Shown here: piece by piece, positions 1 to 64,000 of the stretch | Position numbering within the stretch: position 1 is the first letter of the stretch | Layout of the letters: every line of letters starts with the position of its first letter | From: a virus | Taxonomy: Duplodnaviria; Heunggongvirae; Uroviricota; Caudoviricetes | Length of the DNA: 64,000 bases | Reading direction: 5' to 3' (one strand) | Virus record (IMG/VR): IMGVR_UViG_2579778660_000001 | Translations under genes and position numbers: made by a program | Notes under the pieces: model-generated | What the model saw: the letters and a program-made list of their open reading frames with translations, nothing else | Told to the model about the DNA's origin: nothing | The model's database searches: none

Positions 1-1
1 C

Positions 2-2509
2 GATGGTAGTGCCAATATCGACCTGCCGGGCGTGAATAAAGCAGGTAATCAGAGCACTACCGGTAATGCTGCAACCGCTACAAAACTGCAAACAGCCCGC
101 ACAATCAACGGTGTTAAGTTTGATGGTTCTGCGAACATTTCGATACCAACAATCACGTCCAGAGGGCGTGTTACTGCGCTCACCGATACAACACAAGGTG
201 CTGCTACTGGATTGCAGATGTATGAGGCGTACAACAATAGCTACCCGACCGCGTATGGCAACGTATTGCACATGAAAGGTGCGAGTGCTGCTGGTGAGGG
301 CGAGTTGCTTATTGGCTGGAGTGGTACGAGCGGTGCACATGCGCCGGTTTTCATTCGCTCCCGAAGAGATTACGCTGATGCGGCATGGTCAGCGTGGGCG
401 CAGGTATATACATCAAGGGACTCCATTCCTGGTGTGAATGCCACTGGCAATCAGAATACAACTGGCAATGCAGCAACTGCTACAAAACTACAGACGGCAA
501 GAACTATCGGCGGAGTTAGCTTTGATGGTACTGCGAATATTAATTTACCTGGTGTTAACGTTGCGGGTAATCAGAATACATCCGGTAACGCGGCTACAGC
601 GACCAAGTTACAAACCGCGAGAACTATAAATGGGGTGTCGTTTGACGGTTCTAAAAACATTGAGCTAACTCCAAGGTCTATAGGCACGATCAACTCAACA
701 ACAATGTCTTTTAGTGGTGGTGCTGGATGGTTCAAGCTGGCAACTGTAACCATGCCACAGGCCAGTTCTATGGTTTACATAAGCCTGATTGGTGGTGCTG
801 GATATAATGTTAACTCCCCTATGCAGGCTGGTATATCTGAACTTGTTCTTCGTGCGGGAAATGGGAATCCAAAAGGTCTTACCGGTGCGTTATGGCGACG
901 GACATCGGTTGGATTTACTAATTTTGCATGGGTGAATACATCCGGTGATACCTATGATGTTTATGTTGAAATAGGTAATTACGCCACGGGTGTAAATATC
1001 CAGTGGGATTATACCAGGAACGCCAGCGTAACGATTCATACATCACCATCTTATACAGCGGATAAACCAACAGGCCTGACAGATGGAACTGTATATGTCA
1101 TTTACAGTTCGCACATTAAACCGACCGCCACGGATGTCGGCGCATTCCCAATAACCGGAGGAAATCTCAAAGGCGGTTTAACGGCTACTGGTGAGATCAT
1201 TTCAAAATCGGCGAATGGTCAGCGCATTGCCTACGGAAACTACGGATTCTTTATCCGAAACGATGGTTCACACACATTTTTCATGTTGACCGATTCGGGT
1301 AACAGCCTGGGAACCTATAATAATTTAAGGCCGCTTATTATTAACAACGCCAATGGTACTGTTACGATCGGTAATGGACTCAATGTTACTGGCGGCATCA
1401 ATGGTAGTTTGAACGGTAATGCTGCAACTGCAACAAAACTGCAAACAGCACGCACAATCGGCGGAGTGTCATTCGATGGTAGTGCCAATATCGACCTGCC
1501 GGGCGTGAATAAAGCAGGTAATCAGAGCACTACCGGTAATGCCGCAACCGCAACGAAACTACAGACTGCACGCACAATCGGCGGCGTGTCGTTCGATGGT
1601 AGTGCCAATATCGACCTGCCGGGCGTGAATAAAGCAGGTAATCAGAGCACTACCGGCAATGCTGCAACTGCAACAAAACTGCAAACAGCACGCACAATAG
1701 GCGGAGTGTCATTCGATGGTAGTGCCAATATCGACCTGCCGGGCGTGAATAAAGCAGGTAATCAGAGCACTACCGGTAATGCCGCAACCGCAACGAAACT
1801 ACAGACTGCACGCACTATCAACGGTGTTAAGTTTGATGGTTCTGCAAATATTACTTTAACTGCTGCTAACCTTGGCCTGAGCGATTCAAGCGGATATGTT
1901 GGGCGTTTGGTGAATACCCAGGTTTTCACTTCATCAGGTACGTATACCCCAACCCCAGGAACAAAACGGATCAGGGTCACAATAACGGGCGGCGGTGGCG
2001 GAGGGGGCGGCTGCAAGGCATACTCGAACAGCGAGACGTTTTTCGGTGCTGGCGGTGGGGCCGGTGGGACAATAATTTCAATAATGACCCCGACACAGAA
2101 TAGTTATCCAGTCACTATCGGCGCAGGTGGGGCCGGTGGTGTTAGTGCGACGAACGGCACCAGTGGCGGGAAAAGCGTATTCGCATCGTTAATTGCTCCT
2201 GGTGGCTCAGGCGGCGGAAAGTCAGGAGTCACAAACACAAACGGTGGTAACGGAGGTGTGCCGAGTACTGGCGATATCCGCATCACTGGTGGATATGGAG
2301 GCGACGGTCAGTCCGGAAATATCGGCGTCAGCGGTGAAGGCGGAACATCGTACTGGGGCGGCGGTGGACGTGCAGGCGCTGGCGGTGGTGTTATCGGTAA
2401 AGCATATGGTTCAGGCGGAGGTGGCGCATACGATGCCGGTTATAGCGGAACCAGTATGACGGGCGGGAAAGGCGCTTCAGGGATTTGTATTATCGAGGAG
2501 TTTGCATAA
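2..2509 (+). CDS. tail fibre protein, 5' partial (reading frame is open from the first bases of the window)
   Basis: Reiterated 40-aa motif GNAATATKLQTARTI(G/N)GV(S/K)FDGSANI typical of enterobacterial phage tail fibres; Gly-rich C-terminus; followed by an overlapping assembly-chaperone gene. The track start at 32 is GTG but the frame continues upstream. Confidence 0.85.
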   Translation, partial: DGSANIDLPGVNKAGNQSTTGNAATATKLQTARTINGVKFDGSANISIPTITSRGRVTALTDTTQGAATGLQMYEAYNNSYPTAYGNVLHMKGASAAGEGELLIGWSGTSGAHAPVFIRSRRDYADAAWSAWAQVYTSRDSIPGVNATGNQNTTGNAATATKLQTARTIGGVSFDGTANINLPGVNVAGNQNTSGNAATATKLQTARTINGVSFDGSKNIELTPRSIGTINSTTMSFSGGAGWFKLATVTMPQASSMVYISLIGGAGYNVNSPMQAGISELVLRAGNGNPKGLTGALWRRTSVGFTNFAWVNTSGDTYDVYVEIGNYATGVNIQWDYTRNASVTIHTSPSYTADKPTGLTDGTVYVIYSSHIKPTATDVGAFPITGGNLKGGLTATGEIISKSANGQRIAYGNYGFFIRNDGSHTFFMLTDSGNSLGTYNNLRPLIINNANGTVTIGNGLNVTGGINGSLNGNAATATKLQTARTIGGVSFDGSANIDLPGVNKAGNQSTTGNAATATKLQTARTIGGVSFDGSANIDLPGVNKAGNQSTTGNAATATKLQTARTIGGVSFDGSANIDLPGVNKAGNQSTTGNAATATKLQTARTINGVKFDGSANITLTAANLGLSDSSGYVGRLVNTQVFTSSGTYTPTPGTKRIRVTITGGGGGGGGCKAYSNSETFFGAGGGAGGTIISIMTPTQNSYPVTIGAGGAGGVSATNGTSGGKSVFASLIAPGGSGGGKSGVTNTNGGNGGVPSTGDIRITGGYGGDGQSGNIGVSGEGGTSYWGGGGRAGAGGGVIGKAYGSGGGGAYDAGYSGTSMTGGKGASGICIIEEFA
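1410..1850 (+). repeat. tandem 120-bp in-frame repeats (about 3.7 copies, near-identical) inside the tail fibre gene
   Basis: Direct reading: the unit aacggtaatgctgcaactgcaacaaaactgcaaacagcacgcacaatcggcgg...ccggt recurs at 120-bp period; degenerate copies at 1-120 and 430-660. Confidence 0.85.
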
Positions 2510-2919
2510 TGAATACGTCATATGCAGTTATTGAAAATGGGATGGTTGTGAATGTCATTGTCTGGGATGGCGAGGCTGAATTCACAGTGCCGGATAATCA
2601 GCAGCTCATTAATATTTCTGATATCAGTGAGCAGCCCGGAATCGGCTGGGTGTATTCAGACGGGGGATTTACTGCGCCACCCACTCCGGAACGTTCTCAT
2701 GATGAACTGGTAGCTGACGCTGAACAGAAAAAACAGTCGCTGATTGATACCGCAATGGCTTCCATTAGTCTTATTCAACTGAAATTACAGGCCGGACGGA
2801 ATCTTACGCATGCTGAAACCACCCGTCTTAACGCTGTGTTGGATTATATCGATGCGGTGACCGCAACGGATACCAGCACTGCACCAGATGTCAATTGGCC
2901 AGCGTTCCCGGAGGCGTAG
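2509..2919 (+). CDS. tail fibre assembly / chaperone protein (U-like)
   Basis: ATG overlaps the tail-fibre stop (TAATG) with GGAG 12 nt upstream; C-terminus ...DTSTAPDVNWPAFPEA resembles Tfa-family chaperones; position immediately 3' of the fibre gene. Confidence 0.6.
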   Translation: MNTSYAVIENGMVVNVIVWDGEAEFTVPDNQQLINISDISEQPGIGWVYSDGGFTAPPTPERSHDELVADAEQKKQSLIDTAMASISLIQLKLQAGRNLTHAETTRLNAVLDYIDAVTATDTSTAPDVNWPAFPEA

Positions 2920-3314
2920 TCCATTTAATGAAATATCTGGATCGCTGGAAGCATCGACTGGTTCCAGTGCATCCAGATAAGATGATTACTGTTCATGCTT
3001 CAAGAGCGAGCGCATACTGCATCCAGGCCAATCTAACTTTCATTCGACCAGAGTGTCACCTCTCAAAAGCATTTTTTGACTCTGGTCGTTCAGCCTTTTT
3101 GCCGCTCGCCTTATCCTCAAAAATTAGCTCACATCCTGCGCTTTCAAGGGCATTTCGTTGCAAAGCGGTGTTTTGGTCATTTGTTGATATGCGAATGTAT
3201 CCAATAAGCATATGTCTCCCTTGTATGCTAAGGATACGATTCTAGAAGATGTCCTGTAAGGAAATAACAAACTGACTAAGTTAGTGGCGCATTAGATGTT
3301 ATTTCTGGAGGGGT

Positions 3315-3641
3315 ATGTTTGCAGATTATGAAAATCTGGCTGTAGTAGTCATAACATCCCTACTAAGTGGAACCGGCGTATTCCTTCTCGGAGTCAGAGA
3401 CGGGCGCATTTCTGCGTCCCTGCTCAATCTTGCGAGTGAATTGTTTACTGCGGTAACAGCCGGGCTTGCGGGGTATGGGGTGGCGGTTAGCCAAGAATGG
3501 CCTGAAGGTATCATTTTCTGCGTTGTTCTGATTGCCAGTAACAACGGAAGAGAAATTTTACAGGGCTTGAAGTCCAGAGCTAGTAACGTCTTGAATCTCT
3601 TAAGCGTAATAGCGAATGGGGGAAAAGGTGGAGAGAAATAA
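3315..3641 (+). CDS. putative holin (LydA-like), 108 aa, predicted membrane helices
   Basis: GGAGGGG RBS; hydrophobic segments; size and position match the first gene of the P1 darA/lyd operon (recalled gene order, not searched). Confidence 0.45.
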   Translation: MFADYENLAVVVITSLLSGTGVFLLGVRDGRISASLLNLASELFTAVTAGLAGYGVAVSQEWPEGIIFCVVLIASNNGREILQGLKSRASNVLNLLSVIANGGKGGEK

Positions 3642-4087
3642 TGGGTAACTTTGGGAATTATTTCATTTTTATCATGGCATTTGTTGCCATCATTGACCGT
3701 TTCATTTTTCGTCGCAAGAGTGTTGAGATTTTGAGTATTGGTGACGCTGTAGTGAAAGAATCCGCTATAGCATTTCCTGTTTCGCTACGTGTTAAGCGAA
3801 GCTGGGTCAGCAATGCTCAAATCGAATATTGGTTGCAAGACCTGAAAAATCCATCTGTGGTTATTTCAGGGAAAACGCGACCAGTTGACGCCTCAAAACG
3901 CGGTGAGAGAGAAGAGTATTTGCTCATCGATACGAAATATCTTGAGCCAACGAAGTGGGATCTGAAAGTCACATTGACTAACGGTAACTGCCGACTGAAT
4001 CCGCTTTATCGCATTTTCCCTATCAATGACTGCATAGAGCGCCAGTTTACGATCGAAAAGCGTGAAGGAGACTGGGATGTCAAATAA
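3641..4087 (+). CDS. putative antiholin / lysis-associated protein (LydB-like), 148 aa
   Basis: TAATG overlap with the upstream gene; N-terminal transmembrane helix; size consistent with LydB. Confidence 0.35.
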   Translation: MGNFGNYFIFIMAFVAIIDRFIFRRKSVEILSIGDAVVKESAIAFPVSLRVKRSWVSNAQIEYWLQDLKNPSVVISGKTRPVDASKRGEREEYLLIDTKYLEPTKWDLKVTLTNGNCRLNPLYRIFPINDCIERQFTIEKREGDWDVK

Positions 4088-4697
4088 GAATAATTATGTT
4101 CTTCTTAATTATGATGAGTTAAACGAAAAGGGGCTGGCAAAACTCGTCAAAGAAATCAGCAAAGGTGGTTACAAGATAGCGAGGGTGATCCCTGCAAGTA
4201 ATGGCAGGAAGAAAGATGGGATCATGACGCGCACGTTTACCCTTATTGGTCTTGATGAACAGACAATGGAAGTTCAGGTTAACGATACCGGTGATATATC
4301 TGGGATCAAACTGAATGGTAAAACAGTACCGTTCAAGCCAGTAAAAACAATGTCGGCTTTGGGGCAATCTCTTGCGGCTTTATTTAATCGCGGAGCAACT
4401 TCTTTCCAGAAGTCATTAGCTCGAAAACTTGCTCGTGCAGCAAAAAATATTGATGACGAAAATAAGAAGCGGCAGGGAGTTAAATCCAACGCTCAGAAAT
4501 TAGCTGAAGCGAAAGAATCACGTGATGCACTCCGTGAAGATATCGCTAATGCTAACGACAAACTGTCTAAACTCCAGAGCAAGTCAGACAAAGTAATGCA
4601 AGATACGGGTAACGTTAAAGCTGCCTTGTCTCAGGAAGTAGCTAAGACACGTGCTCTTAAAGAAGAAATCGCGCGCCTGGAGGATGAGCATGATTAA
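4077..4697 (+). CDS. Hdf-like coiled-coil virion protein
   Basis: AAGGAG RBS 6 nt before ATG at 4077 (track start 4062 is less likely); Lys/Glu-rich coiled-coil C-terminus; sits immediately 5' of the DarA-like gene. Confidence 0.35.
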   Translation: MSNKNNYVLLNYDELNEKGLAKLVKEISKGGYKIARVIPASNGRKKDGIMTRTFTLIGLDEQTMEVQVNDTGDISGIKLNGKTVPFKPVKTMSALGQSLAALFNRGATSFQKSLARKLARAAKNIDDENKKRQGVKSNAQKLAEAKESRDALREDIANANDKLSKLQSKSDKVMQDTGNVKAALSQEVAKTRALKEEIARLEDEHD

Positions 4698-6615
4698 CAA
4701 TCCTTTACGAATTAATATTCAGTCTACTTTTGCTGATACGATCCCCGGCTATATGCCAGGTCGCTGGTCTTCAGAAGAATTAAGCGAAGATGACCTGATT
4801 TTTGAGGCGGCGACCTTAGAAGATATTGAGCTTGCCTATATGGGCAATGAAATTCTGGTTGTGTCTGACGAAGCTATGTTTGAGTCCATAACTACAACCA
4901 GAATTCGGTTAGCTCAAACAATGCGAGCTTTCGTCCGTGCGCTGAATCGTGGCCTGAATGGTACGAATATTATGGCAGGGACTGATGAAGCCGGGACCGA
5001 TGAAAATGGACGTAATTGTATTGGTGGTGCGATTATCGGTCGTGTACGTCGGGTAGCTAATATCCCTGTTTTGACCGCGCAGATACCGCTTACTGACGGG
5101 CAGAGTACAAGCATAATTTTCCACTCTCCAACAGCTGACGGGGCAAAAATAAAGAGTAACGACGAGCTTGTTGCATTTCAGTTTTTACTTAATAAGCGTA
5201 ACGTAACTCACGTTGTCGCCCCGATTGGCGGGAGAGATGTTTCTTTAAGCCAGGTATGCCAGGCGCTATCTAATTTGATTGAGCGTAACAGCGAAAAATT
5301 TAAGAAAGCAAAAGAGCGCCAGGACAAAATGAAGGCAGATATTGAGAGTTATCTCAATGAAGCAGATAAACTGGCAGAAGAACGGTCAATAACAATTGAT
5401 CAGGTGGACGTTGCGCAACGTGGGCTGACTGAAAAGCGTGCTGCTCTTACGGAGATGCAAAAAAAACTTGATGCCCAGAAAGCCATCAACGAGGAATTAC
5501 AAGAAAAACGCGATAAATTGTTGTCTGCTAAAGGTGAAAAAACGAAGGAGCGAGCGTTTAGTGACCAGCTGCGACATGTAAAACATAATCTTGCCATTGA
5601 CGGAAAAACAGTGCTGGATAATGGCGCTGAAGTTAATTATGTCACGTCCGGCAGTGACAATTTCGTTACGATAGTAGCACCTGAAGGTAAATTCAGTATT
5701 GATGCCAGTGCTGTCAAAGGAGGCAGTTTGGCAGATGCTGCAACCAAATTACTTAAAGCCTACCGAGAGCATAACGCAGATAAATATAAAGTTGATGTGT
5801 TACCAGGCCAGCAGGAAGACTCCGAACCACCACAGACAGCCCCCGAGACGAACCCAGTATCACAACCAGAGAGCCAAGATGTAGGTAAATACCACTATGC
5901 ACTTCAATCTCGCCCGGCTGGTGTTGGTGCTGTGCCGGATGGGAATAAAGCCGTGCTTGATCGTCCTGACCAGGCTGATCAGTATTACGGATATGCTCGT
6001 CACGGTATCATTACGTATGACCGTAAACTGACAGATGAAGAAGTCAGCCAGTACGAGTTGCTCTATCTTCCTGATGAAGATGAGCTGAAAGATTTTGCAG
6101 GCCAATTGGTTGTGTCCAGCATGTCTAAACATATTGATGGCTATGTGGACCTGTTTGGCAGTGACCTGAAAACATTCAAGGCGCAAGTGAAAATTCTTTT
6201 CCGCAAAGCGTTTCCAAACGTGGCGTATCCACTTGGTGATGGGGAGAACCTTTTCATTATGGACGTGTATAACGCCCTTCAAAATTATTCAAGCGAAGTA
6301 AAAACAGAGCATGTGGTTGAGCCAGAATCACAACCACAACCAGCACCAGAACAGGAGCCGGAGCCAGAAGAAGCGGGTGAATCAGCAAGTGAAGCTGATC
6401 AGGAGGCAGATAAAGCGCTGGAGTACCTGAAATCCGTGCCGGAGCAGTTTACATCCCGCGATCTGACGGTCATCAGTACTGAACTTGATCATGTACAGGA
6501 AGCAGCAAATGCTCTAATCAGTGCAGGTCGATACGACGAGAACGAAGCCACTGTGGGTGCAGCAGTTGACTACCTGATCAACATTCTGGCTGAAATTCAG
6601 CAGGGAGGTGCTTAA
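4690..6615 (+). CDS. DarA-like internal head protein (defence against restriction), 641 aa
   Basis: GGAGGA RBS with ATG at 4690 overlapping the upstream stop; size close to P1 DarA; coiled-coil and Pro/Glu-rich acidic linker; operon context with a DarB-like gene elsewhere in the window. Confidence 0.45.
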   Translation: MINNPLRINIQSTFADTIPGYMPGRWSSEELSEDDLIFEAATLEDIELAYMGNEILVVSDEAMFESITTTRIRLAQTMRAFVRALNRGLNGTNIMAGTDEAGTDENGRNCIGGAIIGRVRRVANIPVLTAQIPLTDGQSTSIIFHSPTADGAKIKSNDELVAFQFLLNKRNVTHVVAPIGGRDVSLSQVCQALSNLIERNSEKFKKAKERQDKMKADIESYLNEADKLAEERSITIDQVDVAQRGLTEKRAALTEMQKKLDAQKAINEELQEKRDKLLSAKGEKTKERAFSDQLRHVKHNLAIDGKTVLDNGAEVNYVTSGSDNFVTIVAPEGKFSIDASAVKGGSLADAATKLLKAYREHNADKYKVDVLPGQQEDSEPPQTAPETNPVSQPESQDVGKYHYALQSRPAGVGAVPDGNKAVLDRPDQADQYYGYARHGIITYDRKLTDEEVSQYELLYLPDEDELKDFAGQLVVSSMSKHIDGYVDLFGSDLKTFKAQVKILFRKAFPNVAYPLGDGENLFIMDVYNALQNYSSEVKTEHVVEPESQPQPAPEQEPEPEEAGESASEADQEADKALEYLKSVPEQFTSRDLTVISTELDHVQEAANALISAGRYDENEATVGAAVDYLINILAEIQQGGA

Positions 6616-6983
6616 TGACCATCTCTGTTTTAGACCGCCTGAAATTAGGTAAAGAGCTATCAGATCTAATGCAGGCGCAGAAAACTGCGCCAGTATTGCA
6701 ACGCGTCACCATTGGTAAGCAGATTGTTGATGTGATGCTGAAATTGGGCCTGGGGACTGCCGCGCAACCGGCAGCGGAACCGCAACAACAGACTGATCCT
6801 GTTGTAGATGAAGTCCCTAAGATAGTGACTGACTTCCTGGGCGGTGTGTTCACAAAGTCCACACAAATGGAATTTATTGATGCGCTGCGTGGGATCTCAA
6901 ACTATGTTGGCGAGTTCCTTACGTTGGAGCAGGCTAAAGTACAGACCATAAGCTGGGTGAAAGCCAACGGTTATGCCGGGTAA
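6615..6983 (+). CDS. DdrA-like small protein, 122 aa
   Basis: TAATG overlap with the DarA-like gene; size matches the P1 ddrA position; followed by a terminator. Confidence 0.35.
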   Translation: MTISVLDRLKLGKELSDLMQAQKTAPVLQRVTIGKQIVDVMLKLGLGTAAQPAAEPQQQTDPVVDEVPKIVTDFLGGVFTKSTQMEFIDALRGISNYVGEFLTLEQAKVQTISWVKANGYAG

Positions 6984-6986
6984 TCA

Positions 6987-7012
6987 AAAGGGGGTGAAAT
7001 CCCCCTTTCACT
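6987..7012 (+). terminator. intrinsic terminator-like hairpin (aaaggggg-tgaaat-ccccctttc)
   Basis: GC stem followed by a T-rich stretch directly after the stop at 6983. Confidence 0.5.
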
Positions 7013-7065
7013 TCTCTGTTCTCACATAAATCACACTCTTTTTACACTCACAGCTTTCTCTATAG

Positions 7066-8463
7066 TTGGAGTGTATTTTGAACAAATCAGTTACTTCTGC
7101 GCTTTCCGAGGCCGCAGATATTAACAGCGTCATTGCTCTGGTTTCTTCATTAGAGAGGAAAGAAACACGCATGGGGCGAAGTAGCTACGTAGTCACCAGC
7201 AAAGGCGCAGAGGTAAAGACGGCTTTTAAGGTCGTTGATGCCAGCAGTCTAATCATTTCGAACAACCTTGACGGTACGATTAACCCGGCCTTCCCGGAAG
7301 AACTCCAACCACGAGATCGTACCCGGCTATCCAGCAAACTCCAGGTTAACCGTATTGCCTCCGATTTACGCCCGGCACAATTAACGGATTCCGGTATGAG
7401 CAGCCACGGAGCGCCGATAGTTGGTGCGGACAACGTTGTTGAATCCGGCAACGGAAGGAGTATGGGTATCTGGCGTGCCTATGAGCAAGGACAGGCGGAT
7501 GAGTATCGCCAGTACCTGATCGACCATGCGAAAGAGTTTGGTCTGAATCCTGACGAAATTTCGCAAATGTCTATGCCCGTACTGGTGCGAGAAAGACTCA
7601 CAGATGTAGACCGCGCTCAATTTGCCCGCGATTCAAACATTAGCGATCTGCAAGAGATGGCAGCAAGTGAAAAAGCGTATGCGGATGCGCAATTTCTCAC
7701 TGAGAGCGTCATGGCGCTATTTAATCCTTCAGATGATGGAAATCTGCTGGCGCGGTCCAATGATGCGTTTATTCGTGCGTTTTTGCGCGAAATTGGCGAT
7801 ACAGCGACGGCAGGCTTGCTTACTGCCGATGGGCGTCCCACGAAACAGCTTATCGATCGCATCCAGAATGCAATTTTTGCCAAAGCGTACAAGGATGAAA
7901 GGCTTGTTCGGCTGGTGTCGGAAGAGCCAGATCCGGAAATGCGTAATATCCTGACCGCATTAAATACGGCAGCCAGCGATTTTGCGCAAATGCAGTCGCT
8001 GTCTGGCGACGCTCACCATGACGCAGTAACAGGCTTAGTGGACGGTATAGAGCAGGTTAATGGCCTGGATACACAGGCGATAGCAGCACTCCAGGAAGCA
8101 ATCAATCTTGTACGTGAAGCCAAAGACAACGGTCAGGCCGTTGAAGAAGTGATCGCCCAAAGGGGGTTATTCGGTGACAGTACACCGGAAGCTGAGGCAT
8201 TGGCGCTATTCATCGTAGCAAATAATCGCAGTGCGAAGCGTATGGGGGCAGCATTCAAAAAAATGGCGCAAAAAATCAACGACGAGCTGACTCATAAACA
8301 ACAGGCATTGGGCGATATGTTCGGCGGTGGCGATGTTGATCTGCGTCGTATTTTGTCTGCTGTATCTGATGAAATTGAGGGTGAATTTGGCGAAGGGAAA
8401 GGTCTGAACTTTGCTATGTTTGAAAATTCTACAGTTCTAAATAATTGCCGTATGGGAAACTAA
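7066..8463 (+). CDS. hypothetical virion/morphogenesis-associated protein, 465 aa
   Basis: Long ORF with TTG start (uncertain) and no recognisable motif; lies between the Dar-like operon and the portal-like gene. Confidence 0.45.
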   Translation: MECILNKSVTSALSEAADINSVIALVSSLERKETRMGRSSYVVTSKGAEVKTAFKVVDASSLIISNNLDGTINPAFPEELQPRDRTRLSSKLQVNRIASDLRPAQLTDSGMSSHGAPIVGADNVVESGNGRSMGIWRAYEQGQADEYRQYLIDHAKEFGLNPDEISQMSMPVLVRERLTDVDRAQFARDSNISDLQEMAASEKAYADAQFLTESVMALFNPSDDGNLLARSNDAFIRAFLREIGDTATAGLLTADGRPTKQLIDRIQNAIFAKAYKDERLVRLVSEEPDPEMRNILTALNTAASDFAQMQSLSGDAHHDAVTGLVDGIEQVNGLDTQAIAALQEAINLVREAKDNGQAVEEVIAQRGLFGDSTPEAEALALFIVANNRSAKRMGAAFKKMAQKINDELTHKQQALGDMFGGGDVDLRRILSAVSDEIEGEFGEGKGLNFAMFENSTVLNNCRMGN

Positions 8464-8527
8464 ACCAACCGCTGAAATCACATACTGATTATGCTGCCGC
8501 AAAACTGGAAACAATTTGCGGTGATTC

Positions 8528-10210
8528 ATGGCAACGAAAGACAAAAATAAAGGCTTTCTGTCAGCATTGAAGAAAGCCTTCAACGGTGGTGATGTTACGC
8601 CCGCCGATCCGGTCGTTTTTACGAGCGGACATAGTGTCGTTGCTCGTTCCGGCCTGTCTGCTTTACGTCCAGGCATCCTGGGGAGCAATAGCGATGGCAT
8701 GACGAGTGAGGCAGATTCAATTTCTTTATCCGCTGAACTGCCCGGCGAGCGCCTGCAAAAGTACAACATCCTGGAAACGATGGCTAAAAGCCCGACTATC
8801 TCGACGGCTTTAAACATTCACATTGCACATGCGCTTGCGCCTTCAAAAAAAACCGGACAGGCATTCATCCTTTCGCCAAAGGATGGTTCCGATGCCGAGG
8901 CAGTAAGTAGATGTGAAGAGTTAACCGCTGATTTGGGGGCGATGATTAATGACGGACTTCCTTCATGGGCCATGATCATGGCGATCTTTGGGGTGTCTTA
9001 TGTCCGACCTTATGCTGAACAGGGCAGGGGGATAACAGGCATTGAGTCCAGTTATTACACTCTGCCACATTTCGTCCAGGAATTTTATCGCGGTAGCCAG
9101 CTGGTTGGATTCAGTGGTGATTACATCCTGGATACGCATAGTTTGCGCAGAGTAATAACCGAACCGTGGAATCTGGTTTCCATGAAAAATCCCTATTGGA
9201 CGCCACAGCATAAAGTTATTCCGGTTAGCTACGGCACAAAAGGGTACTCACTGTTAAGTGATCAGGCTGATAAGCCGTTAATGGAGACGCAGAATTACGG
9301 AACTTCATTCCTGGAATACAGCTATGAACCTTACCTTAATTTATGTGCTTCGCTCGCCGCGCTGAAATCAACGCGAAATAATGCAGCCAAAATTGACCGC
9401 CTGATTGCTCTTACGACGAACACACTGGACCCGGTTAATGCGGCGAACTATACGCGTGGCGTCAGCCAGGCATTGAAGCGTCATAGTGACCTGGTGGCGC
9501 AAAGGTCGATTAATGCTAACGCTATTCCGACTGTGCTTAACCATCTGATACCTGTTATGGGGGACGGGAAGAACGGCATCACCATTGATACGCAATCTAT
9601 ACCCGCAGATATCAGTGGTATCGAAGACGTTATGTTTCACCTCCGGCAGCTTGCTGCAAGCCTCGGCATTGACGCAACAATGCTTGGCTGGGCGGATCAG
9701 ATGAGCGGAGGGCTTGGAGAAGGCGGCTGGCAGCAAACTGCTATCCAGGCTGCATTGCGTGCGAACTGGATCAGACAGGCCGCCCAGCGAACTATTTATC
9801 GGCTTCTGGACATTCACCTCGCTTATAAATACGGCAAGGTTTACACCGAAACAAACCGCCCTTATGACGTGCAATTCAACTCAATGAACACTGCTATTCA
9901 GGAAGAGGAAAACCGGGAACTGGATGCACGCGCTAACTTTGTTGCTGTCATCTCGCAAATAATGGACCAGATCCAGAACAACCCGAAACTGGCTGGTAGT
10001 GACGCGTTTATGCGTTATCTGTTCACCGAGCAGTTGCACATCGACGATGACACTCTCAACACCATGATCAAAGAGTTTAAGGCGAATGAATCAGAGCAAA
10101 ACAACGAGCATGGTATGTACGAATCCGCGCCGTTGTCGTCCGGTGACGATCCGGAAAACTGGACGCCAGAACAGTTAATAAACTTTGCAAAATTTGTGAT
10201 GAGCAATTAA
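8528..10210 (+). CDS. portal (head-tail connector) protein, 560 aa
   Basis: Central segment NYGTSFLEYSYEPYLNLCASL resembles the YGRSYIEEYLGDLRSLENL region of T7-type portals (recalled); followed by a scaffold/protease-like gene. Confidence 0.5.
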   Translation: MATKDKNKGFLSALKKAFNGGDVTPADPVVFTSGHSVVARSGLSALRPGILGSNSDGMTSEADSISLSAELPGERLQKYNILETMAKSPTISTALNIHIAHALAPSKKTGQAFILSPKDGSDAEAVSRCEELTADLGAMINDGLPSWAMIMAIFGVSYVRPYAEQGRGITGIESSYYTLPHFVQEFYRGSQLVGFSGDYILDTHSLRRVITEPWNLVSMKNPYWTPQHKVIPVSYGTKGYSLLSDQADKPLMETQNYGTSFLEYSYEPYLNLCASLAALKSTRNNAAKIDRLIALTTNTLDPVNAANYTRGVSQALKRHSDLVAQRSINANAIPTVLNHLIPVMGDGKNGITIDTQSIPADISGIEDVMFHLRQLAASLGIDATMLGWADQMSGGLGEGGWQQTAIQAALRANWIRQAAQRTIYRLLDIHLAYKYGKVYTETNRPYDVQFNSMNTAIQEEENRELDARANFVAVISQIMDQIQNNPKLAGSDAFMRYLFTEQLHIDDDTLNTMIKEFKANESEQNNEHGMYESAPLSSGDDPENWTPEQLINFAKFVMSN

Positions 10211-10223
10211 CCGGAGGGAAATA

Positions 10224-11222
10224 ATGCAATCACTGAATACTGTTACGGATCGCTTCTCCCTGGTAGAGAAAATCCGCAAACACACACCGCAGAACAACCG
10301 AAATTACGTCATTCAGTCGGTACGAGACACATTCAACTCGCCAGAAACAAAAGAGCGTATCGCGCTGGGTGAGATGTATGGTTATTACGGTCATGGTCGC
10401 CGGGCGATGCACTATAACAAAACGAAAAGCCTGAACTTGCCGGAAGTCTCTGTTGTGATGGTAGATGGGAAGGCTGTTGTATTGGAGAACGTGCCGTCAA
10501 ACAGGACTATCGACATTTCGATTGACGACAACGGCATTGTTACTCATACGCAGGAAATACTGGATACAGACACCGGGCGTATTGTTCAGGGCATGATTAA
10601 TTCTGGTGCTGGTGGTTGGTCGTGGGCTACATCTGGTCCAGATTCATCGGTATCCCTGGTAAAGTCTTTCCACGGCTTTGATTACGTAACTGTGCCTAAC
10701 TATATCAGCCTCGACAAGAAAAGCCTGATGCTTGAAGCAGCAGAAGAGCGCGATGCGGCTATTCATGCAGCACTTATCGAACAAGGTTTTACCGATAACG
10801 CTGCTACGGATCTGGTTCACCACTTTTCAGCAATGAAAAACCAGCAAGCCATGCTCGAATCTGCACATCGTGAAGCCCTGGAATCAGAATTGATGCTCCT
10901 TGAAGTGGAAAACATACAGCTTCGAGATAAGCTGCGCGCTCAAACAGCGATGATGGAAAGCCAGGGGGAAAATGCAAAGCAATGCCGCCGGATTTTGCGT
11001 GACGCTATCCAGGAAATGCCTGTTTTTATCAGCGCAGAACAGCGCCGGGCGCTCTGCCGTATGCAGTCTGAAGATGATGCCCGCATAGTGGCTGCGATGC
11101 TTGAATCTCTTGGGGCAAATGCTACTTATGGCTTACCGGTATCAGGCAAGAAAGAACCAGAGTTATCACCGAAGGAGAACAAAAACACCACCCCGTTACT
11201 CTTCGTTTCGCGACGGGCATAA
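10224..11222 (+). CDS. head scaffolding / prohead protease-like protein, 332 aa
   Basis: GGAGGG RBS; coiled-coil C-terminal half; position immediately after the portal gene. Confidence 0.4.
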   Translation: MQSLNTVTDRFSLVEKIRKHTPQNNRNYVIQSVRDTFNSPETKERIALGEMYGYYGHGRRAMHYNKTKSLNLPEVSVVMVDGKAVVLENVPSNRTIDISIDDNGIVTHTQEILDTDTGRIVQGMINSGAGGWSWATSGPDSSVSLVKSFHGFDYVTVPNYISLDKKSLMLEAAEERDAAIHAALIEQGFTDNAATDLVHHFSAMKNQQAMLESAHREALESELMLLEVENIQLRDKLRAQTAMMESQGENAKQCRRILRDAIQEMPVFISAEQRRALCRMQSEDDARIVAAMLESLGANATYGLPVSGKKEPELSPKENKNTTPLLFVSRRA

Positions 11223-11233
11223 CCGTCGAATGA

Positions 11234-11250
11234 AATCAAATTTCTAACAT
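11234..11250 (-). promoter_or_regulatory. operator-like site (ATGTTAGAAATTTG on the minus strand)
   Basis: One of about 12 copies of the ATGTTAGAAAACTAATT-type motif; adjacent 18-bp palindrome AGTGTATTTATATACACT. Confidence 0.5.
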
Positions 11251-11337
11251 AGTGTATTTATATACACTGTTGATTCTGTCCGATGTGATCGAGTAGGATC
11301 GCGGTCACTGCTCCGGTAGCGACTGCCAAAAAAAGCA

Positions 11338-11362
11338 AAAGCCGCTGAGAAGCGGCTTTTTG
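11338..11362 (+). terminator. intrinsic terminator (agccgctgagaagcggct + T run)
   Basis: Perfect GC hairpin followed by TTTTT. Confidence 0.75.
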
Positions 11363-11422
11363 GTGTATAAATCCACTGGCATAGATTTATACGGTAGATA
11401 GATTTTTTCACGGAACTATCTG

Positions 11423-12385
11423 GTGAATATTTTAAATTCAGTTTCAGTAACTTTCAACACTTCTGAGTATAAAAACAACACTGAATACCACAAAAAAATC
11501 AAAGGTCATCAGTTGAGTTTTTTTGCTCGTCATATCGGTCTTCTTTCCCCTTCACATAGCGCCATTATTGCCGAGTTCGCCAACCTGGCAGGGGCTACCG
11601 ATGAATACATGATCCGTCGCTCATATGCTGATATGTCCGAGATTACAGGACGCAGTATTTCTACTGTACGCCGGGCATTTGCTGAAGCGACGAAGTGCGG
11701 AATGCTTGTTAGGCAACATCAGGTAGCGAATAACAATGCCCAGGTGTGTAACGTATATCGGTTTACGACACAATTTCTCCACTTCATTCATGTAGCAATG
11801 GAGATAGGGGGTAAGCAGGGCATCAAATTTGCCAACGCCACAAAACTGGTTAAGCAGTTGATTTCAAAGGTTCGTTATTTTTTTGAAACTGGGAACCCCC
11901 TGTTCAAATTGAACAAGTCCCCCCATGTTCAAAATGAACAGCCAATAGAAAATAAGAGTCACTCTATAGCAAAAAGAAGAGAAAGATCATGCGCGGTTCA
12001 GCCAAAGGCTTCACCAGCAGATAGTTCTCAAGCGGATAATGGGGTGCTGGATAAAAAACCAGTGATCAGGGAAGAACATACCAACCGCTGCCTGGCGGCG
12101 GCAAAAGCGAGAGCTGCAAAGCGTCGTTCAGACGAGGGGCACGCAAAACGGCAGGCTCTGTATCGTACCGCTGAAAAGTTGGCAAAAAAATTTGCATGGA
12201 TACGTAGTGCCGCTACCGCAGTGAATAAGCCTAAACAATCCAGCGCCCTGGATTTCTCAATGGATTATTCTGGCTCCCAGGGGTGTGCAACCATTGGTGA
12301 AGCCTTTGACCTGATGAAACAGCGTGGCTATCGGTCTGAATTTGACCGGGAGGATTGGTCAATCCCTGCGGGATTCAGGGGATGA
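11423..12385 (+). CDS. helix-turn-helix DNA-binding protein (possible replication or immunity regulator), 320 aa
   Basis: Winged-helix-like segment ITGRSISTVRRAFAEATKCGML; basic C-terminal half; GTG start without a clear RBS, so the true start may be internal. Confidence 0.45.
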   Translation: MNILNSVSVTFNTSEYKNNTEYHKKIKGHQLSFFARHIGLLSPSHSAIIAEFANLAGATDEYMIRRSYADMSEITGRSISTVRRAFAEATKCGMLVRQHQVANNNAQVCNVYRFTTQFLHFIHVAMEIGGKQGIKFANATKLVKQLISKVRYFFETGNPLFKLNKSPHVQNEQPIENKSHSIAKRRERSCAVQPKASPADSSQADNGVLDKKPVIREEHTNRCLAAAKARAAKRRSDEGHAKRQALYRTAEKLAKKFAWIRSAATAVNKPKQSSALDFSMDYSGSQGCATIGEAFDLMKQRGYRSEFDREDWSIPAGFRG

Positions 12386-12524
12386 CCTGTGTGCCTACAA
12401 AACATCCCAATGATCGGCAAATGCTCGCTCGATGATTTGTATTAGAAAATTAATTTGCTGTTTCTAAATCGGAATGTATGATCTGCATCATCGACTGAAG
12501 TCATCCATTGCTGAAATTTTTAGT

Positions 12525-12553
12525 TGATCTTCCATGTTTTCAGGCTTATATTC
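12525..12553 (+). promoter_or_regulatory. candidate sigma70 promoter (TTGATC - 17 bp - TATATT) driving the c4/icd-like region
   Basis: Good -35/-10 hexamers with 17-bp spacing upstream of a 240-bp non-coding structured segment. Confidence 0.4.
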
Positions 12554-12559
12554 ATGCCG

Positions 12560-12790
12560 TCGTAGCAAATTCTGCGACCAGGTTTGACAGCCTGAATGTT
12601 AGTGCGGACAACCGCAGATTTCCGATATTGCGGTATTTTTGTGTCCGTAAACCGCGTTACGCCCGAATTATGGTGGGGCGTGATGGGGAGGCTTCGGCCT
12701 GCTGGTTTCACTAACGCCAGTCTGTCAACCCTGTCACGTCCTGCCACCTGTTTGACAGCGGGTAGCAGGTTGTTAAACCTGTTAGTGAGG
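12560..12790 (+). ncRNA. candidate c4-like antisense regulatory RNA region
   Basis: No credible ORF; direct repeats gtttgacagc at 12572 and 12751 with complementary ctgtcaac at 12721; a UUCG tetraloop hairpin (aggcttcggcct); immediately 5' of an Icd-like ORF, as in the P1 immI arrangement. Confidence 0.35.
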
Positions 12791-12798
12791 CCGTAACT

Positions 12799-13023
12799 AT
12801 GGTTAATGCCAATCCTTGCTCACGTCCAGAATTCATCTGGCGTTTCCACTCCCTGCAAAAACACTGCGATCACTTCGCAATTGCCGCAACCGAAAAAGAA
12901 GCCCGTTCTCTGATCCCTGATCAGCATGGTGTTCTTACTGGTCGTTTCTCTACTTCCCCACAACCAAACACTAATCCCTGGTATCGCAATATTACCAATC
13001 CCAGCATTGCGGAGGCACACTGA
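12799..13023 (+). CDS. Icd-like small protein (cell-division-inhibitor family), 74 aa
   Basis: Motif PEFIWRFHSLQKH...AATEKEARS; a diverged paralogue at 51993-52190; translationally chained (TGATG) to downstream small ORFs. Confidence 0.4.
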   Translation: MVNANPCSRPEFIWRFHSLQKHCDHFAIAATEKEARSLIPDQHGVLTGRFSTSPQPNTNPWYRNITNPSIAEAH

Positions 13024-13142
13024 TGGATATCTGCCTTCATGAATGCTTTTAACCGGATGATGTCGGAGGCTGAGCACCGAGGAAAACGCTGGTATCACCC
13101 CAAAATGGGGCAATTCCAGGTGATCGGTTGGGGAGGTGAGTG

Positions 13143-13340
13143 ATGGACATCATGCAGGCGGTAAAAAAAATCAGGGAAGAACAGGCTGAAGTGTGCCGCC
13201 GTAAAGCATGGAGTGTTGGTGTATGGGCCTGGCCTGATAATTACTCTACTACCGGATGGTTTTGTATTAATGGACTCCAGATCCGGGAAGTTGATTTATC
13301 GACGGCTGATATAGTCGGTAATGATTGGTTCGTGACTTGA
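13143..13340 (+). CDS. DUF2829-like small protein, 65 aa
   Basis: GGAGGTGAG RBS with ATG at 13143; motifs A.VCRRKAW and C-terminal GNDWFV; occupies the slot where an antirepressor would be expected. Confidence 0.4.
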   Translation: MDIMQAVKKIREEQAEVCRRKAWSVGVWAWPDNYSTTGWFCINGLQIREVDLSTADIVGNDWFVT

Positions 13341-13348
13341 AGCGTGAT

Positions 13349-13373
13349 GCCCCGGCCTGGTCGGGGCTTTTTT
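13349..13373 (+). terminator. intrinsic terminator (gccccg-gcctggt-cggggc + TTTTTT)
   Basis: Strong GC hairpin and T run between convergent genes. Confidence 0.75.
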
Positions 13374-13858
13374 CATGCCTCATTAGTTGAGGTTGCTGCG
13401 TCTCCGACTGGTAACAGAGCGGTATTGCGTGGTTCGCCAGCAGGCCAGCGATAGCCAGACACTCTTGATGTTGGGAATGCGCGAATATTAACCGCATCCC
13501 CCTGGTTCCCACCCAGGACAAGCAGATCGCCATTGGCGCGGCGTCCGACAACGAAGCCTACGTGCCCACCGCCTACGCGGGTAAATACAACGATACATCC
13601 GTATGCCGGTGTATCTAATTTCTCGCCCCAATCCAGATAGGATTTTGCCGACTCAAATCTTGTTGAGCGGATGCCTACACGTTCCAGCATTGCACCGACA
13701 AATGCTGCGCACCACGGCGTTTCATCGTCTTTAATTCCGCCGCGCTTGATGTCGCGCCAAAACTGAACGATTTCAGGGTTGTGTTTAGCGCCTTTTATTT
13801 CAGTCAGGCCAATGTGCTTACGTGCTTCAATTAGCCAGCGAGGTTCAATGTTTGCCAT
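13373..13858 (-). CDS. CHAP-domain peptidoglycan hydrolase (Cys/His peptidase), 161 aa
   Basis: Catalytic-type motifs PWCAAFV (Cys) and GGHVGFVV (His); divergent from the DarB-like gene. Confidence 0.55.
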   Translation of the reverse strand: MANIEPRWLIEARKHIGLTEIKGAKHNPEIVQFWRDIKRGGIKDDETPWCAAFVGAMLERVGIRSTRFESAKSYLDWGEKLDTPAYGCIVVFTRVGGGHVGFVVGRRANGDLLVLGGNQGDAVNIRAFPTSRVSGYRWPAGEPRNTALLPVGDAATSTNEA

Positions 13859-13932
13859 ATTTTTTTCCGGTCATGGGTTAATAAGTAGGCAAACTATGGG
13901 GGGTATGTGATTTTGACGGTAGTATCGTCCCC

Positions 13933-16900
13933 GTGAAAATAACATTCTCCATACCCTCTCAACCGTACCGCATAGCGGATTTTTTACGGTTTAGAGGGGG
14001 TAATCCTTTGGATAAACTACTTCATTCAATCAGTGAAGCTTCCAGCTTAGGCGAACTGATTGAAATTGTTAGTCGGTTGCATAAATTACGTGCTGTTGCG
14101 ACCTTTGGCGTTAAGAAAGTCGATGGTGTCAGCATTCAAAAAACACGGCGGGCAGCAAACAACGCCGCAGTAGAGCTTCTTAATTCCCTTCCGCCCGGCT
14201 TCGATGGGGCGAAATTAACTGACGAACAGCGTCAGATTCTTGCCGGGTATACCGGTGAAGGCGGCCTGACAGATGGTGAGGGCAGCCAATACGAATACTA
14301 CACGCCACAGTTTATGGCTGAAGGTATATGGGATCTGTTTGCTGACTACGGTATTGATGGCGGGCACGTACTGGAACCATCAGCGGGCACAGGTATTTTC
14401 CAGGAGACAAAACGACAGGGCATGATAATGACCAGCGCCGAACTGTCTCCGATTTCCGGTCGAATAAACCAGCTTTTGCACCCGGAAGACGATGTGAATA
14501 TCGGGGCGTTTGAGGCGCTGGCGGCGAAAGACGCAATGTATGATCACGCTGTTGGTAACGTACCGTTTGGTGAAGGGCGTTCCGGTGTCGCCGGGCTTGA
14601 TCCGGCATATGCAAACGAGAAGAACGTTGGCAATTACTTTGTGCTGCGCACGATCGACAAGGTTAAGCCTGGTGGGCTTATCGTATTGGTGGTGCCGAAT
14701 GGCATGACCGATGGTACGAAATATAAAAAATTGCGCGATAAAGTCAGCCGTAAAGCGGAATTTTTGGGCGCACATCGTATGCCTTCCGGTACGTTCAGCG
14801 AATCCGGTACAGATACCGTGGTGGACGTATGGGTATTGCGTAAACACCCGGAAACCTTCCTGGAGATGATCCCCGACACGGATGATTCAACACTCAAATC
14901 GGCAAACGTCCTTTGGGATACCTTCCTCAAAGGAAAATGGTTTACAACCGAAGGGAAGCGATTTGTTTACGGCGACATGGAACGTACCAGCTTCCGCAAT
15001 ACCCTGGTGGTGAAAAAGGACGGTCGTGTATCCAATGAGTCGATGAAAACCGCGCTATCTCGTCGCTTTGATAGTCGCATCAATTGGGATTTGCTCGGCG
15101 TAACTACTCAGGCATGGCAGGGCGCGAAAGTGGGCGATAAACGCCTAGTAGGCGGCATCTGGCATGAGTTTGATGGCCTGAAATGGGTCAAGGACACGAC
15201 AACCAAATCCTCCGCGCTTGATGTAAGTCGATATGGTGTTTCGACATTCGGTGATCTGCAAACAACGTTCCAATCAACAAACGGCATTCTGGCTCTGTCA
15301 TGGGGGCAGATATCCGCGATCGCTTCCGACTATCCATCGGTTATCAGTGATGAAGTAGCGGCAATGATTCGCTTTGCTGGGAAACAACGCGAAAAAGACC
15401 GTGAGCGCATTATGCGCGGTGCGCTGATCGGGCAACTTATCAATAAAGCGCTGGATAAGCGTAACCTTGGTGAAAACGTCGATGATGAACTGGCTGATGC
15501 CGCACGTCTGACGGCTGCCGAAGTTGCTAAATATGGCCCACCACACGCCATTAAGCTAAACGACATTACCGAAGCGGGCGCGAAGAACTGGCTGACATTC
15601 ACCGGGAACGTCAATCAGGACGGTGAAGCATCCGATCTGCTGTCCGGACGGCTTGATGTTAGCAAAGGGGCTGCTGGTATTGATTTCACTCGTCCGGAAC
15701 AGGTTGTGACACACCTTTTCAGCGATGTTGCCCTTAATCCTATCAATCTTGATGACTTCCGCGAGGCGTTTAAAGGCGAACTGCCAGAAGACGACGATCA
15801 AGCACTGGAATACCTGGCGAAATTCGACGATATCGCTATTGATGGATATGGTTGCCTGCTACCGATGGGCCGTGCCACTAGCGGTGATATTAAATCAAAA
15901 GTGGCACTGCTGGTGGGCTGGCGAGACGCGTCCACAGGAGAGCGGAAGGCCAACTTTGAGCGCCAGCTTTCAAAAATCGAAGAGAAACGCACGTTTACAC
16001 CGCTGAACAAAGTCACGGTAAACCTTAACGCACGGTGGTTGGATCGCCGCCTGATAAAAGAGTTCCTGGCAGAGCAGGGCTATGACGAGTTTAAGTATAC
16101 AGAACCCGACCTTAAGGTTGAGAACGGCATTCTGGTATCCCCGGACGATTACGAAGGTAAGGACGGGGTATTTACTGGCTACCAGCTACGAACCGTAAAC
16201 GGCAAAAACGGGAACGAGTTCAAGAAAGCGAATAACAAAGATGGCTTCCTGAATCAGCTTGAGAACTACCTGAACGGTGTTAAACCGCGCGGACAGAACG
16301 CTAACGAGTACCTGGACAAAATCGCCCAGCTTGAGACGAGTTTTAACGACTGGTTAAGAACTCACCCGCAGGCAGACCAGATCGCCCGCGATTATAACGA
16401 CGCCTTTAACGGTTATATTCCATTTACCCATTCAGACGCACCCCTGGGGCTTGAAGGCATCAGCGGGAAACGTATACCGCTTTCTTACCAGAACGAAGAA
16501 GTTCGTCGTCTGTCGGAAGATGGGCGCGGGATTATGGGATTCGGAACTGGTTTGGGTAAAACGACGACCGCGCTGGCACTGGAAGCCTATAACTTTGAAA
16601 CCGGGCGAACCAAACGTACCTGTATCGTTGTTCCAAAGGCCGTATACCAGAACTGGTATCACGAGGCACAGAGCTTCTACAGTGCAGATGCCTTCGCCAA
16701 TATGATGTTTATCGGTCTGGACGAAGTGCGCGATGGTGACGGAAATATTCAGACTGCCCCAGTGCTCGACCAGGACGGCACCCCGCGACTTGATAACGAC
16801 GGCAATCCGATCACCCGTAATGTTGTTAAAGAATCCGCCAGTGCCGTTATCGCTCAACGCATGAACATGATCCCATCGTCGAACTGGCGAACGGTCATCA

Positions 16901-19900
16901 TGACAAAAGAGCAGTTCGCATCTATCCCGTTGCGCGATGAAACCATCGGAGAAAACTCACAGCAGGCTGTCTTTAATGCCGCCGAAATGGGGCGTCTTGA
17001 CCTGGCGTCAGGCAAGCACCGTGATGCGCAGAAGAAGAACAAGATTAAGGACCAGGCCGCGAATACCGGTACAGCGAAGAAGCAGAATATCCCGTACTTT
17101 GAGGATATGAACTTCGATAGCGTAATTGCCGACGAAGGGCACAACTACCGCAACTCCTTTGGTGCCGGGCGTGAAGCGGGGCAACTGGCATATTTACCTA
17201 ATCCGGCGGTATCCAAAATGGCCCGTGACATGGCTGTAAAAGCTGCGTACATGATGAAACGTCACAATGGGCGCGGCGTCGTAATGCTGACAGCAACTCC
17301 GCTGGTTAATAGCCCTATTGACGCCTTCAACATGCTGTCAACGGTGATCCCTCAGCACGAGTGGATGCACATGGGGATTATTACCCCTGACGACTTTGTC
17401 CGAGTGTTCGGTAAAACAGCCACTGTTCAGGTCCAGAAAATTTCTGGCGAAGTGGAAGAGAAACAGGGGCTGGTGGGCTTCCAGAACCTTGATGGTCTGC
17501 GTGGCATTTTCCACCGCTGGACAACGCTTAAAACGGCTTCCGATGTTGGTGCAACGGTAAAAATCCCGGATATCGTCGAAAACACCTTGCAGATCCCAAT
17601 GACTCCAGAGCAGCAAGCAGCTTATGAAGAGCTTCGTAAACGCGCGCAGGAGTTAAGTCGTGGTGATGACGTCACTGTCGATGATGAAGGCAATATCACT
17701 CGCGGGAAACCGGATGATTTCATTTTCTCTATCATTCGCGACATGGATAAGGTCGCTATCGACCCGGATCTTTACGCCAGCGCTATCACATTCCAGTTCC
17801 CTGTAGAACTTACTGAACAGGTGAAGTCTATAGCTAATAACCTACCAAAAGTGGCTGGTGGGAAAGCGGCAGACGATGCAGAAGAAGCAGAGGAGGATGC
17901 GACCGGAGGCCTGGTCAGTACCCGTACCAGCAAGGTTGTAGCTACAACATTTAGTGAGCATCCAAATCACGTCGAATTGCGTGCCAGCATTGACCTGGAG
18001 GCTGAAATACTCAAGGCAATTGCTGATGCAGGCATCGACATGAAACAGGTGTCACACCCGATCCCGCCTAAGTATGCCGCACTTATCGAGAACCTTCGTG
18101 AAGGGCTTAAGAACGGTAAGCAAATTATCTTTATCGACGAGAAAGCCCAGCACCAGAAACTACGTCGCATCATTGCCAGTGCGTTGCAAATGCCAGAGCA
18201 GGAGATAGGCATTATCAATGCTACGACTGTTAGCCAGGCTGGTGGTGTTAAGCTGAAAAAGGTCAAAAAACCGACCGAACCGACGCCAAACAAAGACGGT
18301 GAATACAAAGAAGGCGCATGGGAAACCTACTACAGTAAACTGGCCCAATATGAGGATTATCTCTCTGCTAAAAATGATGCTGGCCTTGAGGGGATGGAAG
18401 GTATTGCTGCCGACTATAACGAAGGGCGCACGCAAATCATTATCTGTAACAAGAAAGCCGAAGTAGGTATCAACCTGCATATTGGAACGACCGATATTCA
18501 CCACCTGACACTACCCTGGACTCCTGCCAGTATCGACCAACGAAATGGGCGCGGTGCGCGCGTAGGTTCTCCGCAAGAGAAGGTTAATGTTCACTATTAT
18601 TGTGGCAAAGGCACATTCGATGACTTCCGTCTGGATACGCTTAAACGTAAGAAAGACTGGATCAAGATGGTGATGACCTCCGATATGTCAGAGATCGCCA
18701 ATGGTGATGCGGATGACGCTGATGAACGCGCCATTATGCTGGCGGCAAATCCGGAAGAACGACGCGCAATTATGGCTCGTCAGTCGAAAGAACGTGAGGA
18801 ACGCCTGCGACTTAAAGCGCAACGCGAAGCCAATAATGCTCTCGATAACTACCTGAAAGCGGCGAATGCTGCCGGGAAGGATATCGGCATGATGGAGGCA
18901 GAACTGAAAAGCGCGATGGAGCAGGCGCAACGATACCAGAGTGATCTGGATGGACTGATTAAGAGCGGCATCAACAAAAACGGACAGAAATATACGCTTT
19001 CAGCACTAAGCAAAGCTAAAAAAAGAGTGCGTGAATTGCGATTTGCAATCACCAGGGCGAAGGACGCGGATACTGTTATGAAACGCTCTCGTGGTGATGT
19101 GGAGCGTGCTATTAAGTCTGGTGTGCTGGATATCAGTATCGATGTTATTCAGAACCCGCAGGAGTATATGCGCACTGGCAAGAACATCCTGTTGCATAAA
19201 GGTAGTTACTACCGTGCAGTCATTGATGCTGAATACGAGACAACGGCGATTGTACGCGTGACACAAATTGAGGGCGAAAAAGCGCAATACACCTGCCGCG
19301 TCGCCTGGCTGGATAGAGCAAGTCGCAACTCTCGTTCTCCTGGCTCAACCATGACATTACCGTTTGACTCAGTGGTTGAAGCGGTAACATTTGAAGAGGG
19401 GGTGGCTGAATCACGAGAAATAGCGGCACGTGGTGTTCAAAGCCACCAGCTTTCAACCTCTCTTTCTCGCGATCAATTCTATGACGCTATTCGTAGCGGT
19501 GTTATGCGGGTAACTGGGAAAGATCGTGGCGGTTGGCAAGGAGCACCGGATGTAAACTATTGGGCTTATCGTAACGCCAATGGTCAGATTCAAATGGCCT
19601 TTACCTATGGCGGGATGATTGGTCAAAAAATTAGCGCATCTGGAAGTGACGAGATAGCACCTGAACAATGGATTTATCCTGATGTAAACGACGAAGCATT
19701 AAAACGCGAAGTCGCGAAAATCCAGACAGGTGATAACCCACTTCGTATTTCAGAGGCAGAAGGTTTTCTCCGTGCATTGTTTGGCTTCGATTATGAGCAA
19801 GGTATGGAAGCATGGGGCGCTCAGGCCACTATGGATGATGTGGTCAAGGCGTTCGATGGCTGGATGGCAGGGCGCGATCTCTCCGGGCGTTCACTTGAAA

Positions 19901-20850
19901 AAGTGACTCAGGAAGATGTCCGCAGCTTGTTCCGCAAGCCAAATGGAGAAGGCCTGGAAACGTACTGGCGAGGCGTGCTTTCTTTCCGCGATTTCCAGGG
20001 GCGCATGAAAGCCTTCACCAATGGTTCGGAGATTTCGCAGATGTTCGAACAACTGCGAACGTCCAAAATCATAACCAAAATTGAGAAAACACGCATGGCG
20101 CTAAATGCATGGCGTGATGCGCTGTTTGATCAGTACAAAATGCAAAGTGATGCAGATGGTTGGGCGTCACTTGCCTCGTTGGCAGATCAGTCAGTTTACA
20201 GTGCGCAACTAAGCATTTCTAATGCCGATAATCCGCTTGAAACATCTGCAACAGTCTGGATTAAAGCGGGGGCGTTAATTCATGCATTTGAGGATAAAAG
20301 CATTACCCGTGATGATTTCGCAGATGCAGATAGCTTGAATCGTCTTGTCGGGATGGCTATACGCCATGCTAACGCCTTAAAAGCGGGCGGGTATGTGGAA
20401 GAGTTGCCTGATGCTCTGAAATCTGCAACGTGGGATGACTTTGTGTCGCTTAAAAATAGTGGCGCTACGGAGTCAGAGATTGCTGAACGTCTTGCGGCGG
20501 CTAAGACTGAACGGGAAGAACAGGCTGATGCTGCTGAGAACAAGGCTGACGAGGCAGCAAATGATGATTACATTATCGTGGTAAACGATAAGCCTATTCG
20601 CGCCAAAGCACGTGTCCGCGGTCGCTGGTGGAGCGTAAGTGAAGACGCTGGTGCTGTTTATCTCATTGCAGATATGCCCGGATCTTCATCTATTCGCAAC
20701 GCAAAAGATGCCATCAAGAAAATCGGTGGGCGTTTCTGGAACTTCGAAGTTAACCCGGTTGCCGATGTGGACTTTGACCGTCCGGCCTGGATGGTATCGA
20801 CGCGCTATTCAATTGATGAAGTGCGTAAAATCATTGAAGCGGCGGCTTAA
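13933..20850 (+). CDS. DarB-like giant antirestriction protein: N6-adenine methyltransferase fused to an SF2 helicase, 2305 aa
   Basis: SAM-binding motif VLEPSAGTGIF and NPPY-like GNVPFG in the N-terminal part; Walker A GFGTGLGKTTTALA, DEAH-like VIADEGHNY and motif VI QRNGRGAR in the middle. Start codon uncertain (GTG at 13933 or TTG near 14006). Confidence 0.7.
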   Translation: MKITFSIPSQPYRIADFLRFRGGNPLDKLLHSISEASSLGELIEIVSRLHKLRAVATFGVKKVDGVSIQKTRRAANNAAVELLNSLPPGFDGAKLTDEQRQILAGYTGEGGLTDGEGSQYEYYTPQFMAEGIWDLFADYGIDGGHVLEPSAGTGIFQETKRQGMIMTSAELSPISGRINQLLHPEDDVNIGAFEALAAKDAMYDHAVGNVPFGEGRSGVAGLDPAYANEKNVGNYFVLRTIDKVKPGGLIVLVVPNGMTDGTKYKKLRDKVSRKAEFLGAHRMPSGTFSESGTDTVVDVWVLRKHPETFLEMIPDTDDSTLKSANVLWDTFLKGKWFTTEGKRFVYGDMERTSFRNTLVVKKDGRVSNESMKTALSRRFDSRINWDLLGVTTQAWQGAKVGDKRLVGGIWHEFDGLKWVKDTTTKSSALDVSRYGVSTFGDLQTTFQSTNGILALSWGQISAIASDYPSVISDEVAAMIRFAGKQREKDRERIMRGALIGQLINKALDKRNLGENVDDELADAARLTAAEVAKYGPPHAIKLNDITEAGAKNWLTFTGNVNQDGEASDLLSGRLDVSKGAAGIDFTRPEQVVTHLFSDVALNPINLDDFREAFKGELPEDDDQALEYLAKFDDIAIDGYGCLLPMGRATSGDIKSKVALLVGWRDASTGERKANFERQLSKIEEKRTFTPLNKVTVNLNARWLDRRLIKEFLAEQGYDEFKYTEPDLKVENGILVSPDDYEGKDGVFTGYQLRTVNGKNGNEFKKANNKDGFLNQLENYLNGVKPRGQNANEYLDKIAQLETSFNDWLRTHPQADQIARDYNDAFNGYIPFTHSDAPLGLEGISGKRIPLSYQNEEVRRLSEDGRGIMGFGTGLGKTTTALALEAYNFETGRTKRTCIVVPKAVYQNWYHEAQSFYSADAFANMMFIGLDEVRDGDGNIQTAPVLDQDGTPRLDNDGNPITRNVVKESASAVIAQRMNMIPSSNWRTVIMTKEQFASIPLRDETIGENSQQAVFNAAEMGRLDLASGKHRDAQKKNKIKDQAANTGTAKKQNIPYFEDMNFDSVIADEGHNYRNSFGAGREAGQLAYLPNPAVSKMARDMAVKAAYMMKRHNGRGVVMLTATPLVNSPIDAFNMLSTVIPQHEWMHMGIITPDDFVRVFGKTATVQVQKISGEVEEKQGLVGFQNLDGLRGIFHRWTTLKTASDVGATVKIPDIVENTLQIPMTPEQQAAYEELRKRAQELSRGDDVTVDDEGNITRGKPDDFIFSIIRDMDKVAIDPDLYASAITFQFPVELTEQVKSIANNLPKVAGGKAADDAEEAEEDATGGLVSTRTSKVVATTFSEHPNHVELRASIDLEAEILKAIADAGIDMKQVSHPIPPKYAALIENLREGLKNGKQIIFIDEKAQHQKLRRIIASALQMPEQEIGIINATTVSQAGGVKLKKVKKPTEPTPNKDGEYKEGAWETYYSKLAQYEDYLSAKNDAGLEGMEGIAADYNEGRTQIIICNKKAEVGINLHIGTTDIHHLTLPWTPASIDQRNGRGARVGSPQEKVNVHYYCGKGTFDDFRLDTLKRKKDWIKMVMTSDMSEIANGDADDADERAIMLAANPEERRAIMARQSKEREERLRLKAQREANNALDNYLKAANAAGKDIGMMEAELKSAMEQAQRYQSDLDGLIKSGINKNGQKYTLSALSKAKKRVRELRFAITRAKDADTVMKRSRGDVERAIKSGVLDISIDVIQNPQEYMRTGKNILLHKGSYYRAVIDAEYETTAIVRVTQIEGEKAQYTCRVAWLDRASRNSRSPGSTMTLPFDSVVEAVTFEEGVAESREIAARGVQSHQLSTSLSRDQFYDAIRSGVMRVTGKDRGGWQGAPDVNYWAYRNANGQIQMAFTYGGMIGQKISASGSDEIAPEQWIYPDVNDEALKREVAKIQTGDNPLRISEAEGFLRALFGFDYEQGMEAWGAQATMDDVVKAFDGWMAGRDLSGRSLEKVTQEDVRSLFRKPNGEGLETYWRGVLSFRDFQGRMKAFTNGSEISQMFEQLRTSKIITKIEKTRMALNAWRDALFDQYKMQSDADGWASLASLADQSVYSAQLSISNADNPLETSATVWIKAGALIHAFEDKSITRDDFADADSLNRLVGMAIRHANALKAGGYVEELPDALKSATWDDFVSLKNSGATESEIAERLAAAKTEREEQADAAENKADEAANDDYIIVVNDKPIRAKARVRGRWWSVSEDAGAVYLIADMPGSSSIRNAKDAIKKIGGRFWNFEVNPVADVDFDRPAWMVSTRYSIDEVRKIIEAAA

Positions 20851-20886
20851 CAGATATGGAGCGGCCTCGAAAGAGGCCGAATTAAA

Positions 20887-21321
20887 ATGACAACATTGAT
20901 CGACACAGTAAAACCAACGGAATCCTACCTTGAGGACATTTTGCCGCAGGCGCTCAATGGCAGGAGTGAAGAGGCATTTCTGGATGCATATCTGAATGGC
21001 ATGGTGGAAAGGCTGAAACGAGATCCACAGCTTTATCACCTTTATGGGCCGTGGTGGCCTGCGCTTAAAACGTTATTGCTGGAGCGCGGCGACATATCAT
21101 TTGGACAAGTTGTAGATAGTGATGTGGCAGAGATCTACAAAATGAGTCGCCCGGCGCTTACGGTTTTGGCTGGGCATCTGTATTCGAGCGATCGCCTGGA
21201 AAATGACGCGGTATACAATCCTGTTCATGCTCTGGAAGTCGCGCTTTATGCTGATGATACAGAGCCATACGTATACACAAGTTACGACGAGTCTATAGAG
21301 AAATATCGAATCGTGGAGTAG
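20887..21321 (+). CDS. hypothetical protein, 144 aa (darB operon partner)
   Basis: Tightly linked 37 nt after the darB stop; acidic; no recognisable motif. Confidence 0.45.
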   Translation: MTTLIDTVKPTESYLEDILPQALNGRSEEAFLDAYLNGMVERLKRDPQLYHLYGPWWPALKTLLLERGDISFGQVVDSDVAEIYKMSRPALTVLAGHLYSSDRLENDAVYNPVHALEVALYADDTEPYVYTSYDESIEKYRIVE

Positions 21322-21323
21322 CC

Positions 21324-21563
21324 ATGCGAAAGAATCGTAGGTTTACGATCGACGACTTAAAAGCGTACTCACAAGGGAAGGGATACGCCCTTGAATACCA
21401 CCGTTATAAGCGAGTATTTACCCTGCGGCATATAGAAAACCCTTCGAAATGGGGATGGATTTATTTTCCGCACACTGACGATAAGCTGGTGGGGCTTGTT
21501 GATGATTTATCCTATGAAGGATGGATGATTGCTATCGACAAGGCGGTTACGGAAATTAACTAA
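21324..21563 (+). CDS. hypothetical protein, 79 aa
   Basis: Starts 3 nt after the upstream stop; Trp/Tyr-rich. Confidence 0.4.
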   Translation: MRKNRRFTIDDLKAYSQGKGYALEYHRYKRVFTLRHIENPSKWGWIYFPHTDDKLVGLVDDLSYEGWMIAIDKAVTEIN

Positions 21564-21758
21564 CCGGATAAAGTAAACCATTAAAAATAACAAGTTGGGT
21601 AAATGACATACAATTTACCCGGCTTGTTGACCCGCATCACCATTTATTCTAAAAACAAGTCCGACCTGTTGCATTCGCCTATCTCTTTAGTAGTATTCCC
21701 CTCGATTTTGATAAAGCTAACGATCTTGTTATTATCGTGTTCATGATTTAAGGAATTT

Positions 21759-21775
21759 TGTGTTAGAAAATTGAT
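21759..21775 (+). promoter_or_regulatory. operator-like site TGTGTTAGAAAATTGAT overlapping the start of the VRR-NUC gene
   Basis: Motif copy. Confidence 0.5.
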
Positions 21776-22217
21776 GCGAAGACGCAGGCATCATAGTGCG
21801 TATTCTGAAATATCCCCGCACGCTGCTGCACTGAGAGAGTTAGAAAGAAATCCTGACTTATTAAAACGGAATTACGAACATTACGAACAGGTTCGCGTTC
21901 TGGATTGGCTGTATCGCAACATGCGATACGTGTATGAGCACACACACTCAACACCGAACGGCGGCCTGAGAGGCAAAAGGACAGCCATTAAGATGGTGGC
22001 AGAAGGTCAGAAGAAGGGCTATCCGGACCTTTCTATTGACCTTGCTCGTGGTGGGTATCACGGAATGCGCATTGAGATGAAGCACGGGAGAAACCGTCTG
22101 ACTCCCGAACAGCTCGTCTGGATGACTCGCCTCACGGAAGCAGGCTATTACTGCTTTGAGGCGCGCAGTGCCGATGAAGCCATAAAAGCTATCACGGAAT
22201 ATGTAAATCTTGATTAA
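21774..22217 (+). CDS. VRR-NUC family nuclease, 147 aa
   Basis: PD-(D/E)xK-type motifs GYPDLSI and IEMK; ATG at 21774 (track start at TTG 21771). Confidence 0.6.
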   Translation: MRRRRHHSAYSEISPHAAALRELERNPDLLKRNYEHYEQVRVLDWLYRNMRYVYEHTHSTPNGGLRGKRTAIKMVAEGQKKGYPDLSIDLARGGYHGMRIEMKHGRNRLTPEQLVWMTRLTEAGYYCFEARSADEAIKAITEYVNLD

Positions 22218-22231
22218 ACGGAGAAATCGTT

Positions 22232-22432
22232 TTGCGTTTACTTAACGTGGCTGAACTTATCCCTGCAGGAACTAATGCTATCGCTCGGCGTCGCTCATGG
22301 CAGCAGGCTCTATGTATTGAGATCTCGAAACGTATCAATGGAAGTTTTGAAGCTCGCAATATTGTTACTGGCGATAAGGTTCACATAACCCCGGAAAGTG
22401 CAAGCGCTGATGATTGGGAGTTTGTACATTGA
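22232..22432 (+). CDS. DUF2829-like small protein, 66 aa
   Basis: Motifs AIARRRSW and C-terminal ADDWEFV. Confidence 0.4.
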   Translation: MRLLNVAELIPAGTNAIARRRSWQQALCIEISKRINGSFEARNIVTGDKVHITPESASADDWEFVH

Positions 22433-22445
22433 GCAAAAAATATTA

Positions 22446-22728
22446 TGTGAGTCTGGCGTTCGCTGACGATGCGGGGAGGACGCGGAGTATCACGTTGAGC
22501 ACACCGGTTAAGGCTGTGACAGCGCCGTTAATCCGTGAAGCTCTCAGAGAGCTGGAATTGGGTGAAAACTCGGCACTGTTGTCGGTTAGTTGGTTAGGGA
22601 AAATGTCAGAGAAACAATACGTGGATGGAGTTACCCCAATAACAGTAATGAGGCTACTTTCATTGCTGCAATGGGCCATCGTACCTGTATTTATCGCGTA
22701 TCTTATTTATGAGGTTGCAACACAGTAA
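22446..22728 (+). CDS. small membrane-anchored protein, about 94-99 aa
   Basis: C-terminal transmembrane helix; start ambiguous (TTG 22429 or GTG 22446); followed by a terminator. Confidence 0.4.
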
Positions 22729-22745
22729 TTGCATAAAAACCCGCC

Positions 22746-22773
22746 AATTAGCGGGTTTTTTGTTTACTGCATC
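22746..22773 (+). terminator. intrinsic terminator (aaacccgc-caatta-gcgggttt + T run)
   Basis: Hairpin plus TTTTTT. Confidence 0.75.
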
Positions 22774-22802
22774 TTCCGATACCGTCATCAAACTAATAAA
22801 AT

Positions 22803-22819
22803 ATGTTAGAAAACTAATT
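22803..22819 (+). promoter_or_regulatory. operator-like site ATGTTAGAAAACTAATT (consensus copy)
   Basis: About 25 bp upstream of the ATG at 22842. Confidence 0.55.
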
Positions 22820-22841
22820 TAGCAAAGTGACGGGAACAGCA

Positions 22842-24050
22842 ATGAGTCAACACACTGATACTTCTAATCTGGAAATTATCTCGACAGCAATTGAAACGCT
22901 GCGCACACAAATCGCTCTTATACAGAAACGGAATCCGGGTGATGACCTGTCAAAGCGACTGCACGAGAGTGTCATTGCCACTACAGATAACCTGGTGGCG
23001 GAAATCAACAAGCTGCTTGATGATGGGGCAGTTGATTACAATAAGCTGGTGGATCAGTTTGAGGAATACCAACAAGCCGTTAATGATGGCTTGAGCCGTT
23101 TTTCGCAAGTCACAGGCGTATCAGCGACAGTTGAAAGCCTGGGTGATGCAGTTAATCAATTTGCCGCGAATATGCGTAATGAGATCGGCAATCTGGAAGC
23201 GCGTCTTGAACAGGCAAATACACTGCGTAAATCTGCCGAAGCCGATTTGAACCGTTACAAAAAAGACTATCCGCCCAGCCTGACAAAGCGGCTGGATGTT
23301 GCGGAGAAGGATAACCGCACGCTGAAAAGAGAGCGCCGGGAACTAAAAGAGCGTTTAACCAGGCTCAATCAGCAATGCATTGATTATCAAGGCGAAGGCG
23401 TCACACTGCGTAAAAAGTTGGCTACAGCGCAGAGCATTATCGAAACATTAAAGCGAGAGTGCTCACAGCTTGGTCACGATCTGAACCGTGCTTGTGGCAT
23501 GGGACAAAGACCAGAGACATTTCCACTTATGTATGATGGGCGGGATGCCATTGCCTACATCCATGAGTATCCGCACGGCCTGGTTGCGGAAACTGGGCAG
23601 CGTGGCGAAGCACTGCTGACGGCTAATTACCATCAACAAATCAGAACCAATCGCCTGTTAACGATGGATGTGATCCCATCGGTGTGGGGAACGCCGCTTT
23701 ACTATCGCCTGCCGGGCTTCGAAAAGGACTGGAATACCGACATAGACGAATGTCTCGCAGATAAAATTATGGCGTACCTGGAGACGGATTTTCCGCGCTT
23801 ATATCGCCGGATTATGGACTCTAAGGATGCGCCAATCGATGAATTAAAAATGCGTCCGGAGACGCTGGAGGCAATCAAGCAGACGGAGTTTGATACTGTA
23901 TTCAGTGTGGCCTGCATTCCAAGCTGTTTCCATGAAAGCATTCCGTTCATGCAAGGAGATCGTCGTCAGGAAATCATTGACGCTTGCCGGGTATGGGCGA
24001 ACGAATGGGATAAGAAGAATGGGGGTGTAGAAGATCTTTACGGGAAATAA
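22842..24050 (+). CDS. hypothetical coiled-coil protein, 402 aa
   Basis: ATG at 22842 (track start is an upstream GTG); long ORF with coiled-coil N-terminal half. Confidence 0.5.
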   Translation: MSQHTDTSNLEIISTAIETLRTQIALIQKRNPGDDLSKRLHESVIATTDNLVAEINKLLDDGAVDYNKLVDQFEEYQQAVNDGLSRFSQVTGVSATVESLGDAVNQFAANMRNEIGNLEARLEQANTLRKSAEADLNRYKKDYPPSLTKRLDVAEKDNRTLKRERRELKERLTRLNQQCIDYQGEGVTLRKKLATAQSIIETLKRECSQLGHDLNRACGMGQRPETFPLMYDGRDAIAYIHEYPHGLVAETGQRGEALLTANYHQQIRTNRLLTMDVIPSVWGTPLYYRLPGFEKDWNTDIDECLADKIMAYLETDFPRLYRRIMDSKDAPIDELKMRPETLEAIKQTEFDTVFSVACIPSCFHESIPFMQGDRRQEIIDACRVWANEWDKKNGGVEDLYGK

Positions 24051-24069
24051 TGTGTTAGAAATCTAAAAT
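24051..24069 (+). promoter_or_regulatory. operator-like site TGTGTTAGAAATCTAAAAT
   Basis: Immediately after the stop at 24050, at the head of a 1.2-kb non-coding region. Confidence 0.45.
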
Positions 24070-24699
24070 TACGATTCGAATGTATTGATTGTGAAGGTAA
24101 CTTAACATAGAATTTTCCTTGCTGGTGGGCGGCACCCACGTTTCGCTTGCTGGGCTTGATAGTCACTTATTGGTTATTGTTCGCCCACCAGCATTTAACA
24201 AATTAAAGCGTTAGAAAAGTATAGTAACGCAAGAGCACGCTTTGGCACCGTGCAGGCCAAAGTTCAGCAGGTTTAGTGCGGAAAGTGGTTTCAGAGAGAG
24301 CACTTTGCGGAGTAAACGACAGTACATGTTGAGCCACGGAAGGTCTTTTTAAGGTGTTCATTGATGATGGTCCGGCAGAGAGTAACGGTACATGCTGCAT
24401 CTAATCATCAATGCACATCTTCAACATTAAGGAGGCATAGGGATTTTTGTGGCGGTTACCTTTTGCCCTGAGTCTCCTTAATGTTGCGGTAATGCACCTA
24501 TGCGGATGTGGCCTTGCATTGTGTCTTGAAAGAATGGGGTAAGGCCGGGGACATCCCCAGGGGGAGGCACCCCCGCTGCAACGAACAGCCACAGACGGCA
24601 GTCGAGTGATGGGAACGTGCAAAGACTTTAAACCTCGTTATGGCTGGCGTGGCAAACGCGACAACCGAGACAGAGCGGTGACGGGCGGAGAGAGTGCCG

Positions 24700-24825
24700 C
24701 ATCAAGAAAGAAGCCGACTTGTGATCCCTTTCAGCGGGCATTTGAAAGTGAATCCAGTTCAGGCAGTCGGCTTCTTTCTTGTGTGAGATGTAGCGTATTT
24801 GCCCATCTTCGGGTGGGCTTTTTTA
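24700..24825 (+). ncRNA. candidate structured small RNA ending in an intrinsic terminator
   Basis: 12-14-bp inverted repeat gaaagaagccgact / agtcggcttctttc followed by hairpin gccca-tcttcg-tgggc and a TTTTTT run at 24801-24825; no ORF with an RBS. Confidence 0.3.
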
Positions 24826-25284
24826 GGGTTTTCGTCATGGTTAGCGACTTTGCGGCGGTTTAGAACCCGACCATTAAAGTAAATGCAAACGATGATCTGA
24901 TGATGGTAGCGGCCTAAGAAGCCTGACGCCACGGGGTATGAGTCGTCCCCCGTCAAAAAATCGACCGCAGAGTGTCCCCGTCTGTGTATTAGGGAACGGG
25001 GAGGCATAACAGGCAAGGGCGCTGGTGTGATTAACCAGATGAATGAGAAGGGTCAGGTCTTTCTGGTCAGCGCCCTTACCTGTTACGTCCCTCCCGCGTA
25101 ACAGCCATTGCTTGATGGTATATGGGAAAGTTTGTTGGTTACGGGTATATCCCGTCATGCTGAAGGCGCTAATCACGCTGGAAGCCAGGGTTATGCATCC
25201 CCTGTTACTGAATTGCAGCCAGGGCGCGGTGCGCCGAAAAGCATACGGAGGTGGAAGCCCTCGCCGGAGACGTACCCGGCAAGT

Positions 25285-25360
25285 GATGGTGTAGCTCAGC
25301 GGTTAGAGCGGTTGACTGTTAATCAACGGGTCGATGGTTCAAATCCATCCACCATCGCCA
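25285..25360 (+). tRNA. tRNA-Asn (anticodon GUU)
   Basis: Cloverleaf folded by hand: acceptor gatggtg/caccatc, D arm gctc/gagc, anticodon loop CUGUUAA, T loop TTCAAAT, encoded CCA. Confidence 0.85.
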
Positions 25361-25362
25361 AT

Positions 25363-25438
25363 GCCGGTTTAGCTCAGTTGGTAGAGCGCCTGCCTTGTAA
25401 GCAGGATGTCAGCGGTTCGAGTCCGTTAACCGGCACCA
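25363..25438 (+). tRNA. tRNA-Thr (anticodon UGU)
   Basis: Acceptor gccggtt/aaccggc, anticodon loop CUUGUAA, T loop TTCGAGT, encoded CCA; 2 nt after tRNA-Asn. Confidence 0.85.
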
Positions 25439-25903
25439 ACACAACAGGTAAGGGTATTTTGCGACGTCGGAGATCGCCGTGCTTGGCAGAGGGTTCGAAT
25501 CCCTACGAAGTACCCTTACCGTTGTGATGAAGTGCAGCTCTTTGAAGCAACCAGAAGATAAGCATCTGGCTTCACAACATAAACCGCAGGAACGACCAAT
25601 AAACGGTAGTCCGTATGGAGAACACCCCGTTGAGGAAGAGGCCTGGCCGGAACCGTAACCGGCACCACAACGTTGAGAACATTGGCGTAACGGGATCATA
25701 TCCCAATCTATGAATAAATGTCGCGAGGCAGCGTGACAACCAGTGTTCTCAACGTTGTGGTGGATTCGCAGACTGATGCGATAGCTTTCTTGGATGTTAG
25801 GGAAATGCGGCCGCAAATCTTCCCTTTCGCGAGCGGTGATCGTCCGTAGTCCTAATTGGCTGCACCGTATGCCGGAGATTCAGTACCGGCCACCACAACG
25901 GCC

Positions 25904-25990
25904 GGAGAGTAGGGAGCATGGTGCTCAAGCGGTCTTGAAAACCGTCCCATTGCGCAAGCGATGATGGTTCGATTCCATTACTCTCCGCCA
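25904..25990 (+). tRNA. putative class-II tRNA, Ser-like (anticodon UGA), possibly a pseudo-tRNA
   Basis: Acceptor ggagagt/actctcc, anticodon arm gcggt-CUUGAAA-accgt, long variable arm, T arm gatgg-TTCGATT-ccatt, discriminator G and CCA; but A at position 8 and an atypical D arm. Confidence 0.4.
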
Positions 25991-26253
25991 GCGCAACGTT
26001 AAGAGTATTTGGCTAATTAAGCGAATGCCGGAAGCAGAACCGGATCACCAAATGCGTACAGGCGTCATCGCCGCCCAGCCAGCCAAGTGCTCTTACCATT
26101 GCGGTGAATGCGGCTAAGCGCACGCGGAACAGTTAAAACAATCCTTATTAGTGGTTAAATCAAACATCCCGGCGTTAATTGTTAACTGGTTAACGTCACC
26201 TGGAGGCACCAGGCACCGCAGCTTTTTTATTCGTTAAATAATGGAGTGAGAGG

Positions 26254-26472
26254 ATGCAGAACAATCCGAACAAATGTCGAACGCTATGGGTGCGGCTATA
26301 TATTTATGTCGTCCTCTGTTTGATTGTGTCACTGGTTCTGTATGTTTGGCTTTTGCCAAATATGATCTCATCTGACAGCACAATACTTGTATTGTTGGGA
26401 GTCCTTCTCGCGCTCATTTACCCGGCTTTTGCAGTAGTCTTTTTTCGCAAAAAAATCCAGGAAATTGATTAA
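26254..26472 (+). CDS. small integral membrane protein, 72 aa
   Basis: GGAGTGAGAGG RBS; two predicted membrane helices; TGATTAATG coupling to the downstream lipoprotein gene. Confidence 0.5.
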   Translation: MQNNPNKCRTLWVRLYIYVVLCLIVSLVLYVWLLPNMISSDSTILVLLGVLLALIYPAFAVVFFRKKIQEID

Positions 26473-27299
26473 TGAAAAAAACGTTGATTAGTGCAGCGAT
26501 TATTTTTGGTTCTTTATGTCTGACCGGATGCGACCGGGTAGAACCAGGCAATGTAGGGATCAAAGTAAATAAGCTGGGGGATGATAAAGGTGTCGGCGAA
26601 GTAGTTGGCGTTGGTCGCTACTGGACAGGCTGGAACACAGAAGTTTATATCTTCCCGACCTTTAAGCAAATGAAGACCTATGATGATCCGTTCAGCTTCC
26701 AAATGAGCGACGGGACAACAATTGGTTACCACATTGGTGTAGCTTACAAGGTTGATCCGGCAAAAGTCACAACTGTATTTCAGACCTACCGCAAAGGCGT
26801 GGATGACATTACCGACACCGACCTGCGCCAGAAGATTGCCGACGCACTTAACCGACTGGCCAGCAAAATGACCACCGACAAATTTATCGACGGTGGCAAG
26901 TCTGAACTGCTGGATGCAGCTCTTAAAGACATCCAGGAAGAAATGACGCCCATCGGTATTCAGGTAATGAGCCTCTCATATGTGGGCAAGCCGGAGTACC
27001 CGCCAACCGTTATCGACAGCATTAATGCCAAAGTCACGGCGAACCAGAAAACTCTGCAACGCGAGCAGGAAGTCAAGCAACGCGAAGCAGAAGCCAACAT
27101 GCTGCGCGCAGAAGCTGCCGGACAGGCCGATGCCATTCGCACAAAAGCCCAGGCTGAAGCTGATGCCATTCGTTTACGCGGTGAGGCTCTGCGCCAGAAC
27201 CCCGGCGTTATGGAGTTGGAAGCGATCAACAAATGGAACGGAACGCTACCGCAGTATATGACCAGTAATACCGCTGTTCCGTTTGTTCCGGTGAAATAA
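26472..27299 (+). CDS. SPFH/band-7 domain lipoprotein (Plp-like), 275 aa
   Basis: Lipobox LCLTGC after a signal peptide; SPFH-like core; Ala/Glu/Gln-rich coiled-coil tail. Confidence 0.6.
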   Translation: MKKTLISAAIIFGSLCLTGCDRVEPGNVGIKVNKLGDDKGVGEVVGVGRYWTGWNTEVYIFPTFKQMKTYDDPFSFQMSDGTTIGYHIGVAYKVDPAKVTTVFQTYRKGVDDITDTDLRQKIADALNRLASKMTTDKFIDGGKSELLDAALKDIQEEMTPIGIQVMSLSYVGKPEYPPTVIDSINAKVTANQKTLQREQEVKQREAEANMLRAEAAGQADAIRTKAQAEADAIRLRGEALRQNPGVMELEAINKWNGTLPQYMTSNTAVPFVPVK

Positions 27300-27312
27300 C
27301 CAAATAGAGAAC

Positions 27313-27444
27313 ATGATGGAATTTTGGACGTTTGCCGACAAGAACCCTTGGTGGACATTTTTATTTCTGCTGGTGGTTGCATATGGGGTCGAGCAAGCAG
27401 CAAAAGCCTTACGCGGTCCTGGCAAAAAGCGTAAGCGGAATTAA
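27313..27444 (+). CDS. possible small membrane protein, 43 aa
   Basis: ORF MMEFWTFADKNPWWTFLFLLVVAYGV... directly after the lipoprotein gene; weak RBS; below the track threshold. Confidence 0.25.
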   Translation: MMEFWTFADKNPWWTFLFLLVVAYGVEQAAKALRGPGKKRKRN

Positions 27445-27452
27445 CAGTAATC

Positions 27453-27528
27453 TGGCCCTTTAGCTCAGTGGTTAGAGCTGGCGACTCATAATCGCACGGT
27501 CACCGGTTCAAGTCCGGTAGGGGCCACC
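27453..27528 (+). tRNA. tRNA with anticodon CAU, ileX-like (tRNA-Ile2, lysidine type)
   Basis: Sequence ggccctttagctcagtggttagagc...gactcataatcgc...ggttcaagtcc...ggggccacca closely resembles E. coli ileX (recalled); clean cloverleaf. Confidence 0.8.
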
Positions 27529-27983
27529 ATATTTGGTTGTAACACGGCGTATGGCACATGCGTCGTTAGCGGTCTGGTGACGTTAAAGGGGTTATCTTTT
27601 CCCCTAGCTCAGGCAACAAACCAGGTAGCCGGAATGTGCAAGCCCCGTTCATATCGTCGGACCGAGGACTCACCATCCTGGCGATTCGGTGTGACAGCCG
27701 GAAGAGTACGGCGCACAACAGGAAAAGGCGTTTAATTAACGCGAGCGCCGTTTCCGTTGTGGTAATTGCGGCTATGCGCTCGTGGCGAAGCCATTTTCAT
27801 TCATTGAGGTTCTGATAAGTGTCGTCGCCGGGCGTGGCTGACCTGGCAGGTGGAGGCACCACCGCCACAACTCCTTTCAATTCATCATATAGCCGCTCAG
27901 GCTGTAACCCTTAATTAATACGAAGTTTCGACATCTCTATCGGTTTAACCGAGAGATGGTCGCGCGTGTAAAAAGGAGACGTT

Positions 27984-28559
27984 ATGTTAATGGCGAACGA
28001 TAACGCATATGCAGAAGAAGATCTCATTTTGAGTGACTTCATAGGGAAGCAGGAACGCTGGACCCAAAAGCGAGAGGAACTTTACGCCTCATTAGTTCGC
28101 AAAGGCGTCAATATCGAAACCGCACAGAGCGGCGATATGACAGTGGTAAGCGTTGGATTGCACGGTGTAAGCGTGTCAGCAATCAATCATGAGCCATACG
28201 TTGCGTTATCCGAGTCAATGGTAAGGTTAGTTAAGTTCCTGAAGTACACAGAAGCGAATAATGTAATCATTGGCAAAAAGAATATCCCTTTTTCCTCGGC
28301 TTTTTACTGGATGATGAAAGGGCTTGATGCCAGGCGGACATCATGGCCTAAAGGGAGCTATATATCGATGTTCCGTGGCAGCATTGGCAGCAAAGAAAAG
28401 CTCTTCGAATTCTTGCCGGAAGAGGCATTCGATATTGTGGAAGGGTGCGATGTGATGGTGATGCCTCGCCTGGTAATGATGAATGGTGATTTACAGGCGC
28501 AGACAGACTGGTTTGCAACTGGTGTGGATATTATCGCGACTGACTGGGAGGCTTTCTGA
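27984..28559 (+). CDS. hypothetical protein, 191 aa
   Basis: AAAAGGAGA RBS; long ORF. Confidence 0.5.
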   Translation: MLMANDNAYAEEDLILSDFIGKQERWTQKREELYASLVRKGVNIETAQSGDMTVVSVGLHGVSVSAINHEPYVALSESMVRLVKFLKYTEANNVIIGKKNIPFSSAFYWMMKGLDARRTSWPKGSYISMFRGSIGSKEKLFEFLPEEAFDIVEGCDVMVMPRLVMMNGDLQAQTDWFATGVDIIATDWEAF

Positions 28560-28951
28560 TGTACGGGACTACCAAATTAAGCACTCAACAGGCCACCAAT
28601 ATGGAGTGGTCTATCGCTAACTGTAAGATCGTGTCATGCAATGCCACGCGTACTGATGTGGGCCATAAAAGCACTATAACAGGCTATCTGGTAATGACCA
28701 CCAGGGGGATGAGGGTTAGATTTCGCTGGAAAGCAGAGCAAGTAACGCCATTCAGAGAGCCATCAATGCCGCTGCAGGTTGAGCAGGATTATCTATGTTT
28801 ACCAGAAATAGATGGCGGAATGCTGGTGGAGTCTGATGGTAGTAAGGCTGATTTTGAAGCCAATTTGAAGCTGGCACAGGCCGTAATCAATAGTTATCGC
28901 GGACAGTGGATCGCAAAAGTGAAACATGTTGTTCGTTTGTCTCGCTGGTAG
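28559..28951 (+). CDS. hypothetical protein, 130 aa
   Basis: TGATG coupling to the upstream gene. Confidence 0.45.
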   Translation: MYGTTKLSTQQATNMEWSIANCKIVSCNATRTDVGHKSTITGYLVMTTRGMRVRFRWKAEQVTPFREPSMPLQVEQDYLCLPEIDGGMLVESDGSKADFEANLKLAQAVINSYRGQWIAKVKHVVRLSRW

Positions 28952-29059
28952 CATTAGATATTTAGTATTAATTTTCTAATACAATCATCTTTTTGCCAGT
29001 CTATACAGTTTTAACATTCTCATTATCATCCCCTCGGTCATTTCCTGCCCGGGGGATTA

Positions 29060-29452
29060 ATGGAACAAATCAGCAGCGCAGAAATTGCGGATATCATGAT
29101 TAGGGCTGACTGCTATCTGACAGTCACTGAAATTACCATTCTCGCCAAAGAAAAATACCCTCATCTCCATGTTTCACGGGTAAGTGTAACTAACATCATT
29201 CGTCATTTTGTTCGTTCAAGCAGGGCAATCTGTGAGCTTGATGATCGCGTTTACCCACGAAAATACTGGTTGCATGGCCTGAACGGATATCAGTTCAAGG
29301 TGCGTGGGCGAACCCCTGAATACGGCAGTTTACTGGTTAAAAACTGTAGCAGGAAATCAGTCGAACAGGCGCGAAAAGAGCAACGAGAGCTGGTGGACAT
29401 GGCGAATAAGCTGTGGAATGCCGCCGTTAAAAAGCGTGGTGTTGCTTTATGA
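29060..29452 (+). CDS. hypothetical basic protein, possibly a late-promoter activator (Lpa-like position)
   Basis: Immediately 5' of pacA and overlapping its start; functional call by position only. Confidence 0.3.
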   Translation: MEQISSAEIADIMIRADCYLTVTEITILAKEKYPHLHVSRVSVTNIIRHFVRSSRAICELDDRVYPRKYWLHGLNGYQFKVRGRTPEYGSLLVKNCSRKSVEQARKEQRELVDMANKLWNAAVKKRGVAL

Positions 29453-30813
29453 GTCTGGTTAATTGGGAGGAGCACCGCGCCCGCTTTATAGCGTTGCGTG
29501 AAGAAAAAGGGATCACTGTAAAGGAATACTGTGAGGAGCATGGCCTTAGCTTCAATACAGCCAGAAAGCATCTCAATATGAAAAAAAATGAGGTGCGGTC
29601 GCAGGTAAAGACAACAAAAAAAAGCACCAAATCACCTGAAAAAAAACGGGCAGGAAGAGCAACAAAAAAGCAGGAAGAGGGTGCAGGAAAAACAAAATTT
29701 ACAGAAATTGACAATTCGCAGGGCGCAGGTTCTTTCCGAAGTATGCCGAGAAAGAAAACTTCGGATCATGAAAATAATTCAAATAATAACAATGAGATAA
29801 AAGAATCCGTCAGGAGATCATTACGCGAAAAAATGGCGAAAATGATCCCCGAAGAAGATAAAAGCGCCCCAAAAATTGAGGGATCTTCTGCAATGATCCC
29901 TGACGGTGCTGTGCAGCGTGCCACATTGCCAACTACGAATGTAGCTCGCGATATGATGAAGAACGGCGCAGAAGAACACCTGCGGTTAGCAATTCAAATG
30001 GCGCAAGAGCGCGCACTTCAGTATCAAAGCATTGTTGATCAGGAGGCCGAACGTCTACAGGCGGAAATAGACACCCTGGGCGATAAAGAGCCAGAAGGAA
30101 TGCACCCTGGGCAGCGCCTTCTCGGTCTAATCAGTGACGCGGCCTACTACATGAATGATTTTATCAGTAGGTTGGCAGCTATTTATCAGTCCGAACAAAA
30201 GCTGCGACAGGGGGATGAAAAGCTTCGTCAGAGCGCTCGCCAGCAAGCATTCAAAGAGGCTGAGGCCAGAGAAAAACTCGAATTAGCACGCCTACAGGCC
30301 GAACAGCGTGGCAAAGAGATTGAATATCGCATTGGCGCTGACGCACGCGCAGCCAGAGTTATCGCCGCCGCTATACGTATGCGTGAGCGCGAGGAACTGG
30401 ATGATATCGGTGTTGCTGAATACATCGAGCGCCAGGGTGTCAGCGTCCCGGCTATCCTCGCGGCGCGCGCGGCGAAAGCTATCACTCTTCTCGAACCACC
30501 TGTTTCTGACGTCAATGATGTTGATGATGAACAGCTGGACAAAGAGGCAAGGGAGTTTGCAACGCTTCAGGCTAACCATCCGCAATGGCTGGCAGAGCGC
30601 CGGGCGGATGTGGCAACCATTGTTGAAGAATTGGGGTGCGGAGATTACGACCGCAATGGCGAGCGTAAAGCTGGAGAATTCGAGGCCAACGACGAAGAGC
30701 TGGATATTGACCCTTCGGCAACGGCTGAAATTTACGGTGATTATGATGCATCTGATGCAGGGTATGACGCCGGAGATGATGATATCGCGATAGAACCGCC
30801 GGAGGATGATTAA
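29449..30813 (+). CDS. pacA: terminase small subunit / pac-recognition protein (PacA-like), 454 aa
   Basis: ATGA overlap with the upstream gene; basic N-terminal region and highly acidic C-terminus; directly precedes the terminase ATPase; GATC-rich segment inside the gene. Confidence 0.6.
   Translation: MSLVNWEEHRARFIALREEKGITVKEYCEEHGLSFNTARKHLNMKKNEVRSQVKTTKKSTKSPEKKRAGRATKKQEEGAGKTKFTEIDNSQGAGSFRSMPRKKTSDHENNSNNNNEIKESVRRSLREKMAKMIPEEDKSAPKIEGSSAMIPDGAVQRATLPTTNVARDMMKNGAEEHLRLAIQMAQERALQYQSIVDQEAERLQAEIDTLGDKEPEGMHPGQRLLGLISDAAYYMNDFISRLAAIYQSEQKLRQGDEKLRQSARQQAFKEAEAREKLELARLQAEQRGKEIEYRIGADARAARVIAAAIRMREREELDDIGVAEYIERQGVSVPAILAARAAKAITLLEPPVSDVNDVDDEQLDKEAREFATLQANHPQWLAERRADVATIVEELGCGDYDRNGERKAGEFEANDEELDIDPSATAEIYGDYDASDAGYDAGDDDIAIEPPEDD
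29760..29900 (+). promoter_or_regulatory. candidate pac cleavage region (GATC cluster)
   Basis: Five GATC sites (29764, 29816, 29844, 29882, 29895) within about 135 bp inside pacA, as hexamers of the form NGATCN; P1 pac is a Dam-methylated hexamer cluster inside pacA. Confidence 0.35.
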
Positions 30814-32321
30814 TGGCTGGCAGGCGCAAGGTTAAATGCGTCACCAGAGATCCACGCTGGCGCGATATGGTAATCAAATACCGCTACAACTTTACCCAGG
30901 CTGTTGTCGATATTTTTGGGATGTTCCCCTCCCACCAGCAGCAGCAGATCATTCAGTCCGTACAGGAAACGGGGAGTAGGACTACCGTCACGTCCGGACA
31001 CGGAACGGGGAAGTCGTCCCTTACCGCGATGTTGCTGTTGATTTTTATGATCCTGTTCCCCGATGCCCGTGTCATCATTGTTGCTAACAAGATAGGCCAG
31101 GTAAAAACAGGCGTATTCAAATACGTTAAACAGTATTGGGCGAATGCAGTTAAGCGTCATGGGTGGTTGCAGACCTATTTTGTCCTCTCTGACACCATGT
31201 TTTATGAGCGCTCCCGTAAGGGGATTTGGGAAGTTCTCTGCAAAGGTTATCGACTCGGCAACGAAGAAGCGCTGGCGGGGGAACACGCGGCACATTTGCT
31301 TCTAATTCTGGATGAAGCATCTGGTATATCTGATAAGGCGATCGGCGTAATGACCGGTGCTCTTACTGAAGAAGATAACCGGATGTTGATGCTATCCCAG
31401 CCAACAAGGCCAAGTGGTTATTTCTACGATTCGCACCATTCTCGAGCAAAAACCCCAGACAACCCGAAAGGGATCTGGACAGCAATTGTTCTTAACTCGG
31501 AAGAATCACCGTTCGTCACACCACAATTCATCAAGGAGAAGCTTCTGGAATATGGCGGGCGCGATTCTATTGAGTACATGGTCAAGGTGCTTGGTCAGTT
31601 CCCACGAGAAATTAACGGCTATTTGCTTGGTCGTGATGAATGCGATCGCGCTGCTCGCCGCAAGGTGTTGTTGGAGAAAAACTGGGGATGGGTGGCAACG
31701 GCTGACGTTGGTAATGGGCGAGATAAGTCGGTCCTCAACATCTGCAAGGTATCAGGTCACAGGGATAAGCGGCGCGTTGTTAACTTTAAGGTAATGGAGA
31801 TGCCTGGCACTATGGACCCATTGGCCTTTGCTGACTTCATATATAACGAATGTACGCCGGAAAAATACCCGAATATAACAATCGCGGTTGATGCTGATGG
31901 TTTTGGTTCTGATACGTGTGCGCAGTTGGTGCGTCGTGGTGCGAACCCGGTACGTATTCGGTGGGGAAAACCCATGTTTGCGAACAAAGACAGGGAGCGA
32001 TTTGTTAATCAGCGAGCCTACGCAAATATTATGGCGCGTGATGCCATAAAGTCAGGGCGTATGCGGATAGACAGTGACTCTAAAACGGCAGAGCAAGCGT
32101 CAAAAATCCCCTTTTTACTGAATGAAGAAGGGAAAATGGCGATGATGCGCAAAGAGCACATGCGGCAAAAGCTAAACATCAAATCGCCTGACCGATGGGA
32201 TACCTACTGCTTCACTATGCTGGTGGACTATGTGCCTGCTAATGAAGATATTGGTGCCGAAATGGCAACTTTCCGAGATCAGGTTCTGGCGGATATCGAA
32301 ATGCCGGATCTGGATATATAA
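30813..32321 (+). CDS. pacB: terminase large subunit (PacB-like), 502 aa
   Basis: Walker A GHGTGKSS and Walker B LLLILDEASG; TAATG overlap with pacA; size close to P1 PacB. Confidence 0.75.
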   Translation: MAGRRKVKCVTRDPRWRDMVIKYRYNFTQAVVDIFGMFPSHQQQQIIQSVQETGSRTTVTSGHGTGKSSLTAMLLLIFMILFPDARVIIVANKIGQVKTGVFKYVKQYWANAVKRHGWLQTYFVLSDTMFYERSRKGIWEVLCKGYRLGNEEALAGEHAAHLLLILDEASGISDKAIGVMTGALTEEDNRMLMLSQPTRPSGYFYDSHHSRAKTPDNPKGIWTAIVLNSEESPFVTPQFIKEKLLEYGGRDSIEYMVKVLGQFPREINGYLLGRDECDRAARRKVLLEKNWGWVATADVGNGRDKSVLNICKVSGHRDKRRVVNFKVMEMPGTMDPLAFADFIYNECTPEKYPNITIAVDADGFGSDTCAQLVRRGANPVRIRWGKPMFANKDRERFVNQRAYANIMARDAIKSGRMRIDSDSKTAEQASKIPFLLNEEGKMAMMRKEHMRQKLNIKSPDRWDTYCFTMLVDYVPANEDIGAEMATFRDQVLADIEMPDLDI

Positions 32322-32323
32322 AA

Positions 32324-32340
32324 GCCCCGCAGTGCGGGGC
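32324..32340. terminator. bidirectional terminator-like hairpin (gccccgc-agt-gcggggc) between convergent genes
   Basis: Perfect 7-bp GC stem; weak T run. Confidence 0.4.
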
Positions 32341-32349
32341 CGGTGGTGA

Positions 32350-33387
32350 TTACCAGAGCTTTGCGGCGCGCTGCGTTTGGGGGAATGTGTATCCGTAACG
32401 TTCTTCGATTGCTTTGCCGTATTTTTTACGCGCTTCATTCAGTTTGATGCCGGTCAGGTCGTCTCCAGAGGCCATCATTACGTCTAACAATTCCAGATCC
32501 ATTTTATCCAGCCTTGCCATTGCTTCACGCGATGTACGAATCTTACGTTCAATGATATGGCGAATAGCCGGATCGGCATCCTCCAGCATCTTAGCTGATT
32601 TCTGCTTAAGGTTTTCGTTGCGGATATCGATGTTCCTTAAGATATACGACTTCGCAACGTAGCTTGGCTGATGTTTTTCCAGGTCACGAACACGATATAA
32701 GCTAAAGTCGCCGAGAAGGCTGCAAGGCACCGATTCGACGCCAGAATAAATTGTAATGCTACGGCGTTCACCAACATTATTGACAACGGGGATCGTTGTC
32801 TTCGGTAGTTTTGCGAAAACGAATGCGCCATGTGCGCCAACTCTAAAGCGAGAAAGGGCATTGCTGCCTTCGATGTTTGTTGTCAGCACAACATCTGTAT
32901 ATGCCTCTTTACGCGCCCGGTAGACCTCGCCTTCAGGCTCAGCTTCAAAGAAGCGCTGTTCTTCTTCAAGAGCACCTACGATTTGAGAAAAAACCCTATT
33001 TTTCAGGCTTTTCTTTATGATTTTGTCGTATTTTTTGAGCAATTGTTCACGTGTAAATGTACGTGTTGTTGTAGCGCTTTGCACAACAACATGCGTGCTT
33101 TGATTGGTGTCCTCAATGATGAATGGGATCGGAGAATATACAGACTCAACAATGTTAGACGCTTTGCCGTCAGCATTACGGCACAAGTCAACAAAGGCTT
33201 TCCATTCTGCGAGGCACTTTTCAGCTTCTTCTAGTACATTTTGGTCGTGTGTTAGTGCAACGTGGCGGAATTCCTCGCCAGCATAACTGGTATCATGGAA
33301 AACAGAGTTTGCGACCACCAGCTCTTTCCACCGTTCAGCGGTTTGCAGGAACCGTTTGTACTCTTTCTCGATCGACTTCTTACTCAT
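32350..33387 (-). CDS. candidate C1-type immunity repressor by position (c1 slot between pacB and the rox-dre unit), 345 aa
   Basis: Position matches c1 in the P1-family pac-c1-lox arrangement; an operator-like motif lies in its own upstream region; no motif-level identification possible. Confidence 0.4.
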   Translation of the reverse strand: MSKKSIEKEYKRFLQTAERWKELVVANSVFHDTSYAGEEFRHVALTHDQNVLEEAEKCLAEWKAFVDLCRNADGKASNIVESVYSPIPFIIEDTNQSTHVVVQSATTTRTFTREQLLKKYDKIIKKSLKNRVFSQIVGALEEEQRFFEAEPEGEVYRARKEAYTDVVLTTNIEGSNALSRFRVGAHGAFVFAKLPKTTIPVVNNVGERRSITIYSGVESVPCSLLGDFSLYRVRDLEKHQPSYVAKSYILRNIDIRNENLKQKSAKMLEDADPAIRHIIERKIRTSREAMARLDKMDLELLDVMMASGDDLTGIKLNEARKKYGKAIEERYGYTFPQTQRAAKLW

Positions 33388-33410
33388 TATTCCTACTCGA
33401 TTTAGTTTTC

Positions 33411-33427
33411 TAACATAAAATCCCTAT
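33411..33427 (-). promoter_or_regulatory. operator-like site ATGTTAGAAAACTAAAT upstream of the c1-slot gene
   Basis: Motif copy 24 bp upstream of the start at 33387. Confidence 0.55.
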
Positions 33428-33600
33428 GACAAATCTATGTCGAATAACAGAGTGAGTAAAGGATCGAACTATGATTTTTTTGTCATCAACTTTAGAAAAC
33501 CAACCGTTGAAACCACACTTCGCAAATTAAAGACCATGAAGGCAACGTGTTACTGTCCATCATCAATCTATGATGGATTACAAAAAAAATCGGCATTTTA

Positions 33601-33634
33601 TAACTTTAAATAATGGGGATTATTTAAAGTTAGG
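33601..33634 (+). other. rox-type (lox-like) site-specific recombination site
   Basis: TAACTTTAAATAAT-GGGG-ATTATTTAAAGTTA: 14-bp perfect inverted arms around a 4-bp spacer. The arms match the rox site of the Dre recombinase as I recall it (spacer GCCA there), and share ATAACTT...ATA with loxP arms. Confidence 0.8.
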
Positions 33635-33784
33635 CTATAATCATGTGTAGATGAACAGTATTGACATCACTGAAAATACGTGCCTCGAATCAAAGGCTTG
33701 TATTTTGAAAATTAACTTATAGCTACCCTGTCATTTTTATATTTTTCGCGTAGCGTCATATGTATATAGAGGCGAAATAGTTTC

Positions 33785-34813
33785 ATGGGAGAATTAATTA
33801 TCTCTGGCAGTTCCGGTGGTTTTCTGCGCAACATTGGCAAAGAGTACCAGGAAGCCGCAGAAAACTTTATGCGGTTCATGAATGACCAGGGGGCTTATGC
33901 GCCGAATACTCTGCGCGACCTCCGGTTGGTGTTTCATTCCTGGGCGCGCTGGTGTCACGCTCGCCAGCTCGCCTGGTTCCCGATCTCACCAGAAATGGCC
34001 CGCGAGTATTTTCTTCAGCTGCATGATGCCGATCTGGCTTCGACCACCATTGATAAGCACTACGCCATGCTGAACATGCTGCTTTCGCATTGTGGCCTTC
34101 CGCCACTTTCGGATGATAAAAGTGTTTCTCTGGCTATGCGGCGCATCCGGCGCGAAGCGGCAACTGAAAAAGGCGAACGAACAGGCCAGGCTATACCGCT
34201 GCGGTGGGACGATCTGAAACTGCTCGACGTCCTGTTGTCCAGGTCAGAACGGCTGGTGGACCTGCGCAACCGGGCTTTTCTCTTTGTTGCATACAATACG
34301 CTGATGCGTATGTCGGAAATCTCGCGTATTCGTGTAGGAGATCTGGACCAAACAGGTGACACTGTCACGCTACATATTTCACACACGAAGACAATAACGA
34401 CCGCCGCCGGGCTTGATAAGGTGCTTTCCCGTCGCACTACCGCTGTGCTGAATGACTGGCTGGATGTTTCCGGGCTTCGCGAACATCGTGACGCAGTGCT
34501 GTTCCCGCCGATACACCGTAGCAATAAGGCCAGGATCACGACAACGCCCCTTACTGCACCTGCAATGGAGAAAATATTCAGCGACGCCTGGGTGTTGCTG
34601 AATAAAAGAGATGCTACGCCAAACAAAGGGAGATACCGGACGTGGACCGGGCATAGTGCACGCGTCGGGGCCGCTATTGATATGGCTGAAAAGCAGGTGT
34701 CTATGGTGGAGATCATGCAGGAAGGAACCTGGAAGAAACCGGAAACACTTATGCGGTATCTGCGCCGTGGCGGTGTGTCTGTGGGGGCTAATAGCCGCCT
34801 GATGGATTCGTAA
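33785..34813 (+). CDS. dre: Dre-like tyrosine site-specific recombinase (Cre homologue), 342 aa
   Basis: Extended colinearity with P1 Cre (WARWC..WFP, LNMLLS..GLP..SD..VSLAMRRIRRE, AYNTLMRMSEISRIRV, GHSARVGAA..MA, W...LMRYLR), catalytic R/H-x-x-R/W/Y in place; rox-type site 150 bp upstream. Confidence 0.9.
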   Translation: MGELIISGSSGGFLRNIGKEYQEAAENFMRFMNDQGAYAPNTLRDLRLVFHSWARWCHARQLAWFPISPEMAREYFLQLHDADLASTTIDKHYAMLNMLLSHCGLPPLSDDKSVSLAMRRIRREAATEKGERTGQAIPLRWDDLKLLDVLLSRSERLVDLRNRAFLFVAYNTLMRMSEISRIRVGDLDQTGDTVTLHISHTKTITTAAGLDKVLSRRTTAVLNDWLDVSGLREHRDAVLFPPIHRSNKARITTTPLTAPAMEKIFSDAWVLLNKRDATPNKGRYRTWTGHSARVGAAIDMAEKQVSMVEIMQEGTWKKPETLMRYLRRGGVSVGANSRLMDS

Positions 34814-34814
34814 A

Positions 34815-34831
34815 TTAAATTTCTAACACAT
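34815..34831 (-). promoter_or_regulatory. operator-like site ATGTGTTAGAAATTT
   Basis: Between the dre stop and the next operon. Confidence 0.45.
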
Positions 34832-34886
34832 CTTTTTAGATTAACGCCTTTGATGTAAAGTACCCTCGCCTATTTAGGAGGGTGCT

Positions 34887-35231
34887 TTGCAGAGTCAAAT
34901 CACGGAATCAAGACGCTTCAAGGTGGATGGTTACACCGTAACCTTCGCTGCTGGTGTTAAGAACAGTCATGCTGTCGTTGTGTTCGGCATCATGACCGGG
35001 CTTGAGGCCGTCCCTGTGTTTACCCTCGAAAAAAACTGGCGAAATCTGGAGGAAGCAGAAAGCTACGTCCGGAAAGTAACCATCATTGCCGCCGAAAAAC
35101 TCCTGGCCCACTATCAGGAAAATTATCGCACTATGGTCGAGAAGATTAATCTCGCTTTCACTCGCCCCACTACCGGCTTTATTGCACCGGATACTAATGC
35201 AGGTCGCTATCCTGCAAGGGGGCGTCGGTGA
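34887..35231 (+). CDS. hypothetical protein, 114 aa
   Basis: GGAGGG RBS with TTG start. Confidence 0.4.
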   Translation: MQSQITESRRFKVDGYTVTFAAGVKNSHAVVVFGIMTGLEAVPVFTLEKNWRNLEEAESYVRKVTIIAAEKLLAHYQENYRTMVEKINLAFTRPTTGFIAPDTNAGRYPARGRR

Positions 35232-35704
35232 AAACTTATTACACATCTCTGAATTGTTACCCGTCTTCCTATCCAGAATTATCCGGGAAGCTGTTAGCTC
35301 TATTAGCTAAAGCACCTACGGAATGGTTTAAGCCAGTCGTTATCAATCCACACTTCCTGGATTACGGATCTGTTCGCACTCGTAACGAACTCAAAAACCT
35401 ACTGGCGCATGGATTCATTCGACACCGTGCCGCGAAAGGCTATCAGTTAGCGATTGCGCCAGAAGAGGCTGTGCGGCTATTCGCATATCGTGACAGCCAG
35501 ACAAAAGCTCGGGTAATAGCTCAAATACTTCATAACGGCAGCACCTATGCCCGCCAGTTTGGCGGCGACACGTCGCAGTTCTTGCGGGCGGTGCGATCGC
35601 TGGAGGAGCAAGGAGTTATTGAAAGTTCCTGTCTTCCTGTTCCTACCGTTCCACATATCAAACGTCGGGTTTACACCTTCACGCAGAGAGCTAAAAAACA
35701 ATGA
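35228..35704 (+). CDS. hypothetical protein, 158 aa
   Basis: Overlaps the neighbouring genes at both ends (operon). Confidence 0.45.
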   Translation: MKTYYTSLNCYPSSYPELSGKLLALLAKAPTEWFKPVVINPHFLDYGSVRTRNELKNLLAHGFIRHRAAKGYQLAIAPEEAVRLFAYRDSQTKARVIAQILHNGSTYARQFGGDTSQFLRAVRSLEEQGVIESSCLPVPTVPHIKRRVYTFTQRAKKQ

Positions 35705-36195
35705 TTTACGTAAAAGTGAAACGCCTACATCCGGCAGCAAAACTTCCAGCTTATGCCACCTCCGGATCGGCGGCGATGGATTTTGAGGCTGTTGAAATAA
35801 AACCATGCGTCGATAGCAATGGTGCAATTTCCTCAAGCTGGTGGGTGTATACCGGACTGGCTATGGAGATCCCGCCCGGCTGGTGTCTGAAACTCTATCC
35901 GCGATCCGGATTGGGCTGCAAAAAACATACTCGCCTGGCTAACTGCGTAGGAATTATCGACTCCGATTATCGCGGCGAAATCATGGCAAAACTGATTACT
36001 GATCCCGGCGGGGAAGGCGTTTGTCTCAAGCCTGGAATGGCTGTCATGCAAGGAATTTTTGAACGTGTTGAACAAGTCTCACTAGTCGAGGTTGAGGAAC
36101 TCAACGAAACGGAACGTGGTGCTGGTGGCTTTGGTAGCACATCGGAAGGCCACTTTGAAATTAAGCGTTCACCGCTTCAGTACGAAAAGTTATAA
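35701..36195 (+). CDS. dut: dUTP diphosphatase (trimeric dUTPase)
   Basis: Motifs PRSGLG, GIIDSDYRGE and C-terminal RGAGGFGSTS. Confidence 0.8.
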   Translation: MIYVKVKRLHPAAKLPAYATSGSAAMDFEAVEIKPCVDSNGAISSSWWVYTGLAMEIPPGWCLKLYPRSGLGCKKHTRLANCVGIIDSDYRGEIMAKLITDPGGEGVCLKPGMAVMQGIFERVEQVSLVEVEELNETERGAGGFGSTSEGHFEIKRSPLQYEKL

Positions 36196-36209
36196 GCAGA
36201 GAAAAGACT

Positions 36210-36911
36210 ATGAATAACATGGCAACGAAAGAGCTTTTTAAGTTCCTTCCCAAATACAAAGCTCACAAAAACGTTAGTGCATCGAAAATCAAAAATGTTG
36301 TTATTTTCGGAGTAACTGATGCCCCACTTTGGGGCAGCATCGAACTCGTTGAACCAAAAGGGGCAACAGTTTGTGTTGACGCAATGTTTTTACAAAAACA
36401 CCGACCAAAAACTGGCGGGTATCTGATCGTTTATGAAAACGGTTATCTGTTCTATGCCCCGGAGAAACCATTTGAGGAACGCTATGGCCTGGTTAACGAC
36501 GTCTCCAAAAATGGAACCACGGTCATCATTACGGATGACAACGGCGAGATGATTAATCTTACCGGGAGCGTAACTATTTCTGCTGGTGGCATCACCACCC
36601 AGCAAGAAGAAATCGACCTTGAAGCAGCCGACTTTTCTGACGCGCTGATGTGGCTGAAGGATGGCAAGAAAGTTGCCCGGCGCGGGTGGAACGGCGAAAA
36701 CCAATTCTGCTGGCTGGTTCCAGACAAACACGGCGCTTCAAGACTAACCCCTATAAAACATGCCATCAATGGAGAGCTTGAAATCAATTTCGACTCTCCT
36801 CTTGCTCCTTATGGTACGCATTTCGCTTTGAAAAATGCACAAGGTGTAGTTGTTCCGTGGGTGCCTTCTGTAGGCGACTTACTGGCATGTGACTGGTTTG
36901 TAGTGGAGTGA
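36210..36911 (+). CDS. two-domain protein with C-terminal DUF2829-like domain, 233 aa
   Basis: C-terminal segment FSDALMWLKDGKKVARRGWNGENQFCWLV...PWVPSVGDLLACDWFVVE matches the DUF2829 pattern. Confidence 0.45.
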   Translation: MNNMATKELFKFLPKYKAHKNVSASKIKNVVIFGVTDAPLWGSIELVEPKGATVCVDAMFLQKHRPKTGGYLIVYENGYLFYAPEKPFEERYGLVNDVSKNGTTVIITDDNGEMINLTGSVTISAGGITTQQEEIDLEAADFSDALMWLKDGKKVARRGWNGENQFCWLVPDKHGASRLTPIKHAINGELEINFDSPLAPYGTHFALKNAQGVVVPWVPSVGDLLACDWFVVE

Positions 36912-36917
36912 TTTAAC

Positions 36918-37718
36918 GTGGAAAATACTAAAGCAATTCAATACCGCTTGCGTAATGGCCTGCTGGTGGCTGTTAACGCCGACATGTCACTGCCGTTTGA
37001 CACGATTGAACGTACTATCATGACGTATCTCGGCTTTAATGAAGAGCTGAATGAAGAGCATGGCGTAGCTATATGGAGTGATGCAGGAAGCGGCGTTCAT
37101 CGTTACATCACCGCCAGGGGCAAAGACTACTCTCTGGAAGAACTGTTTACCCTTGCACAGTCTTTCGAATGTGTAGCATTAGACATGTTTAATGATCCTG
37201 CTATAGCGCAACGACTTATACGCGAGCTTGGGCTATCCGTTACACCAATTATCTTTAAGAATGGCAGCCTGACTGGCACATGGCGCGTAGAACGCATCTC
37301 AAACTACCTTCCATATAACCGACAGTTAAATGGAGTAATCTCCGGCGTTAATCAGCCCGTAGCGTGTGAAAATGTAAACCTGGTTGCCGCTGTTTTGGCA
37401 ACCGCATGTCGTGTTATCGGTTTGGCTAAACAGGCTTTTATTCATTTCCCAAATGGTGCAGAAGGTAGCGCAGAGATTATCGCGTGTGATTTCGAATTTA
37501 CCTGGATGCTACGCGAATATCTGGACCAAACAGTGTTCCGCGCCGAAGAACTGGATATGTATATCACGTCAACGATTCCTGATGATGTACGTGCTGAAGC
37601 AATCGCCACAGCAAGGGCCAAATGCCGTGCGGCGATTGCAGAGCAGGCCAAAGAAGAACCGTCCGATGAAGCCGTGGCTGATGTTGAAGCAGAGGTAGCG
37701 GAGGATGCTGACGCCTAA
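36918..37718 (+). CDS. hypothetical protein with acidic C-terminus, 266 aa
   Basis: GTG start with GGAGTGA RBS; long ORF. Confidence 0.45.
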   Translation: MENTKAIQYRLRNGLLVAVNADMSLPFDTIERTIMTYLGFNEELNEEHGVAIWSDAGSGVHRYITARGKDYSLEELFTLAQSFECVALDMFNDPAIAQRLIRELGLSVTPIIFKNGSLTGTWRVERISNYLPYNRQLNGVISGVNQPVACENVNLVAAVLATACRVIGLAKQAFIHFPNGAEGSAEIIACDFEFTWMLREYLDQTVFRAEELDMYITSTIPDDVRAEAIATARAKCRAAIAEQAKEEPSDEAVADVEAEVAEDADA

Positions 37719-37773
37719 AAACATCACCGAATTAGCTGGCTGACAGCAGAAAAAATCATTGAGTGATAGTAGG

Positions 37774-37804
37774 AAGCCCGCCTGGTTGAGCGGGCTTCTT
37801 TTCA
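37774..37804 (+). terminator. terminator hairpin (gaagcccgc-ctggttga-gcgggcttc + TTTT) between convergent operons
   Basis: 9-bp GC stem with T run. Confidence 0.65.
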
Positions 37805-38182
37805 AATATTGGGACCAAATAATTCACGTAGTTTTTCCGCTACTGAAGATACGGGGATTTCACCAGTTGCGGCCCCCACCGCTAGTTCCACCAGCACGGG
37901 AGAATCATATACCTGTATGCCGTTACGGCGTAGAAATAGCAGCGCACTGTTTAGCGCGGTACGCTTATTGGCATCATTGAATATATGCCCTCTCGCCGTA
38001 GCTACCAGGTAGGTGGCGGAGACTTCGAAAAGGTCGGTGATCTCTTCGTAGGCAACTCTGGCCTGAACTCTACCGATAATGGCCTCTGCCCTACCCGGAT
38101 CTGACATTCCCGGCAGGCCGCCGTAGCGGCTTATATTCGCATCATGAAGCGCAATAAGTTCTTCCGGTGATATATGCCTCAT
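37802..38182 (-). CDS. doc: Doc toxin (death on curing; Fic-fold kinase), 126 aa
   Basis: Near-identical to P1 Doc as recalled ([39 protein letters not shown]...); overlaps the phd stop. Confidence 0.95.
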
Positions 38183-38403
38183 TATCGGTTAACCAGTTCC
38201 TTGTTGGTGGAGTCCAGGGTGTCAAACAGGGATGCAAATTCAGCATCCAGCGCCGCTTTTTTGTAGGCTTCAAAAGTAGCCTTGCTGACAATTACTGCTG
38301 GCTCTCGGCCTCTGCGGGTGATTTCAACCTCTTCCCCGGCTTCAACATTGTTGAGCACTTCAGAAAGGTTGCCGCGCGCGGTACGGAAGTTAATGGATTG
38401 CAT
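38182..38403 (-). CDS. phd: Phd antitoxin (prevent host death), 73 aa
   Basis: Near-identical to P1 Phd ([49 protein letters not shown]...); true start is the ATG at 38403 (track start is 2 codons upstream). Confidence 0.95.
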
Positions 38404-38475
38404 AAACACCTCATGTACTCGTTATGTGTACACAACTATAAACTTCACAGGTATAAAGCACCAGCACTTTGCAGC

Positions 38476-38865
38476 TTAAATCACCGGACAATCGTCAAAT
38501 TCCCCACTTCGGACATCATTGATGACATGAGTGATCACACCAAAAACAGCATTACTCCCCGTGCATCCATCGTCATCCACTGGTAACGCCTCTTTCCTCC
38601 CGGTGCTTAAATCCTCCAGGTGCTGGCGCGGATACTTCCTGTATCTCTTTATGCGATATTCACCCTCCATAGCGCACACAAGCAGAGAACCATCAACCGG
38701 AGTAAGCGAGGAATCAACCACCAGCAAAGCACCCTGCAATATTCCCTCACGGTGATGGCTATCAGCTGCCCGCATGAAGTAGGTTGCTGATGGATGCCTG
38801 ATTAGTTGCTGATCAAGAGAAATTCGGCTTTCAACATAATCCGCCGCAGGAGAAGGGAAGCCCAT
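38476..38865 (-). CDS. humD: HumD (UmuD'-like S24 peptidase-fold mutagenesis protein), 129 aa
   Basis: GFPSPAADYVE...HPSATYF... aligns with UmuD; humD-phd-doc order as in P1. Confidence 0.8.
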   Translation of the reverse strand: MGFPSPAADYVESRISLDQQLIRHPSATYFMRAADSHHREGILQGALLVVDSSLTPVDGSLLVCAMEGEYRIKRYRKYPRQHLEDLSTGRKEALPVDDDGCTGSNAVFGVITHVINDVRSGEFDDCPVI

Positions 38866-38963
38866 AGCGTTTTACCTCAATGATACTGTTTATTCATACA
38901 GTATACATTAAAGATGCTTGAAGTGTGCAATAGCGCGATGCTTTGCGCTCGCCTGGTGGTGCG

Positions 38964-39215
38964 TTATTTTTTGGCTATATCTTCTTTCTGATACACCGGA
39001 TCGCTCCCTTTTGGCAACTGGAGGCTTAACTGCCGGTAGTGCCGTAGCCGTTCCATGAAATAGGCGCGCAGGTTTTCCGGTTGCTCACGGGCCACCTGCT
39101 CTGCAATCACAGGTATATTCAGCCGTTCTTTGTAAGCAACGCCGCTGGCGGCAAGGTCTACGTTCACCTTGTCTCGCTCTTCCTGGCTTTTAGCTGCTAT
39201 ATTTCGATCTGACAC
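38964..39215 (-). CDS. hot: Hot (homologue of DNA polymerase III theta subunit, HolE-like), 83 aa
   Basis: [43 protein letters not shown] parallels E. coli theta (recalled). Confidence 0.75.
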
Positions 39216-39247
39216 AAGAAACCTCCAGGAGTTAGTGGATCAGGCAC

Positions 39248-39598
39248 ATGCACAACAACGTTCTCAATGTTAGCCGTTCAATTCAGACAATCAGAGACTG
39301 CACCAGTGTGGTGGCATCAATCCCATTGCGAAACAGCATAGACGAACTGCAAATTCGTGTATTGAATCTGAATCAGGCTAATAAGCAATTGCGCTTTATT
39401 TTGACGCTGAAAAGTGAAACAGAGGGGATAAAGCACAGCGTAAAAGTATTTTCTGAGGCCATTCTGCTTAATGAGAAGCTCCGGCATCTGGTAAGGCCAG
39501 AACGTCAATATCCTGACGTCCTGGCGCGTGAAAAAGACCTTCTTTCTGAAGTTCAGGATAGGGTGATCGATTTCGTCAAATGCTATCCCCTGCATTGA
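39248..39598 (+). CDS. hypothetical protein, 116 aa
   Basis: Isolated plus-strand ORF; AGGAG 14 nt upstream. Confidence 0.35.
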   Translation: MHNNVLNVSRSIQTIRDCTSVVASIPLRNSIDELQIRVLNLNQANKQLRFILTLKSETEGIKHSVKVFSEAILLNEKLRHLVRPERQYPDVLAREKDLLSEVQDRVIDFVKCYPLH

Positions 39599-39867
39599 GG
39601 GCAGGTGTTCCCTTCCGCAAAGTAGGGAAAACTGCTATCAAGTTCATCACACCATCTGCGATGGTCGTAGCACCAAAACGCCTCCCACGGTGCACGGAAA
39701 TACTTCATCCACCAGGACACTCGATCAGGTATATCTGCTGGTGGCAGTTCTTCTGGCAATAATTTGCCTGATAATTCCCTTTCCGCCCGCGACAGCATTT
39801 TTTTGAGGCTCGCGTTCTCTTTTTCAAGCTCATCTACGCGCACCTGTAATTCAGCTTTCGTTGGCAT
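39583..39867 (-). CDS. hypothetical protein with C-terminal Cys cluster, 94 aa
   Basis: Start re-assigned to MPTKAEL (GAGG RBS; overlaps the upstream stop); CPQC-type zinc-ribbon-like end. Confidence 0.4.
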   Translation of the reverse strand: MPTKAELQVRVDELEKENASLKKMLSRAERELSGKLLPEELPPADIPDRVSWWMKYFRAPWEAFWCYDHRRWCDELDSSFPYFAEGNTCPQCRG

Positions 39868-40789
39868 GGCCCGCCTCATGCTTTTCAGCCACCAGCGGCA
39901 ATAAAGCCCTGGCCATCTTATGAACCAATAGTGCATCAATAATGCCAAGCGTATGCCCCGGCTTAATGTTTAATGCCGCCTCAAGGTGACACCTTTCCAG
40001 GCCACTTTTCTCGGCTTGTTTATGATGATCTGGTGTAATAACGTCGCCCAAAACACGGCTAATTCTTTCTCGTAATTGCTGGGTGCCAGCACACTTGATC
40101 GCTGTATCGTGGAGACGGTTAACCAGTTCGCGATAAACATGCGGCTTAATTCGGATACGTTCACCGGTGACGCCCTTTCCTGGCGCTGGCACCGAACTAT
40201 CCGGAATATCCGGATAGTTGCCAGCCTCGTAAGCTACCCGCAGCCAGTGCATGAATGTTTCAGTGGACACACAACCACAGTCCACATCGATTTTCCCGCG
40301 TTGCTGTTCCAGCCATTGCCCAAAATCCAACCTGTAAGTCTTACTTTCAAGTTCATCACCATTGAACTCGACTTTCTGCGACGCTATGAGAGCTGATTCG
40401 TATTGTTCGCGAGTGACAACTGACTGGTATTCATCGCTATCAAGGTCACCAATTGGAAGCTCAATCTCACAACAAAAATTGCGCCCAAAGAAAGTGTCTT
40501 TTTTGTGGTCTGAGCCAAAAGCAAAAGTCGCGCATGGTGCCATTAAATTGACACTGGGTAGGTAACAATAACTCATTCCATCAGGCCACCCGCCGCACTT
40601 AGGCAGCTCCTTCACTAACAAGTCGATAAGCTTCATTTTTTTATCATCTTTGCAAGCCGCCAAAGCCATTTGGGCAAGTGCCAATACTTCATCTGCCGTA
40701 TATCCAGCACCGTGACCATACATTTCGATACGGGAAATAATCTCTGATATACGCTCTTCAGTGATTCTGGTCATTTCTTTTTGCGCCAT
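39851..40789 (-). CDS. hypothetical protein, 312 aa
   Basis: Shares the ...YRELVN.L.D.A...GT.QLRER... segment with the C-terminus of the DUF4406-like protein (49930-50541). Confidence 0.5.
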   Translation of the reverse strand: MAQKEMTRITEERISEIISRIEMYGHGAGYTADEVLALAQMALAACKDDKKMKLIDLLVKELPKCGGWPDGMSYCYLPSVNLMAPCATFAFGSDHKKDTFFGRNFCCEIELPIGDLDSDEYQSVVTREQYESALIASQKVEFNGDELESKTYRLDFGQWLEQQRGKIDVDCGCVSTETFMHWLRVAYEAGNYPDIPDSSVPAPGKGVTGERIRIKPHVYRELVNRLHDTAIKCAGTQQLRERISRVLGDVITPDHHKQAEKSGLERCHLEAALNIKPGHTLGIIDALLVHKMARALLPLVAEKHEAGHANES

Positions 40790-41145
40790 TTCTTTTCACA
40801 TTCCTTAGTCCATTTTTCAATGTTCATTTTGGCAATATCAGTCATTCCATCACCTAAGAAATACTTTCTCCGGTATGTCTTGCACTTAAACCACACTACA
40901 ACAGCCACCAGCCAGAAAATAAAAGGCCATACAGCAATACCAACGACAGCCGCGATAAAGCCCAATATCCATAAATGAAGCTCTCCAACTTCTGTTTCCG
41001 GCAATATTCTTAAAGAATTAAACAGCAGGCTGAACGAATGGTCGTATGCATTGGCAGTATAAGACATGCAATCCATATAATTAAAGTCATAGCCTGCGGC
41101 TGCCGCCCATAATGGGCGGTCAAGAAAATGTTTTAGTGTCATCAT
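40771..41145 (-). CDS. membrane protein, 124 aa
   Basis: Two hydrophobic helices and a basic C-terminus. Confidence 0.45.
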   Translation of the reverse strand: MMTLKHFLDRPLWAAAAGYDFNYMDCMSYTANAYDHSFSLLFNSLRILPETEVGELHLWILGFIAAVVGIAVWPFIFWLVAVVVWFKCKTYRRKYFLGDGMTDIAKMNIEKWTKECEKKWRKKK

Positions 41146-41151
41146 ATTAAT

Positions 41152-41541
41152 TTAAGGTTCAGACCAGTTATCTTCAATAGCAATGCTTAATCTTTGTAGC
41201 CATTCTGCTAATTTCAGCATTGCTTCTCTTTCGCTTAAACCACGAGGAAAATCATCAAGCGATATTGTTGGCTTGAAGCCCCCGTAATTATCCATTTCAA
41301 CGGTCAGATTTTGCTCCAGTACGGTATTCCTTACGCGGCTATTGTGGCGAAGCAAATATACTGAACGTGATTTATTGGTTTTGTGGTCGAGCTGATGTTC
41401 GGTAAGTATCATCTGGCTTTTGCCATGACTATTACCTCTCCACATACTTACCTCACTTAATAAAACAACTCCATACGTAGTTGATGATTTTTTCCCACGT
41501 AATATAAATCTGCACTCCGGCAGTAAAACCAAAGCCAACAA
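41152..41541 (-). CDS. hypothetical protein (start may be internal)
   Basis: ORF in the operon; no motif. Confidence 0.35.
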   Translation of the reverse strand: MLALVLLPECRFILRGKKSSTTYGVVLLSEVSMWRGNSHGKSQMILTEHQLDHKTNKSRSVYLLRHNSRVRNTVLEQNLTVEMDNYGGFKPTISLDDFPRGLSEREAMLKLAEWLQRLSIAIEDNWSEP

Positions 41542-41623
41542 TTGCTGAAAAAATCAAAACATTTACTTTTGACATTATAAATTTTCTCTCGGTGTCGTAG
41601 GTGATAGCACCATAATTGATAAT

Positions 41624-41875
41624 TTAGTGAGTTAGCAGTTCCATTTTTTGGATGATTTCCGCATGAGCATCATCGTTATCAACACTTAACTCGTTTAATG
41701 CCTCTCGCACCACATCAACTTCTTCTGGTTGGAAGAAATCATCTCGGTAGTCACCAAATAGAACCGAAACAAGCCTGCCACCAGCAACATCAAGATTGGC
41801 GCTAACAGGTGGCTCTTTACCATCCTCAAATTCGACTACAAAAGTTATTTTTCCCATCGTTACCACCAGCGACAA
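41624..41875 (-). CDS. hypothetical small acidic protein
   Basis: Operon context. Confidence 0.35.
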   Translation of the reverse strand: MSLVVTMGKITFVVEFEDGKEPPVSANLDVAGGRLVSVLFGDYRDDFFQPEEVDVVREALNELSVDNDDAHAEIIQKMELLTH

Positions 41876-41939
41876 ATTGAATACAAACCCAGTGCTGCCG
41901 CCATCACAATTCCTACCGTGGTGAATGCTTCAGGCCAGC

Positions 41940-42782
41940 TCATTGATTCACCTCCTGCGGCGGTTCTGGTAGCGGCATCCAGTGGGTTACCTCTTTGAGA
42001 TGCAGGTCTTCGCCGTCGCCGTCATCCCACGTTGGATTGCCATCATCAAACCAGTCGCCATATACGCCAACCTGAGTGTTTGGTATGTTGGGCCAATAGT
42101 TATTTTTGAAATCAGCAGCTAATACATAGCGCTGCTTTTCACCCATTTCCGGCATCCGCTCGCTTACCGGAATCCATTTACCCGGCACGGTAGCGGGTTC
42201 ACTGCCGGGTAGTTGCGGCGCGGCTGCGAGCATGGCCTCGGTTTCCGCAATCAGGTTGTGAGGTAGTTGGCATCCTGCATTTTGCATGCCGTGGCCAAAT
42301 GCCAGCCAGCGCCGAAGCATGTCCGCTGAACCATCCGGAATTACCGGAGAGTTGCCAGCCAGCGCGTTCAACTTGTAAGCCTGGCTTACAGGTTCGGCAC
42401 TATGAAGCATGGCAGCTCGGCAGGCGTTCCAGCCAGATGTTCGCCCAAGCGCGTAAACTTCAGATGGCTCAAGATAATCAATGTCATGCCCGTCCTCATC
42501 GTCGTTCTCAGGTAATGCAGCAGGTACTACCGGTACTGGCGGGGCGGCATAAACAGGAATAACGTCCGATTGCTCTTTATTGCTTTCATCCGTTAAAGCC
42601 CAGAATAATTTTCCAGCCGGATGTTTGAAAATATAAGCAACTGGTTCTGCTTCCAGCGATGCCAGAGCAATTCGTGCCAGTTCTTCCGCTTCTTCTGCTG
42701 GCAGTACAACGTTGCTACCAGGTCCGTATGTTTCGCGCCACTGCTTGATTGTCAGCAGTCGCTCTTTGGTAATAGTGGTCAT
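41940..42782 (-). CDS. DUF551-like phage protein, 280 aa
   Basis: C-terminal ...THWMPLPEPP, the characteristic DUF551 ending (recalled). Confidence 0.45.
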   Translation of the reverse strand: MTTITKERLLTIKQWRETYGPGSNVVLPAEEAEELARIALASLEAEPVAYIFKHPAGKLFWALTDESNKEQSDVIPVYAAPPVPVVPAALPENDDEDGHDIDYLEPSEVYALGRTSGWNACRAAMLHSAEPVSQAYKLNALAGNSPVIPDGSADMLRRWLAFGHGMQNAGCQLPHNLIAETEAMLAAAPQLPGSEPATVPGKWIPVSERMPEMGEKQRYVLAADFKNNYWPNIPNTQVGVYGDWFDDGNPTWDDGDGEDLHLKEVTHWMPLPEPPQEVNQ

Positions 42783-43120
42783 TTGTTAATCCTCAAAACT
42801 TTATGCCCGGGCGCAAAAGCACGCGTTTTGTCTTTGCTTATTCGCCAGCCATCCTTGCGCGCCTCTTTTGCACAGCCAGCCCATGACGTACCTATATACT
42901 CACCGAAGTCTGGCGACTTATATTTGCCATCTGTACACTGGAGGCAGTCACAATAGAGATGCATGGTGTAACTTGCGGCAATAGCCATATCACTCTCCTT
43001 TAGTGCGCAAATGGTTTTTTCCAGCGGTTTTGCGCCGCGCTGGGCTTTTTGCAAAAACCACAATCCATCATCCCGTAATATTTCATCAACCCCATCCGTC
43101 GGTTGCTGAGTCTCACCCAC
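42779..43120 (-). CDS. hypothetical Cys-rich protein (alternative: two coupled small genes, with the distal one starting at the internal ATG after AAGGAGAGTGAT)
   Basis: GTG start without RBS; an internal copy of the junction motif TAAAGGAGAGTGATATGG suggests the real gene is the 69-aa C-terminal part (MAIAASYTMHLYCDCLQC...). Confidence 0.35.
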   Translation of the reverse strand: MGETQQPTDGVDEILRDDGLWFLQKAQRGAKPLEKTICALKESDMAIAASYTMHLYCDCLQCTDGKYKSPDFGEYIGTSWAGCAKEARKDGWRISKDKTRAFAPGHKVLRINK

Positions 43121-43351
43121 TGCCAGACGCCAGGAGCGTTTCTACGAACTAACAGAATCTTTGCTTTACGGTTTTTCATCGCTTTGCTCTCCTGCGTCTC
43201 TTTGCTGCTCGTCGTGCCGCTGCAATACCGGTATGGCGGCGCTTTGGTGCCGGGATGATGTTGTCAGCCATCAGGACATGTGGCTTTGCAATTAGCGCAG
43301 AAGCCCAAAAACGAGTCGGGTACGGTAACAAGCCGATACATGCCACACGCA

Positions 43352-43609
43352 TTACTCACCTCCTTTAATGCGAATGCCAGCGGCGCGGATGGCGTCAGCG
43401 CAATAATCGATAGCGCAGTTGTGTCCTTTGCCGAAATCATCCTCAGCCATCACTTTGTCATCGAGTTTTATCTCGATAGCTGCGCGAGATGCCTGCCATG
43501 CCCTCCATGCCATTTCCGTGGATGAATAAACATACCCGCAATCACCATATACAAGGCTTAAATTTTGCTTTTTCGCGAACTCCAAAAACTGCTTTCTTGA
43601 TTCGTCCAT
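43352..43609 (-). CDS. hypothetical protein, 85 aa, ending ...GIRIKGGE
   Basis: Start re-assigned to MDESRKQ (ATG 2 nt after the upstream stop, RBS GGAGAG embedded in the upstream C-terminal codons). Confidence 0.45.
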   Translation of the reverse strand: MDESRKQFLEFAKKQNLSLVYGDCGYVYSSTEMAWRAWQASRAAIEIKLDDKVMAEDDFGKGHNCAIDYCADAIRAAGIRIKGGE

Positions 43610-43610
43610 A

Positions 43611-44513
43611 TCACTCTCCTTTGATGCGAATACCAGCAAGCCAGTTTCTTATGCCGATATATTCAGCATTCCTGAAACCGCTTTTTACATATATAAATGG
43701 CAAGCGAAGATTGTGACCATTGGCTGCCAGGTAGTCTTTACAACCCTGTTCGGTGAAACAGCAGGTAACGAATTCATCAATATCTTTCACAGCAACGCGC
43801 CGCCATTTTTCTGGTGGCTCTCGAAAGTTTTCGTGAAGTAGTTCGAGACGACGACTTTGGCGTTTATTGGCTTCATTGCCATCTTCATCAACCCAGACAA
43901 TCCGGTCATAGTCATAATCAGCATCAACAACGATTTCGCGCTTTTGATACACACAAAACATAGGGTCTGACGTTATTCGATTATCCTGTGTTCGAATATT
44001 TTCACCGATGATGCCAAACGAATCTGGTGCAGATTTTGTCTGCAACTCTTCGATACGTTCAGCCATCGCAGCACACTCTTCAAAGTTGCTTAATGCTTTT
44101 CGCTCCGATTCAGCGCATTGTTTTTCCAGTTCTGCTATGCGCTTACCTCCATCCGCGATTACTCCCTCGTAATGCTCGCGCTGCTCGTTGAGTTTTGATT
44201 TTGCCGACTCCAGTTGTTTTGTTAGTTCCACAATACGGCAAACATCGTTGATACGCGTTTCCTCTAATGCGTTGATCTCATCCAGTAGTGCCAGTGCAAC
44301 TTTTGGTGGGATAGCCGCGATATAACGGGCATTGGCACTAGCGTTCCTCTGTCCATCAATGCCAGGCCAGTCAATAAAGTATCCGCAATGCCTACCCTCA
44401 GACGTGCGCGCAGGATAAATGCCGTTATGTCCCGGCAAAATATATGCTACCCATTCATCTTGCGTTGCCTGCTCCGCTGCCTCGCGCAACTCCTGATAGT
44501 TAGTTTCACTCAC
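43611..44513 (-). CDS. Ead/Ea22-like protein, 300 aa, ending ...GIRIKGE
   Basis: N-terminus MSETNYQELREAAEQ and coiled coil paralogous to 48635-49120; the C-terminal IKGE codons carry the RBS for the next gene. Confidence 0.5.
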   Translation of the reverse strand: MSETNYQELREAAEQATQDEWVAYILPGHNGIYPARTSEGRHCGYFIDWPGIDGQRNASANARYIAAIPPKVALALLDEINALEETRINDVCRIVELTKQLESAKSKLNEQREHYEGVIADGGKRIAELEKQCAESERKALSNFEECAAMAERIEELQTKSAPDSFGIIGENIRTQDNRITSDPMFCVYQKREIVVDADYDYDRIVWVDEDGNEANKRQSRRLELLHENFREPPEKWRRVAVKDIDEFVTCCFTEQGCKDYLAANGHNLRLPFIYVKSGFRNAEYIGIRNWLAGIRIKGE

Positions 44514-44700
44514 TATCTGCTCCTTCCGCTTTCTCTGCTTTATCCGCCATGATTTCCAGCTTTTGTGCTGCTGATGCCGCTAACATTTGAAATTCTTCAT
44601 CTGTTTCAACTGGAATTGGTACAAACCTGACTCCAATTTGAGCAAGGCTATGCGCCATCTCTAGACTTGCTCTTAACTCTGCTGGTGAGGCTTTATTCAT
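44506..44700 (-). CDS. hypothetical small protein, 64 aa
   Basis: Overlaps the downstream start. Confidence 0.35.
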   Translation of the reverse strand: MNKASPAELRASLEMAHSLAQIGVRFVPIPVETDEEFQMLAASAAQKLEIMADKAEKAEGADSE

Positions 44701-44796
44701 TTGGCTTCCTCCTTCCGATACATCATGATTGCCAGACCTCCCTTTGTAGTAATGCGGATGGTGCTGCCTGGCTCCATGCTCATGCCTTTATCCCAA

Positions 44797-45792
44797 TCAG
44801 TTATTAAACGTGATTACTCCGCGCTCGATGGCGAAGTCAAAAAGCTGGTTAGCGGCTACGTAAAGGCGTATGCCATGTGCTTTTTCCCATGCCCGGACAT
44901 CGTTTTCTGCGCTTCTGGCGCAGTCATCGCAAAGAGGAACAGCCCAGCGGTCGTGTTCGTTTAACGAGCGGGCGCGGTACATGAACGGGTGGTTAACTTT
45001 GCCACCGCATCCGATGCACGGACGAGAAACCACAAACCGGAGATAAGCCGGGCTTTTACCGAGGACCGCTTTTGGTCGGCGCATATAAAGCAGGCCGGAA
45101 TCCTCATCTACAGACAGGTTGACGATCTGCTCTGCGGTTATGTCCACCAGCTCGCGGGTACTGTGCTCCCAGGTGATATCTGATTCTTTCAGCGTACCGG
45201 TAGGGATTTCAGTTTTTGGCTGACAAAATGCAATGCGACCGGCTTCATCTGGCAGCTCATCTTTCAGATTCCGGCGAATGGCCCAAAAAGTGAGTTCAAC
45301 CATACTCAGATCGCGTTCTGGCGGTAGTTTTAACTCGCTCGCAGCCCAGTTCATAACCCAGTTGGCACGATTCAGGGATAACTGGTCGTCCAGCTTGCTG
45401 TACCCCTTCATCATGTATTCCGCATCATGCTTCCAGCACAGGCGAACGGCAGAGCCGTTATAGAAATGAGTGGTTAGCTGGTGGCTGCAATCGCGCTTAT
45501 CGTGCGCCTGGCAATCGTGGATATTGGAACTTACCCAATGAACAAGCGAATCTTCACCGCCCAACGCGTTAAATACGCGCTCGCTTTGAAAAAACGGTTT
45601 CAGAGACTGGTTGGCAACCAGCGAATAATTCAGATCCACTACGCCATCTGGAGTGTTTTCAGCCTGTTCACGCGGAAGTGGGGAGATAATGAAACGGCGA
45701 CCTGCGCCAATGTAGTTACTGGTGGGCTTGTCTACCGGAAAGACAGCCACACCAGCTCCGTTTACGAAATGAGGTGTGATTATTGCACTCAT
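44797..45792 (-). CDS. hypothetical protein with C-terminal Cys4 cluster (CxxC...C..C), 331 aa
   Basis: Long ORF; an operator-like site in its upstream region. Confidence 0.5.
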   Translation of the reverse strand: MSAIITPHFVNGAGVAVFPVDKPTSNYIGAGRRFIISPLPREQAENTPDGVVDLNYSLVANQSLKPFFQSERVFNALGGEDSLVHWVSSNIHDCQAHDKRDCSHQLTTHFYNGSAVRLCWKHDAEYMMKGYSKLDDQLSLNRANWVMNWAASELKLPPERDLSMVELTFWAIRRNLKDELPDEAGRIAFCQPKTEIPTGTLKESDITWEHSTRELVDITAEQIVNLSVDEDSGLLYMRRPKAVLGKSPAYLRFVVSRPCIGCGGKVNHPFMYRARSLNEHDRWAVPLCDDCARSAENDVRAWEKAHGIRLYVAANQLFDFAIERGVITFNN

Positions 45793-45833
45793 AATGTATA
45801 CCGACTCTGTTTTGTTCCGAGCGGTAAAATAAT

Positions 45834-45866
45834 ATGTTAGAAAACTAAAATCAACGTTCTAACGTA
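45834..45866 (+). promoter_or_regulatory. operator-like pair (ATGTTAGAAAACTAAAA plus inverted half-site CGTTCTAACG)
   Basis: Motif copy with partner forming GTTAGAA-N15-TTCTAAC. Confidence 0.5.
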
Positions 45867-45890
45867 ATTTTGAGTGCGTAAATGATTTGA

Positions 45891-46583
45891 TCAGACTTTA
45901 AGCTGCCCTCCCTTCACCTGCATTAGCGTCAGATTTCCGCAAAAAACCGCGCCCGTGTCTATGTAGTGCTGATTCCAGTATGCTTTTGGTCTTCGTACCG
46001 GTGTGTGCCCAAAGATAAAGCGATCTGCGCCTGTGATTTCTCCACCAATGCCATCTATCGAATCACCGACGCGACTGCGCGACCAGACAACATCAAAAAG
46101 CGACACATCCTTACCGAACTGGTACTCTCCACCTGGATAGTCGGCATGGGCTATAACGATAGTTTCATGCCCGGTGTTCAGCTCAATGATATAGGGCAGA
46201 CGCTTTACCAGCTCCACCAGCGCCCAGGCTAATATTTCCTGATCAGTGTCCAGCATGAAGAACCATTGTCCGCCATTCATTAGCCAGTTATTCACGTTGC
46301 CATCAGGACTTAACGCATCAAGCATCAACCGCTCATGGTTCCCCATTACTGCCCTGAACCAGGGCATCTGCAATAGTTCCAGACATTCGACATTTTCAGT
46401 ACCGCGATCGATAAGGTCGCCAACCGATATCAGTAAATCCTGCGCCGGGTCAAAATCCACACGATGGAGTTCGGACATCAGTCTGGTGTAGCAACCATGC
46501 AGATCACCAACAACCCATATGTTTCTATAGCCAGAACCATCAATACGGCTATATAAATTCACTTCATGCAGAGCCTGGGTCAT
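45891..46583 (-). CDS. Ser/Thr protein phosphatase (lambda-PPase-type calcineurin-like metallophosphatase)
   Basis: Motifs GDLHG, GDLIDRG and GNHE. Confidence 0.8.
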
Positions 46584-46891
46584 GCGGCAACCTTCTCACG
46601 CAGCCAGATACAAACCGGACCATCTTCAGTGTCATGAATAGAGCCAACAAACCAGCCTTCACCCTCTGGTCGCTCCGGTTCCCAGGCGGCAATATCGGGA
46701 CCAGCTGCGTCCAGATCAAAATCATCTTCATCCATACTGCGAATAGTCCACTGAAGATTATTTTCCTTCATCCAGGCGTCAAATTCCTCAGTGGAAATAT
46801 ATTCACGGCCTGCGCAAAACTTTTCATACTCCGGATGTGTCCAGCAGCCATATTCATCACGTTCTACCGGCATTTCTTTAATTGTGCTCAC
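46580..46891 (-). CDS. hypothetical acidic protein, 103 aa
   Basis: ATGA-type overlap. Confidence 0.4.
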
Positions 46892-47112
46892 TCTTCATCC
46901 TCCAAGTCGGCAACGGCCTCCATCACATCAGAACCGCGAATAAACTCAAAAGCACGGCAAGCCATTTCAAACACCTGTTGTTCTTGCGGATGCGGTGACT
47001 CCCAATACTTAAAACCAGGTCGATGCTCGTAACCCATCATGGAATAAAAATCGCCAGCAAGTTCAATCGCGGCATCAACAAGTTCGCGATTTGTCATCGT
47101 TTGTTCTGTCAT
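46888..47112 (-). CDS. hypothetical small protein, 74 aa
   Basis: Operon context. Confidence 0.35.
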   Translation of the reverse strand: MTEQTMTNRELVDAAIELAGDFYSMMGYEHRPGFKYWESPHPQEQQVFEMACRAFEFIRGSDVMEAVADLEDEE

Positions 47113-47417
47113 TTTGTTTTCTCCTGTCTGAACATCACTATCATCAGGTCGCCTTTTGTCGCTATCCTCGCTGTTGTGCCTGGTTCAATGCTGCCAAGTT
47201 CAAATGCGTCATAGAACGCTTCTAATGCCTTCTGGCGTAGTTCCTGTTTGCGCCGTTTTTTCCACTGTTTCAGGAAAATGGAACCCAGCCATCGCCATGT
47301 ACGGGACATGATGAAAAACCAACCGAGAAGTGCCAGACCGGTATTCAGGAGCGTATCGATCGTTATTGTCGTGTCGATATTCACTGGCTGCTTCCGTTGC
47401 GAATCTGTTCCGCCCAT
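47109..47417 (-). CDS. small membrane protein, 102 aa
   Basis: Hydrophobic helix; overlaps neighbours. Confidence 0.35.
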   Translation of the reverse strand: MGGTDSQRKQPVNIDTTITIDTLLNTGLALLGWFFIMSRTWRWLGSIFLKQWKKRRKQELRQKALEAFYDAFELGSIEPGTTARIATKGDLMIVMFRQEKTK

Positions 47418-48313
47418 TCTTCAAGGGATTTCTCCGCATATTCACCGGACAGGCCATCAAGCGGATGCGGTTCATTAGCCAACTCTTCTTTCGCTGACAA
47501 AATCATGCGTGTAACGTCGAAAACTTCACGCAAAGACTTATTGATAAATCCGTGATTGAACGCAGCAGCAAGACGGCTTGCGGTGTAGTTAATCCCCTCG
47601 TTGCGTGCCTCCGCACGTACTTCAGCCAGGAAAGCGTCGGTTGCTGGGGTGTCGATATTAGGCAGAAGCGCATAATCGCAAATCGTATCGATCGCAGGAT
47701 CACAACAGTCATCCTCGTTGCGTGGTCGTTCGCCAACCTTCGTTGACGATTGCATGATGATTCCCCAGCAAATACTATCGACCTCTTCGCTCCATCCATC
47801 GCAAGCATCACCGCGATAGTCGTCGATTGCAGCCTCAGCCGATTCGATAGCTTCCTCAGCAGTTTTGTGCCATTCGAAATTATGCTCAGAGCCATATGAG
47901 AAATATGAATGTCCCGCCTTCAGCCCCGCATTCTCCGCCGCCAGCGCCGCGCAATTACCCTCCAGCTCTGCAATGCGCTGTTTTGCGGCATCAAGTTCAA
48001 TCGATAATTTTTCCAACTGCTCTTTATGCTTCTTGTATTCCTGATATGCGTGCCAGGACTGACCTTTGCGCACACTATCAGTAATATCAGTAATCTGTTC
48101 TGGTGTTAGCGTGGTCAGTGGCTGTGCTGGGAAAATCAGCACTTTCCCGGAATCCCAATCAAAACCAGCGTGAATTGACTGAACCTCAACTGAAGGTGTT
48201 GAACCAATGCTGCCAGGCGAATGAACAACGATCGTTACATCCATATCGCGACGATGGCTGTGGTTGTTGGACAAAATACGATTCACCAACTCAGAAAATT
48301 TGGAAAATTTCAT
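47381..48313 (-). CDS. Ea22-like protein, about 310 aa
   Basis: Start re-assigned to MKFSKFS (ATGA overlap with the upstream stop); C-terminal domain paralogous to 49117-49626 (TPATD.FL.EV..EAR.EG...). Confidence 0.5.
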
Positions 48314-48633
48314 GCTGATTCCCTTTGATCTTCCTGGATAATGTTGTTGCAATCTTTCACGCACTCGTTGCAGATGAAAGCGTTGTCCCCAGCAATTAAC
48401 TTTTTAACGGTGTGCTGGGATTTGTTGCAGAAGCTGCAATAAAGCGTTGGACTGGCTGATACGGATGGTGCGCCAGATGTCAGCCGCGCGATGTCGTTCT
48501 TGCGACGCAATATCACACGGCTGCACTCAACCAGCATCTCCGGGGATATACCCTCCTCCGTGGCGAGCGCCTCCAGACGTTCGAGCAAGCGAAATACTTT
48601 TTCCTGGGTGATTGCATAATGCGATGTGGTCAT
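48310..48633 (-). CDS. small protein with ClpX-type N-terminal zinc-binding domain (C4 zinc finger), 107 aa
   Basis: [27 protein letters not shown] parallels the ClpX ZBD [27 protein letters not shown] (recalled); start re-assigned to MTTSHY (RBS from the upstream IKGE codons). Confidence 0.55.
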
Positions 48634-48634
48634 C

Positions 48635-49120
48635 TCACTCTCCTTTGATGCGAATGCCTGTTGCAATGCTGTTTATGATGCTGTCAGTGCATGGGGTAGA
48701 AAGCTGGGCATCTCCAGCAATTTTCATGACATCAACATCTGCATATCGAATACCGAGGTGTATCAGACCGGCTATACCTGACTTAAGCCGAGCATTTTCC
48801 ATAAACAGATCCTTTGCCCGCTGTTTTTCTGCCTCAAGCTCAACGCGCAACTTCCCTACCGTTAGCGCAATATCCTCGTTCTCCTGGTCGCGGCGTTTGA
48901 TGTACTGCTGGTTTCTTTCCCGTTCATCCAGTAGTGCCAGCACGGTTTCTGGTCCGGCCAGAAATTTGAAGGCGTTGAGCGCATCAATATCCACACCGTA
49001 ATCTTTAAGTTCCTGTTCACTTAACAAATCATCATCAGCTGGCAACATTAACAGGCGTTCCATTGCTGGAATTGCACGTTCCGCCGCCTCACGCAGTGCC
49101 TGATAATCAATCTTGCTCAT
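48635..49120 (-). CDS. Ead/Ea22-like coiled-coil protein, 161 aa, ending ...GIRIKGE
   Basis: Paralogue of 43611-44513. Confidence 0.45.
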
Positions 49121-49626
49121 TGGATGACTCCTTTACGAAGCTGTTCGGCGATATCTTCGAGAACGCCATCAGAGAATGAGCGGTCAAAATCGCCTTCCGG
49201 CGCATTAGCCATAAACTCAGTAGAGGTAAGAATCATCCGGGCAATATCCGCGGCGTTCTTCGCAGTATCATCAATAAAACCAGCTACCCAGGCAGCCAGC
49301 ATTCTGTTCGCCACAAAGTAAGCGCCCTCCTTGCGTGCTTCAGTCTTCACTTCATCCAGGAAAGTGTCGGTCGCAGGAGTAGTTTTTTGTGGTGATAGGG
49401 CGATACGAATTGTTTCAAGAGCTGGATCTATTTCCACTGTTGGCACCTTGATAAAACCAAGCTGCACGCCATTCATAATGAACGTGCGGCGATCCTCACA
49501 TATCGCCTTCAGTCTCGCATTCTCCGCAGCCAGCGCCGCGCGCTCTTTCTCAAGTCGGGAAATTTCCGTTACATACTCAGCGTTACGCTCTGCCAGTTGT
49601 GCGGGCGTTAAACCTTCAGACTTCAT
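49117..49626 (-). CDS. Ea22-like C-terminal-domain protein, 169 aa
   Basis: Paralogue of the C-terminus of 47381-48313. Confidence 0.45.
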   Translation of the reverse strand: MKSEGLTPAQLAERNAEYVTEISRLEKERAALAAENARLKAICEDRRTFIMNGVQLGFIKVPTVEIDPALETIRIALSPQKTTPATDTFLDEVKTEARKEGAYFVANRMLAAWVAGFIDDTAKNAADIARMILTSTEFMANAPEGDFDRSFSDGVLEDIAEQLRKGVIQ

Positions 49627-49933
49627 ACACTCTCCTTTCGAAATAAACGTACTGATTAATCATGCCCAGGGGCATTTCGAGTTTTTCTGCGATCTCACGG
49701 CGGGGAACACCACACCGATGAAGCTGCCGTGCCAGTTCTATATCGCCCTGCCGGTATTTGGCTGACGGGTGAAAGTCTCCTTTCAGAATCATGCAGATCC
49801 GCAGTTGCCGCGCTTTGGTTCTGACAGCACTACCGGTACGCCCGATCAGCCTCCCAATACTCTCGACTGTCATAGTCCCGGCGCACTGGCGGAGTATCAT
49901 GATTTCTGCCCTTCCCCATCCCCGCCAGCTCAC
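49616..49933 (-). CDS. small helix-turn-helix regulator
   Basis: HTH-like segment TVESIGRLIGRTGSAVRTKARQL; start may be internal (MILRQC). Confidence 0.4.
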   Translation of the reverse strand: MSWRGWGRAEIMILRQCAGTMTVESIGRLIGRTGSAVRTKARQLRICMILKGDFHPSAKYRQGDIELARQLHRCGVPRREIAEKLEMPLGMINQYVYFERRVYEV

Positions 49934-50541
49934 ACAGAACTCCTTCTAACCAAAAGAACGCCATCTTCAGAAACAACGTTGCAGGACTTCAGGTAATTCA
50001 TTGCCTCTTTCGGTAATGGATTCTTTGGATCGGCGTTTGCCAGGGATTTCGATAACCTCATGATAAATTTGATCATTACCTTCTGGCGGAGCTTGTGCTC
50101 ATGAGATAAAGACAGGTAATAGGAAATGGTATGGGCTAAACGCTCACGAAGCTGTTCTGTGCCGTGATATACAGCAGCGATATCACGCAGTGCATTGACC
50201 AGTTCCCGGTAAATATGCGGAGCAACCTGGCATTCAATGTTGGTTGGTGACTCATAAATTACATTCAGCCCCAGCTTTTTAGCCAGCTCGTGCTCTGCAC
50301 GAGCGCCAACTGATTCCTCCCACCCCTTGAGCAAATAGACCGCATTAGCCGAACGCACCATTGCAAGGCAAATATCCATGTATTCGCTCTGGCAGAGGCC
50401 AGCAGGTAACAGCGCCGGATTCATAACAATATGCCCTACCTCCATCAGCTCTTTTGCTTTCGAAAAAAACGCTGTGCGGTTGTAGTCGGGATAACCAGTC
50501 ATCGGACCCGCGATGTAAATTTTCATAATGCGTTTTGACAT
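49930..50541 (-). CDS. DUF4406-like protein (nucleoside 2-deoxyribosyltransferase-like fold), about 203 aa
   Basis: N-terminal KIYIAGPMTGYPDYN...VMNPA; start re-assigned to MSKRIMKIY (TGATG coupling to an upstream 51-aa peptide gene). Confidence 0.5.
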   Translation of the reverse strand: MSKRIMKIYIAGPMTGYPDYNRTAFFSKAKELMEVGHIVMNPALLPAGLCQSEYMDICLAMVRSANAVYLLKGWEESVGARAEHELAKKLGLNVIYESPTNIECQVAPHIYRELVNALRDIAAVYHGTEQLRERLAHTISYYLSLSHEHKLRQKVMIKFIMRLSKSLANADPKNPLPKEAMNYLKSCNVVSEDGVLLVRRSSV

Positions 50542-50696
50542 CAAAGTTTCCCCAGGAACGTTACGCAAAAGTTGATGAGAGCAAAGAGTTCAATGCCCAG
50601 CTCAAACAACGCCAGGACAGTGAAAAACAGGACATATAGCAACCCAATTTCTGTATCGGATTGCTGGTGGATTGCACTAATTGCGACAAGCATCAT
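50541..50696 (-). CDS. possible 51-aa hydrophobic leader peptide (first gene of the leftward early operon)
   Basis: AGGAGG RBS; ORF MMLVAISAIHQQSDTEIGLLYVLFFTVLALFELGIELFALINFCVTFLGKL; below the track size threshold. Confidence 0.3.
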   Translation of the reverse strand: MMLVAISAIHQQSDTEIGLLYVLFFTVLALFELGIELFALINFCVTFLGKL

Positions 50697-50735
50697 GACC
50701 TCCTGATATAGCGTCTGAAAAAAGTATCTTCATTT

Positions 50736-50768
50736 TGTGTTAGAAAATCAATTTTGATTTTCTAACAT
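50736..50768. promoter_or_regulatory. palindromic double operator (GTTAGAAAATCAA-tt-TTGATTTTCTAAC) in the divergent promoter region between ref and the leftward early operon
   Basis: Perfect 13-bp inverted arms; P1 ref is known to be repressor-controlled. Confidence 0.65.
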
Positions 50769-50812
50769 GTTTGATCAACCATAGCGGCTATGTAGACAAA
50801 CCGGGTATTTCT

Positions 50813-51388
50813 ATGAAGCAAAGCTATTGGGAGAAACAGACACAAAAAGCCCTGCAAAAACTGGCTGATCCGAAATGGCGGGAGGAACAAAGGGCAAAGC
50901 GTCTTCAGCAAGCTCAACGCCAGCAGCAGCGTGCGCGAGAAAAAGCCGCATCGCCTGAATATCGGCAAAAGAAAATTGAAAAAGCGAAGCAATATGAACA
51001 GCGAAGAAAAGAGAAGGCCGCTTCTGCTCCTGTCAAAAAAACTCGCGCGTCACGCGGCCTGAAAGGCAGAACACTCACAGCAGATGAGCGCCGGATACAA
51101 ACTGCCATCGGTGCTCTCCCCTGCATTGCCTGCCATATGCACGGACAGCATAGCCCTGTGGTATCCCTGCACCACATCTTCGGAAGAACAGCAGAGAACG
51201 CGCATAAATACGTCCTCCCTTTGTGTAAATGGCACCATCAACACGCAGCGCCAGCAGAGATCCGCGAGCAATACCCCTGGTTGGTTCCTGTTCATGCTGA
51301 TGGAAAAATAGGCGGTAAAGCAGATTTCAGGCGGCACAATGCTGATGAAATGACGTTGTATCAGATGGCGATTGAATTGACGAATTAG
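50813..51388 (+). CDS. ref: Ref (recombination enhancement function; HNH-type RecA-dependent nuclease)
   Basis: Basic N-terminal tail with ADPKWREEQ and C-terminal HNH-like Cys/His core CIACHMHGQH...HHIFGR...LCKWHH; alternative TTG start at 50771. Confidence 0.65.
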   Translation: MKQSYWEKQTQKALQKLADPKWREEQRAKRLQQAQRQQQRAREKAASPEYRQKKIEKAKQYEQRRKEKAASAPVKKTRASRGLKGRTLTADERRIQTAIGALPCIACHMHGQHSPVVSLHHIFGRTAENAHKYVLPLCKWHHQHAAPAEIREQYPWLVPVHADGKIGGKADFRRHNADEMTLYQMAIELTN

Positions 51389-51399
51389 TTTTCTAACAT
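51383..51399 (-). promoter_or_regulatory. operator-like site ATGTTAGAAAACTAATT (exact consensus copy)
   Basis: Immediately after the ref stop. Confidence 0.5.
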
Positions 51400-51719
51400 T
51401 TTAAGTTGAATTATAAATTTCTCCGATGTACATTCACTACCGATTGGCACACCGGTCAACTTTTTGAGACAAACTGTATAGTTTTTCGTATTATTGCCGC
51501 CGCCATACCTATGGCGGTGCAATATAGGTGGCTGAAAAGCCCCCGTTGACTCACGGTGTTCCAGCCTTTATTGCGCCGCCACCAGACCGTGGAACAGTCG
51601 ATGGCGGCTCCGAAAGCAAGGAGTCACTACACTATGAACAGCTACTGTCTTTTCCCGTCACTCGTTGTCCGCCACTCACGCGATAATCTGCATTCTTTAC
51701 TCGCGCTGGGGGTGTCAAA

Positions 51720-51887
51720 ATGACCGTTCGCTACCTCAACTTTCAAATCCAGAACATCACTGGCGGTTGCTATGACTGGTTTGTCACTCTCGGAAAAGAA
51801 GTGATCACCGGGAAGCTGGATGAAGTGAAAGCTAAAGCAATGGCCTACGCCTGCAAGCAAGCCCGGAAGAAATCCGCCAAAGCATAA
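51720..51887 (+). CDS. possible small protein, 55 aa, translationally coupled to a 29-aa upstream leader ORF (51634-51722)
   Basis: AAGGAG RBS before the leader ATG; ATGA overlap between leader and 55-aa ORF; not in the track. Confidence 0.3.
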   Translation: MTVRYLNFQIQNITGGCYDWFVTLGKEVITGKLDEVKAKAMAYACKQARKKSAKA

Positions 51888-51992
51888 AATACTGACTTTT
51901 GCGCCCTGGCATTATCGTGGGGTATATTTCTACGGCACCTTAGAAAAACGGGTGCCGGGATTGGAACCTCACGCGGTAGCTCCTTAACTTAG

Positions 51993-52190
51993 TCAAAGGA
52001 GGCTGCCAATATCGCTACTATCCCCACCCCAACTCATTCTGAATTTATCTGGCGTTTCTATTCCTGCCAAAAACACCTGTATATCTGCGTCATGGCTGCA
52101 ACCGAAGCAGAAGCTCGTTCATACCTTCCCCTGGCGGAACGGGGCGTAATTGGTGATAAACAGATACTGGGAAACAGTGGAACTACATGA
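51993..52190 (+). pseudogene. Icd-like paralogue lacking a canonical start codon
   Basis: Translation SEFIWRFYSCQKH...AATEAEARS parallels 12799-13023; AAGGAGG RBS is followed by an ATC codon, and the first in-frame ATG is at 52092. Confidence 0.3.
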
Positions 52191-52274
52191 GGCGGGAGTA
52201 ATTCGTGACCTGATGGAGAATTCCGTTCCCCGCCGCTATCGTGCAGGGAACGGCATCTCCGTGGTTAAAGGTGT

Positions 52275-52667
52275 TTAAAGCTCACCTGCGCGCTGTTTTT
52301 CAAGCACAGATTTAACATTTGGCGCTTTCCCTTTAAAAGAATGGAAAGTGCCACATTTTTCTGTTTTAACCTCGCGCAGAGCTTCGCCGTCGGCGTTCTG
52401 CCATTGATGGGATAATGTCATATCACCGCGAGAAGGAACATCCAGCGAGTACAGCGTGTAAGTTCCCCCCATCTCCGCATACTCCTGGAACACATAGCTC
52501 ATTACGTCAGATTCAGTTTTTCGGTGTGCGTTATCAACCTTATTCCCATTCAGAAATATGGCATCTGGATAGATTTTTATATCAAACCGACCGCACTTAA
52601 CTTGTAAATCTCCGGCGCTCGCGATCAAAGGGAAAGACGCCAGTAAAGCAATAGCCAATCTTTTCAA
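52275..52667 (-). CDS. secreted protein with signal peptide, 130 aa
   Basis: N-terminal MKRLAIALLASFPLIASA signal peptide. Confidence 0.5.
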   Translation of the reverse strand: MKRLAIALLASFPLIASAGDLQVKCGRFDIKIYPDAIFLNGNKVDNAHRKTESDVMSYVFQEYAEMGGTYTLYSLDVPSRGDMTLSHQWQNADGEALREVKTEKCGTFHSFKGKAPNVKSVLEKQRAGEL

Positions 52668-52687
52668 TTCTGCCTCCGCTGCGTAAC

Positions 52688-53311
52688 TTATTGCCCGTAT
52701 TTTTTACACCATTGCTCTGCCATTTGTTTGGCTAAAGGCCCGGCTACTGCACTGTATTCTGCTGTTTTACTTTGCACACATGAAGCAGATGGTTTTTTAT
52801 TTCGCTGCTCGGTTAGTTTGCGCTCATAAGCCATCATGCTATCGAACCCGGCAATATCACTTTGGCGAAGCATTCCCTTTTTAACCAAAAATTGCTGCCC
52901 CTCTGGCACCAACGCAAGCATAAAAAGAGGTTGCAATAACTCACCTAATCCTTGCTGGCGATACACTTCGAATTGCTGCCATCCCTGACTTAATCTGGAA
53001 AGAGTATCTTTGGTTGAATAACCTGTTTTTGTTATAGCTTTGTCCGTCAGATATGCTGTATATGCAAAAACGCAAAAGTCAGTTTTACCAATAAACTGAG
53101 TTCCAACAGGCCGTAATGGAATGCCCTCCCTCTTGCAAAAGTCCATAATGGCCGCTTGTGAATGAACTCCACCAGCGTTATTCATAACCTGCTGCCCTGC
53201 CCTGAATTGTGCAGGTAACGCAGTTGCATTGGCAGTATTAGCAGATACGCATCCCAACATAGCCGCGAGCGCGGCCCCTAAAGCCCTTAACTTCACTACA
53301 CCATCCTTCAT
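52688..53311 (-). CDS. secreted or periplasmic protein with signal peptide, 207 aa
   Basis: Signal-peptide-like N-terminus; several Cys residues. Confidence 0.5.
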   Translation of the reverse strand: MKDGVVKLRALGAALAAMLGCVSANTANATALPAQFRAGQQVMNNAGGVHSQAAIMDFCKREGIPLRPVGTQFIGKTDFCVFAYTAYLTDKAITKTGYSTKDTLSRLSQGWQQFEVYRQQGLGELLQPLFMLALVPEGQQFLVKKGMLRQSDIAGFDSMMAYERKLTEQRNKKPSASCVQSKTAEYSAVAGPLAKQMAEQWCKKYGQ

Positions 53312-53527
53312 GCAAACAAAATGAAGTTTTATGTTATAAAAACAATTAACTACATAAACATGATTTAGGCCAAATTTCGGTTAAAAAATAAAATCCACCA
53401 AAAGTGGTTGACACTATTTTGGAAATCACAAACTGCACATAATCCATCGCGCTAACGGCTCCCGTTGAAGGTTCTTTTGACGATTAACTTTCAGCCGAAG
53501 CGCGGTAGGGAGTCATAACGCCAAAGC

Positions 53528-53553
53528 AGGCCGCCATGTGCGGCCTTTTTTTG
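53528..53553 (+). terminator. intrinsic terminator / possible attenuator (aggccgc-catgt-gcggcct + T7) immediately 5' of an RBS
   Basis: Strong hairpin and T run 20 nt before the GGAGG RBS of the gene at 53580. Confidence 0.55.
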
Positions 53554-53579
53554 TATCCGTCATCCGTGGAGGAAGGACA

Positions 53580-54233
53580 ATGGAAAAGATCGCAATATTC
53601 AGCCTGACCACCAGCAAGCCTCAAATGCTCACTGCAATACTGAAAGACGGTGCTCTCATTATTAACGAAGTAAAACCCCTTCCCGCGTCAGCATTGGAGC
53701 AAAAGCAAAAAATTCCTCCAGCTATAGCAGCCCTGCGGAAAAGCAAATTTAAGGTACTGGTAGACGAAATTACGCCAACGATCTCCGCTGGCACCGGAGC
53801 AAGCCAGGTGACTCTCAAGACCCGTCATGCCGATGGCAGAGCAGCAATCATCGTCGGGATGGAAAGATACAGAGAGTTAAAACTCCAGAAGCTATTATCC
53901 CTGCCGCAAAATAACAAAGGTGCTTTCGAAATCCCTGACTCCATCGTTGACACCGAATACAACGGTAACGGAGAAGAAGTCTACCGGGTGAACTGGCAGG
54001 ATATCAGGCCGGAGCATATTTTGATGATCCTGTGTTGCTACGCGACCGTATACCACAATGTAGCCAGTGCGGATTACGTAGAGCAGATGACCGGTACAGT
54101 CGAGAAAGAGCAAAAAACAGGCATACTCGCTTCGTTCCTGTCCATTATTGGGCATGAAAAAGTTAAAGCAGGCACCTCCCAGCCAAAGGCACTGACTGGG
54201 AAAGAAGTTGATGAAGATACCGTGATACTTTGA
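53580..54233 (+). CDS. hypothetical protein, 217 aa
   Basis: GGAGGAAGG RBS with ATG at 53580 (track start is further upstream). Confidence 0.5.
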   Translation: MEKIAIFSLTTSKPQMLTAILKDGALIINEVKPLPASALEQKQKIPPAIAALRKSKFKVLVDEITPTISAGTGASQVTLKTRHADGRAAIIVGMERYRELKLQKLLSLPQNNKGAFEIPDSIVDTEYNGNGEEVYRVNWQDIRPEHILMILCCYATVYHNVASADYVEQMTGTVEKEQKTGILASFLSIIGHEKVKAGTSQPKALTGKEVDEDTVIL

Positions 54234-54236
54234 TCA

Positions 54237-54368
54237 CATTAGTAGCTTTGTTAACTCCCTCAATACCAGGTAGAAGAGTAACAAAAATATTGACGCCAGT
54301 ATTTGCGTGGTCAATGAAGCGTTCATAAACAGATCAATTAGCATTAATAATTCGAAGATAACATCCAT
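54237..54368 (-). CDS. possible 44-aa hydrophobic peptide (type-I-toxin-like or holin-like)
   Basis: ORF MDVIFELLMLIDLFMNASLTTQILASIFLLLFYLVLRELTKLLM with GGAG 9 nt upstream; convergent on the previous gene; not in the track. Confidence 0.25.
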
Positions 54369-54561
54369 GTCATTCACTCCGTTTAATTTTTAATCTAATG
54401 CCAGCAAATGAAGCTGGCCCCCGCATAAAGATTAATGAAAGTCACTTGTCACCAGTGAGGGGATTTATGAACCACATCCCCCTGAACTGGTGTCCTGTCT
54501 GTTTCTCGCATTTCACACCCTGCATACAGTTTCCCCCAGGTTATGACTGAGAGGCTTTGTT

Positions 54562-54891
54562 ATGGGCTATAGCAGACTCGACGATAGGTACATTGAAGAC
54601 GATATTTTTCGTGCGCTGTTTCACCAGGAAATGATTAAGCGGGTATCGGAGTATCACTCTGATAATTTCCAGTACACGATAAAGATTGATGAAGTATATC
54701 GTTCAGACCTTGCAGCCTACAGGGCGTATGGCAATGCAGATTTGCGCTGGGTATTCCGGGTGCTGGTGGGCCATGAGTCAGAAATGGAAGAAATGCCCGC
54801 CGGGACCACGTTAACTCTTCCTGATGTGGCATGGCTGAGGAACAAGATCCGTGATTACGCGAGCGCGGAACCGGAGATAGAAAATGCCTGA
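54562..54891 (+). CDS. hypothetical protein, 109 aa
   Basis: Overlaps the downstream start (ATGCCTGA). Confidence 0.45.
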   Translation: MGYSRLDDRYIEDDIFRALFHQEMIKRVSEYHSDNFQYTIKIDEVYRSDLAAYRAYGNADLRWVFRVLVGHESEMEEMPAGTTLTLPDVAWLRNKIRDYASAEPEIENA

Positions 54892-56077
54892 TTTCCTGAA
54901 AAAACAGGACGGGCGCTATATCACTGACGGCCTGTCCTCTAAGGACTTCACGCGTTTATTCGAGATTATCAGGAAAGAACAAACCCGTAAGCGCCGACAA
55001 GCTCACCGGACGCTGACGCCAGGTAGACTGAGGAACAAATCCGCCGAAGATATTCTCAAGTTAGGGAAGAAAAAAGGCGGCACGTTCTTCACGCGAGACG
55101 ACCTGAAAGGTTTCGAAAAGCTACGGAGTAAAACGCGCGAAAAATATGACAGCAAGACGGCTGGCATCACATACGCCCAGCTGGTGGCATCCAGCCAGGC
55201 AATCGATATTAAGCGTGCAAATAACGCCGTGGATGACGGATCTGGTATCAAAAGAGCTACCCCCGTATCTCTTCGCCACAATGTGATTAATATCCGCGTA
55301 GAAGCATCGGATATATCCGTCCACCAGCACCATATCGTCCGGATACGCTTTGAAGAATGGGATCAGATGGTTGATGACATCGCAGAAGACGATAAATCAG
55401 CTCTCAAAATCACTAAATCACTGTGCGCCGGGCGAGTGTCTTTCGATTGTGACTGTGGTCGTCATCAATACTGGTATCGTTACATCGCCACTGCGGGTAA
55501 CTTTGCCCTGGCACCGCCAAAAGAATACGCCTATCCAAAAGTTCGCAACCCGAACCTGCAAGGCGTCGCCTGTAAACACGTGATCCACTCAATGACGCGG
55601 TTACAGTCCGCCAGTTGGCAAATGAGTATTGCTCGTGCGCTACAAAAGGCTGCAACGCAAATTGCATTTGGTGACGATCGCCGCCGTACAACCAAACACT
55701 TCTCAAAAGAAGACGAGAAGGAGTTTAATCGCAATCGTAGCAGTAAAACGAACGTTGAAGCCGCCAAACGCGAATGGAGACTCTATCAGAAGCGCCAGGC
55801 AGCTTTAAGTTCAAAACTGGCAAAGGACAACGGCAAGATCGACAAGCTACGTGACCAATTGACCAGGGCCAGAAAGTTGTCAGACGCACAGAAAAAACGG
55901 GCGGCTGCAAAAGAAGCGGCCTTGCAACGAGAGAAGCAGAAAAACAAGGAGCTTCAGCAACGCCTTGCCGATCAGTTCGCACTGAAGAAGCAGGCGTTCA
56001 TTGATGCGCTTGTCATGGCAGGAACGTCACCTGAGCAAGCTGAAAAAATGTTTATAGAGTACGTGAAAAAAGCATAA
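54884..56077 (+). CDS. SWIM-type zinc-finger protein with basic coiled-coil C-terminus, 397 aa
   Basis: CDCGRHQYWYRY...ACKHV matches the SWIM CxC-x(n)-CxH pattern. Confidence 0.45.
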   Translation: MPDFLKKQDGRYITDGLSSKDFTRLFEIIRKEQTRKRRQAHRTLTPGRLRNKSAEDILKLGKKKGGTFFTRDDLKGFEKLRSKTREKYDSKTAGITYAQLVASSQAIDIKRANNAVDDGSGIKRATPVSLRHNVINIRVEASDISVHQHHIVRIRFEEWDQMVDDIAEDDKSALKITKSLCAGRVSFDCDCGRHQYWYRYIATAGNFALAPPKEYAYPKVRNPNLQGVACKHVIHSMTRLQSASWQMSIARALQKAATQIAFGDDRRRTTKHFSKEDEKEFNRNRSSKTNVEAAKREWRLYQKRQAALSSKLAKDNGKIDKLRDQLTRARKLSDAQKKRAAAKEAALQREKQKNKELQQRLADQFALKKQAFIDALVMAGTSPEQAEKMFIEYVKKA

Positions 56078-56110
56078 ACCACACATAGCCTAGTAGTTTA
56101 TGCTGGGCTT

Positions 56111-56839
56111 TCATTTTTTTGAAAGATCAATTCCAGTATTATCAAATAAACTGGAAATATCAGACACCAATTTATTAAAATGCTTGTCATCATTATAGAA
56201 TGATGTGCTTTTTATAGCGACTATAAAATCACATAAATCTTGCGGAGATTCAATGCTAACACCCTTATTTTTATATAGTTCAATAATACTGCCAACATCA
56301 GTATGCAATAGTTTTATCGCACCACAAATTTCTCGCTGTTTCGTAGCTAGGTCATTAAGTTTATTTTCATTTTCATCTAATATTTGTTTTGAATATTTAG
56401 CGTCATTGGTTGCTTGATTTAACTTTGTTTTCTTTCTTTGCAATTCTATTCTTTTATCATAATCAGCAACTTCATCTAAATATCTTATTTCAGTGTATAA
56501 TTTACTTGTTAGCTTAGATATCGTCAGTGTGAGAATAGGAGCTAATACAGATGCAAATACTCCATAAATAAATGGGATTACAACGTGACAAACCCACGGG
56601 GGTACAATCCAATTATCAAAGAACGGTACATTACCACCAACAAAAACAATAGATAATGTATATAGGATGTCGTCCTTTGACTTTAATATAATTAAAATAT
56701 CCTTCCAGTTAAGGATTAGAAAAGAAATGACAACATATGCAAAAACCTTGTTAAATATTTTATCTTTTATTATTTCAGAAAATGATTTTAGTTCTGTTTC
56801 ATTTATAGACGGATTATCTTTAACTTTTTCTGACATCAT
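56111..56839 (-). CDS. AT-rich membrane protein, candidate abortive-infection / defence effector, 242 aa
   Basis: AGGA RBS; 3-4 predicted transmembrane helices then a coiled-coil cytoplasmic domain; the gene is markedly AT-rich compared with its flanks. Confidence 0.5.
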   Translation of the reverse strand: MMSEKVKDNPSINETELKSFSEIIKDKIFNKVFAYVVISFLILNWKDILIILKSKDDILYTLSIVFVGGNVPFFDNWIVPPWVCHVVIPFIYGVFASVLAPILTLTISKLTSKLYTEIRYLDEVADYDKRIELQRKKTKLNQATNDAKYSKQILDENENKLNDLATKQREICGAIKLLHTDVGSIIELYKNKGVSIESPQDLCDFIVAIKSTSFYNDDKHFNKLVSDISSLFDNTGIDLSKK

Positions 56840-56860
56840 AGCTTATCCTGATTACTTTTA

Positions 56861-57061
56861 TTATGGATAGTTAAAAGATTCAACAGGTGATGGTGGCTGA
56901 ATTGGGTAATGTTTCTTCTCGTACTCCTCAATGAGAAGACTCATAACCTCAAAGAAATCACCTTCCGGAGTATTCATTTCCGGTTCGTTATCGAACATCG
57001 GTTCGACCGCACGCAGTGCGGCCTCATAATCTTGTTCTGTACGGATAGGTTTAATGTTCAT
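56861..57061 (-). CDS. small protein resembling the N-terminal domain of long HigA-type antitoxins, 66 aa
   Basis: Pattern I.TEQDYEAAL..VE...D.EP.....GD.FEVMSLLIEEYE, as in the E. coli YgjM/HigA N-domain (recalled); no clear RBS. Confidence 0.3.
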   Translation of the reverse strand: MNIKPIRTEQDYEAALRAVEPMFDNEPEMNTPEGDFFEVMSLLIEEYEKKHYPIQPPSPVESFNYP

Positions 57062-57074
57062 TAATTACAAAGGA

Positions 57075-57100
57075 AAGCCCACTTGCTAAGTGGGCTTTTT
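57075..57100. terminator. bidirectional terminator hairpin (agcccact-tgcta-agtgggct)
   Basis: 8-bp stem flanked by an A run and a T run. Confidence 0.6.
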
Positions 57101-57117
57101 GTATGTGTTTTACTATA

Positions 57118-57456
57118 TCAGGCTGCTTTTTTATTCATGTTCCGCTGAGAAATAAATTTTTCAGCAGTATTGATACGACTTAACTCTTCCTGAACGCGCA
57201 TATCATTTTCGACTTCCCACAGATCTACTGCGGTCTGAAGATTAATCCAAAAATCTACAGAAGTATCGAATGCTTTTGCCAGGCGATATGCCATATCCAT
57301 CGTTAGCTTACGATTATTATTAACAAGAGCACTTACGGTGTTACGATGAACATGAAGTATTTCTGCTAACTCGTTGATCTTCAGCTCTAACGGCTCCAGG
57401 TATTCGTACAGCAGGATATCACCTACGGTCGTCGGTTTTCTGGTTGCCTGTTTCAT
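57118..57456 (-). CDS. higA: HigA-family antitoxin (XRE helix-turn-helix), 112 aa
   Basis: GDILLYEYLEPLELKINELAEILHVHRNTVSALVNNNRKLTMDMAYRLAKAF...FWINLQ is the canonical HigA HTH pattern. Confidence 0.8.
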   Translation of the reverse strand: MKQATRKPTTVGDILLYEYLEPLELKINELAEILHVHRNTVSALVNNNRKLTMDMAYRLAKAFDTSVDFWINLQTAVDLWEVENDMRVQEELSRINTAEKFISQRNMNKKAA

Positions 57457-57527
57457 TTTTTTGCCCTTACTAGCGTGCGTATTAAGTGGACTCTGGTCAG
57501 AACCCGGTCCGTAACCGGGTATCTGTT

Positions 57528-57830
57528 TTAGTATTTGTGAGGGTCGAGATACAAGTCCTCGGCCTTTCCGTTAACCCACTTAAAAATTAACCTATATTGC
57601 TTATTCACCCTTACTGATGAATAGCCATTTAGCTTCCCTGACAGTTCCTCATACCGATTACCTGGTGGTGATCTTAAATCCTTACAGGTAGTTGCGGCAT
57701 TGATAATGTCCAACTTCCGTGACAATGTCATATGAATATCAGGAGGTATCTTTCTATGTGGTGTTGAAAATTCAAAAAAATCATCAAGCCACGCATCCCT
57801 GAAATCCTTTATGTTAATTTTTTTGGTCAT
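57528..57830 (-). CDS. higB: HigB-family toxin (RelE/ParE-fold mRNA interferase), 100 aa
   Basis: C-terminal YRLIFKWVNGKAEDLYLDPHKY killer-protein motif; toxin-first hig gene order. Confidence 0.75.
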   Translation of the reverse strand: MTKKINIKDFRDAWLDDFFEFSTPHRKIPPDIHMTLSRKLDIINAATTCKDLRSPPGNRYEELSGKLNGYSSVRVNKQYRLIFKWVNGKAEDLYLDPHKY

Positions 57831-57980
57831 TAGTCATTTGATCCTCCGTGATGATTACCGAATGCCATAACTATAGCGCACCGTTGCACTGTGCGCAAGT
57901 GCATTTTATGAATTCCCCCTCCTTCATCCAAAATCACAATCTCCCGAAAATCTTCCTTTCGATACCTGACAGATCGACCT

Positions 57981-58784
57981 TTGAGGATGCTTATGGGCCG
58001 TTTTGACGAATGGTTTGCTGACGATGCAAACCTGGCAAGTAAGGAGTCAGAACATGACAGCACGCAGAGAGAAACGCCAGCGCCGATTGAAGCGAATGCA
58101 GGAGGCGCGCCGGAACATGGCAATACCGGTTCGGATTCATTCAGCATTCTGGAAGAGCAACCCGCCGCCAAAGCTGATAGCCATGATAATTTTGCTGATA
58201 GCAACGGTGGCCTTACTCCGGATGCTGGCGAATCAGATATAGCCATACTTCCACCTTCCCTGGCTGGCAGAGAACCAACTCCACAGCTAAAAGCACGCTA
58301 TAACGGGCATAAAGCCTTTAACGACCAAATCCGCGCAGACTGGATGCTGATTATTGAATCCAGCCCAGACGCGTTTCAGGCTCTCTTATATCGACCAGAT
58401 GTTGGCACATATGGGGTAGTCAGCGACGAAACAGGAGAAGAGTCATTCACTGAACTGGATAACAACCAACGCGAACTGACTTACCAGGAACCTGAAATCG
58501 TTTATGTGCTGGATAACCCTGACGGACGTGACTCTTTCCATGCGATTGACGCAGACGGTGAGCAGGATGGCTTAACCGATGATGTTCTGATTCTGCGTAT
58601 TGCAGCAAATAACGTCCCCGTCGGCTCAATTCTTGAATGGAATGAAGAGATGGTAAACGGCGTAGCCCGCCGCTGGTGGTACGTGCACCGTATTTTTAGC
58701 TACGGCACACAGCATGTTGGTTCGCTTTACTACTGCATACCTGCCAGGAATTTTGATACGACTCAAAACGGAGTGATCGAATGA
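57981..58784 (+). CDS. hypothetical acidic structural protein, 267 aa
   Basis: First gene of a four-gene operon that ends with a baseplate-spike-like protein. Confidence 0.45.
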   Translation: MRMLMGRFDEWFADDANLASKESEHDSTQRETPAPIEANAGGAPEHGNTGSDSFSILEEQPAAKADSHDNFADSNGGLTPDAGESDIAILPPSLAGREPTPQLKARYNGHKAFNDQIRADWMLIIESSPDAFQALLYRPDVGTYGVVSDETGEESFTELDNNQRELTYQEPEIVYVLDNPDGRDSFHAIDADGEQDGLTDDVLILRIAANNVPVGSILEWNEEMVNGVARRWWYVHRIFSYGTQHVGSLYYCIPARNFDTTQNGVIE

Positions 58785-59548
58785 CTTCAAATAAAACCCT
58801 CCTGGCGCGAACAGGTGAATGGCAAACCTCACGCACAGGAAAATTCCAGACCACGGGCTTTGAAAACGTGGATAACGCGTTTGCGACGCTAATCAGCAAC
58901 ATTTTTTCTGATATCTTACTGGTGGCCCCCGCGCCGGAAGAAAAACGCTTTGCGTCATTCCTGAATCGTCCACCAGCAGAGCGTGTCTATGTGGCCCGTT
59001 TCGACAATGCGATCGAGTTTCTTAAAGCAGTTCGTCGCGCAAATGCCGGGCAAGGGAGAAAACCTGAAAACCAGAACATTAACCGGGATGCTCTCCCCCT
59101 GGTCAATATCTCACGCACTATGGATATCAATTATATCAACGATGATCAGCAGATTGACCGCAAAAAAGTAGCCAGTTTTTGCGAACCAGATACCGGAATG
59201 CCTTTAGCAGAACTGGAATACACCCAGGCCATTCTGACGTATGACGTTACGTTAATGGCAACTGATAAAGCGACCATGAGTCTGATGTGTAATTCGCTGG
59301 GCGCACGGCTTCGCCTGATGACAGGTACACAATTTGAAGCAACCACTCACCTTGTTCGTGTCCCGGTCCCGCTGATTTGCTCGATACAGGATGCCAAAGA
59401 AGTCGGCTTTACGGATGTTTCAGCACCAATTGGAGAAGAGCGTATTTATGCCACACAAGCGCCGATAAGTGTGATTGCAGACGTGATCACAGCATGGGAG
59501 TTGGACGCAAAACGTATTATTACCGAAACCTCGATATCTATGGGGTGA
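58781..59548 (+). CDS. putative baseplate/tail component, 255 aa
   Basis: ATGA overlap; operon context. Confidence 0.4.
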   Translation: MTSNKTLLARTGEWQTSRTGKFQTTGFENVDNAFATLISNIFSDILLVAPAPEEKRFASFLNRPPAERVYVARFDNAIEFLKAVRRANAGQGRKPENQNINRDALPLVNISRTMDINYINDDQQIDRKKVASFCEPDTGMPLAELEYTQAILTYDVTLMATDKATMSLMCNSLGARLRLMTGTQFEATTHLVRVPVPLICSIQDAKEVGFTDVSAPIGEERIYATQAPISVIADVITAWELDAKRIITETSISMG

Positions 59549-59551
59549 TAA

Positions 59552-60532
59552 GTGGCCCAGGAGTTACAACAATATTTTCTACAGTCAGTGCTCATTAACG
59601 ATAACAAAGTGCCACGAGACTGGATTTTTACCGCAGTATATGTAGAAAAAACCAGCCTCAAAGCCCCTTTGCTAAAACTGGAAATTCATGACGCTACCGG
59701 CACCGTAATTGATGACTGGAAAGCCAAATACGGTGCATCGCTGGTGGCTGAAATGGGCGATCCAAACGGTAATGCAGGCACTTTTAAAACAGATTTCTTT
59801 GTTACGTCTGCAATGCTGGCTGGTGATGTTGTTACCGTTATTGCTGTCAGTGAAGACGTGCGCAGGTTTAAGATCCCCTCCCCGCGCACAAATTTACATA
59901 CCAACAAAACACCAGACGCTATATTCAAGGCATATTCCGGCAAACTTAAAATTACCAGCAGCGTGCTAAAACGCGCAGTTACATATCATCTGAATGCTGG
60001 TGACAAACCGTCAAAAATGCTTTCGGAGATAGCGCGAGACAAAGGTGCATTGTGTTGGGTATGTCGGGGGGAATTTAACTTTTACACCCTGGCTGATCTG
60101 ATGAAGCAAACGCCATCATTTACCTACGAGGGGAATAACCCTAAAGCAGAATACACTTTGTCCAAAATGCGCCTACTCCAACAGGAACATGCGACAACAG
60201 CAAAGAATCAATATCGTTTTGTTGGGTATTCCATGACCGATGGCTACGTCGAATATGGCGATAGCTCACTCCCAGTGCGTTATATATCCGACTCTGATAT
60301 GGAAACTCTTCGCAATATGCAGCTGTCTCTCGTCCCCAAAATGGATATAGAAGTCGCAGGCAATCCTGATATAAAACCGGGGATGGTAATAGAGATTATC
60401 GTATACCGCTATGACCAGGAAAACCGCATTGATGAATCAATGCCCCGTAAGCTGATAGTAAAAAATGTTGCGCACTTTGAGGACCGCGTAGGCTACACAA
60501 CACGAATGATATTGGGAGTGCCTAACAAATGA
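59552..60532 (+). CDS. putative baseplate/tail component, 326 aa
   Basis: Operon context. Confidence 0.4.
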   Translation: MAQELQQYFLQSVLINDNKVPRDWIFTAVYVEKTSLKAPLLKLEIHDATGTVIDDWKAKYGASLVAEMGDPNGNAGTFKTDFFVTSAMLAGDVVTVIAVSEDVRRFKIPSPRTNLHTNKTPDAIFKAYSGKLKITSSVLKRAVTYHLNAGDKPSKMLSEIARDKGALCWVCRGEFNFYTLADLMKQTPSFTYEGNNPKAEYTLSKMRLLQQEHATTAKNQYRFVGYSMTDGYVEYGDSSLPVRYISDSDMETLRNMQLSLVPKMDIEVAGNPDIKPGMVIEIIVYRYDQENRIDESMPRKLIVKNVAHFEDRVGYTTRMILGVPNK

Positions 60533-61182
60533 AGCGTAGAGCGCAAATTGTTGGAACTGTGCACCCGGCAGGGCTTATGCGTGCTCAAGTCCGTGTTTTA
60601 CCTGACTGGAATGGCGTTCCTGATGACGATCTACCCTGGGCGGAATACCAGTTACCCATCGGGAACGCTTTTGTACCTACAGTCAAAGGTGACCTGGTCT
60701 GGGTAGAGTTTCCTTATTTAGATGTTAACGGTCGAATAGACACCAGACGCCCAATGATAGTTGGTGCCGCTCAGGATGCGCCAGGCGGAGTTCCAAACGT
60801 CGCGCCGGAGGCGTCAGGCAATGGTAGCGGCTGGACGCCGCCTGAAGTAGACGGAGCGCCTCCCCGCCCGCAATTTTCGGCGACAAAAGATTTCGTTATT
60901 CACCGCAATAATGTGCTAGAAGTGCGAACGGCTGGCGGTGGATATGAAATAGCCAATACGGCAGCAGGTTCAAGGATTGGCATGAATGAGTCCGGGCAGA
61001 TATATATCATTGGTCCGGCTGATGTAATCGTGAATGCAGGAGGGAGTGTTAACGTCAAATCAGCCAACAACATCAATGTTAATGGGGAAAATATTGCTGT
61101 CACCGCTAACGGGGACATAGCTTTCAAGGCAGGGGGAACCTTTCAGGCCACTGCTGGCAACTTCGATTTCAAGAAAGGATAG
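60529..61182 (+). CDS. baseplate central spike-like protein (gpV-like)
   Basis: N-terminal OB-like region and Gly-rich beta-helix-like C-terminus (...GGYEIANTAAGSRIGMNESGQIYIIGPADVIVNAGGSVNVKSANNINVNGENIAVTANGDIAFKAGG). Confidence 0.45.
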   Translation: MKRRAQIVGTVHPAGLMRAQVRVLPDWNGVPDDDLPWAEYQLPIGNAFVPTVKGDLVWVEFPYLDVNGRIDTRRPMIVGAAQDAPGGVPNVAPEASGNGSGWTPPEVDGAPPRPQFSATKDFVIHRNNVLEVRTAGGGYEIANTAAGSRIGMNESGQIYIIGPADVIVNAGGSVNVKSANNINVNGENIAVTANGDIAFKAGGTFQATAGNFDFKKG

Positions 61183-61212
61183 AAAATGCACCCATTTGTG
61201 TTAGATAATTAA

Positions 61213-61229
61213 CGCGTATTTTCTAACAT
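61213..61229 (-). promoter_or_regulatory. operator-like site ATGTTAGAAAATAC upstream of rdgC-dmt
   Basis: Motif copy about 15 bp before the rdgC start. Confidence 0.5.
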
Positions 61230-61241
61230 AAATGGTGAGAA

Positions 61242-62147
61242 ATGAGATCAGTCGCTTTCAAAAATATCTTCATCTATCGTCTTTCACGCGAAGTTAACTG
61301 GGATACCGCAGAAGTAAATGCAGCCCTTAGCAAGTTTGTGTTTACCCCATGCGGTTCTCAGGATATGGCTAAAGCTGGTTGGACCCCAATTCTTGGCGAC
61401 AACCTCACCCATGAATACCAGGGTTTTCTTCTGATGCAGCATAAACGAGAGGAAAAAATCCTGCCTTCTCAAGTACTCAAAGAAGAGTTACAGAAAAAAA
61501 TCCTGAAACTTGAAGAAGAGCAAGACAGAAAGCTGAAGAAGACCGAAAAAGATTCGCTGAAGGATGAAGTGCTTCACTCTCTTCTTCCTCGCGCTTTCAC
61601 GAGAAAATCAGTCGCTAAAATCCTGATAGACCGAAGCAATCATCTGGTTTTTGTCGAGGCCAGCAGTGCTAAAAAAGCAGAGGATCAGCTGGCTTTGTTA
61701 CGGAAATCGCTTGGCAGCTTGCCCGTTGTCCCCTTCTCTCCGAAAGACCCATTAGAACTGACCATCACTGGCTGGATTAAAGATGGCTTCCCGAACGGTT
61801 TCCGTGCTGGTGAGGAAGCGACTTTAAAAGCATTGCTTGATGATGGCGGCGCGGTCCGCTGCAAAAAAGTGGACCTGCTATCCGACGAGATCATGAGTCA
61901 TATAGAAGCTGGTAAGGTTGCAACCACAGTTGCGGTTAACTGGCAAGACCGTGCATTTTTCAGACTGAATGACGATATGAGTATCAAGGCTTTGTCGTTC
62001 AGCGACGAATTGTACGACCAAAACGACGATATTGATCGAGAGGATGTAGCGCAACGATTTGACGCTGACTTTATCCTGTTTACTGCTGAATTATCAGCCA
62101 TGTTCACTTCGCTAGTGGAGGCCGTTGGTGGTGAAGCAGAACGTTAA
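61242..62147 (+). CDS. rdgC: RdgC recombination-associated protein
   Basis: Long colinear match to E. coli RdgC as recalled ([74 protein letters not shown]). Confidence 0.85.
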
Positions 62148-64000
62148 CCTTAGATATGGTTCTGTTTGCAGTGGAATTGAAGCAGCGAGCATTGCCTGGG
62201 AACCGTTGGGTATGCGTCCGGCGTGGTTTGCTGAAATCGAGCCTTTTCCATCTGCCGTTCTTGCGCACCGCTGGCCCCATGTCGCCAACCTTGGCGATAT
62301 GACAAAACTTGCCAAAAAAGTCCTGGCTGGGGAAATCGAATCCCCTGATGTGCTCGTCGGGGGAACACCTTGTCAGGCATTCAGTATCGCGGGATTACGT
62401 GGTGGGCTTGATGATGAGCGTGGCGCGCTAACTTTAAAGTATGTGGAGCTTGCAAATGCAATTGACGACAAACGGGCTGAGTCATTTCTCAAACCAGCCG
62501 TTATCGTCTGGGAAAATGTCCCAGGAGTCTTGTCATCGGCAGATAACGCCTTCGGATGTTTCCTTGCCGGATTGGCTGGAGAAGATGCGCCATTCGAACC
62601 AGGTGCTCGACCTGAATCACGAAAAAGTAACGCGTTCTGGCGGTGGGATGTCAAAACCAGTTGCCATGCTCCAAAGTGGCCGCAGTGTGGTTGTATTTAT
62701 GGACCGCAGCGAAAAGTGGCCTGGAGAATCCTTGATGCCCAATACTTCGGAGTGGCACAACGACGCCGACGCGTGTTTGTTGTCGCAAGTGCTCGAACAG
62801 ACCTCGATCCCGCAACGATACTTTTTGAGTTCGAAGGCGTGCGCCGGAATATTGCGCCGAGCCGAAAAAAGAAGGAAATCGCTTCCGCCATTATTGCAAA
62901 TGGCGCTGCAATCAGTGGCGAAAGTCTAAATCCATGCCTACACGCTGACATGCCCCCCGGTATGAAATCGACGAAAGCCGTAAACGCTTTCAGGATGGCG
63001 GCATTTGGGGAATATATTGACGATGAAACCGCATCGACAGTAAAGGCAAGAGACTTTAAAGATGCCACTGACCTTGCCGTTTTTAGCAGCACAGGAGCAG
63101 GTTTTTGGTCAGAGGGGCATGGTACATTGCGGGCGCGTGAGCAAGAAAGCCATGAGCATCTTGTTACATTAGCTTTTCCTGAGCATATGAGCGGTACACA
63201 ACATGCTGCAACTAAGAATACTTCACCATCTCTAATGGCTCAAAATCCAACAGCCGTTTGCTATGAAGCAAGAAACGCAAAAGTAGCTGTTCGCCGTCTT
63301 ACCCCTGTCGAATGTGAAAGGCTGCAAGGTTTTCCTGATGGGCATACGTTGATCCCTACGGAAAAGCGTAAAACAATTTCCTCAGATGAACTGGCATACC
63401 TTCGCAATCACTATCCAGATTTAAGCGAAGAAGAGGCCGCGATGCTCGCTGCTGACGGGCCGCGTTACAAAGCGATTGGCAACAGCATGGCAGTTCCTGT
63501 TATGCAATGGATTGGGTGTTGCATTCTTGCGACTGTGGAAGCTAAACAGCCAAAAACAATAAATACCATTACCTACACAAGAATACTCCGGACTCCGGAT
63601 GAATATGAGCGTCCGATCTTCAAATGGGTAGGAGGTAAATTCTCAGAGTTACCTACAGTGCTTGAGCATCTACCACACGGCAAGCGGTTAATAGAACCAT
63701 TCGTTGGTGGCGGTTCCGTATTTACGAATGCAGGATTTCGCCACAACCTGCTTAATGATATTAACGGTGACCTGATTAACTTCTATCAGACATTGCAGCG
63801 AGAAGGACATTCGCTCGTCACGCTGTCATATAGTTTTTTCCAAAATTACAACAACGCTGACGCTTACCTCGAAGTGCGTGAGGCATTTAACAGAGGAAAG
63901 TATGACCAGCTACATCATGCTGCCGCCTTTTTGTACCTTAATCGGCACTGTTTTAATGGCGTAACGCGGTACAACCAAAATGGCGAGTTCAACGTGGGGT
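62128..64000 (+). CDS. dmt: fused DNA methyltransferase (Dmt-like): C5-cytosine MTase domain followed by Dam-type N6-adenine MTase domain; 3' partial, runs off the window
   Basis: Continuous frame with no stop from 62116 to the end. C5-MTase motifs in order: VCSGIEAAS (I), [12 protein letters not shown] (IV), [10 protein letters not shown] (VI), [10 protein letters not shown] (VIII), [18 protein letters not shown] (IX), [10 protein letters not shown] (X); then Dam motifs [10 protein letters not shown] and EPFVGGGSV. Start likely GTG 62128 (GGAGG 6 nt upstream), overlapping the rdgC end. Absent from the ORF track because there is no stop inside the window. Confidence 0.75.

Follow-up and report, generated by a model that had tools for sequence, protein, structure and literature searches.

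A probable relic of a c4-icd-ant module adjoining ref in a D6-like phage-plasmid sequence

In phage P1, full repression of ant requires the C4 antisense RNA and the Icd protein blocks cell division (PMC8198154), and two antisense-RNA/icd regions have already been published for the D6-like plasmids (PMC6799933). The C4 and isrK profiles also detect relatives of CI and seqA in satellites (PMC10111431). The D6-like elements carry two tandem modules under C4-type antisense RNAs between ref and mat, and in Escherichia phage D6 ref is immediately followed by the small ORFs orf86 and orf85, the Icd-like orf83, and an overlapping antirepressor of the Rha/KilA type, orf82. The DNA analyzed here (the window, i.e., the whole 64,000 nt stretch of IMG/VR record IMGVR_UViG_2579778660_000001) is, as judged from its sequence, a D6-like phage-plasmid of E. 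coli, with positions 51300-52400 being 97% identical to phage D6 and 99% identical to several E. coli plasmids of ~89 kb.

In this region, an earlier note had described a second Icd-like frame lacking a start codon and preceded by two small ORFs. Comparison with related loci indicated that this frame is in all likelihood the relic of a dismantled c4-icd-ant module (module B) bearing three lesions and that the upstream pair of ORFs belongs to a separate module (module A). The features of the region, together with a further immunity module elsewhere in the window, were as follows.

51406-51434, + strand: putative sigma-70 promoter of module A (-35 TTGAAT, 17-nt spacer, -10 TACATT), read from the sequence
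51442-51460, + strand: degenerate a1/b1-like box GATTGGCACACCGGTCAAC followed by a T-run, a weakly indicated terminator-like hairpin
51507-51586, + strand: C4-A, an antisense RNA of C4 type scoring under the Rfam threshold (Rfam RF01695, fold, and covariation)
51590-51626, + strand: module A leader, with b2-A TGGAACA at 51590-51596, the Shine-Dalgarno (SD) sequence AAGGAG at 51618-51623, and a2-A GAGTCA at 51621-51626
51634-51723, + strand: 29-aa ORF, the short form of D6 orf86, at the icd-A position of relatives and with its frame kept
51720-51887, + strand: orf85, coding for a conserved 55-aa protein and overlapping the 29-aa ORF by ATGA (phrog_7786, E = 1.8e-43)
51935-51955, + strand: first hairpin of the isrK-like/c4-a1b1 element of module B, its sole remnant (alignment A1 and Rfam)
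51957-51968, + strand: junction of a 189-bp deletion with the hybrid b1/b2 box GGGATTGGAACC (alignments with relatives)
51975-52007, + strand: predicted SD-sequestering hairpin of the icd-B leader (minimum-free-energy fold; conserved across intact modules)
52011-52190, + strand: icd-B pseudogene, with ATC at 52011-52013, Icd homology to 52130, and an out-of-frame tail ending in TGA at 52188-52190
52131-52150, no strand assigned: 20-nt filler at the 3' deletion junction, without homology to the IMG/VR locus L021 on either side of that junction
52151-52278, + strand: pmgF-like 3' fragment (last ~42 codons), 99% identical to L021 positions 2228-2355
12546-13023, + strand: the other, P1-like immI module, with c4-a1b1 at 12546-12598, C4 at 12666-12751, and icd at 12799-13023

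Intact copies of module B were identified in relatives in the order isrK-like element (b1, a1, and terminator), C4-B, leader with b2/a2, icd, and ant, where icd codes for 71 aa and the overlapping ant for 313 aa of the Rha/KilA type. This organization resembled immI of P1/P7 in having a1/b1, C4, a2/b2 at the icd ribosome-binding site (RBS), a small Icd, and an overlapping antirepressor gene; it differed from P1 in that Ant is of the Rha/KilA type instead of Ant1/2 and that the upstream element scores as isrK and has a terminator, unlike c4-a1b1. Between orf85 and icd of D6 and CP125036, the isrK-like element scored 59-62 bits against Rfam RF01394 (gathering score 50), terminator included, and C4-B scored 76 bits against RF01695 (gathering score 45). 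The parent-like locus L021 was intact throughout, comprising orf86, orf85, the isrK-like element, C4-B, icd (71 aa), ant (313 aa), and a pmgF-like gene (103 aa). The window region occupied the same place adjoining ref as the second c4-icd region of D6 (orf83/orf82) and of pYU39_89, with 92-98% nucleotide identity.

Against this background, module B of the window lacks C4, the ATG, and ant and has a truncated icd, which sets it apart from P1/P7 immI and from D6, which keeps C4-B, ATG, full icd, and ant. Alignment A1 (D6, CP125036, and CP029365) revealed that 189 bp are missing from the window and CP029365, a segment bordered in intact relatives such as L021 by a 10-nt direct repeat GATTGGAACC whose two copies are the b1/b2 target boxes. 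The missing segment held the second isrK-like hairpin, the a1 box, the terminator, and the entire C4-B gene. Rfam searching of the window found no C4 between orf85 and icd-B, isrK reached 14.5 bits (gathering score 50), and the upstream duplicate target element (a1/b1, isrK-like) was reduced to its first hairpin and the hybrid b box. The target boxes GTCAAAGG and TTGGAAC were retained at the icd-B RBS as perfect complements of the loops of an L011-type C4-B. The start-codon lesion, ATG to ATC (G52013C), was the sole lineage-private substitution in the 174 nt of 51959-52132, the other differences in this interval being polymorphisms common among intact loci. At the 3' side, ~1.28 kb comprising icd from codon 41, ant, and the 5' end of pmgF was swapped for 20 nt; the icd homology ends at 52130 (codon 40), ant (313 aa in L021) is deleted with no antirepressor gene coupled to icd-B, and the pmgF-like fragment matched positions 62-93 of 94 in phrog_7349 and the PmgF-like protein of D6 (BLASTP E = 2e-10).

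The frame at 51993-52190 was a genuine Icd paralogue, as the earlier note had proposed: its translation shared 57% identity over 37 aa with the other Icd of the window (12799-13023) and, with ATC taken as codon 1, passed the 25-bit cut-off of the NCBIfam profile NF033153 "phage_ICD_like" at 35.1 bits. Membership was scored by NCBIfam instead of Pfam, which contains no Icd family and gave 0 matches. The NF033153 match spanned only profile positions 1-35 of 48, and the conserved Icd C-terminus (profile positions 36-48, motif P..C[IV]F.ARF) was absent. The coordinates of the leader were confirmed, with the frame opening past a TAG at 51993, AAGGAGG at 51996-52002 followed 8 nt further on by ATC, and the earliest in-frame ATG at 52092, 27 codons in. 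The frame falls short of a full coding sequence opened by a canonical start: it begins with ATC, where every intact relative examined has ATG. The pairing of CTCCTT (51980-51985) with the icd-B SD, suggested earlier as a means of sequestering the RBS, was recovered in the predicted minimum-free-energy fold (-32.1 kcal/mol, z = -2.15); it is not peculiar to this copy, as the same hairpin is common to all intact modules and forms part of the normal C4 target leader. The a2-B box GTCAAAGG (51992-51999) lies inside this hairpin and complements, without a mismatch, the loop CCTTTGAC carried by the cognate allele of C4-B.

The frame itself contains no stop or frameshift and its SD is perfect and ideally spaced, for which reason a trickle of AUC-initiated peptide (59 aa if read from ATC) may be made. 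Initiation at AUC in E. coli amounts to 1-2% of that at AUG (bioRxiv 10.1101/063800), and the icd-B start would be expected to reach only about this level. The evidence spoke against a functional copy under different regulation that initiates non-canonically, with ATG present in all intact relatives, ATC occurring only together with loss of the C4-B gene, the Icd C-terminus, and ant, and PGAP calling the frame from ATC an Icd-like pseudogene "missing C-terminus" in four RefSeq records. Comparison of orthologous loci instead favored the other possibility raised in the earlier note, a decaying duplicate, on the strength of the three lesions relative to intact relatives: the reading frame has stayed open in the window, but the ATC is unique to the deletion lineage. 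Without a cognate repressor RNA, the conserved Icd C-terminus, or a coupled gene downstream, the relic is non-functional. It represents an ordinary pseudogene of a known module kind in a known position, already flagged in RefSeq, and does not qualify as a second active effector of immunity; its value is mostly for annotation and interpretation.

The deletion junction was found in eight other sequenced copies, from five plasmids (RefSeq/PLSDB), one IMG/VR contig, and two metagenome contigs, all of which had ATC and 0 differences to the window over 51959-52132 (174 nt); three more PLSDB plasmids that match the whole region in one piece stand outside this count. The plasmid sources of the ATC allele were China, the USA, Thailand, and Japan, and the deleted form occurred in 8/222 complete E. 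coli genomes having any match. Conversely, ATG was present in all 26 C4-B-retaining IMG/VR loci with the exact leader allele of the window, as well as in D6 and CP125036. No intermediate combining the deletion junction with ATG was found in IMG/VR or the metagenomes. As all carriers represent one clonal allele, the co-occurrence of ATC and the 189-bp deletion counts as a single evolutionary event and not as replicated causal evidence.

The b1/b2 repeats flanking the gap indicated that C4-B was deleted by slippage or recombination between its own duplicated b-target boxes. CP125036 and CP125072 have the same icd::pmgF junction and keep C4-B and ATG, from which ant was probably lost first. This order of the three lesions, reached by parsimony, remains provisional and is complicated by the other a-box allele of CP125036 and CP125072, which marks a recombination patch. 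After the loss of ant, the truncated icd would have been the only remaining product under C4-B control, and loss of the antisense gene would de-repress only this truncated, potentially toxic Icd. With no + strand terminator left, the icd-B frame would also be exposed to read-through from module A. The change of ATG to ATC may have been selected to neutralize a toxic product, making the loss of C4-B tolerable, or may represent neutral decay, two outcomes that a single clonal allele leaves indistinguishable. In classical P1 genetics, to our knowledge, loss of c4 is tolerated only with ant inactive, a rule echoed by the decay pattern in the window. The locus is a natural example of the decay of an antisense-controlled toxin/antirepressor cassette, in which the antisense gene appears to have been excised via its own target boxes and the toxic ORF silenced at its start.

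The specificity boxes of module B vary among intact loci. The a1 box, the hairpin-2 loop of C4-B (a'), and a2 covary three ways, with the target being either GCAAAAGG or GTCAAAGG; b1, the junction b', and b2 covary as well (TTGAGAC or TTGGAAC), and all four combinations of a-type and b-type alleles of C4-B occur. These loop/target alleles recall the heteroimmunity of P1/P7 (PMC8198154), and the covariation argues that C4-B is, or was, a real antisense regulator. The (GTCAAA, GGAA) boxes of the relic identify the partner it has lost as the L011-type C4-B, which pairs with the relic leader of the window over 8+7 nt with a duplex energy of -34.5 kcal/mol. Mutation of the a2 box from GCAAAAGG to GTCAAAGG after the loss of C4-B, which would have re-targeted it to C4-A, was considered and rejected: GTCAAAGG is a common natural allele, and 26 intact loci combine it with an a1 box and a C4-B loop that match.

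Upstream of the relic, the 29-aa ORF (51634-51723) and the 55-aa orf85 (51720-51887) overlap by ATGA, as previously noted. Their interpretation as a leader-peptide cassette for icd-B was not upheld: they form the separate module A, and intact relatives have both a terminator and C4-B interposed between the pair and icd. The ATGA overlap points to coupling rather than attenuation, and no + strand terminator was detected between 51634 and 52011, leaving no terminator/antiterminator arrangement. The putative promoter at 51406-51434 matches 8/12 consensus positions, under the promoter-scan threshold, and its TTGA and TA..TT recur in E. fergusonii/Shigella, where the upstream region has diverged in other respects (alignment A2). 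The box at 51442-51460 resembles the b1/a1 boxes of module B and is mismatched to the C4-A loops.

C4-A scored 40.2 bits against RF01695, short of the gathering score of 45, with E = 9.6e-6 over the full-length profile (1-87), and its predicted minimum-free-energy fold displayed the closing stem, two hairpins, and single-stranded junction of the C4 architecture. All 13/13 tested pairs were kept in the six sequences of alignment A4, seven of them through compensatory double changes that distinguish the Enterobacter type from that of E. coli, compared to 26-51% paired in slid control alignments. D6 also has the element, as do plasmids of E. fergusonii, Shigella, and E. coli. The Enterobacter version gave no Rfam match at E <= 0.1; its closing-stem sequence is wholly different with pairing retained, and its loop and SD-adjacent sequences differ yet pair (-25.7 kcal/mol). 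In the window, the junction TGTTCCA and loop TGACTC of C4-A are perfect complements of TGGAACA and GAGTCA. The former box is found 31 nt upstream of the latter, which shares nucleotides with the SD of the 29-aa ORF, and the leader is nearly invariant among the D6-like, E. fergusonii, and Shigella loci. C4-A shares with the Rfam C4 (RF01695), isrK (RF01394), and P4 CI-seqA type RNAs its architecture and loops complementary to a downstream ribosome-binding region; it is unlike Rfam C4 in its shorter second hairpin loop and in that the next ORF in the window is the 29-aa ORF and not icd. The most likely role of C4-A is to block translation of the 29-aa ORF through base pairing to the ribosome-binding region of that ORF, a repression that the ATGA overlap would extend to orf85.

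The leader, SD, and ATG of the 29-aa ORF are those used by icd-A in the E. fergusonii, Shigella, and Enterobacter plasmids, in which an intact 61-aa Icd-like gene is followed by an orf85 homologue and module B is lacking. In the window it carries no Icd motif, and its body displayed no significant homology to icd-A (84/500 and 26/500 shuffles scored at least as well). An origin as an internally deleted icd-A was considered and not demonstrated, the leader, SD, and start alone being in common. The 90-nt frame and the ATGA overlap were conserved in 24/24 D6-type loci while the amino acids drift, which suggests that translation, for coupling, matters rather than the peptide; L005 (pSa1423-160k), a low-quality record with many indels, was left out. 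The orf85 gene was found in, and confined to, D6-like plasmids (121 of them), with no relatives found in GTDB representative genomes. Its 13 synonymous versus 5 non-synonymous codon differences between the window and E. fergusonii indicate, at the level of codon comparison, that it is under purifying selection. A weak DUF3319 match of orf85 fell below the cut-off and was disregarded.

Other explanations for the icd-B frame concern a remaining role of its leader or product. One is that the copy is still functional, a 59-aa Icd variant being made at a low level from AUC and repressed in trans by C4-A. The intact SD, spacing, and open frame agree with this, as does the 6+6 nt complementarity of C4-A to the orphan leader (GTTCCA/TGGAAC and TTGACT/AGTCAA), with boxes 29 nt apart compared to 31 nt in its own leader and duplex energies of -17.6 (orphan) versus -18.7 kcal/mol (own); with the terminator deleted, module A transcription should also read into the relic. 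However, out-of-frame pmgF sequence stands in place of the conserved last third of Icd, AUC works at 1-2% of AUG, no downstream gene relies on icd-B translation, and the cognate C4-B pairs far better with this leader (8+7 nt, -34.5 kcal/mol). The a-box match of C4-A is moreover limited to the GTCAAA allele and absent from GCAAAA-type modules, which argues against a conserved design, and a functional copy is considered very unlikely. A broader proposal, in which each D6-like genome has three C4-type riboregulators (the P1-like C4, C4-A, and C4-B), the last two partly alike in specificity, and the orphan icd-B leader was re-wired to C4-A, permitting the loss of C4-B and leaving the relic as a re-wired antisense target or decoy, draws on the b' core GUUCCA shared by C4-A and C4-B and is regarded as unlikely.

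The transcribed orphan leader might alternatively act as an RNA decoy that titrates a C4-B of the same specificity from a co-resident or superinfecting D6-like phage, modulating its ant. Both its b box and its a2 box have survived unaltered and still complement the C4-B allele of (GTCAAA, GGAA) type, and non-coding target copies are normal in such systems, the natural a1/b1 copies upstream of C4 being examples. Against it, there is no sign of selection: conservation is uninformative because all carriers are identical, and preservation of 45 nt is expected by default in a young clonal lineage, so that a decoy role is judged highly improbable. An origin of ATC and the deletion in faulty assembly or sequencing has next to no probability, being refuted by the identical allele in plasmids from the four countries and in IMG/VR and metagenome contigs. 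The dismantled module B next to a separate module A thus accounts best for the region.

The P1-like immI module of the window had Rfam matches above the gathering score and was 93% identical to P1 c4-icd. Trans-repression of the A or B leaders by its C4 (12666-12751) was considered and rejected, as no complement of at least 6 nt to either leader was present. What is modestly new in the region is the mode of antisense gene loss, the C4-A RNA missed by the Rfam threshold, and the four C4-B allele combinations. The C4-B alleles and C4-A may serve workers on phage-plasmids, as may a further annotation detail: PGAP coding sequence calls named "ash family protein" overlie the C4-B RNA gene.

The P1-like immI module of the window retains both its C4 RNA and icd (context 12546-13340), and its Rha/Roi-type ant carries a clean, out-of-frame internal deletion of 587 bp (window 13024-13140) with the junction ATGGA|TATCTGCC, the intact counterpart being the 708 bp orf18 of D6. 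This junction was absent from all complete E. coli genomes, PLSDB plasmids, and IMG/VR contigs searched, and the P1-like-module ant was retained in the other plasmids of the lineage sharing the 189-bp C4-B deletion. As ant is also gone from module B, the relic c4-icd-ant cassette, both antirepressor genes are therefore missing from the window's element. Further features of the window include:

13933-20850, plus strand: giant ORF of 2305 aa that closely follows the P1-like immI region
25285-25435 and 27454-27526, plus strand: three tRNA genes (Rfam tRNA matches of 65-75 bits)

Two minus-strand ORFs are convergent to the module B relic:

52275-52667, minus strand: ORF of 130 aa with a hydrophobic N-terminus, matching phrog_13864 (a family of unknown function)
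52688-53311, minus strand: ORF of 207 aa with a hydrophobic N-terminus, matching phrog_12786 (a family of unknown function)

With the isrK-like terminator lost, transcription that passes through the relic would enter both of these ORFs in antisense orientation.

The segment deleted from the window includes the counterpart of a 39 aa "ash family protein" CDS annotated by PGAP in CP125036 (locus L002, 3261-3380) and in many RefSeq D6-like plasmids. This CDS overlies the C4-B antisense RNA gene (RF01695, 76 bits, L002 3257-3344), and a search of its translation against NCBIfam gave no hit at E ≤ 0.01; PGAP has probably called a spurious protein on an RNA gene.

Among the relatives, module B of D6 (L001), CP125036, and the loci L011-L037 displayed four C4-B specificity allele combinations, pairing an a-box of GCAAAAGG or GTCAAAGG with a b-box of TTGAGAC or TTGGAAC. 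In each combination the RNA loop co-varies with both target copies. This pattern recalls P1/P7 heteroimmunity, and it implies that the two recognition boxes of C4-B reassort as modules.

The C4-like RNA of the upstream module A (C4-A) also occurs in two Enterobacter plasmids (L042 and L046), where it folds with the same 15-bp closing stem and is followed by an Icd-like gene. An Rfam search of this version (L042 1383-1452; L046) reported nothing even at E ≤ 0.1, yet its fold and context are C4-A-like, such that the Rfam C4 model misses this subclass. Separately, many small indels disrupt DUF4406, orf85 (the 55-aa ORF of module A), and C4-A at the corresponding locus of the Salmonella plasmid pSa1423-160k (NZ_MK356558.1), and these look like errors from an assembly of low accuracy, not like biological decay.

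Follow-up and report, generated by a model that had tools for sequence, protein, structure and literature searches.

A hypervariable membrane-protein gene within the tail operon of a D6-like phage-plasmid is a candidate exclusion or abortive-infection gene

Why is the tail/baseplate operon of a phage-plasmid interrupted by a gene for a membrane protein with toxin-antitoxin genes beside it, and what might that protein do? The window, the whole stretch of 64,000 nucleotides that was analysed, is from a D6-like (P1-family) E. coli phage-plasmid. Its tail/baseplate operon, unbroken in P1, is split by four antisense genes: higB, higA, a 66-aa ORF and a 242-aa gene ('mem'). To the left lies the homologue of P1 tail gene 25 (54884..56077, + strand; D6 annotation; 56% identical to P1 gp25), which is convergent with the 242-aa gene, and to the right lies the homologue of P1 tail gene 7 (57981..58784, + strand; D6 annotation and P1 map). 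On the P1 map gene 7 comes after gene 25 with a 3-nt gap and nothing between them.

Both ORF calls and profile searches agreed with the arrangement described in a sequence-only reading of the window, in which the 242-aa gene (56111..56839, - strand; an ORF starting with ATG-ATG) has a small HigA-N-domain-like ORF and a higB-higA pair upstream on the same strand. Alignment with D6 identified the small ORF, immediately upstream of the 242-aa gene (56861..57061, - strand), as a HigA relic. The pair consists of a HigA antitoxin of the Rts1/Vibrio type (57118..57456, - strand; TIGR02607, 7.9e-30; HTH_3 (PF01381), 8e-11) and a RelE-like HigB toxin (57528..57830, - strand; PF05015, 4.4e-35).

The hairpin between higA and the 66-aa ORF, which had been read as a bidirectional terminator, is present at 57072..57100 with a 13-bp stem and with the same sequence in D6; its T-runs are uneven, good on the + strand and weaker on the - strand. 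A terminator-like hairpin (56087..56109; 9-bp stem, then TTCATTTTTT on the + strand), also kept in D6, sits in the gap where gene 25 and the 242-aa gene converge. Inspection of the window revealed this hairpin downstream of the 242-aa gene and no convincing sigma-70 promoter directly upstream of it. The ribosome-binding site, earlier called strong, does exist (AGGA 6 nt before the ATG) and is adequate, nothing exceptional. An inverted repeat, TGCACTGTGCGCAAGTGCA (57885..57903), located 55-73 nt upstream of higB, is possibly a HigA operator. Rfam gave no match over 55500-58500.

The earlier description of the 242-aa gene as AT-rich compared with its neighbours was borne out: with a GC content of 0.288 (GC3 0.206) it is the minimum of the entire window, approximately 5 sd below the mean of 0.479 (sd 0.035, 729-bp windows). 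This deviant composition, together with insertion between genes that are adjacent in P1, is that of a moron. Recent acquisition, which had been concluded from the AT-richness, did not stand. Every allele is AT-rich, whatever the host or element, so low GC is no sign of recent acquisition, and the family holds the same locus throughout the D6-like clade. The commonest allele is that of the window (≥95% aa identity), present in 71 records of plasmids from E. coli, Salmonella and Shigella.

Kyte-Doolittle analysis of the 242-aa protein showed two clear hydrophobic spans, at residues ~32-52 and 83-107, with a third segment staying below threshold; hydrophobic helices therefore exist as had been proposed, and just two of the "several" are clear. 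AlphaFold2 was run with 25 homologues (mean pLDDT 78.9), a run with 3 sequences (pLDDT 49.6) having been unusable, and predicted that residues 81-191 form a single unbroken helix, in which 110-170 score a pLDDT above 90. The predicted parts are a conserved N-terminal membrane module (~21-110), the long helix ending at residue 191, and a small helical region at the C-terminus. Residues N44 and P89 are invariant across the family, and S39, S54 and P101 are near-invariant. A PDB sequence/profile search returned coiled-coil proteins only, which were taken as look-alikes. The predicted helix and these matches fit the coiled-coil cytoplasmic domain of the sequence-only reading, the cytoplasmic side being suggested by a Lys/Arg-rich stretch after TM2. 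As modelled, the 242-aa protein is a membrane-anchored coiled-coil protein of predicted topology and oligomeric state.

Scans of the protein against Pfam, NCBIfam and PADLOC (E≤1) gave no match, and no PDB homologue or fold match was found. The phage protein family phrog_8191, which PHROGs labels 'unknown function', was matched over its full length (1-242 of 242 positions, 3e-122). Several non-significant Foldseek matches to a K+/TRP channel pore domain were rejected, as the inter-helix loop is unconserved and has no selectivity-filter motif.

The family is rare, with 44 clusters among 1.84 billion representatives, and its named members are all from Enterobacterales. A word-indexed protein search returned few relatives, even using profiles, and a scan of genome contigs returned one locus. 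Homologues occupy accessory slots in three unrelated temperate-phage types. Besides the D6-like elements, these are P2-like prophages of Rahnella and Klebsiella, where the homologue lies antisense between gpS and gpV, and lambdoid prophages, where it lies between the lysis cassette and HNH/terminase. The gpS-gpV slot of P2 itself holds the nonessential Orf30, in the same antisense position and with no homology to the 242-aa protein (hhalign probability 0.7%). In the P2-like prophages, the lambdoid prophages and chromosomes the gene has no TA partner. Its variable presence, its accessory slots and its absence from P1 at this position mean that the homologues are accessory genes and not conserved structural phage genes; homologues of the latter kind alone were what the sequence-only reading had named as counting against a defence role. 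The 242-aa gene is swappable accessory cargo of temperate phages and phage-plasmids. It goes unmentioned in the main texts of phage-plasmid papers and of a paper on P2/P4 hotspots (PMC13586616).

Between D6-like elements the flanks are 97-100% identical in nucleotide sequence and the 242-aa gene 58-68%. At least 8 ancient allele classes are found at the D6-like locus, with 18-60% aa identity between classes (18-97% over the whole matrix of alleles), and dS is 0.8-2.0 between classes versus 0.02-0.13 in the flanks. The gene is under purifying selection: dN/dS was 0.22-0.30 (about 0.25) in nine pairwise comparisons, a value which, being below 1, is no direct sign of positive selection. This ratio also rules out a chance ORF. 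Mean pairwise identity is 0.46-0.64 in the N-terminal membrane part and 0.19-0.36 in the C-terminal part. Structural reasons alone can make coiled coils diverge fast.

Saturated dS within a backbone that is 97-100% identical implies repeated import or upkeep of old alleles, and the allele classes are shown to have been exchanged by recombination inside this nearly clonal backbone. Two loci with a second TA background, L023 and L028, have toxins that are 100% identical, antitoxins that are 98% identical and membrane proteins that are 49% identical. Divergent old alleles are typical of frequency-dependent conflict loci, not of housekeeping-like cargo, and the deep allelic polymorphism in a near-clonal backbone strengthens a conflict-type role.

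Judged from this context, exclusion or abortive infection is the likeliest role. We tentatively propose, with somewhat less than even confidence, that the 242-aa gene is an autonomous moron of Enterobacterales temperate phages and phage-plasmids, encoding an inner-membrane conflict protein that acts in superinfection exclusion or abortive infection. The two N-terminal hydrophobic helices would anchor the protein with both of its ends in the cytoplasm, and the cytoplasmic helix of ~85 residues would drive oligomerisation. The fast-diverging coiled coil and C-terminal part would choose the target invader, and the conserved membrane module would be the effector that either stops genome entry or disturbs the membrane. 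Phage accessory genes may also have other uses, among them modifying the envelope or serving the fitness of the host.

Several known proteins resemble the proposed one in setting. SieB and RexB of lambda are, by annotation, prophage-encoded exclusion or abortive-infection proteins expressed in lysogens; hhalign detected no similarity of the 242-aa protein to either (probability 0.3% and 0.8%, respectively). The HK97 protein gp15 is reportedly a membrane protein that is encoded among tail genes and excludes superinfecting phages. By description it would be comparable as the product of an accessory inner-membrane protein gene that lies among temperate-phage tail genes and is absent from close relatives, but the 242-aa protein is much larger and has the predicted ~85-residue cytoplasmic helix and deep allelic polymorphism. 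The entry-exclusion proteins of conjugative elements, TraS and the Eex proteins of SXT/R391, have alleles that define 'exclusion groups'. Again by description, the likeness would be that of a small inner-membrane protein with discrete alleles at a fixed locus, whose variable part would set specificity; the present gene, in contrast, sits on a phage-plasmid and has no identified cognate partner.

Accessory defence genes swap rapidly inside the conserved backbones of the P2/P4 hotspots, and most of the unannotated hotspot loci that were assayed proved protective (PMC13586616). Cassette swapping within a conserved backbone is common to those hotspots and the present locus, but divergent alleles of one family swap here, whereas unrelated systems swap there, and the newly validated P4 systems are all unlike the 242-aa protein (PMC13586616). 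A DefenseFinder survey reported a complete defence system in just one D6-like phage-plasmid (10.1101/2025.09.12.675607).

Phage-plasmids of the D6-like and P1-like kinds occur commonly in E. coli, Salmonella and Shigella, and here one deeply polymorphic gene of a nearly clonal 90-kb element recurs in P2-like and lambdoid accessory slots. With a length of 0.7 kb and at least 8 natural alleles available for swapping, this single gene is a cheap and well-defined candidate determinant of exclusion or abortive infection; were it active, its allele classes would be a natural specificity series.

The sequence-only reading had offered the complete higB-higA pair as the gene's functional partner, which was not supported. 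In the window a PF05015 toxin gene comes first, followed by a TIGR02607 HigA gene (match above the 47.7-bit cutoff), both on the - strand, and the two are predicted to form a type II TA pair of the Rts1/Vibrio type. The HigB is 100% identical to D6 orf70 and the HigA 99% identical to D6 orf71. This pair occupies the place of a PF09907 HigB in related elements and is of a different family from the recurrent partner elsewhere, the E. coli K-12-type HigB/HigA; the TA pair beside the 242-aa gene is an unrelated insertion. A PF09907 HigB with an N-domain/HTH antitoxin is intact in L018, L023, L028, L040 and L049. No PF09907 gene occurs in the window, where the corresponding antitoxin is cut to its N-terminal 66 aa. 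The 66-aa ORF does carry the HigA N-domain that had been noticed, not as a gene in its own right but as a truncated relic of the cognate antitoxin, namely D6 orf72 (119 aa, a K-12-type HigA whose full length matches PDB HigA 5IFG_B/5YCL_A at 8e-08). It is 90.8% identical to residues 1-65 of orf72, and PGAP annotates it as a pseudogene with a missing C-terminus. Comparison of the window with D6 showed that a deletion of ~200 bp removed the HTH half of orf72 and the hairpin downstream of it. Since the 242-aa gene is intact where the accompanying TA pair has decayed, it must work without that pair in the window.

These relationships bear on the reading, which we consider unlikely, that the 242-aa protein completes, as third member, a tripartite HigBA-linked system like PD-lambda-2, with the TA pair sensing or regulating, the membrane protein serving as effector or accessory, and the window holding a decayed copy. 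At L018 the membrane gene lies directly downstream of a PF09907 HigB and the 119-aa HigA, and the resulting row of toxin, HTH protein and third component resembles PD-lambda-2, the third gene of which is required for defence (PMC9519451). The L018 HigB is homologous to PD-Lambda-2_A (2.6e-42) and orf72 to the HigA-like N-terminal part of PD-Lambda-2_B (positions 1-119, 6.9e-43). The membrane gene also follows a PF09907 HigB with a 139-aa HigA, an arrangement seen at a D6-like locus, on an Enterobacter phage-plasmid and on Klebsiella IncFIB/HI1B plasmids, and elsewhere follows ParE with an HTH_3 protein. At another locus, in a Pseudocitrobacter P1-like element, it comes directly after a TA pair that is 54%/53% identical, and there the membrane protein is only 24% identical.

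Against this reading, TA proteins that are 98-100% identical stand beside membrane proteins that are 49% identical, which disfavours specific co-adaptation of the two. In each trio a hairpin or terminator separates the antitoxin gene from the membrane gene. The TA pair is also found without the membrane gene, and the membrane gene stands alone in the P2-like and lambdoid prophages and in chromosomes. Window-type loci lack the cognate toxin and keep only a truncated antitoxin, but their membrane gene is intact in 71 plasmids. Neither the peptidase domain of PD-lambda-2B nor PD-lambda-2C is present: of the 402 positions of PD-Lambda-2_B, orf72 covers 1-119 and the 66-aa ORF 1-65 (2.5e-16), and the 242-aa protein, with no PADLOC match at E≤1, is unrelated to PD-lambda-2C, a relative of a P4 antitoxin. 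PD-lambda-2A is likewise absent from the window, where the PF05015 HigB had no PADLOC match.

The exclusion or abortive-infection role can be extended to a more elaborate form, which we regard as possible and on balance doubtful. The family would then represent an unrecognised anti-phage or exclusion system of Enterobacterales temperate phages, with a conserved two-helix membrane effector and a hypervariable cytoplasmic coiled-coil sensor, its classes being 'exclusion groups' with different target specificities among D6-like phage-plasmids. In the full form its transcription would be coupled, by way of a leaky terminator, to that of an autoregulated, PD-lambda-2-like HigB/HigA pair; as the antitoxin decayed in the course of infection, the pair would boost expression of the membrane gene. 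If the gene is active, its repeated association with PD-lambda-2-type HigB/HigA would also inform how TA modules and membrane effectors combine.

It is also improbable, in our judgement, that the gene encodes a non-defence membrane protein of lysogenic conversion, acting in envelope or stress adaptation or in host-interaction fitness, with its diversity reflecting relaxed constraint on a coiled coil plus recombination. Accessory position and AT-richness are shared by many phage accessory genes of diverse function, no defence family was matched, and a dN/dS of ~0.25 fits simple relaxed purifying selection. Against this explanation, dS is saturated between alleles whose backbone is 97-100% identical, and the gene repeatedly lies beside TA modules whose homologues form part of a validated defence system.

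We give little credence to a membrane toxin that the neighbouring HTH protein would restrain, orf72 as antitoxin or repressor forming a two-gene TA or abortive-infection pair with the membrane gene. An HTH gene does lie immediately upstream in most D6-like loci, and small membrane proteins are often toxins. The window type, however, has lost the HTH half of orf72, and its membrane gene is nevertheless intact, under purifying selection and the commonest allele; orf72 demonstrably partners the PF09907 HigB, and the membrane gene is solo in other prophages. Least credible of all is a virion, tail-assembly or lysis function, which the position inside the tail/baseplate cluster (D6-like, P2-like) or next to the lysis cassette (lambdoid prophages) might suggest, since the gene runs antisense to the late genes, is hypervariable where its structural neighbours are all near-identical, and is missing from P1 and some D6-like plasmids, an absence that led us to reject a structural gene. 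D6-like plasmids are known that carry HigB and HigA only, or an AlpA gene only, at this locus.

The 242-aa open reading frame at 56111-56839 (minus strand) was confirmed, and the low GC content claimed for it from the sequence alone was borne out, as its GC content of 0.288 (GC3 0.206; window mean 0.479) is the minimum of the 64 kb (729-bp windows, sd 0.035). The higB-higA pair claimed upstream on the same strand was also found, with HigB (57528-57830, minus strand) matching PF05015 (4.4e-35) and HigA (57118-57456, minus strand) matching TIGR02607 (7.9e-30). A 66-aa ORF (56861-57061, minus strand) lies upstream of the 242-aa gene and is separated from higA by a hairpin with a 13-bp stem (57072-57100), and a second hairpin (56087-56109) occupies the gap where the 242-aa gene and a plus-strand tail gene converge. 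The gene has its own ribosome-binding site (AGGA, 6 nt 5' of the ATG), and its product has clear hydrophobic spans at residues ~32-52 and 83-107 with a weaker span between them; the earlier descriptions of a "strong" site and "several" transmembrane helices were somewhat overstated. An inverted repeat immediately upstream of higB (57885-57903, perfect arms TGCACTGTGCGCAAGTGCA), which also scored as terminator-like on the plus strand, may be a HigA operator. An Ala/Ser-rich 138-aa ORF (57830-58246, minus strand), antisense to the gene-7 homologue and overlapping its 5' end, is probably spurious.

Over higBA the region shares 99.5% identity with the plasmid prophage Escherichia phage D6 (P1 family), and ~75 plasmids of ~90 kb from E. 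coli, Salmonella and Shigella match it at full length with 98-99.6% identity; in 5,426 complete E. coli genomes all matches (95/95) were on plasmids. The plus-strand flanks are homologues of the P1 tail/baseplate genes 26-25 (left) and 7-24-6-5 (right). In P1 (L042) these genes form a single late operon, the D6-like counterpart of which (54562-60532) is split, and P1 genes 25 and 7 are only 3 nt apart; therefore the four minus-strand genes are an antisense accessory insert. Consequently, the D6-like 7-24-6-5 genes need either a new promoter within 57831-57980 or read-through, which would have to pass two hairpins and ~1.9 kb of genes in antisense. A further HigA-like ORF, sharing 30% identity with the HigA of the window, lies between the gene-26 and mat homologues in some D6-like elements (L013, 8427-8657; L022, 9169-9381) and marks a second, nearby accessory insertion point.

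A scan of IMG/VR identified 23 loci with a homologue of the 242-aa gene, all D6-like and always between the gene-25 and gene-7 homologues. The flanking proteins were mostly 96-100% identical to those of the window (68-96% for L020-L023 and L025, whose backbones are more divergent), whereas the 242-aa protein was 100, 96-97, 60, 46, 44, 42, 37 or 35% identical. With a 27%-identical allele of a D6-like metagenomic contig included, the identity matrix resolved at least eight allele classes. Among five close backbones, nucleotide identity was 97-100% in the flanks but 58-68% between allele classes of the 242-aa gene (98% within the window type). Between classes, dS was 0.02-0.13 in the flanks and 0.8-2.0 in the gene. 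Its dN/dS was 0.22-0.30 in every comparison (flanks 0.0-0.2, unreliable where counts are tiny). These contrasts indicate that the alleles are old lineages recombined into a young backbone, each a functional gene. Two IMG/VR D6-like contigs carry a frameshifted or truncated membrane gene (L019, 3889-4634; L024, 6001-6402), which could reflect occasional decay or assembly error. All alleles and distant homologues are AT-rich (GC 0.28-0.44; flanks 0.45-0.57); low GC is therefore a property of the family and no sign of a recent copy, and the argument for recent acquisition drawn from it in the sequence-only reading does not hold.

The 242-aa protein had no match in Pfam, NCBIfam or PADLOC and falls in phrog_8191 (PHROGs), annotated as function unknown. 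HMMER, run exhaustively against 1.84 billion cluster representatives, showed the family to be rare (44 clusters at E<=1e-3, 19 at E<=1e-10). All members with a source name are "hypothetical protein" from Enterobacterales (Escherichia, Klebsiella, Citrobacter, Enterobacter, Pantoea, Rahnella, Kluyvera, Lelliottia and Pseudocitrobacter), and the family is uncharacterised. The alignment revealed a conserved N-terminal module, KDKLFNKvFaYxxxSFLxxNWqxILIxxKSKxDIxxTL ... LPxxxGxxASxxxPxxT, with invariant N44 and P89, followed by a poorly conserved helical remainder; mean pairwise identity was 0.46-0.64 over residues 21-110 and 0.19-0.36 over residues 120-242. An AlphaFold2 model built with 25 homologues (mean pLDDT 78.9) predicted short helices at 13-28, 31-43, 45-53 and 58-65, a single unbroken helix at 81-191 (pLDDT >90 at 110-170) and, near the C terminus, two more short helices. 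A cytoplasmic location of the C-terminal part is suggested by the Lys/Arg-rich stretch that follows the second hydrophobic helix. Foldseek comparison of the model (m640dc5046471) with the PDB returned 14 matches, all at non-significant E-values of 5-10; five came from tetrameric cation channels and covered their pore domains (KcsA, Kv2.1, Kv4.3, TRPV1 and THIK1). The model and these domains share a layout of transmembrane helix, short helix, transmembrane helix and long C-terminal helix, but the family has no conserved selectivity-filter motif.

The 66-aa ORF keeps the N-terminal half of the 119-aa HigA-like protein encoded by orf72, which occupies this position in D6, and was annotated by PGAP as a pseudogene missing its C-terminus. 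A deletion of ~200 bp removed both the HTH half and the intergenic hairpin downstream of it, leaving just 21 nt between the ORF and the membrane gene. The intact orf72 product matches the first 119 positions of PD-Lambda-2_B of PADLOC (4e-43) and also a solved structure, that of E. coli K-12 HigA (5IFG_B, 8e-08). Five D6-like loci (L018, L020, L021, L024 and L025) are without the PF05015 higBA and instead carry, 4 nt upstream of orf72, a PF09907 HigB that matches PD-Lambda-2_A (2.6e-42) as well as E. coli HigB (5IFG_A, 3e-08). The 66-aa ORF is therefore what remains of an E. coli-type HigA, and the window does not contain the toxin cognate to it. The toxin-antitoxin partner had thus been misidentified: the intact HigB/HigA belongs to a different family, occupying the site of the PF09907 toxin elsewhere. 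This ordinary PF05015/TIGR02607 pair was already noted as a D6 addiction module (PMC6799933).

The main alternative is a tripartite set resembling PD-lambda-2 (PMC9519451), in which HigB/HigA would regulate or trigger the membrane protein. In favour of a link, the membrane gene stands third after several different pairs: PF09907 HigB and orf72; ParE and an HTH_3 protein; and a different PF09907 HigB with a 139-aa HigA, a combination carried by one divergent D6-like locus, by a phage-plasmid of Enterobacter hormaechei and by Klebsiella IncFIB/HI1B plasmids, in which IS elements often interrupt the third gene. It also stands third in a Pseudocitrobacter P1-like element, at another locus, after a pair that is 54%/53% identical; the membrane protein there is only 24% identical. 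Several results argue against an obligate link. Toxin-antitoxin proteins 98-100% identical adjoin membrane proteins 49% identical, and a hairpin or terminator precedes the membrane gene in every trio. One D6-like plasmid has HigB and orf72 without the membrane gene, and another an AlpA gene only. Solo copies occur in Rahnella and Klebsiella P2-like prophages (antisense between gpS and gpV, the position of nonessential Orf30 in P2), and lambdoid prophages have one flanked by the lysis cassette and HNH/terminase; others lie in chromosomes of Enterobacter and Pantoea and on one large plasmid. Furthermore, the commonest form (71 of 156 plasmid records) is that of the window, without cognate toxin and with a truncated antitoxin; among the matches listed, all such records are full length. 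The tripartite explanation is rather improbable. The hairpins between antitoxin stop and membrane-gene start are GC-rich, often with a T-run, in every arrangement (L012-L020, ~5880-5950; L029, ~4890-4920; L028, ~4920-4960; L049, 5945-6000).

The best-supported interpretation is that the 242-aa gene is an autonomous temperate-phage accessory gene encoding an inner-membrane-anchored coiled-coil protein and kept as a recombining polymorphism, a pattern typical of genes in conflict with other mobile elements (exclusion, abortive infection, immunity specificities). The exclusion or abortive-infection reading is partly supported: it pointed in the right direction, but its reasoning on recent acquisition and its partner identity were wrong. 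The class-level assignment, an accessory membrane protein in mobile-element conflict, is tentative; in the proposed protein a conserved membrane effector or anchor would be joined to a variable cytoplasmic recognition part. A lysogenic-conversion role outside defence is about as improbable as the tripartite set. A membrane toxin restrained by orf72 and a structural role are both unlikely because of the hypervariable cassette and the toxin-antitoxin linkage evidence.

Identity with PD-lambda-2 was rejected, as all three components fail in the window, and profile comparison detected no relationship to lambda SieB, lambda RexB or P2 Orf30. The closest functional analogues would be accessory genes for membrane proteins embedded in tail clusters (HK97 gp15) and, among conjugative elements, allelic entry-exclusion proteins. 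Provisionally, the gene belongs with prophage accessory membrane proteins. The hypervariability of this uncharacterised family, set against a clonal backbone, is a signal both clear and testable. A DefenseFinder survey reported a complete defence system in just one D6-like phage-plasmid (10.1101/2025.09.12.675607); the locus is therefore not recognised by current tools. There is a documented precedent: in conserved P2/P4 backbones accessory defence genes swap rapidly, and most previously untested hotspot genes proved protective (PMC13586616).

The trio of HigB, HigA and membrane gene has been transferred to large resistance/virulence-type Klebsiella IncFIB/HI1B plasmids (L026 and L027, 6153-7513), where it is flanked by IS5/IS66/IS903B, with HigBA intact and the membrane gene truncated (137-187 aa); partial matches of this kind occur in 54 Klebsiella plasmid records. 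In a Pantoea sp. chromosome (L048, 7980-10322) a solo member lies 1.3 kb from a 780-aa ATPase of the AAA_13/SMC_N type, a domain common in defence systems, and this region, close to rpoD, might represent a small defence island.

Follow-up and report, generated by a model that had tools for sequence, protein, structure and literature searches.

Does the reading frame that runs off the right-hand edge of this phage sequence encode a methyltransferase of two specificities, and is such a gene new? The window, by which we mean the whole stretch of 64,000 nucleotides analysed here (IMG/VR record IMGVR_UViG_2579778660_000001), ends inside that frame. We put the probability at about 90% that positions 62131-64000 hold codons 1-623 of dmt, a gene of 762 codons that stands second in an rdgC(hrdC)-dmt operon, and likewise that this gene is the orthologue of dmt of phage P1, already known from P1-family plasmid prophages. 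Because the frame is the beginning of a long-known gene, the finding is real but ordinary. Its main value is a correction: the gene was missing from the track of open reading frames, not from biology.

An open frame cut by the window edge

The first-pass annotation had reported a single open frame from 62116 to the window edge, and a reading-frame scan of the window confirms it. The frame comprises 628 codons without a stop, directly after a TAG at 62113-62115, and a run of this length would be expected by chance, given the window composition, with P ~3.5e-15. The explanation offered for its absence from the track, that no stop codon falls within the window, also holds, since the program that lists open reading frames omits those running off its source; the lack of dmt in the track is a window-edge artefact and not a missed gene. 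The features at its 5' end are:

61242-62147, plus strand: rdgC/hrdC homologue of 301 aa, first gene of the operon (PF04381 RdgC, 8.2e-102, 296 of 298 profile positions)
62117-62121, plus strand: Shine-Dalgarno-like GGAGG, read from the sequence, spaced 6 nt from GTG 62128 and 9 nt from GTG 62131, both downstream
62131-64000, plus strand: dmt coding sequence, cut by the window edge; alternative in-frame starts are TTG 62125 and GTG 62128

The gene had been described as overlapping the end of rdgC and probably starting at GTG 62128. The overlap stands: the frame enters an RdgC-family gene, which also matches PHROG 724 at 1.6e-126; near-identical plasmids carry it under the name rdgC, and the D6 annotation describes it as "similar to P1 hrdC". 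The start codon needs revision. GTG 62128 does exist inside rdgC with GGAGG at the reported distance, but homologues are annotated from GTG 62131, which is the PGAP start in near-identical plasmids, aligns with the annotated start of P1 dmt and appears the likelier start here. Both codons lie inside rdgC, whose stop is at 62145-62147, and from 62131 the two genes overlap by 17 nt. All amino-acid numbers of dmt are counted from GTG 62131.

The window lacks the last 139 dmt codons, the DPPY motif among them, and the completeness of the gene therefore rests on near-identical contigs. One of these (contig L007) matches positions 58200-64000 without gaps at 99.7% DNA identity. It carries a 762-aa gene that begins at the equivalent of GTG 62131, includes DPPY and ends at a TAA stop, followed by a hairpin terminator and a convergent glnS; in this contig the 3' extension suggested earlier as a check leads to a closed gene. 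A 762-aa coding sequence in plasmid p13ZX28-90 is 99% identical to the window dmt over 623 aa. More widely, dmt is annotated in hundreds of plasmids in RefSeq, and the uninterrupted 762-codon frame is kept in more than 100 clusters at 90% identity.

A chance open frame, or a sequencing artefact such as two genes joined by a frameshift error, could be invoked insofar as the window stops before any stop codon and the frame is not closed on the window itself. It is already refuted by the improbability of the stop-free run, by strong profile matches for both halves in the same frame, and by the occurrence of this fused frame in hundreds of independent assemblies as well as in P1 and P7. We give this explanation practically no credence.

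A C5-cytosine methyltransferase joined to a Dam-family domain

The translation reads as one polypeptide, ~85 kDa at full length, with a C5 domain (~aa 1-460), a linker of ~35 aa and a Dam-family domain (~aa 494-762). The features of the two halves, with the individual motifs located by a motif search of the translation, are:

62131-63510, plus strand: C5-cytosine DNA methyltransferase domain, ~aa 1-460, motifs I, IV, VI, VIII, IX and X intact, catalytic Cys81 in TPCQ
62164-62181, plus strand: C5 motif I, VCSGIE
62365-62385, plus strand: C5 motif IV, TPCQAFS
62509-62526, plus strand: C5 motif VI, WENVPG
62758-62778, plus strand: C5 motif VIII, QRRRRVF (QxRxR)
62866-63291, plus strand: variable region between motifs VIII and IX, ~aa 246-387, presumed target-recognition domain, P1 type
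63292-63339, plus strand: C5 motif IX
63478-63501, plus strand: C5 motif X, GNSMAVPV
63610-64000, plus strand: Dam-family N6-adenine methyltransferase domain, N-terminal 130 residues (aa 494-623), D6 type, DPPY beyond the window
63622-63639, plus strand: Dam motif KWVGGK
63694-63720, plus strand: Dam motif EPFVGGGSV (AdoMet-binding FxGxG)

The C5 motifs (with PCQ in motif IV and ENV in motif VI) and then the Dam N-terminal motifs were all found in the order in which they had been reported. The six C5 motifs follow one another canonically over 62164-63501 and are invariant across P1, P7 and the D6-type relatives. A profile search for both domains, also proposed as a check, supports the assignment: the window translation matches PF00145 at 4e-37 (128.8 bits, cut-off 22) and PF02086 at 1.7e-29. 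It scores 121.9 bits with the C5-methyltransferase superfamily model TIGR00675 (cut-off 100.65), and M.HhaI matches the C5 domain at 4e-9. TIGR00571 (cut-off 114.85) gives 136.4 bits on the window protein of 623 codons and 245.9 bits on a full-length homologue.

The gene had been called a Dcm-Dam fusion. A C5-methyltransferase is indeed fused to a Dam-family domain in one frame, but the C5 half is not an orthologue of Dcm: the NF007772 model (E. coli Dcm, CCWGG) has a cut-off of 710 bits, and the window protein reached 24.1 bits and the full-length homologue 22.7 bits. What E. coli Dcm and the C5 half have in common are the generic motifs of the C5-methyltransferase fold. Judged by these scores, dmt (C5-methyltransferase/Dam fusion) is the proper label and "Dcm-Dam" a misnomer. 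Since the C5 half fails the Dcm model, the restriction check proposed with EcoRII/BstNI presumes a specificity without support.

The Dam half reaches 237 bits where the equivalog model of E. coli Dam requires 441, so it belongs to the family but is distinct from the host's own enzyme. The full-length homologue is colinear with E. coli Dam (PDB 2g1p, 1.4e-57) and keeps the FxGxG, DPPY, K9, N120 and R124 positions. DPPY lies at aa 672-675 in p13ZX28-90, past the window end, and occurs as well in two proteins (P0001 and P0002) that differ from the window protein by 2-3 residues over 623 aa; it is expected in this element's own copy. Residues of E. coli Dam that reportedly contact GATC are K9, Y119, N120, L122, R124, P134 and Y138. 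In the full-length homologue, the residues aligned to K9, N120, R124 and Y138 are identical, while Y119 is replaced by F, L122 by V and P134 by G. P1 Dmt also has F at the Y119 position and G at the P134 position, and according to its GenBank note it methylates adenine in GATC. The dN/dS comparison of the Dam part with P1 gave no value, the synonymous sites being saturated.

Comparison with P1, D6 and P7

The window backbone appears to be that of a D6-like P1-family phage-plasmid of Escherichia coli, with a PacA 98.4% identical to that of D6 and syntenic tail genes. In E. coli and Salmonella, resistance genes are commonly carried by such phage-plasmids.

In P1 (NC_005856), dmt (formerly dam) occupies 66412-68676, encodes 754 aa and is annotated as a bifunctional DNA methyltransferase; hrdC lies at 65510-66415, and the operator Odmt and promoter Pdmt are upstream. 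P1 Dmt has the same order of C5-methyltransferase and Dam, and single BLASTP alignments give amino-acid identities of 86.5% over 617 aligned window residues and, when the full-length homologue is compared, of 84.5% over 755 aa. In both elements an RdgC-family gene stands directly upstream, the start of dmt overlaps its end, and a repressor-operator-like site precedes the operon. Since this arrangement matches P1 hrdC-dmt, the first-pass annotation had re-derived a known gene. DNA identity to P1 is 93-99% for the C5 part but only 46-73% for the Dam half and rdgC, which are of D6 type. The window further differs from P1 in lacking uhr between operator and rdgC, in its longer overlap (4 nt in P1), in its operator sequence and in its neighbourhood of tail/baseplate genes upstream and glnS downstream, the latter known from the 99.7%-identical contig.

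The corresponding D6 genes orf65-orf64-orf63 encode an RdgC homologue, a small putative cytosine methylase (226 aa) and a separate Dam (301 aa). Backbone and upstream tail genes are common to the window and D6, and so are the 5' part of rdgC (93-98%), the four codons that open dmt (VKQN) and the Dam domain, whose DNA is 97-100% identical to orf63. In contrast to D6, where methylase and Dam are two separate genes, the window has a C5 module of P1 type that continues in frame into Dam. The orf64 product has no BLASTP match to the window C5 domain and no match in Pfam, and its sole match is PHROG 757, "DNA methyltransferase".

Two junctions delimit the exchanged module, read from BLAST match ends and from a 100-nt identity profile against P1 and D6:

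62148-62154, no strand: 5' mosaic junction, D6-type upstream (rdgC and the first codons, VKQN) and P1-type downstream
63516-63588, no strand: 3' mosaic junction and inter-domain linker, DNA neither P1-like nor D6-like

At the 5' junction the D6 BLAST match stops at 62147 and the P1 megablast match begins at 62155; at the 3' junction the P1 match stops at 63515 and the D6 match restarts at 63589. The DNA between the last two is 49-72% identical to P1 and 25-72% to D6, and its peptide loosely resembles the N-terminus of the Dam that D6 encodes as a gene of its own. By these alignments the allele is a recombinant, with a P1-type C5 module placed between D6-type rdgC and D6-type Dam, and the module takes the slot of the unrelated small methyltransferase orf64 of D6.

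Phage P7 offers a further variant. Its Dam (672 aa, "hypothetical bifunctional DNA methyltransferase") is fused in the same way, and the catalytic core of its C5 part is almost identical to that of the window. The stretch from motif VIII to motif IX, however, is a different and shorter one, and the Dam half is of P1 type.

The control region upstream of rdgC

Two features lie ahead of the operon:

61180-61209, plus strand: weak sigma-70-like promoter candidate, TAGAAA, 18-nt spacer, GATAAT, 9 of 12 consensus positions, overlapping the left operator arm
61192-61235, no strand: operator-like palindrome, two 18-nt arms CCATTTGTGTTAGATAAT / ATTTTCTAACATAAATGG with an 8-nt gap

The operator-like site noted previously corresponds to the palindrome, an inverted repeat with 89% complementarity, but not to a P1-type C1 operator. 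The P1 C1 operator consensus ATTGCTCTAATAAATTT, with up to 3 mismatches, has 0 matches in the 64-kb window, which means that no operator sequence of P1 type governs the operon; a different palindrome recurs. Its half-site ATTTRTGTTAGAWAAT is found in 13 copies in the window against 2.6 expected (none of 100 shuffles reached 13), each lying between genes or just at the 5' edge of an open reading frame. Copies precede the lpa, c1 (32350-33387, minus strand) and ref homologues as well as the rdgC-dmt operon, and the P1 record has annotated C1 operators ahead of lpa, c1 and hrdC-dmt. The 13-copy set is probably made up of D6-type C1 operators, and can readily be taken as the candidate set of operators through which D6-type immunity would act. 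Within it, 61192-61235 is probably a bivalent operator for a D6-type C1 repressor and the positional equivalent of P1 Odmt (Op68).

Promoter-like sites occur in the region at chance level (2 against 2.2 expected), and 61180-61209 is therefore only a candidate. Scans for promoters and terminators around rdgC and dmt likewise gave matches at chance level.

Is the C5 half active?

Literature searches returned no relevant report on 5mC activity or specificity of Dmt, and the GenBank notes of P1 and P7 hedge the C5 activity with "perhaps". The C5 half may be dead or a functionally irrelevant relic, the protein working only as a phage Dam. In the literature found, the documented activity of P1 Dmt is Dam only, and NCBI names the fused protein simply "Dam family". 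Moreover, D6 manages with its separate Dam, and some P1-like phages have split or truncated versions, such as a protein of 473 aa with the C5 part only (P0120). Against a relic speak the six intact motifs, including the PCQ cysteine, ENV and QxRxR, and the pattern of substitution. Purifying selection acts on the C5 half: its dN/dS (omega) against P1 is 0.17, and it is low in the variable region too, where 9 synonymous and 5 non-synonymous changes give 0.15.

Exchange of the variable region argues in the same direction. In C5-methyltransferases generally, the region between motifs VIII and IX is credited with target recognition. Across the family alignment this segment takes at least four unrelated or length-variant forms (the P1/window type, the short P7 form, a 718-aa type and an 870-aa type), set in a flanking core that hardly varies; within the family it behaves as a swappable cassette. 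A core kept across P1, P7 and D6-type backbones around an exchanged variable region is the pattern expected under selection on specificity, and we regard a relic C5 half as unlikely.

A second possibility is that separate polypeptides are also, or mainly, made, with a Dam-only product arising from an internal promoter and start, in which case the fusion would matter less. A late promoter, LPdam2, is predicted within the gene in the P7 annotation, and at 63374 the window agrees with 16 positions of its 19-mer. Met438, an in-frame ATG at 63442, has GAGG 9 nt upstream, and D6 and some P1-like phages encode the halves separately. However, LPdam2 is itself a prediction and imperfectly conserved, no other start with a ribosome-binding site was found in the linker, and the full frame stays uninterrupted in the clusters described above. 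This alternative seems to us quite improbable.

C5 and Dam-type methyltransferases are common components of restriction-modification systems, and Dmt could in principle be the modification half of one. Its neighbours are rdgC and, in the near-identical contig, the convergent glnS, with no adjacent endonuclease gene, and its P1 counterpart is an orphan enzyme. The window methyltransferase is likewise an orphan, which leaves a role in restriction-modification very improbable.

A further reading, to which we give not quite even odds, is an active C5 half whose specificity is re-programmed by exchange of cassettes, either the VIII-IX forms or even the whole C5 module, which is swapped against unrelated small methyltransferases. 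This would give each lineage its own 5mC pattern as a tunable anti-restriction coat, with Dam co-expressed by virtue of the fusion. On this view, the allele in the window, with its C5 module of P1 type inside an operon of D6 type, would be a product of such an exchange.

Proposed function and the pac region

Coordinated control of modification and recombination had been suggested for this locus. Here dmt overlaps rdgC behind an operator-like palindrome, much as in P1 hrdC-dmt; control by a repressor is what we infer from P1 biology and this anatomy. In a lysogen, a C1-type repressor bound to the palindrome would keep rdgC-dmt off. Upon induction or infection the two genes would be co-transcribed, and translation of dmt would begin inside the last rdgC codons. 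The Dam domain would then methylate GATC on replicating phage DNA, which would make pac-site cleavage and other Dam-dependent steps independent of the host Dam. The C5 domain, for its part, would methylate a sequence set by its variable region and probably shield progeny DNA from restriction in new hosts.

The relevance to Dam-dependent pac cleavage claimed in the first-pass annotation is established for P1, where reviews citing Sternberg & Coulby 1990 describe a role of the Dam activity of Dmt (PMC12707154; PMC11437467). A CRISPRi screen in a Dam+ host scored neither half of P1 dmt as essential (PMC10695390), which makes any role a conditional one. In the present element the connection is more modest and consists of one feature:

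29764-29898, no strand: five clustered GATC sites within the 5' portion of the pacA homologue (29449-30813), candidate Dam-sensitive pac region

In P1, pac spans +195 to +376 of pacA. Arrays of the P1-like hexamer TGATCR do not form a cluster of at least 4 within 200 nt anywhere in the window. The five-site group is the sole cluster of at least 5 GATC within 200 nt in the window, with a probability of 0.18 for such a cluster anywhere in it, which is not significant alone. All five sites are conserved in D6, and the cluster is a possible substrate of the Dam domain.

The gene at the window edge is dmt

The window ends within dmt of a P1-family phage-plasmid, a textbook gene of this family that is cut here by the window edge; the remaining interest lies in the specificity of its C5 half, the cassette-like variability of that half and the D6-type operator set. 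A TAG codon at 62113-62115 precedes the frame, which opens at 62116 and stays free of stops for 628 codons, up to the window edge (chance probability ~3.5e-15 from the window base composition). Its translation carries C5-cytosine methyltransferase motifs and Dam signatures in canonical order.

Motifs in the translation of the 62116-64000 frame
62164-62181, C5 motif I, VCSGIE
62365-62385, C5 motif IV, TPCQAFS
62509-62526, C5 motif VI, WENVPG
62758-62778, C5 motif VIII, QRRRRVF
63292-63339, C5 motif IX
63478-63501, C5 motif X, GNSMAVPV
63622-63639, Dam signature KWVGGK
63694-63720, Dam signature EPFVGGGSV

Profile searches place PF00145 (4e-37) and PF02086 (1.7e-29) in this one frame, and RdgC (PF04381, 8e-102) in the upstream ORF at 61242-62147. 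The first-pass annotation, which had proposed an uninterrupted frame with this motif series and a profile search for both methyltransferase domains, was correct in its observation and essentially right in its interpretation. It had also ascribed the absence of dmt from the ORF track to the window edge, which agrees with an ORF lister that omits ORFs running off the source. Other frames within dmt hold ORFs of 93-162 aa (62441-62929, +; 62697-63092, -; 62373-62654, -), each contained wholly in the gene; most likely these are spurious, and a track without the real gene could be misread because of them. The proposed start, GTG at 62128, and a GGAGG at 62117-62121 are present as placed, but the frame also offers TTG 62125 and GTG 62131, and the gene on the near-identical contig L007 (WUIY01000006.1) starts at the equivalent of 62131.

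Window positions 62155-63515 match P1 dmt at 95.7% identity (megablast), and the products align in a single stretch of 617 residues at 86.5% identity. P1 dmt (754 aa) is annotated as a bifunctional DNA methyltransferase and its translation likewise has the C5 domain first and Dam second; the P7 counterpart is annotated in like manner. The same fused architecture occurs in more than 100 clusters at 90% identity, most of them named "Dam family site-specific DNA-(adenine-N6)-methyltransferase". Three related methyltransferases (P0017, P0044, P0114) bear the NCBI name "multidrug DMT transporter permease", evidently a mix-up arising from the gene name.

A database search returned no record identical to the window, but L007, 99.7% identical without gaps to 58200-64000, supplies the stop sought by extension: its dmt encodes 762 aa and ends in TAA. 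The window therefore lacks 139 codons, including DPPY, found at aa 672-675 of the homologue on the near-identical plasmid p13ZX28-90. Over the 623 Dmt residues in the window, the two closest proteins differ at only 2-3 positions. In L007, a GC-rich hairpin with a T run follows dmt, and then convergent glnS. In near-identical elements this full-length glutaminyl-tRNA synthetase gene lies just past the 3' limit of the window (L007:6338-7999; L001:7269-8930), sharing a terminator region with dmt as in D6.

A P1-type module in a D6-like backbone

The backbone of the element is D6-like rather than P1 proper. D6 and E. coli plasmids of ~90-95 kb match the upstream tail and baseplate genes as well as rdgC and the Dam half. 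The PacA proteins of the window and D6 share 98.4% identity, and the gene order lpa-pacA-pacB-c1-dre is that of the D6 immC record. DNA identity in 100-nt steps is 93-99% to P1 only between ~62142 and 63441, and 46-73% elsewhere. Identity to D6 starts at 93-98% over the initial 400 nt of rdgC, falls to 64-80% for the remainder of that gene, and reaches 97-100% from 63642 onward, in the Dam half; between rdgC and Dam the two are unalignable. There D6 holds orf64 (226 aa), followed by a separately initiated Dam. The orf64 product does not resemble the C5 domain of the window in sequence, has no Pfam match, and falls in a PHROG labelled "DNA methyltransferase".

Mosaic junctions
62148-62154, 5' junction, D6-type to P1-type
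63516-63588, 3' junction, P1-type to D6-type

This distribution, P1-like only in C5 and D6-like in rdgC and Dam, shows the allele to be a recombinant: a P1-type C5 module has been inserted in frame, with rdgC before it and Dam after it both of the D6 type. The rdgC gene (61242-62147), itself mosaic relative to D6, is 97-100% identical to that of p13ZX28-90 along its whole length.

The C5 half is probably active

With 120-122 bits, the C5 half exceeds the cut-off of the generic C5 model TIGR00675 (100.65), but at 23-24 bits it falls far below that of the E. coli Dcm model (710). The name Dcm is therefore wrong for it, and there is no ground for taking CCWGG as its target. No endonuclease gene adjoins dmt in the window or in near-identical records, so the enzyme is an orphan.

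No report of C5 activity of Dmt was found in the literature that we could read, and both halves of P1 dmt were dispensable in a Dam+ host in a CRISPRi screen (PMC10695390). We consider a relic less likely than an active C5 enzyme, since the catalytic motifs are all intact in the window product, and the differences from P1 in this half (38.5 synonymous, 22.5 non-synonymous) give an omega of 0.17, similar in core and variable region. Moreover, when P1, P7 and D6-type elements are aligned, hardly any variation is seen in the core (motifs I-VIII and IX-X), while the VIII-IX segment takes at least four forms in the family, including those of the related proteins P0097 (718 aa) and P0094 (870 aa) and of P7 Dam (672 aa, L004:2486-4504). 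A nearly invariant core around an exchanged segment is how a target-recognition cassette behaves when selection acts on it. In the 870-aa form the variable region seems to be extended and may be composite.

Another Dmt relative, P0093 (960 aa, from a Logan assembly), is interrupted precisely at the PCQ catalytic cysteine by a Hint domain (PF13403; …GGTP|CFTAGH…VVHN|CQAFS…), an insertion that resembles an intein placed in the active site of the C5 half.

A putative C1 operator ahead of rdgC-dmt

In P1, the C1 operator Odmt (Op68) and promoter Pdmt are annotated in GenBank ahead of uhr-hrdC-dmt. Nowhere in the 64-kb window does the P1 C1-operator consensus occur. The operator-like site reported before rdgC gains support from an inverted repeat and from its half-site, ATTTRTGTTAGAWAAT (16 nt), which occurs 13 times against 2.6 expected, a count reached in 0 of 100 shuffles.

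Operator-like features
61192-61209 / 61218-61235, inverted repeat, 18-nt arms 8 nt apart, just upstream of rdgC
7016, 12435, 21756, 22799, 28971, 33405, 34818, 50733/50757, 53327, 53374, 61194/61218, copies of ATTTRTGTTAGAWAAT

Every copy is intergenic or at the 5' edge of a gene, and two occurrences, before the ref homologue (50733/50757) and before rdgC (61194/61218), are inverted pairs with 8-nt spacing. Copies also precede the lpa (28971) and c1 (33405) homologues and a pmgS-like gene (22799). In P1, C1 operators are annotated ahead of lpa, c1 and hrdC-dmt; P1 also has one ahead of ref. Given this enrichment and placement and the P1 operator positions, we infer that the palindrome at 61192-61235 is a putative bivalent operator bound by a D6-type C1 repressor, whose operator set the 13 copies probably form. 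The sole promoter-like match near rdgC (61180-61209) is at chance level.

The Dam half, packaging and anti-restriction

TIGR00571 (cut-off 114.85 bits) scores 136 bits with the truncated window protein and 246 bits with a full-length homologue, which is colinear with E. coli Dam (1.4e-57). Among the E. coli Dam residues compared, chosen from the Dam-DNA structures, K9, N120, R124 and Y138 are identical in this homologue; three other listed positions carry substitutions that are conservative or common to P1 Dmt.

According to passages in PMC12707154 and PMC11437467 citing Sternberg & Coulby 1990, P1 pac cleavage requires GATC methylation, from host Dam or Dmt.

Packaging and anti-restriction features
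29764-29898, five GATC sites in 135 nt, inside the pacA homologue (29449-30813)
4651-6615, 7066-8463 and 13933-20850, Dar anti-restriction homologues

The only cluster of at least five GATC in the window lies 316-450 nt into pacA, comparable to P1 pac (+195 to +376), and has all five sites conserved in D6; its spacing is less tight than in P1, with its 4+3 hexamer array. On its own the cluster does not reach significance (P = 0.18), and we regard it as a candidate Dam-sensitive packaging site, a lead rather than a result. The Dar homologues comprise DarA (PF18788/PF18789), a ddrB-like ParB-domain protein (PF18763) and a 2305-aa SNF2-domain protein, presumably DarB-like; the element therefore carries several anti-restriction functions besides Dmt.
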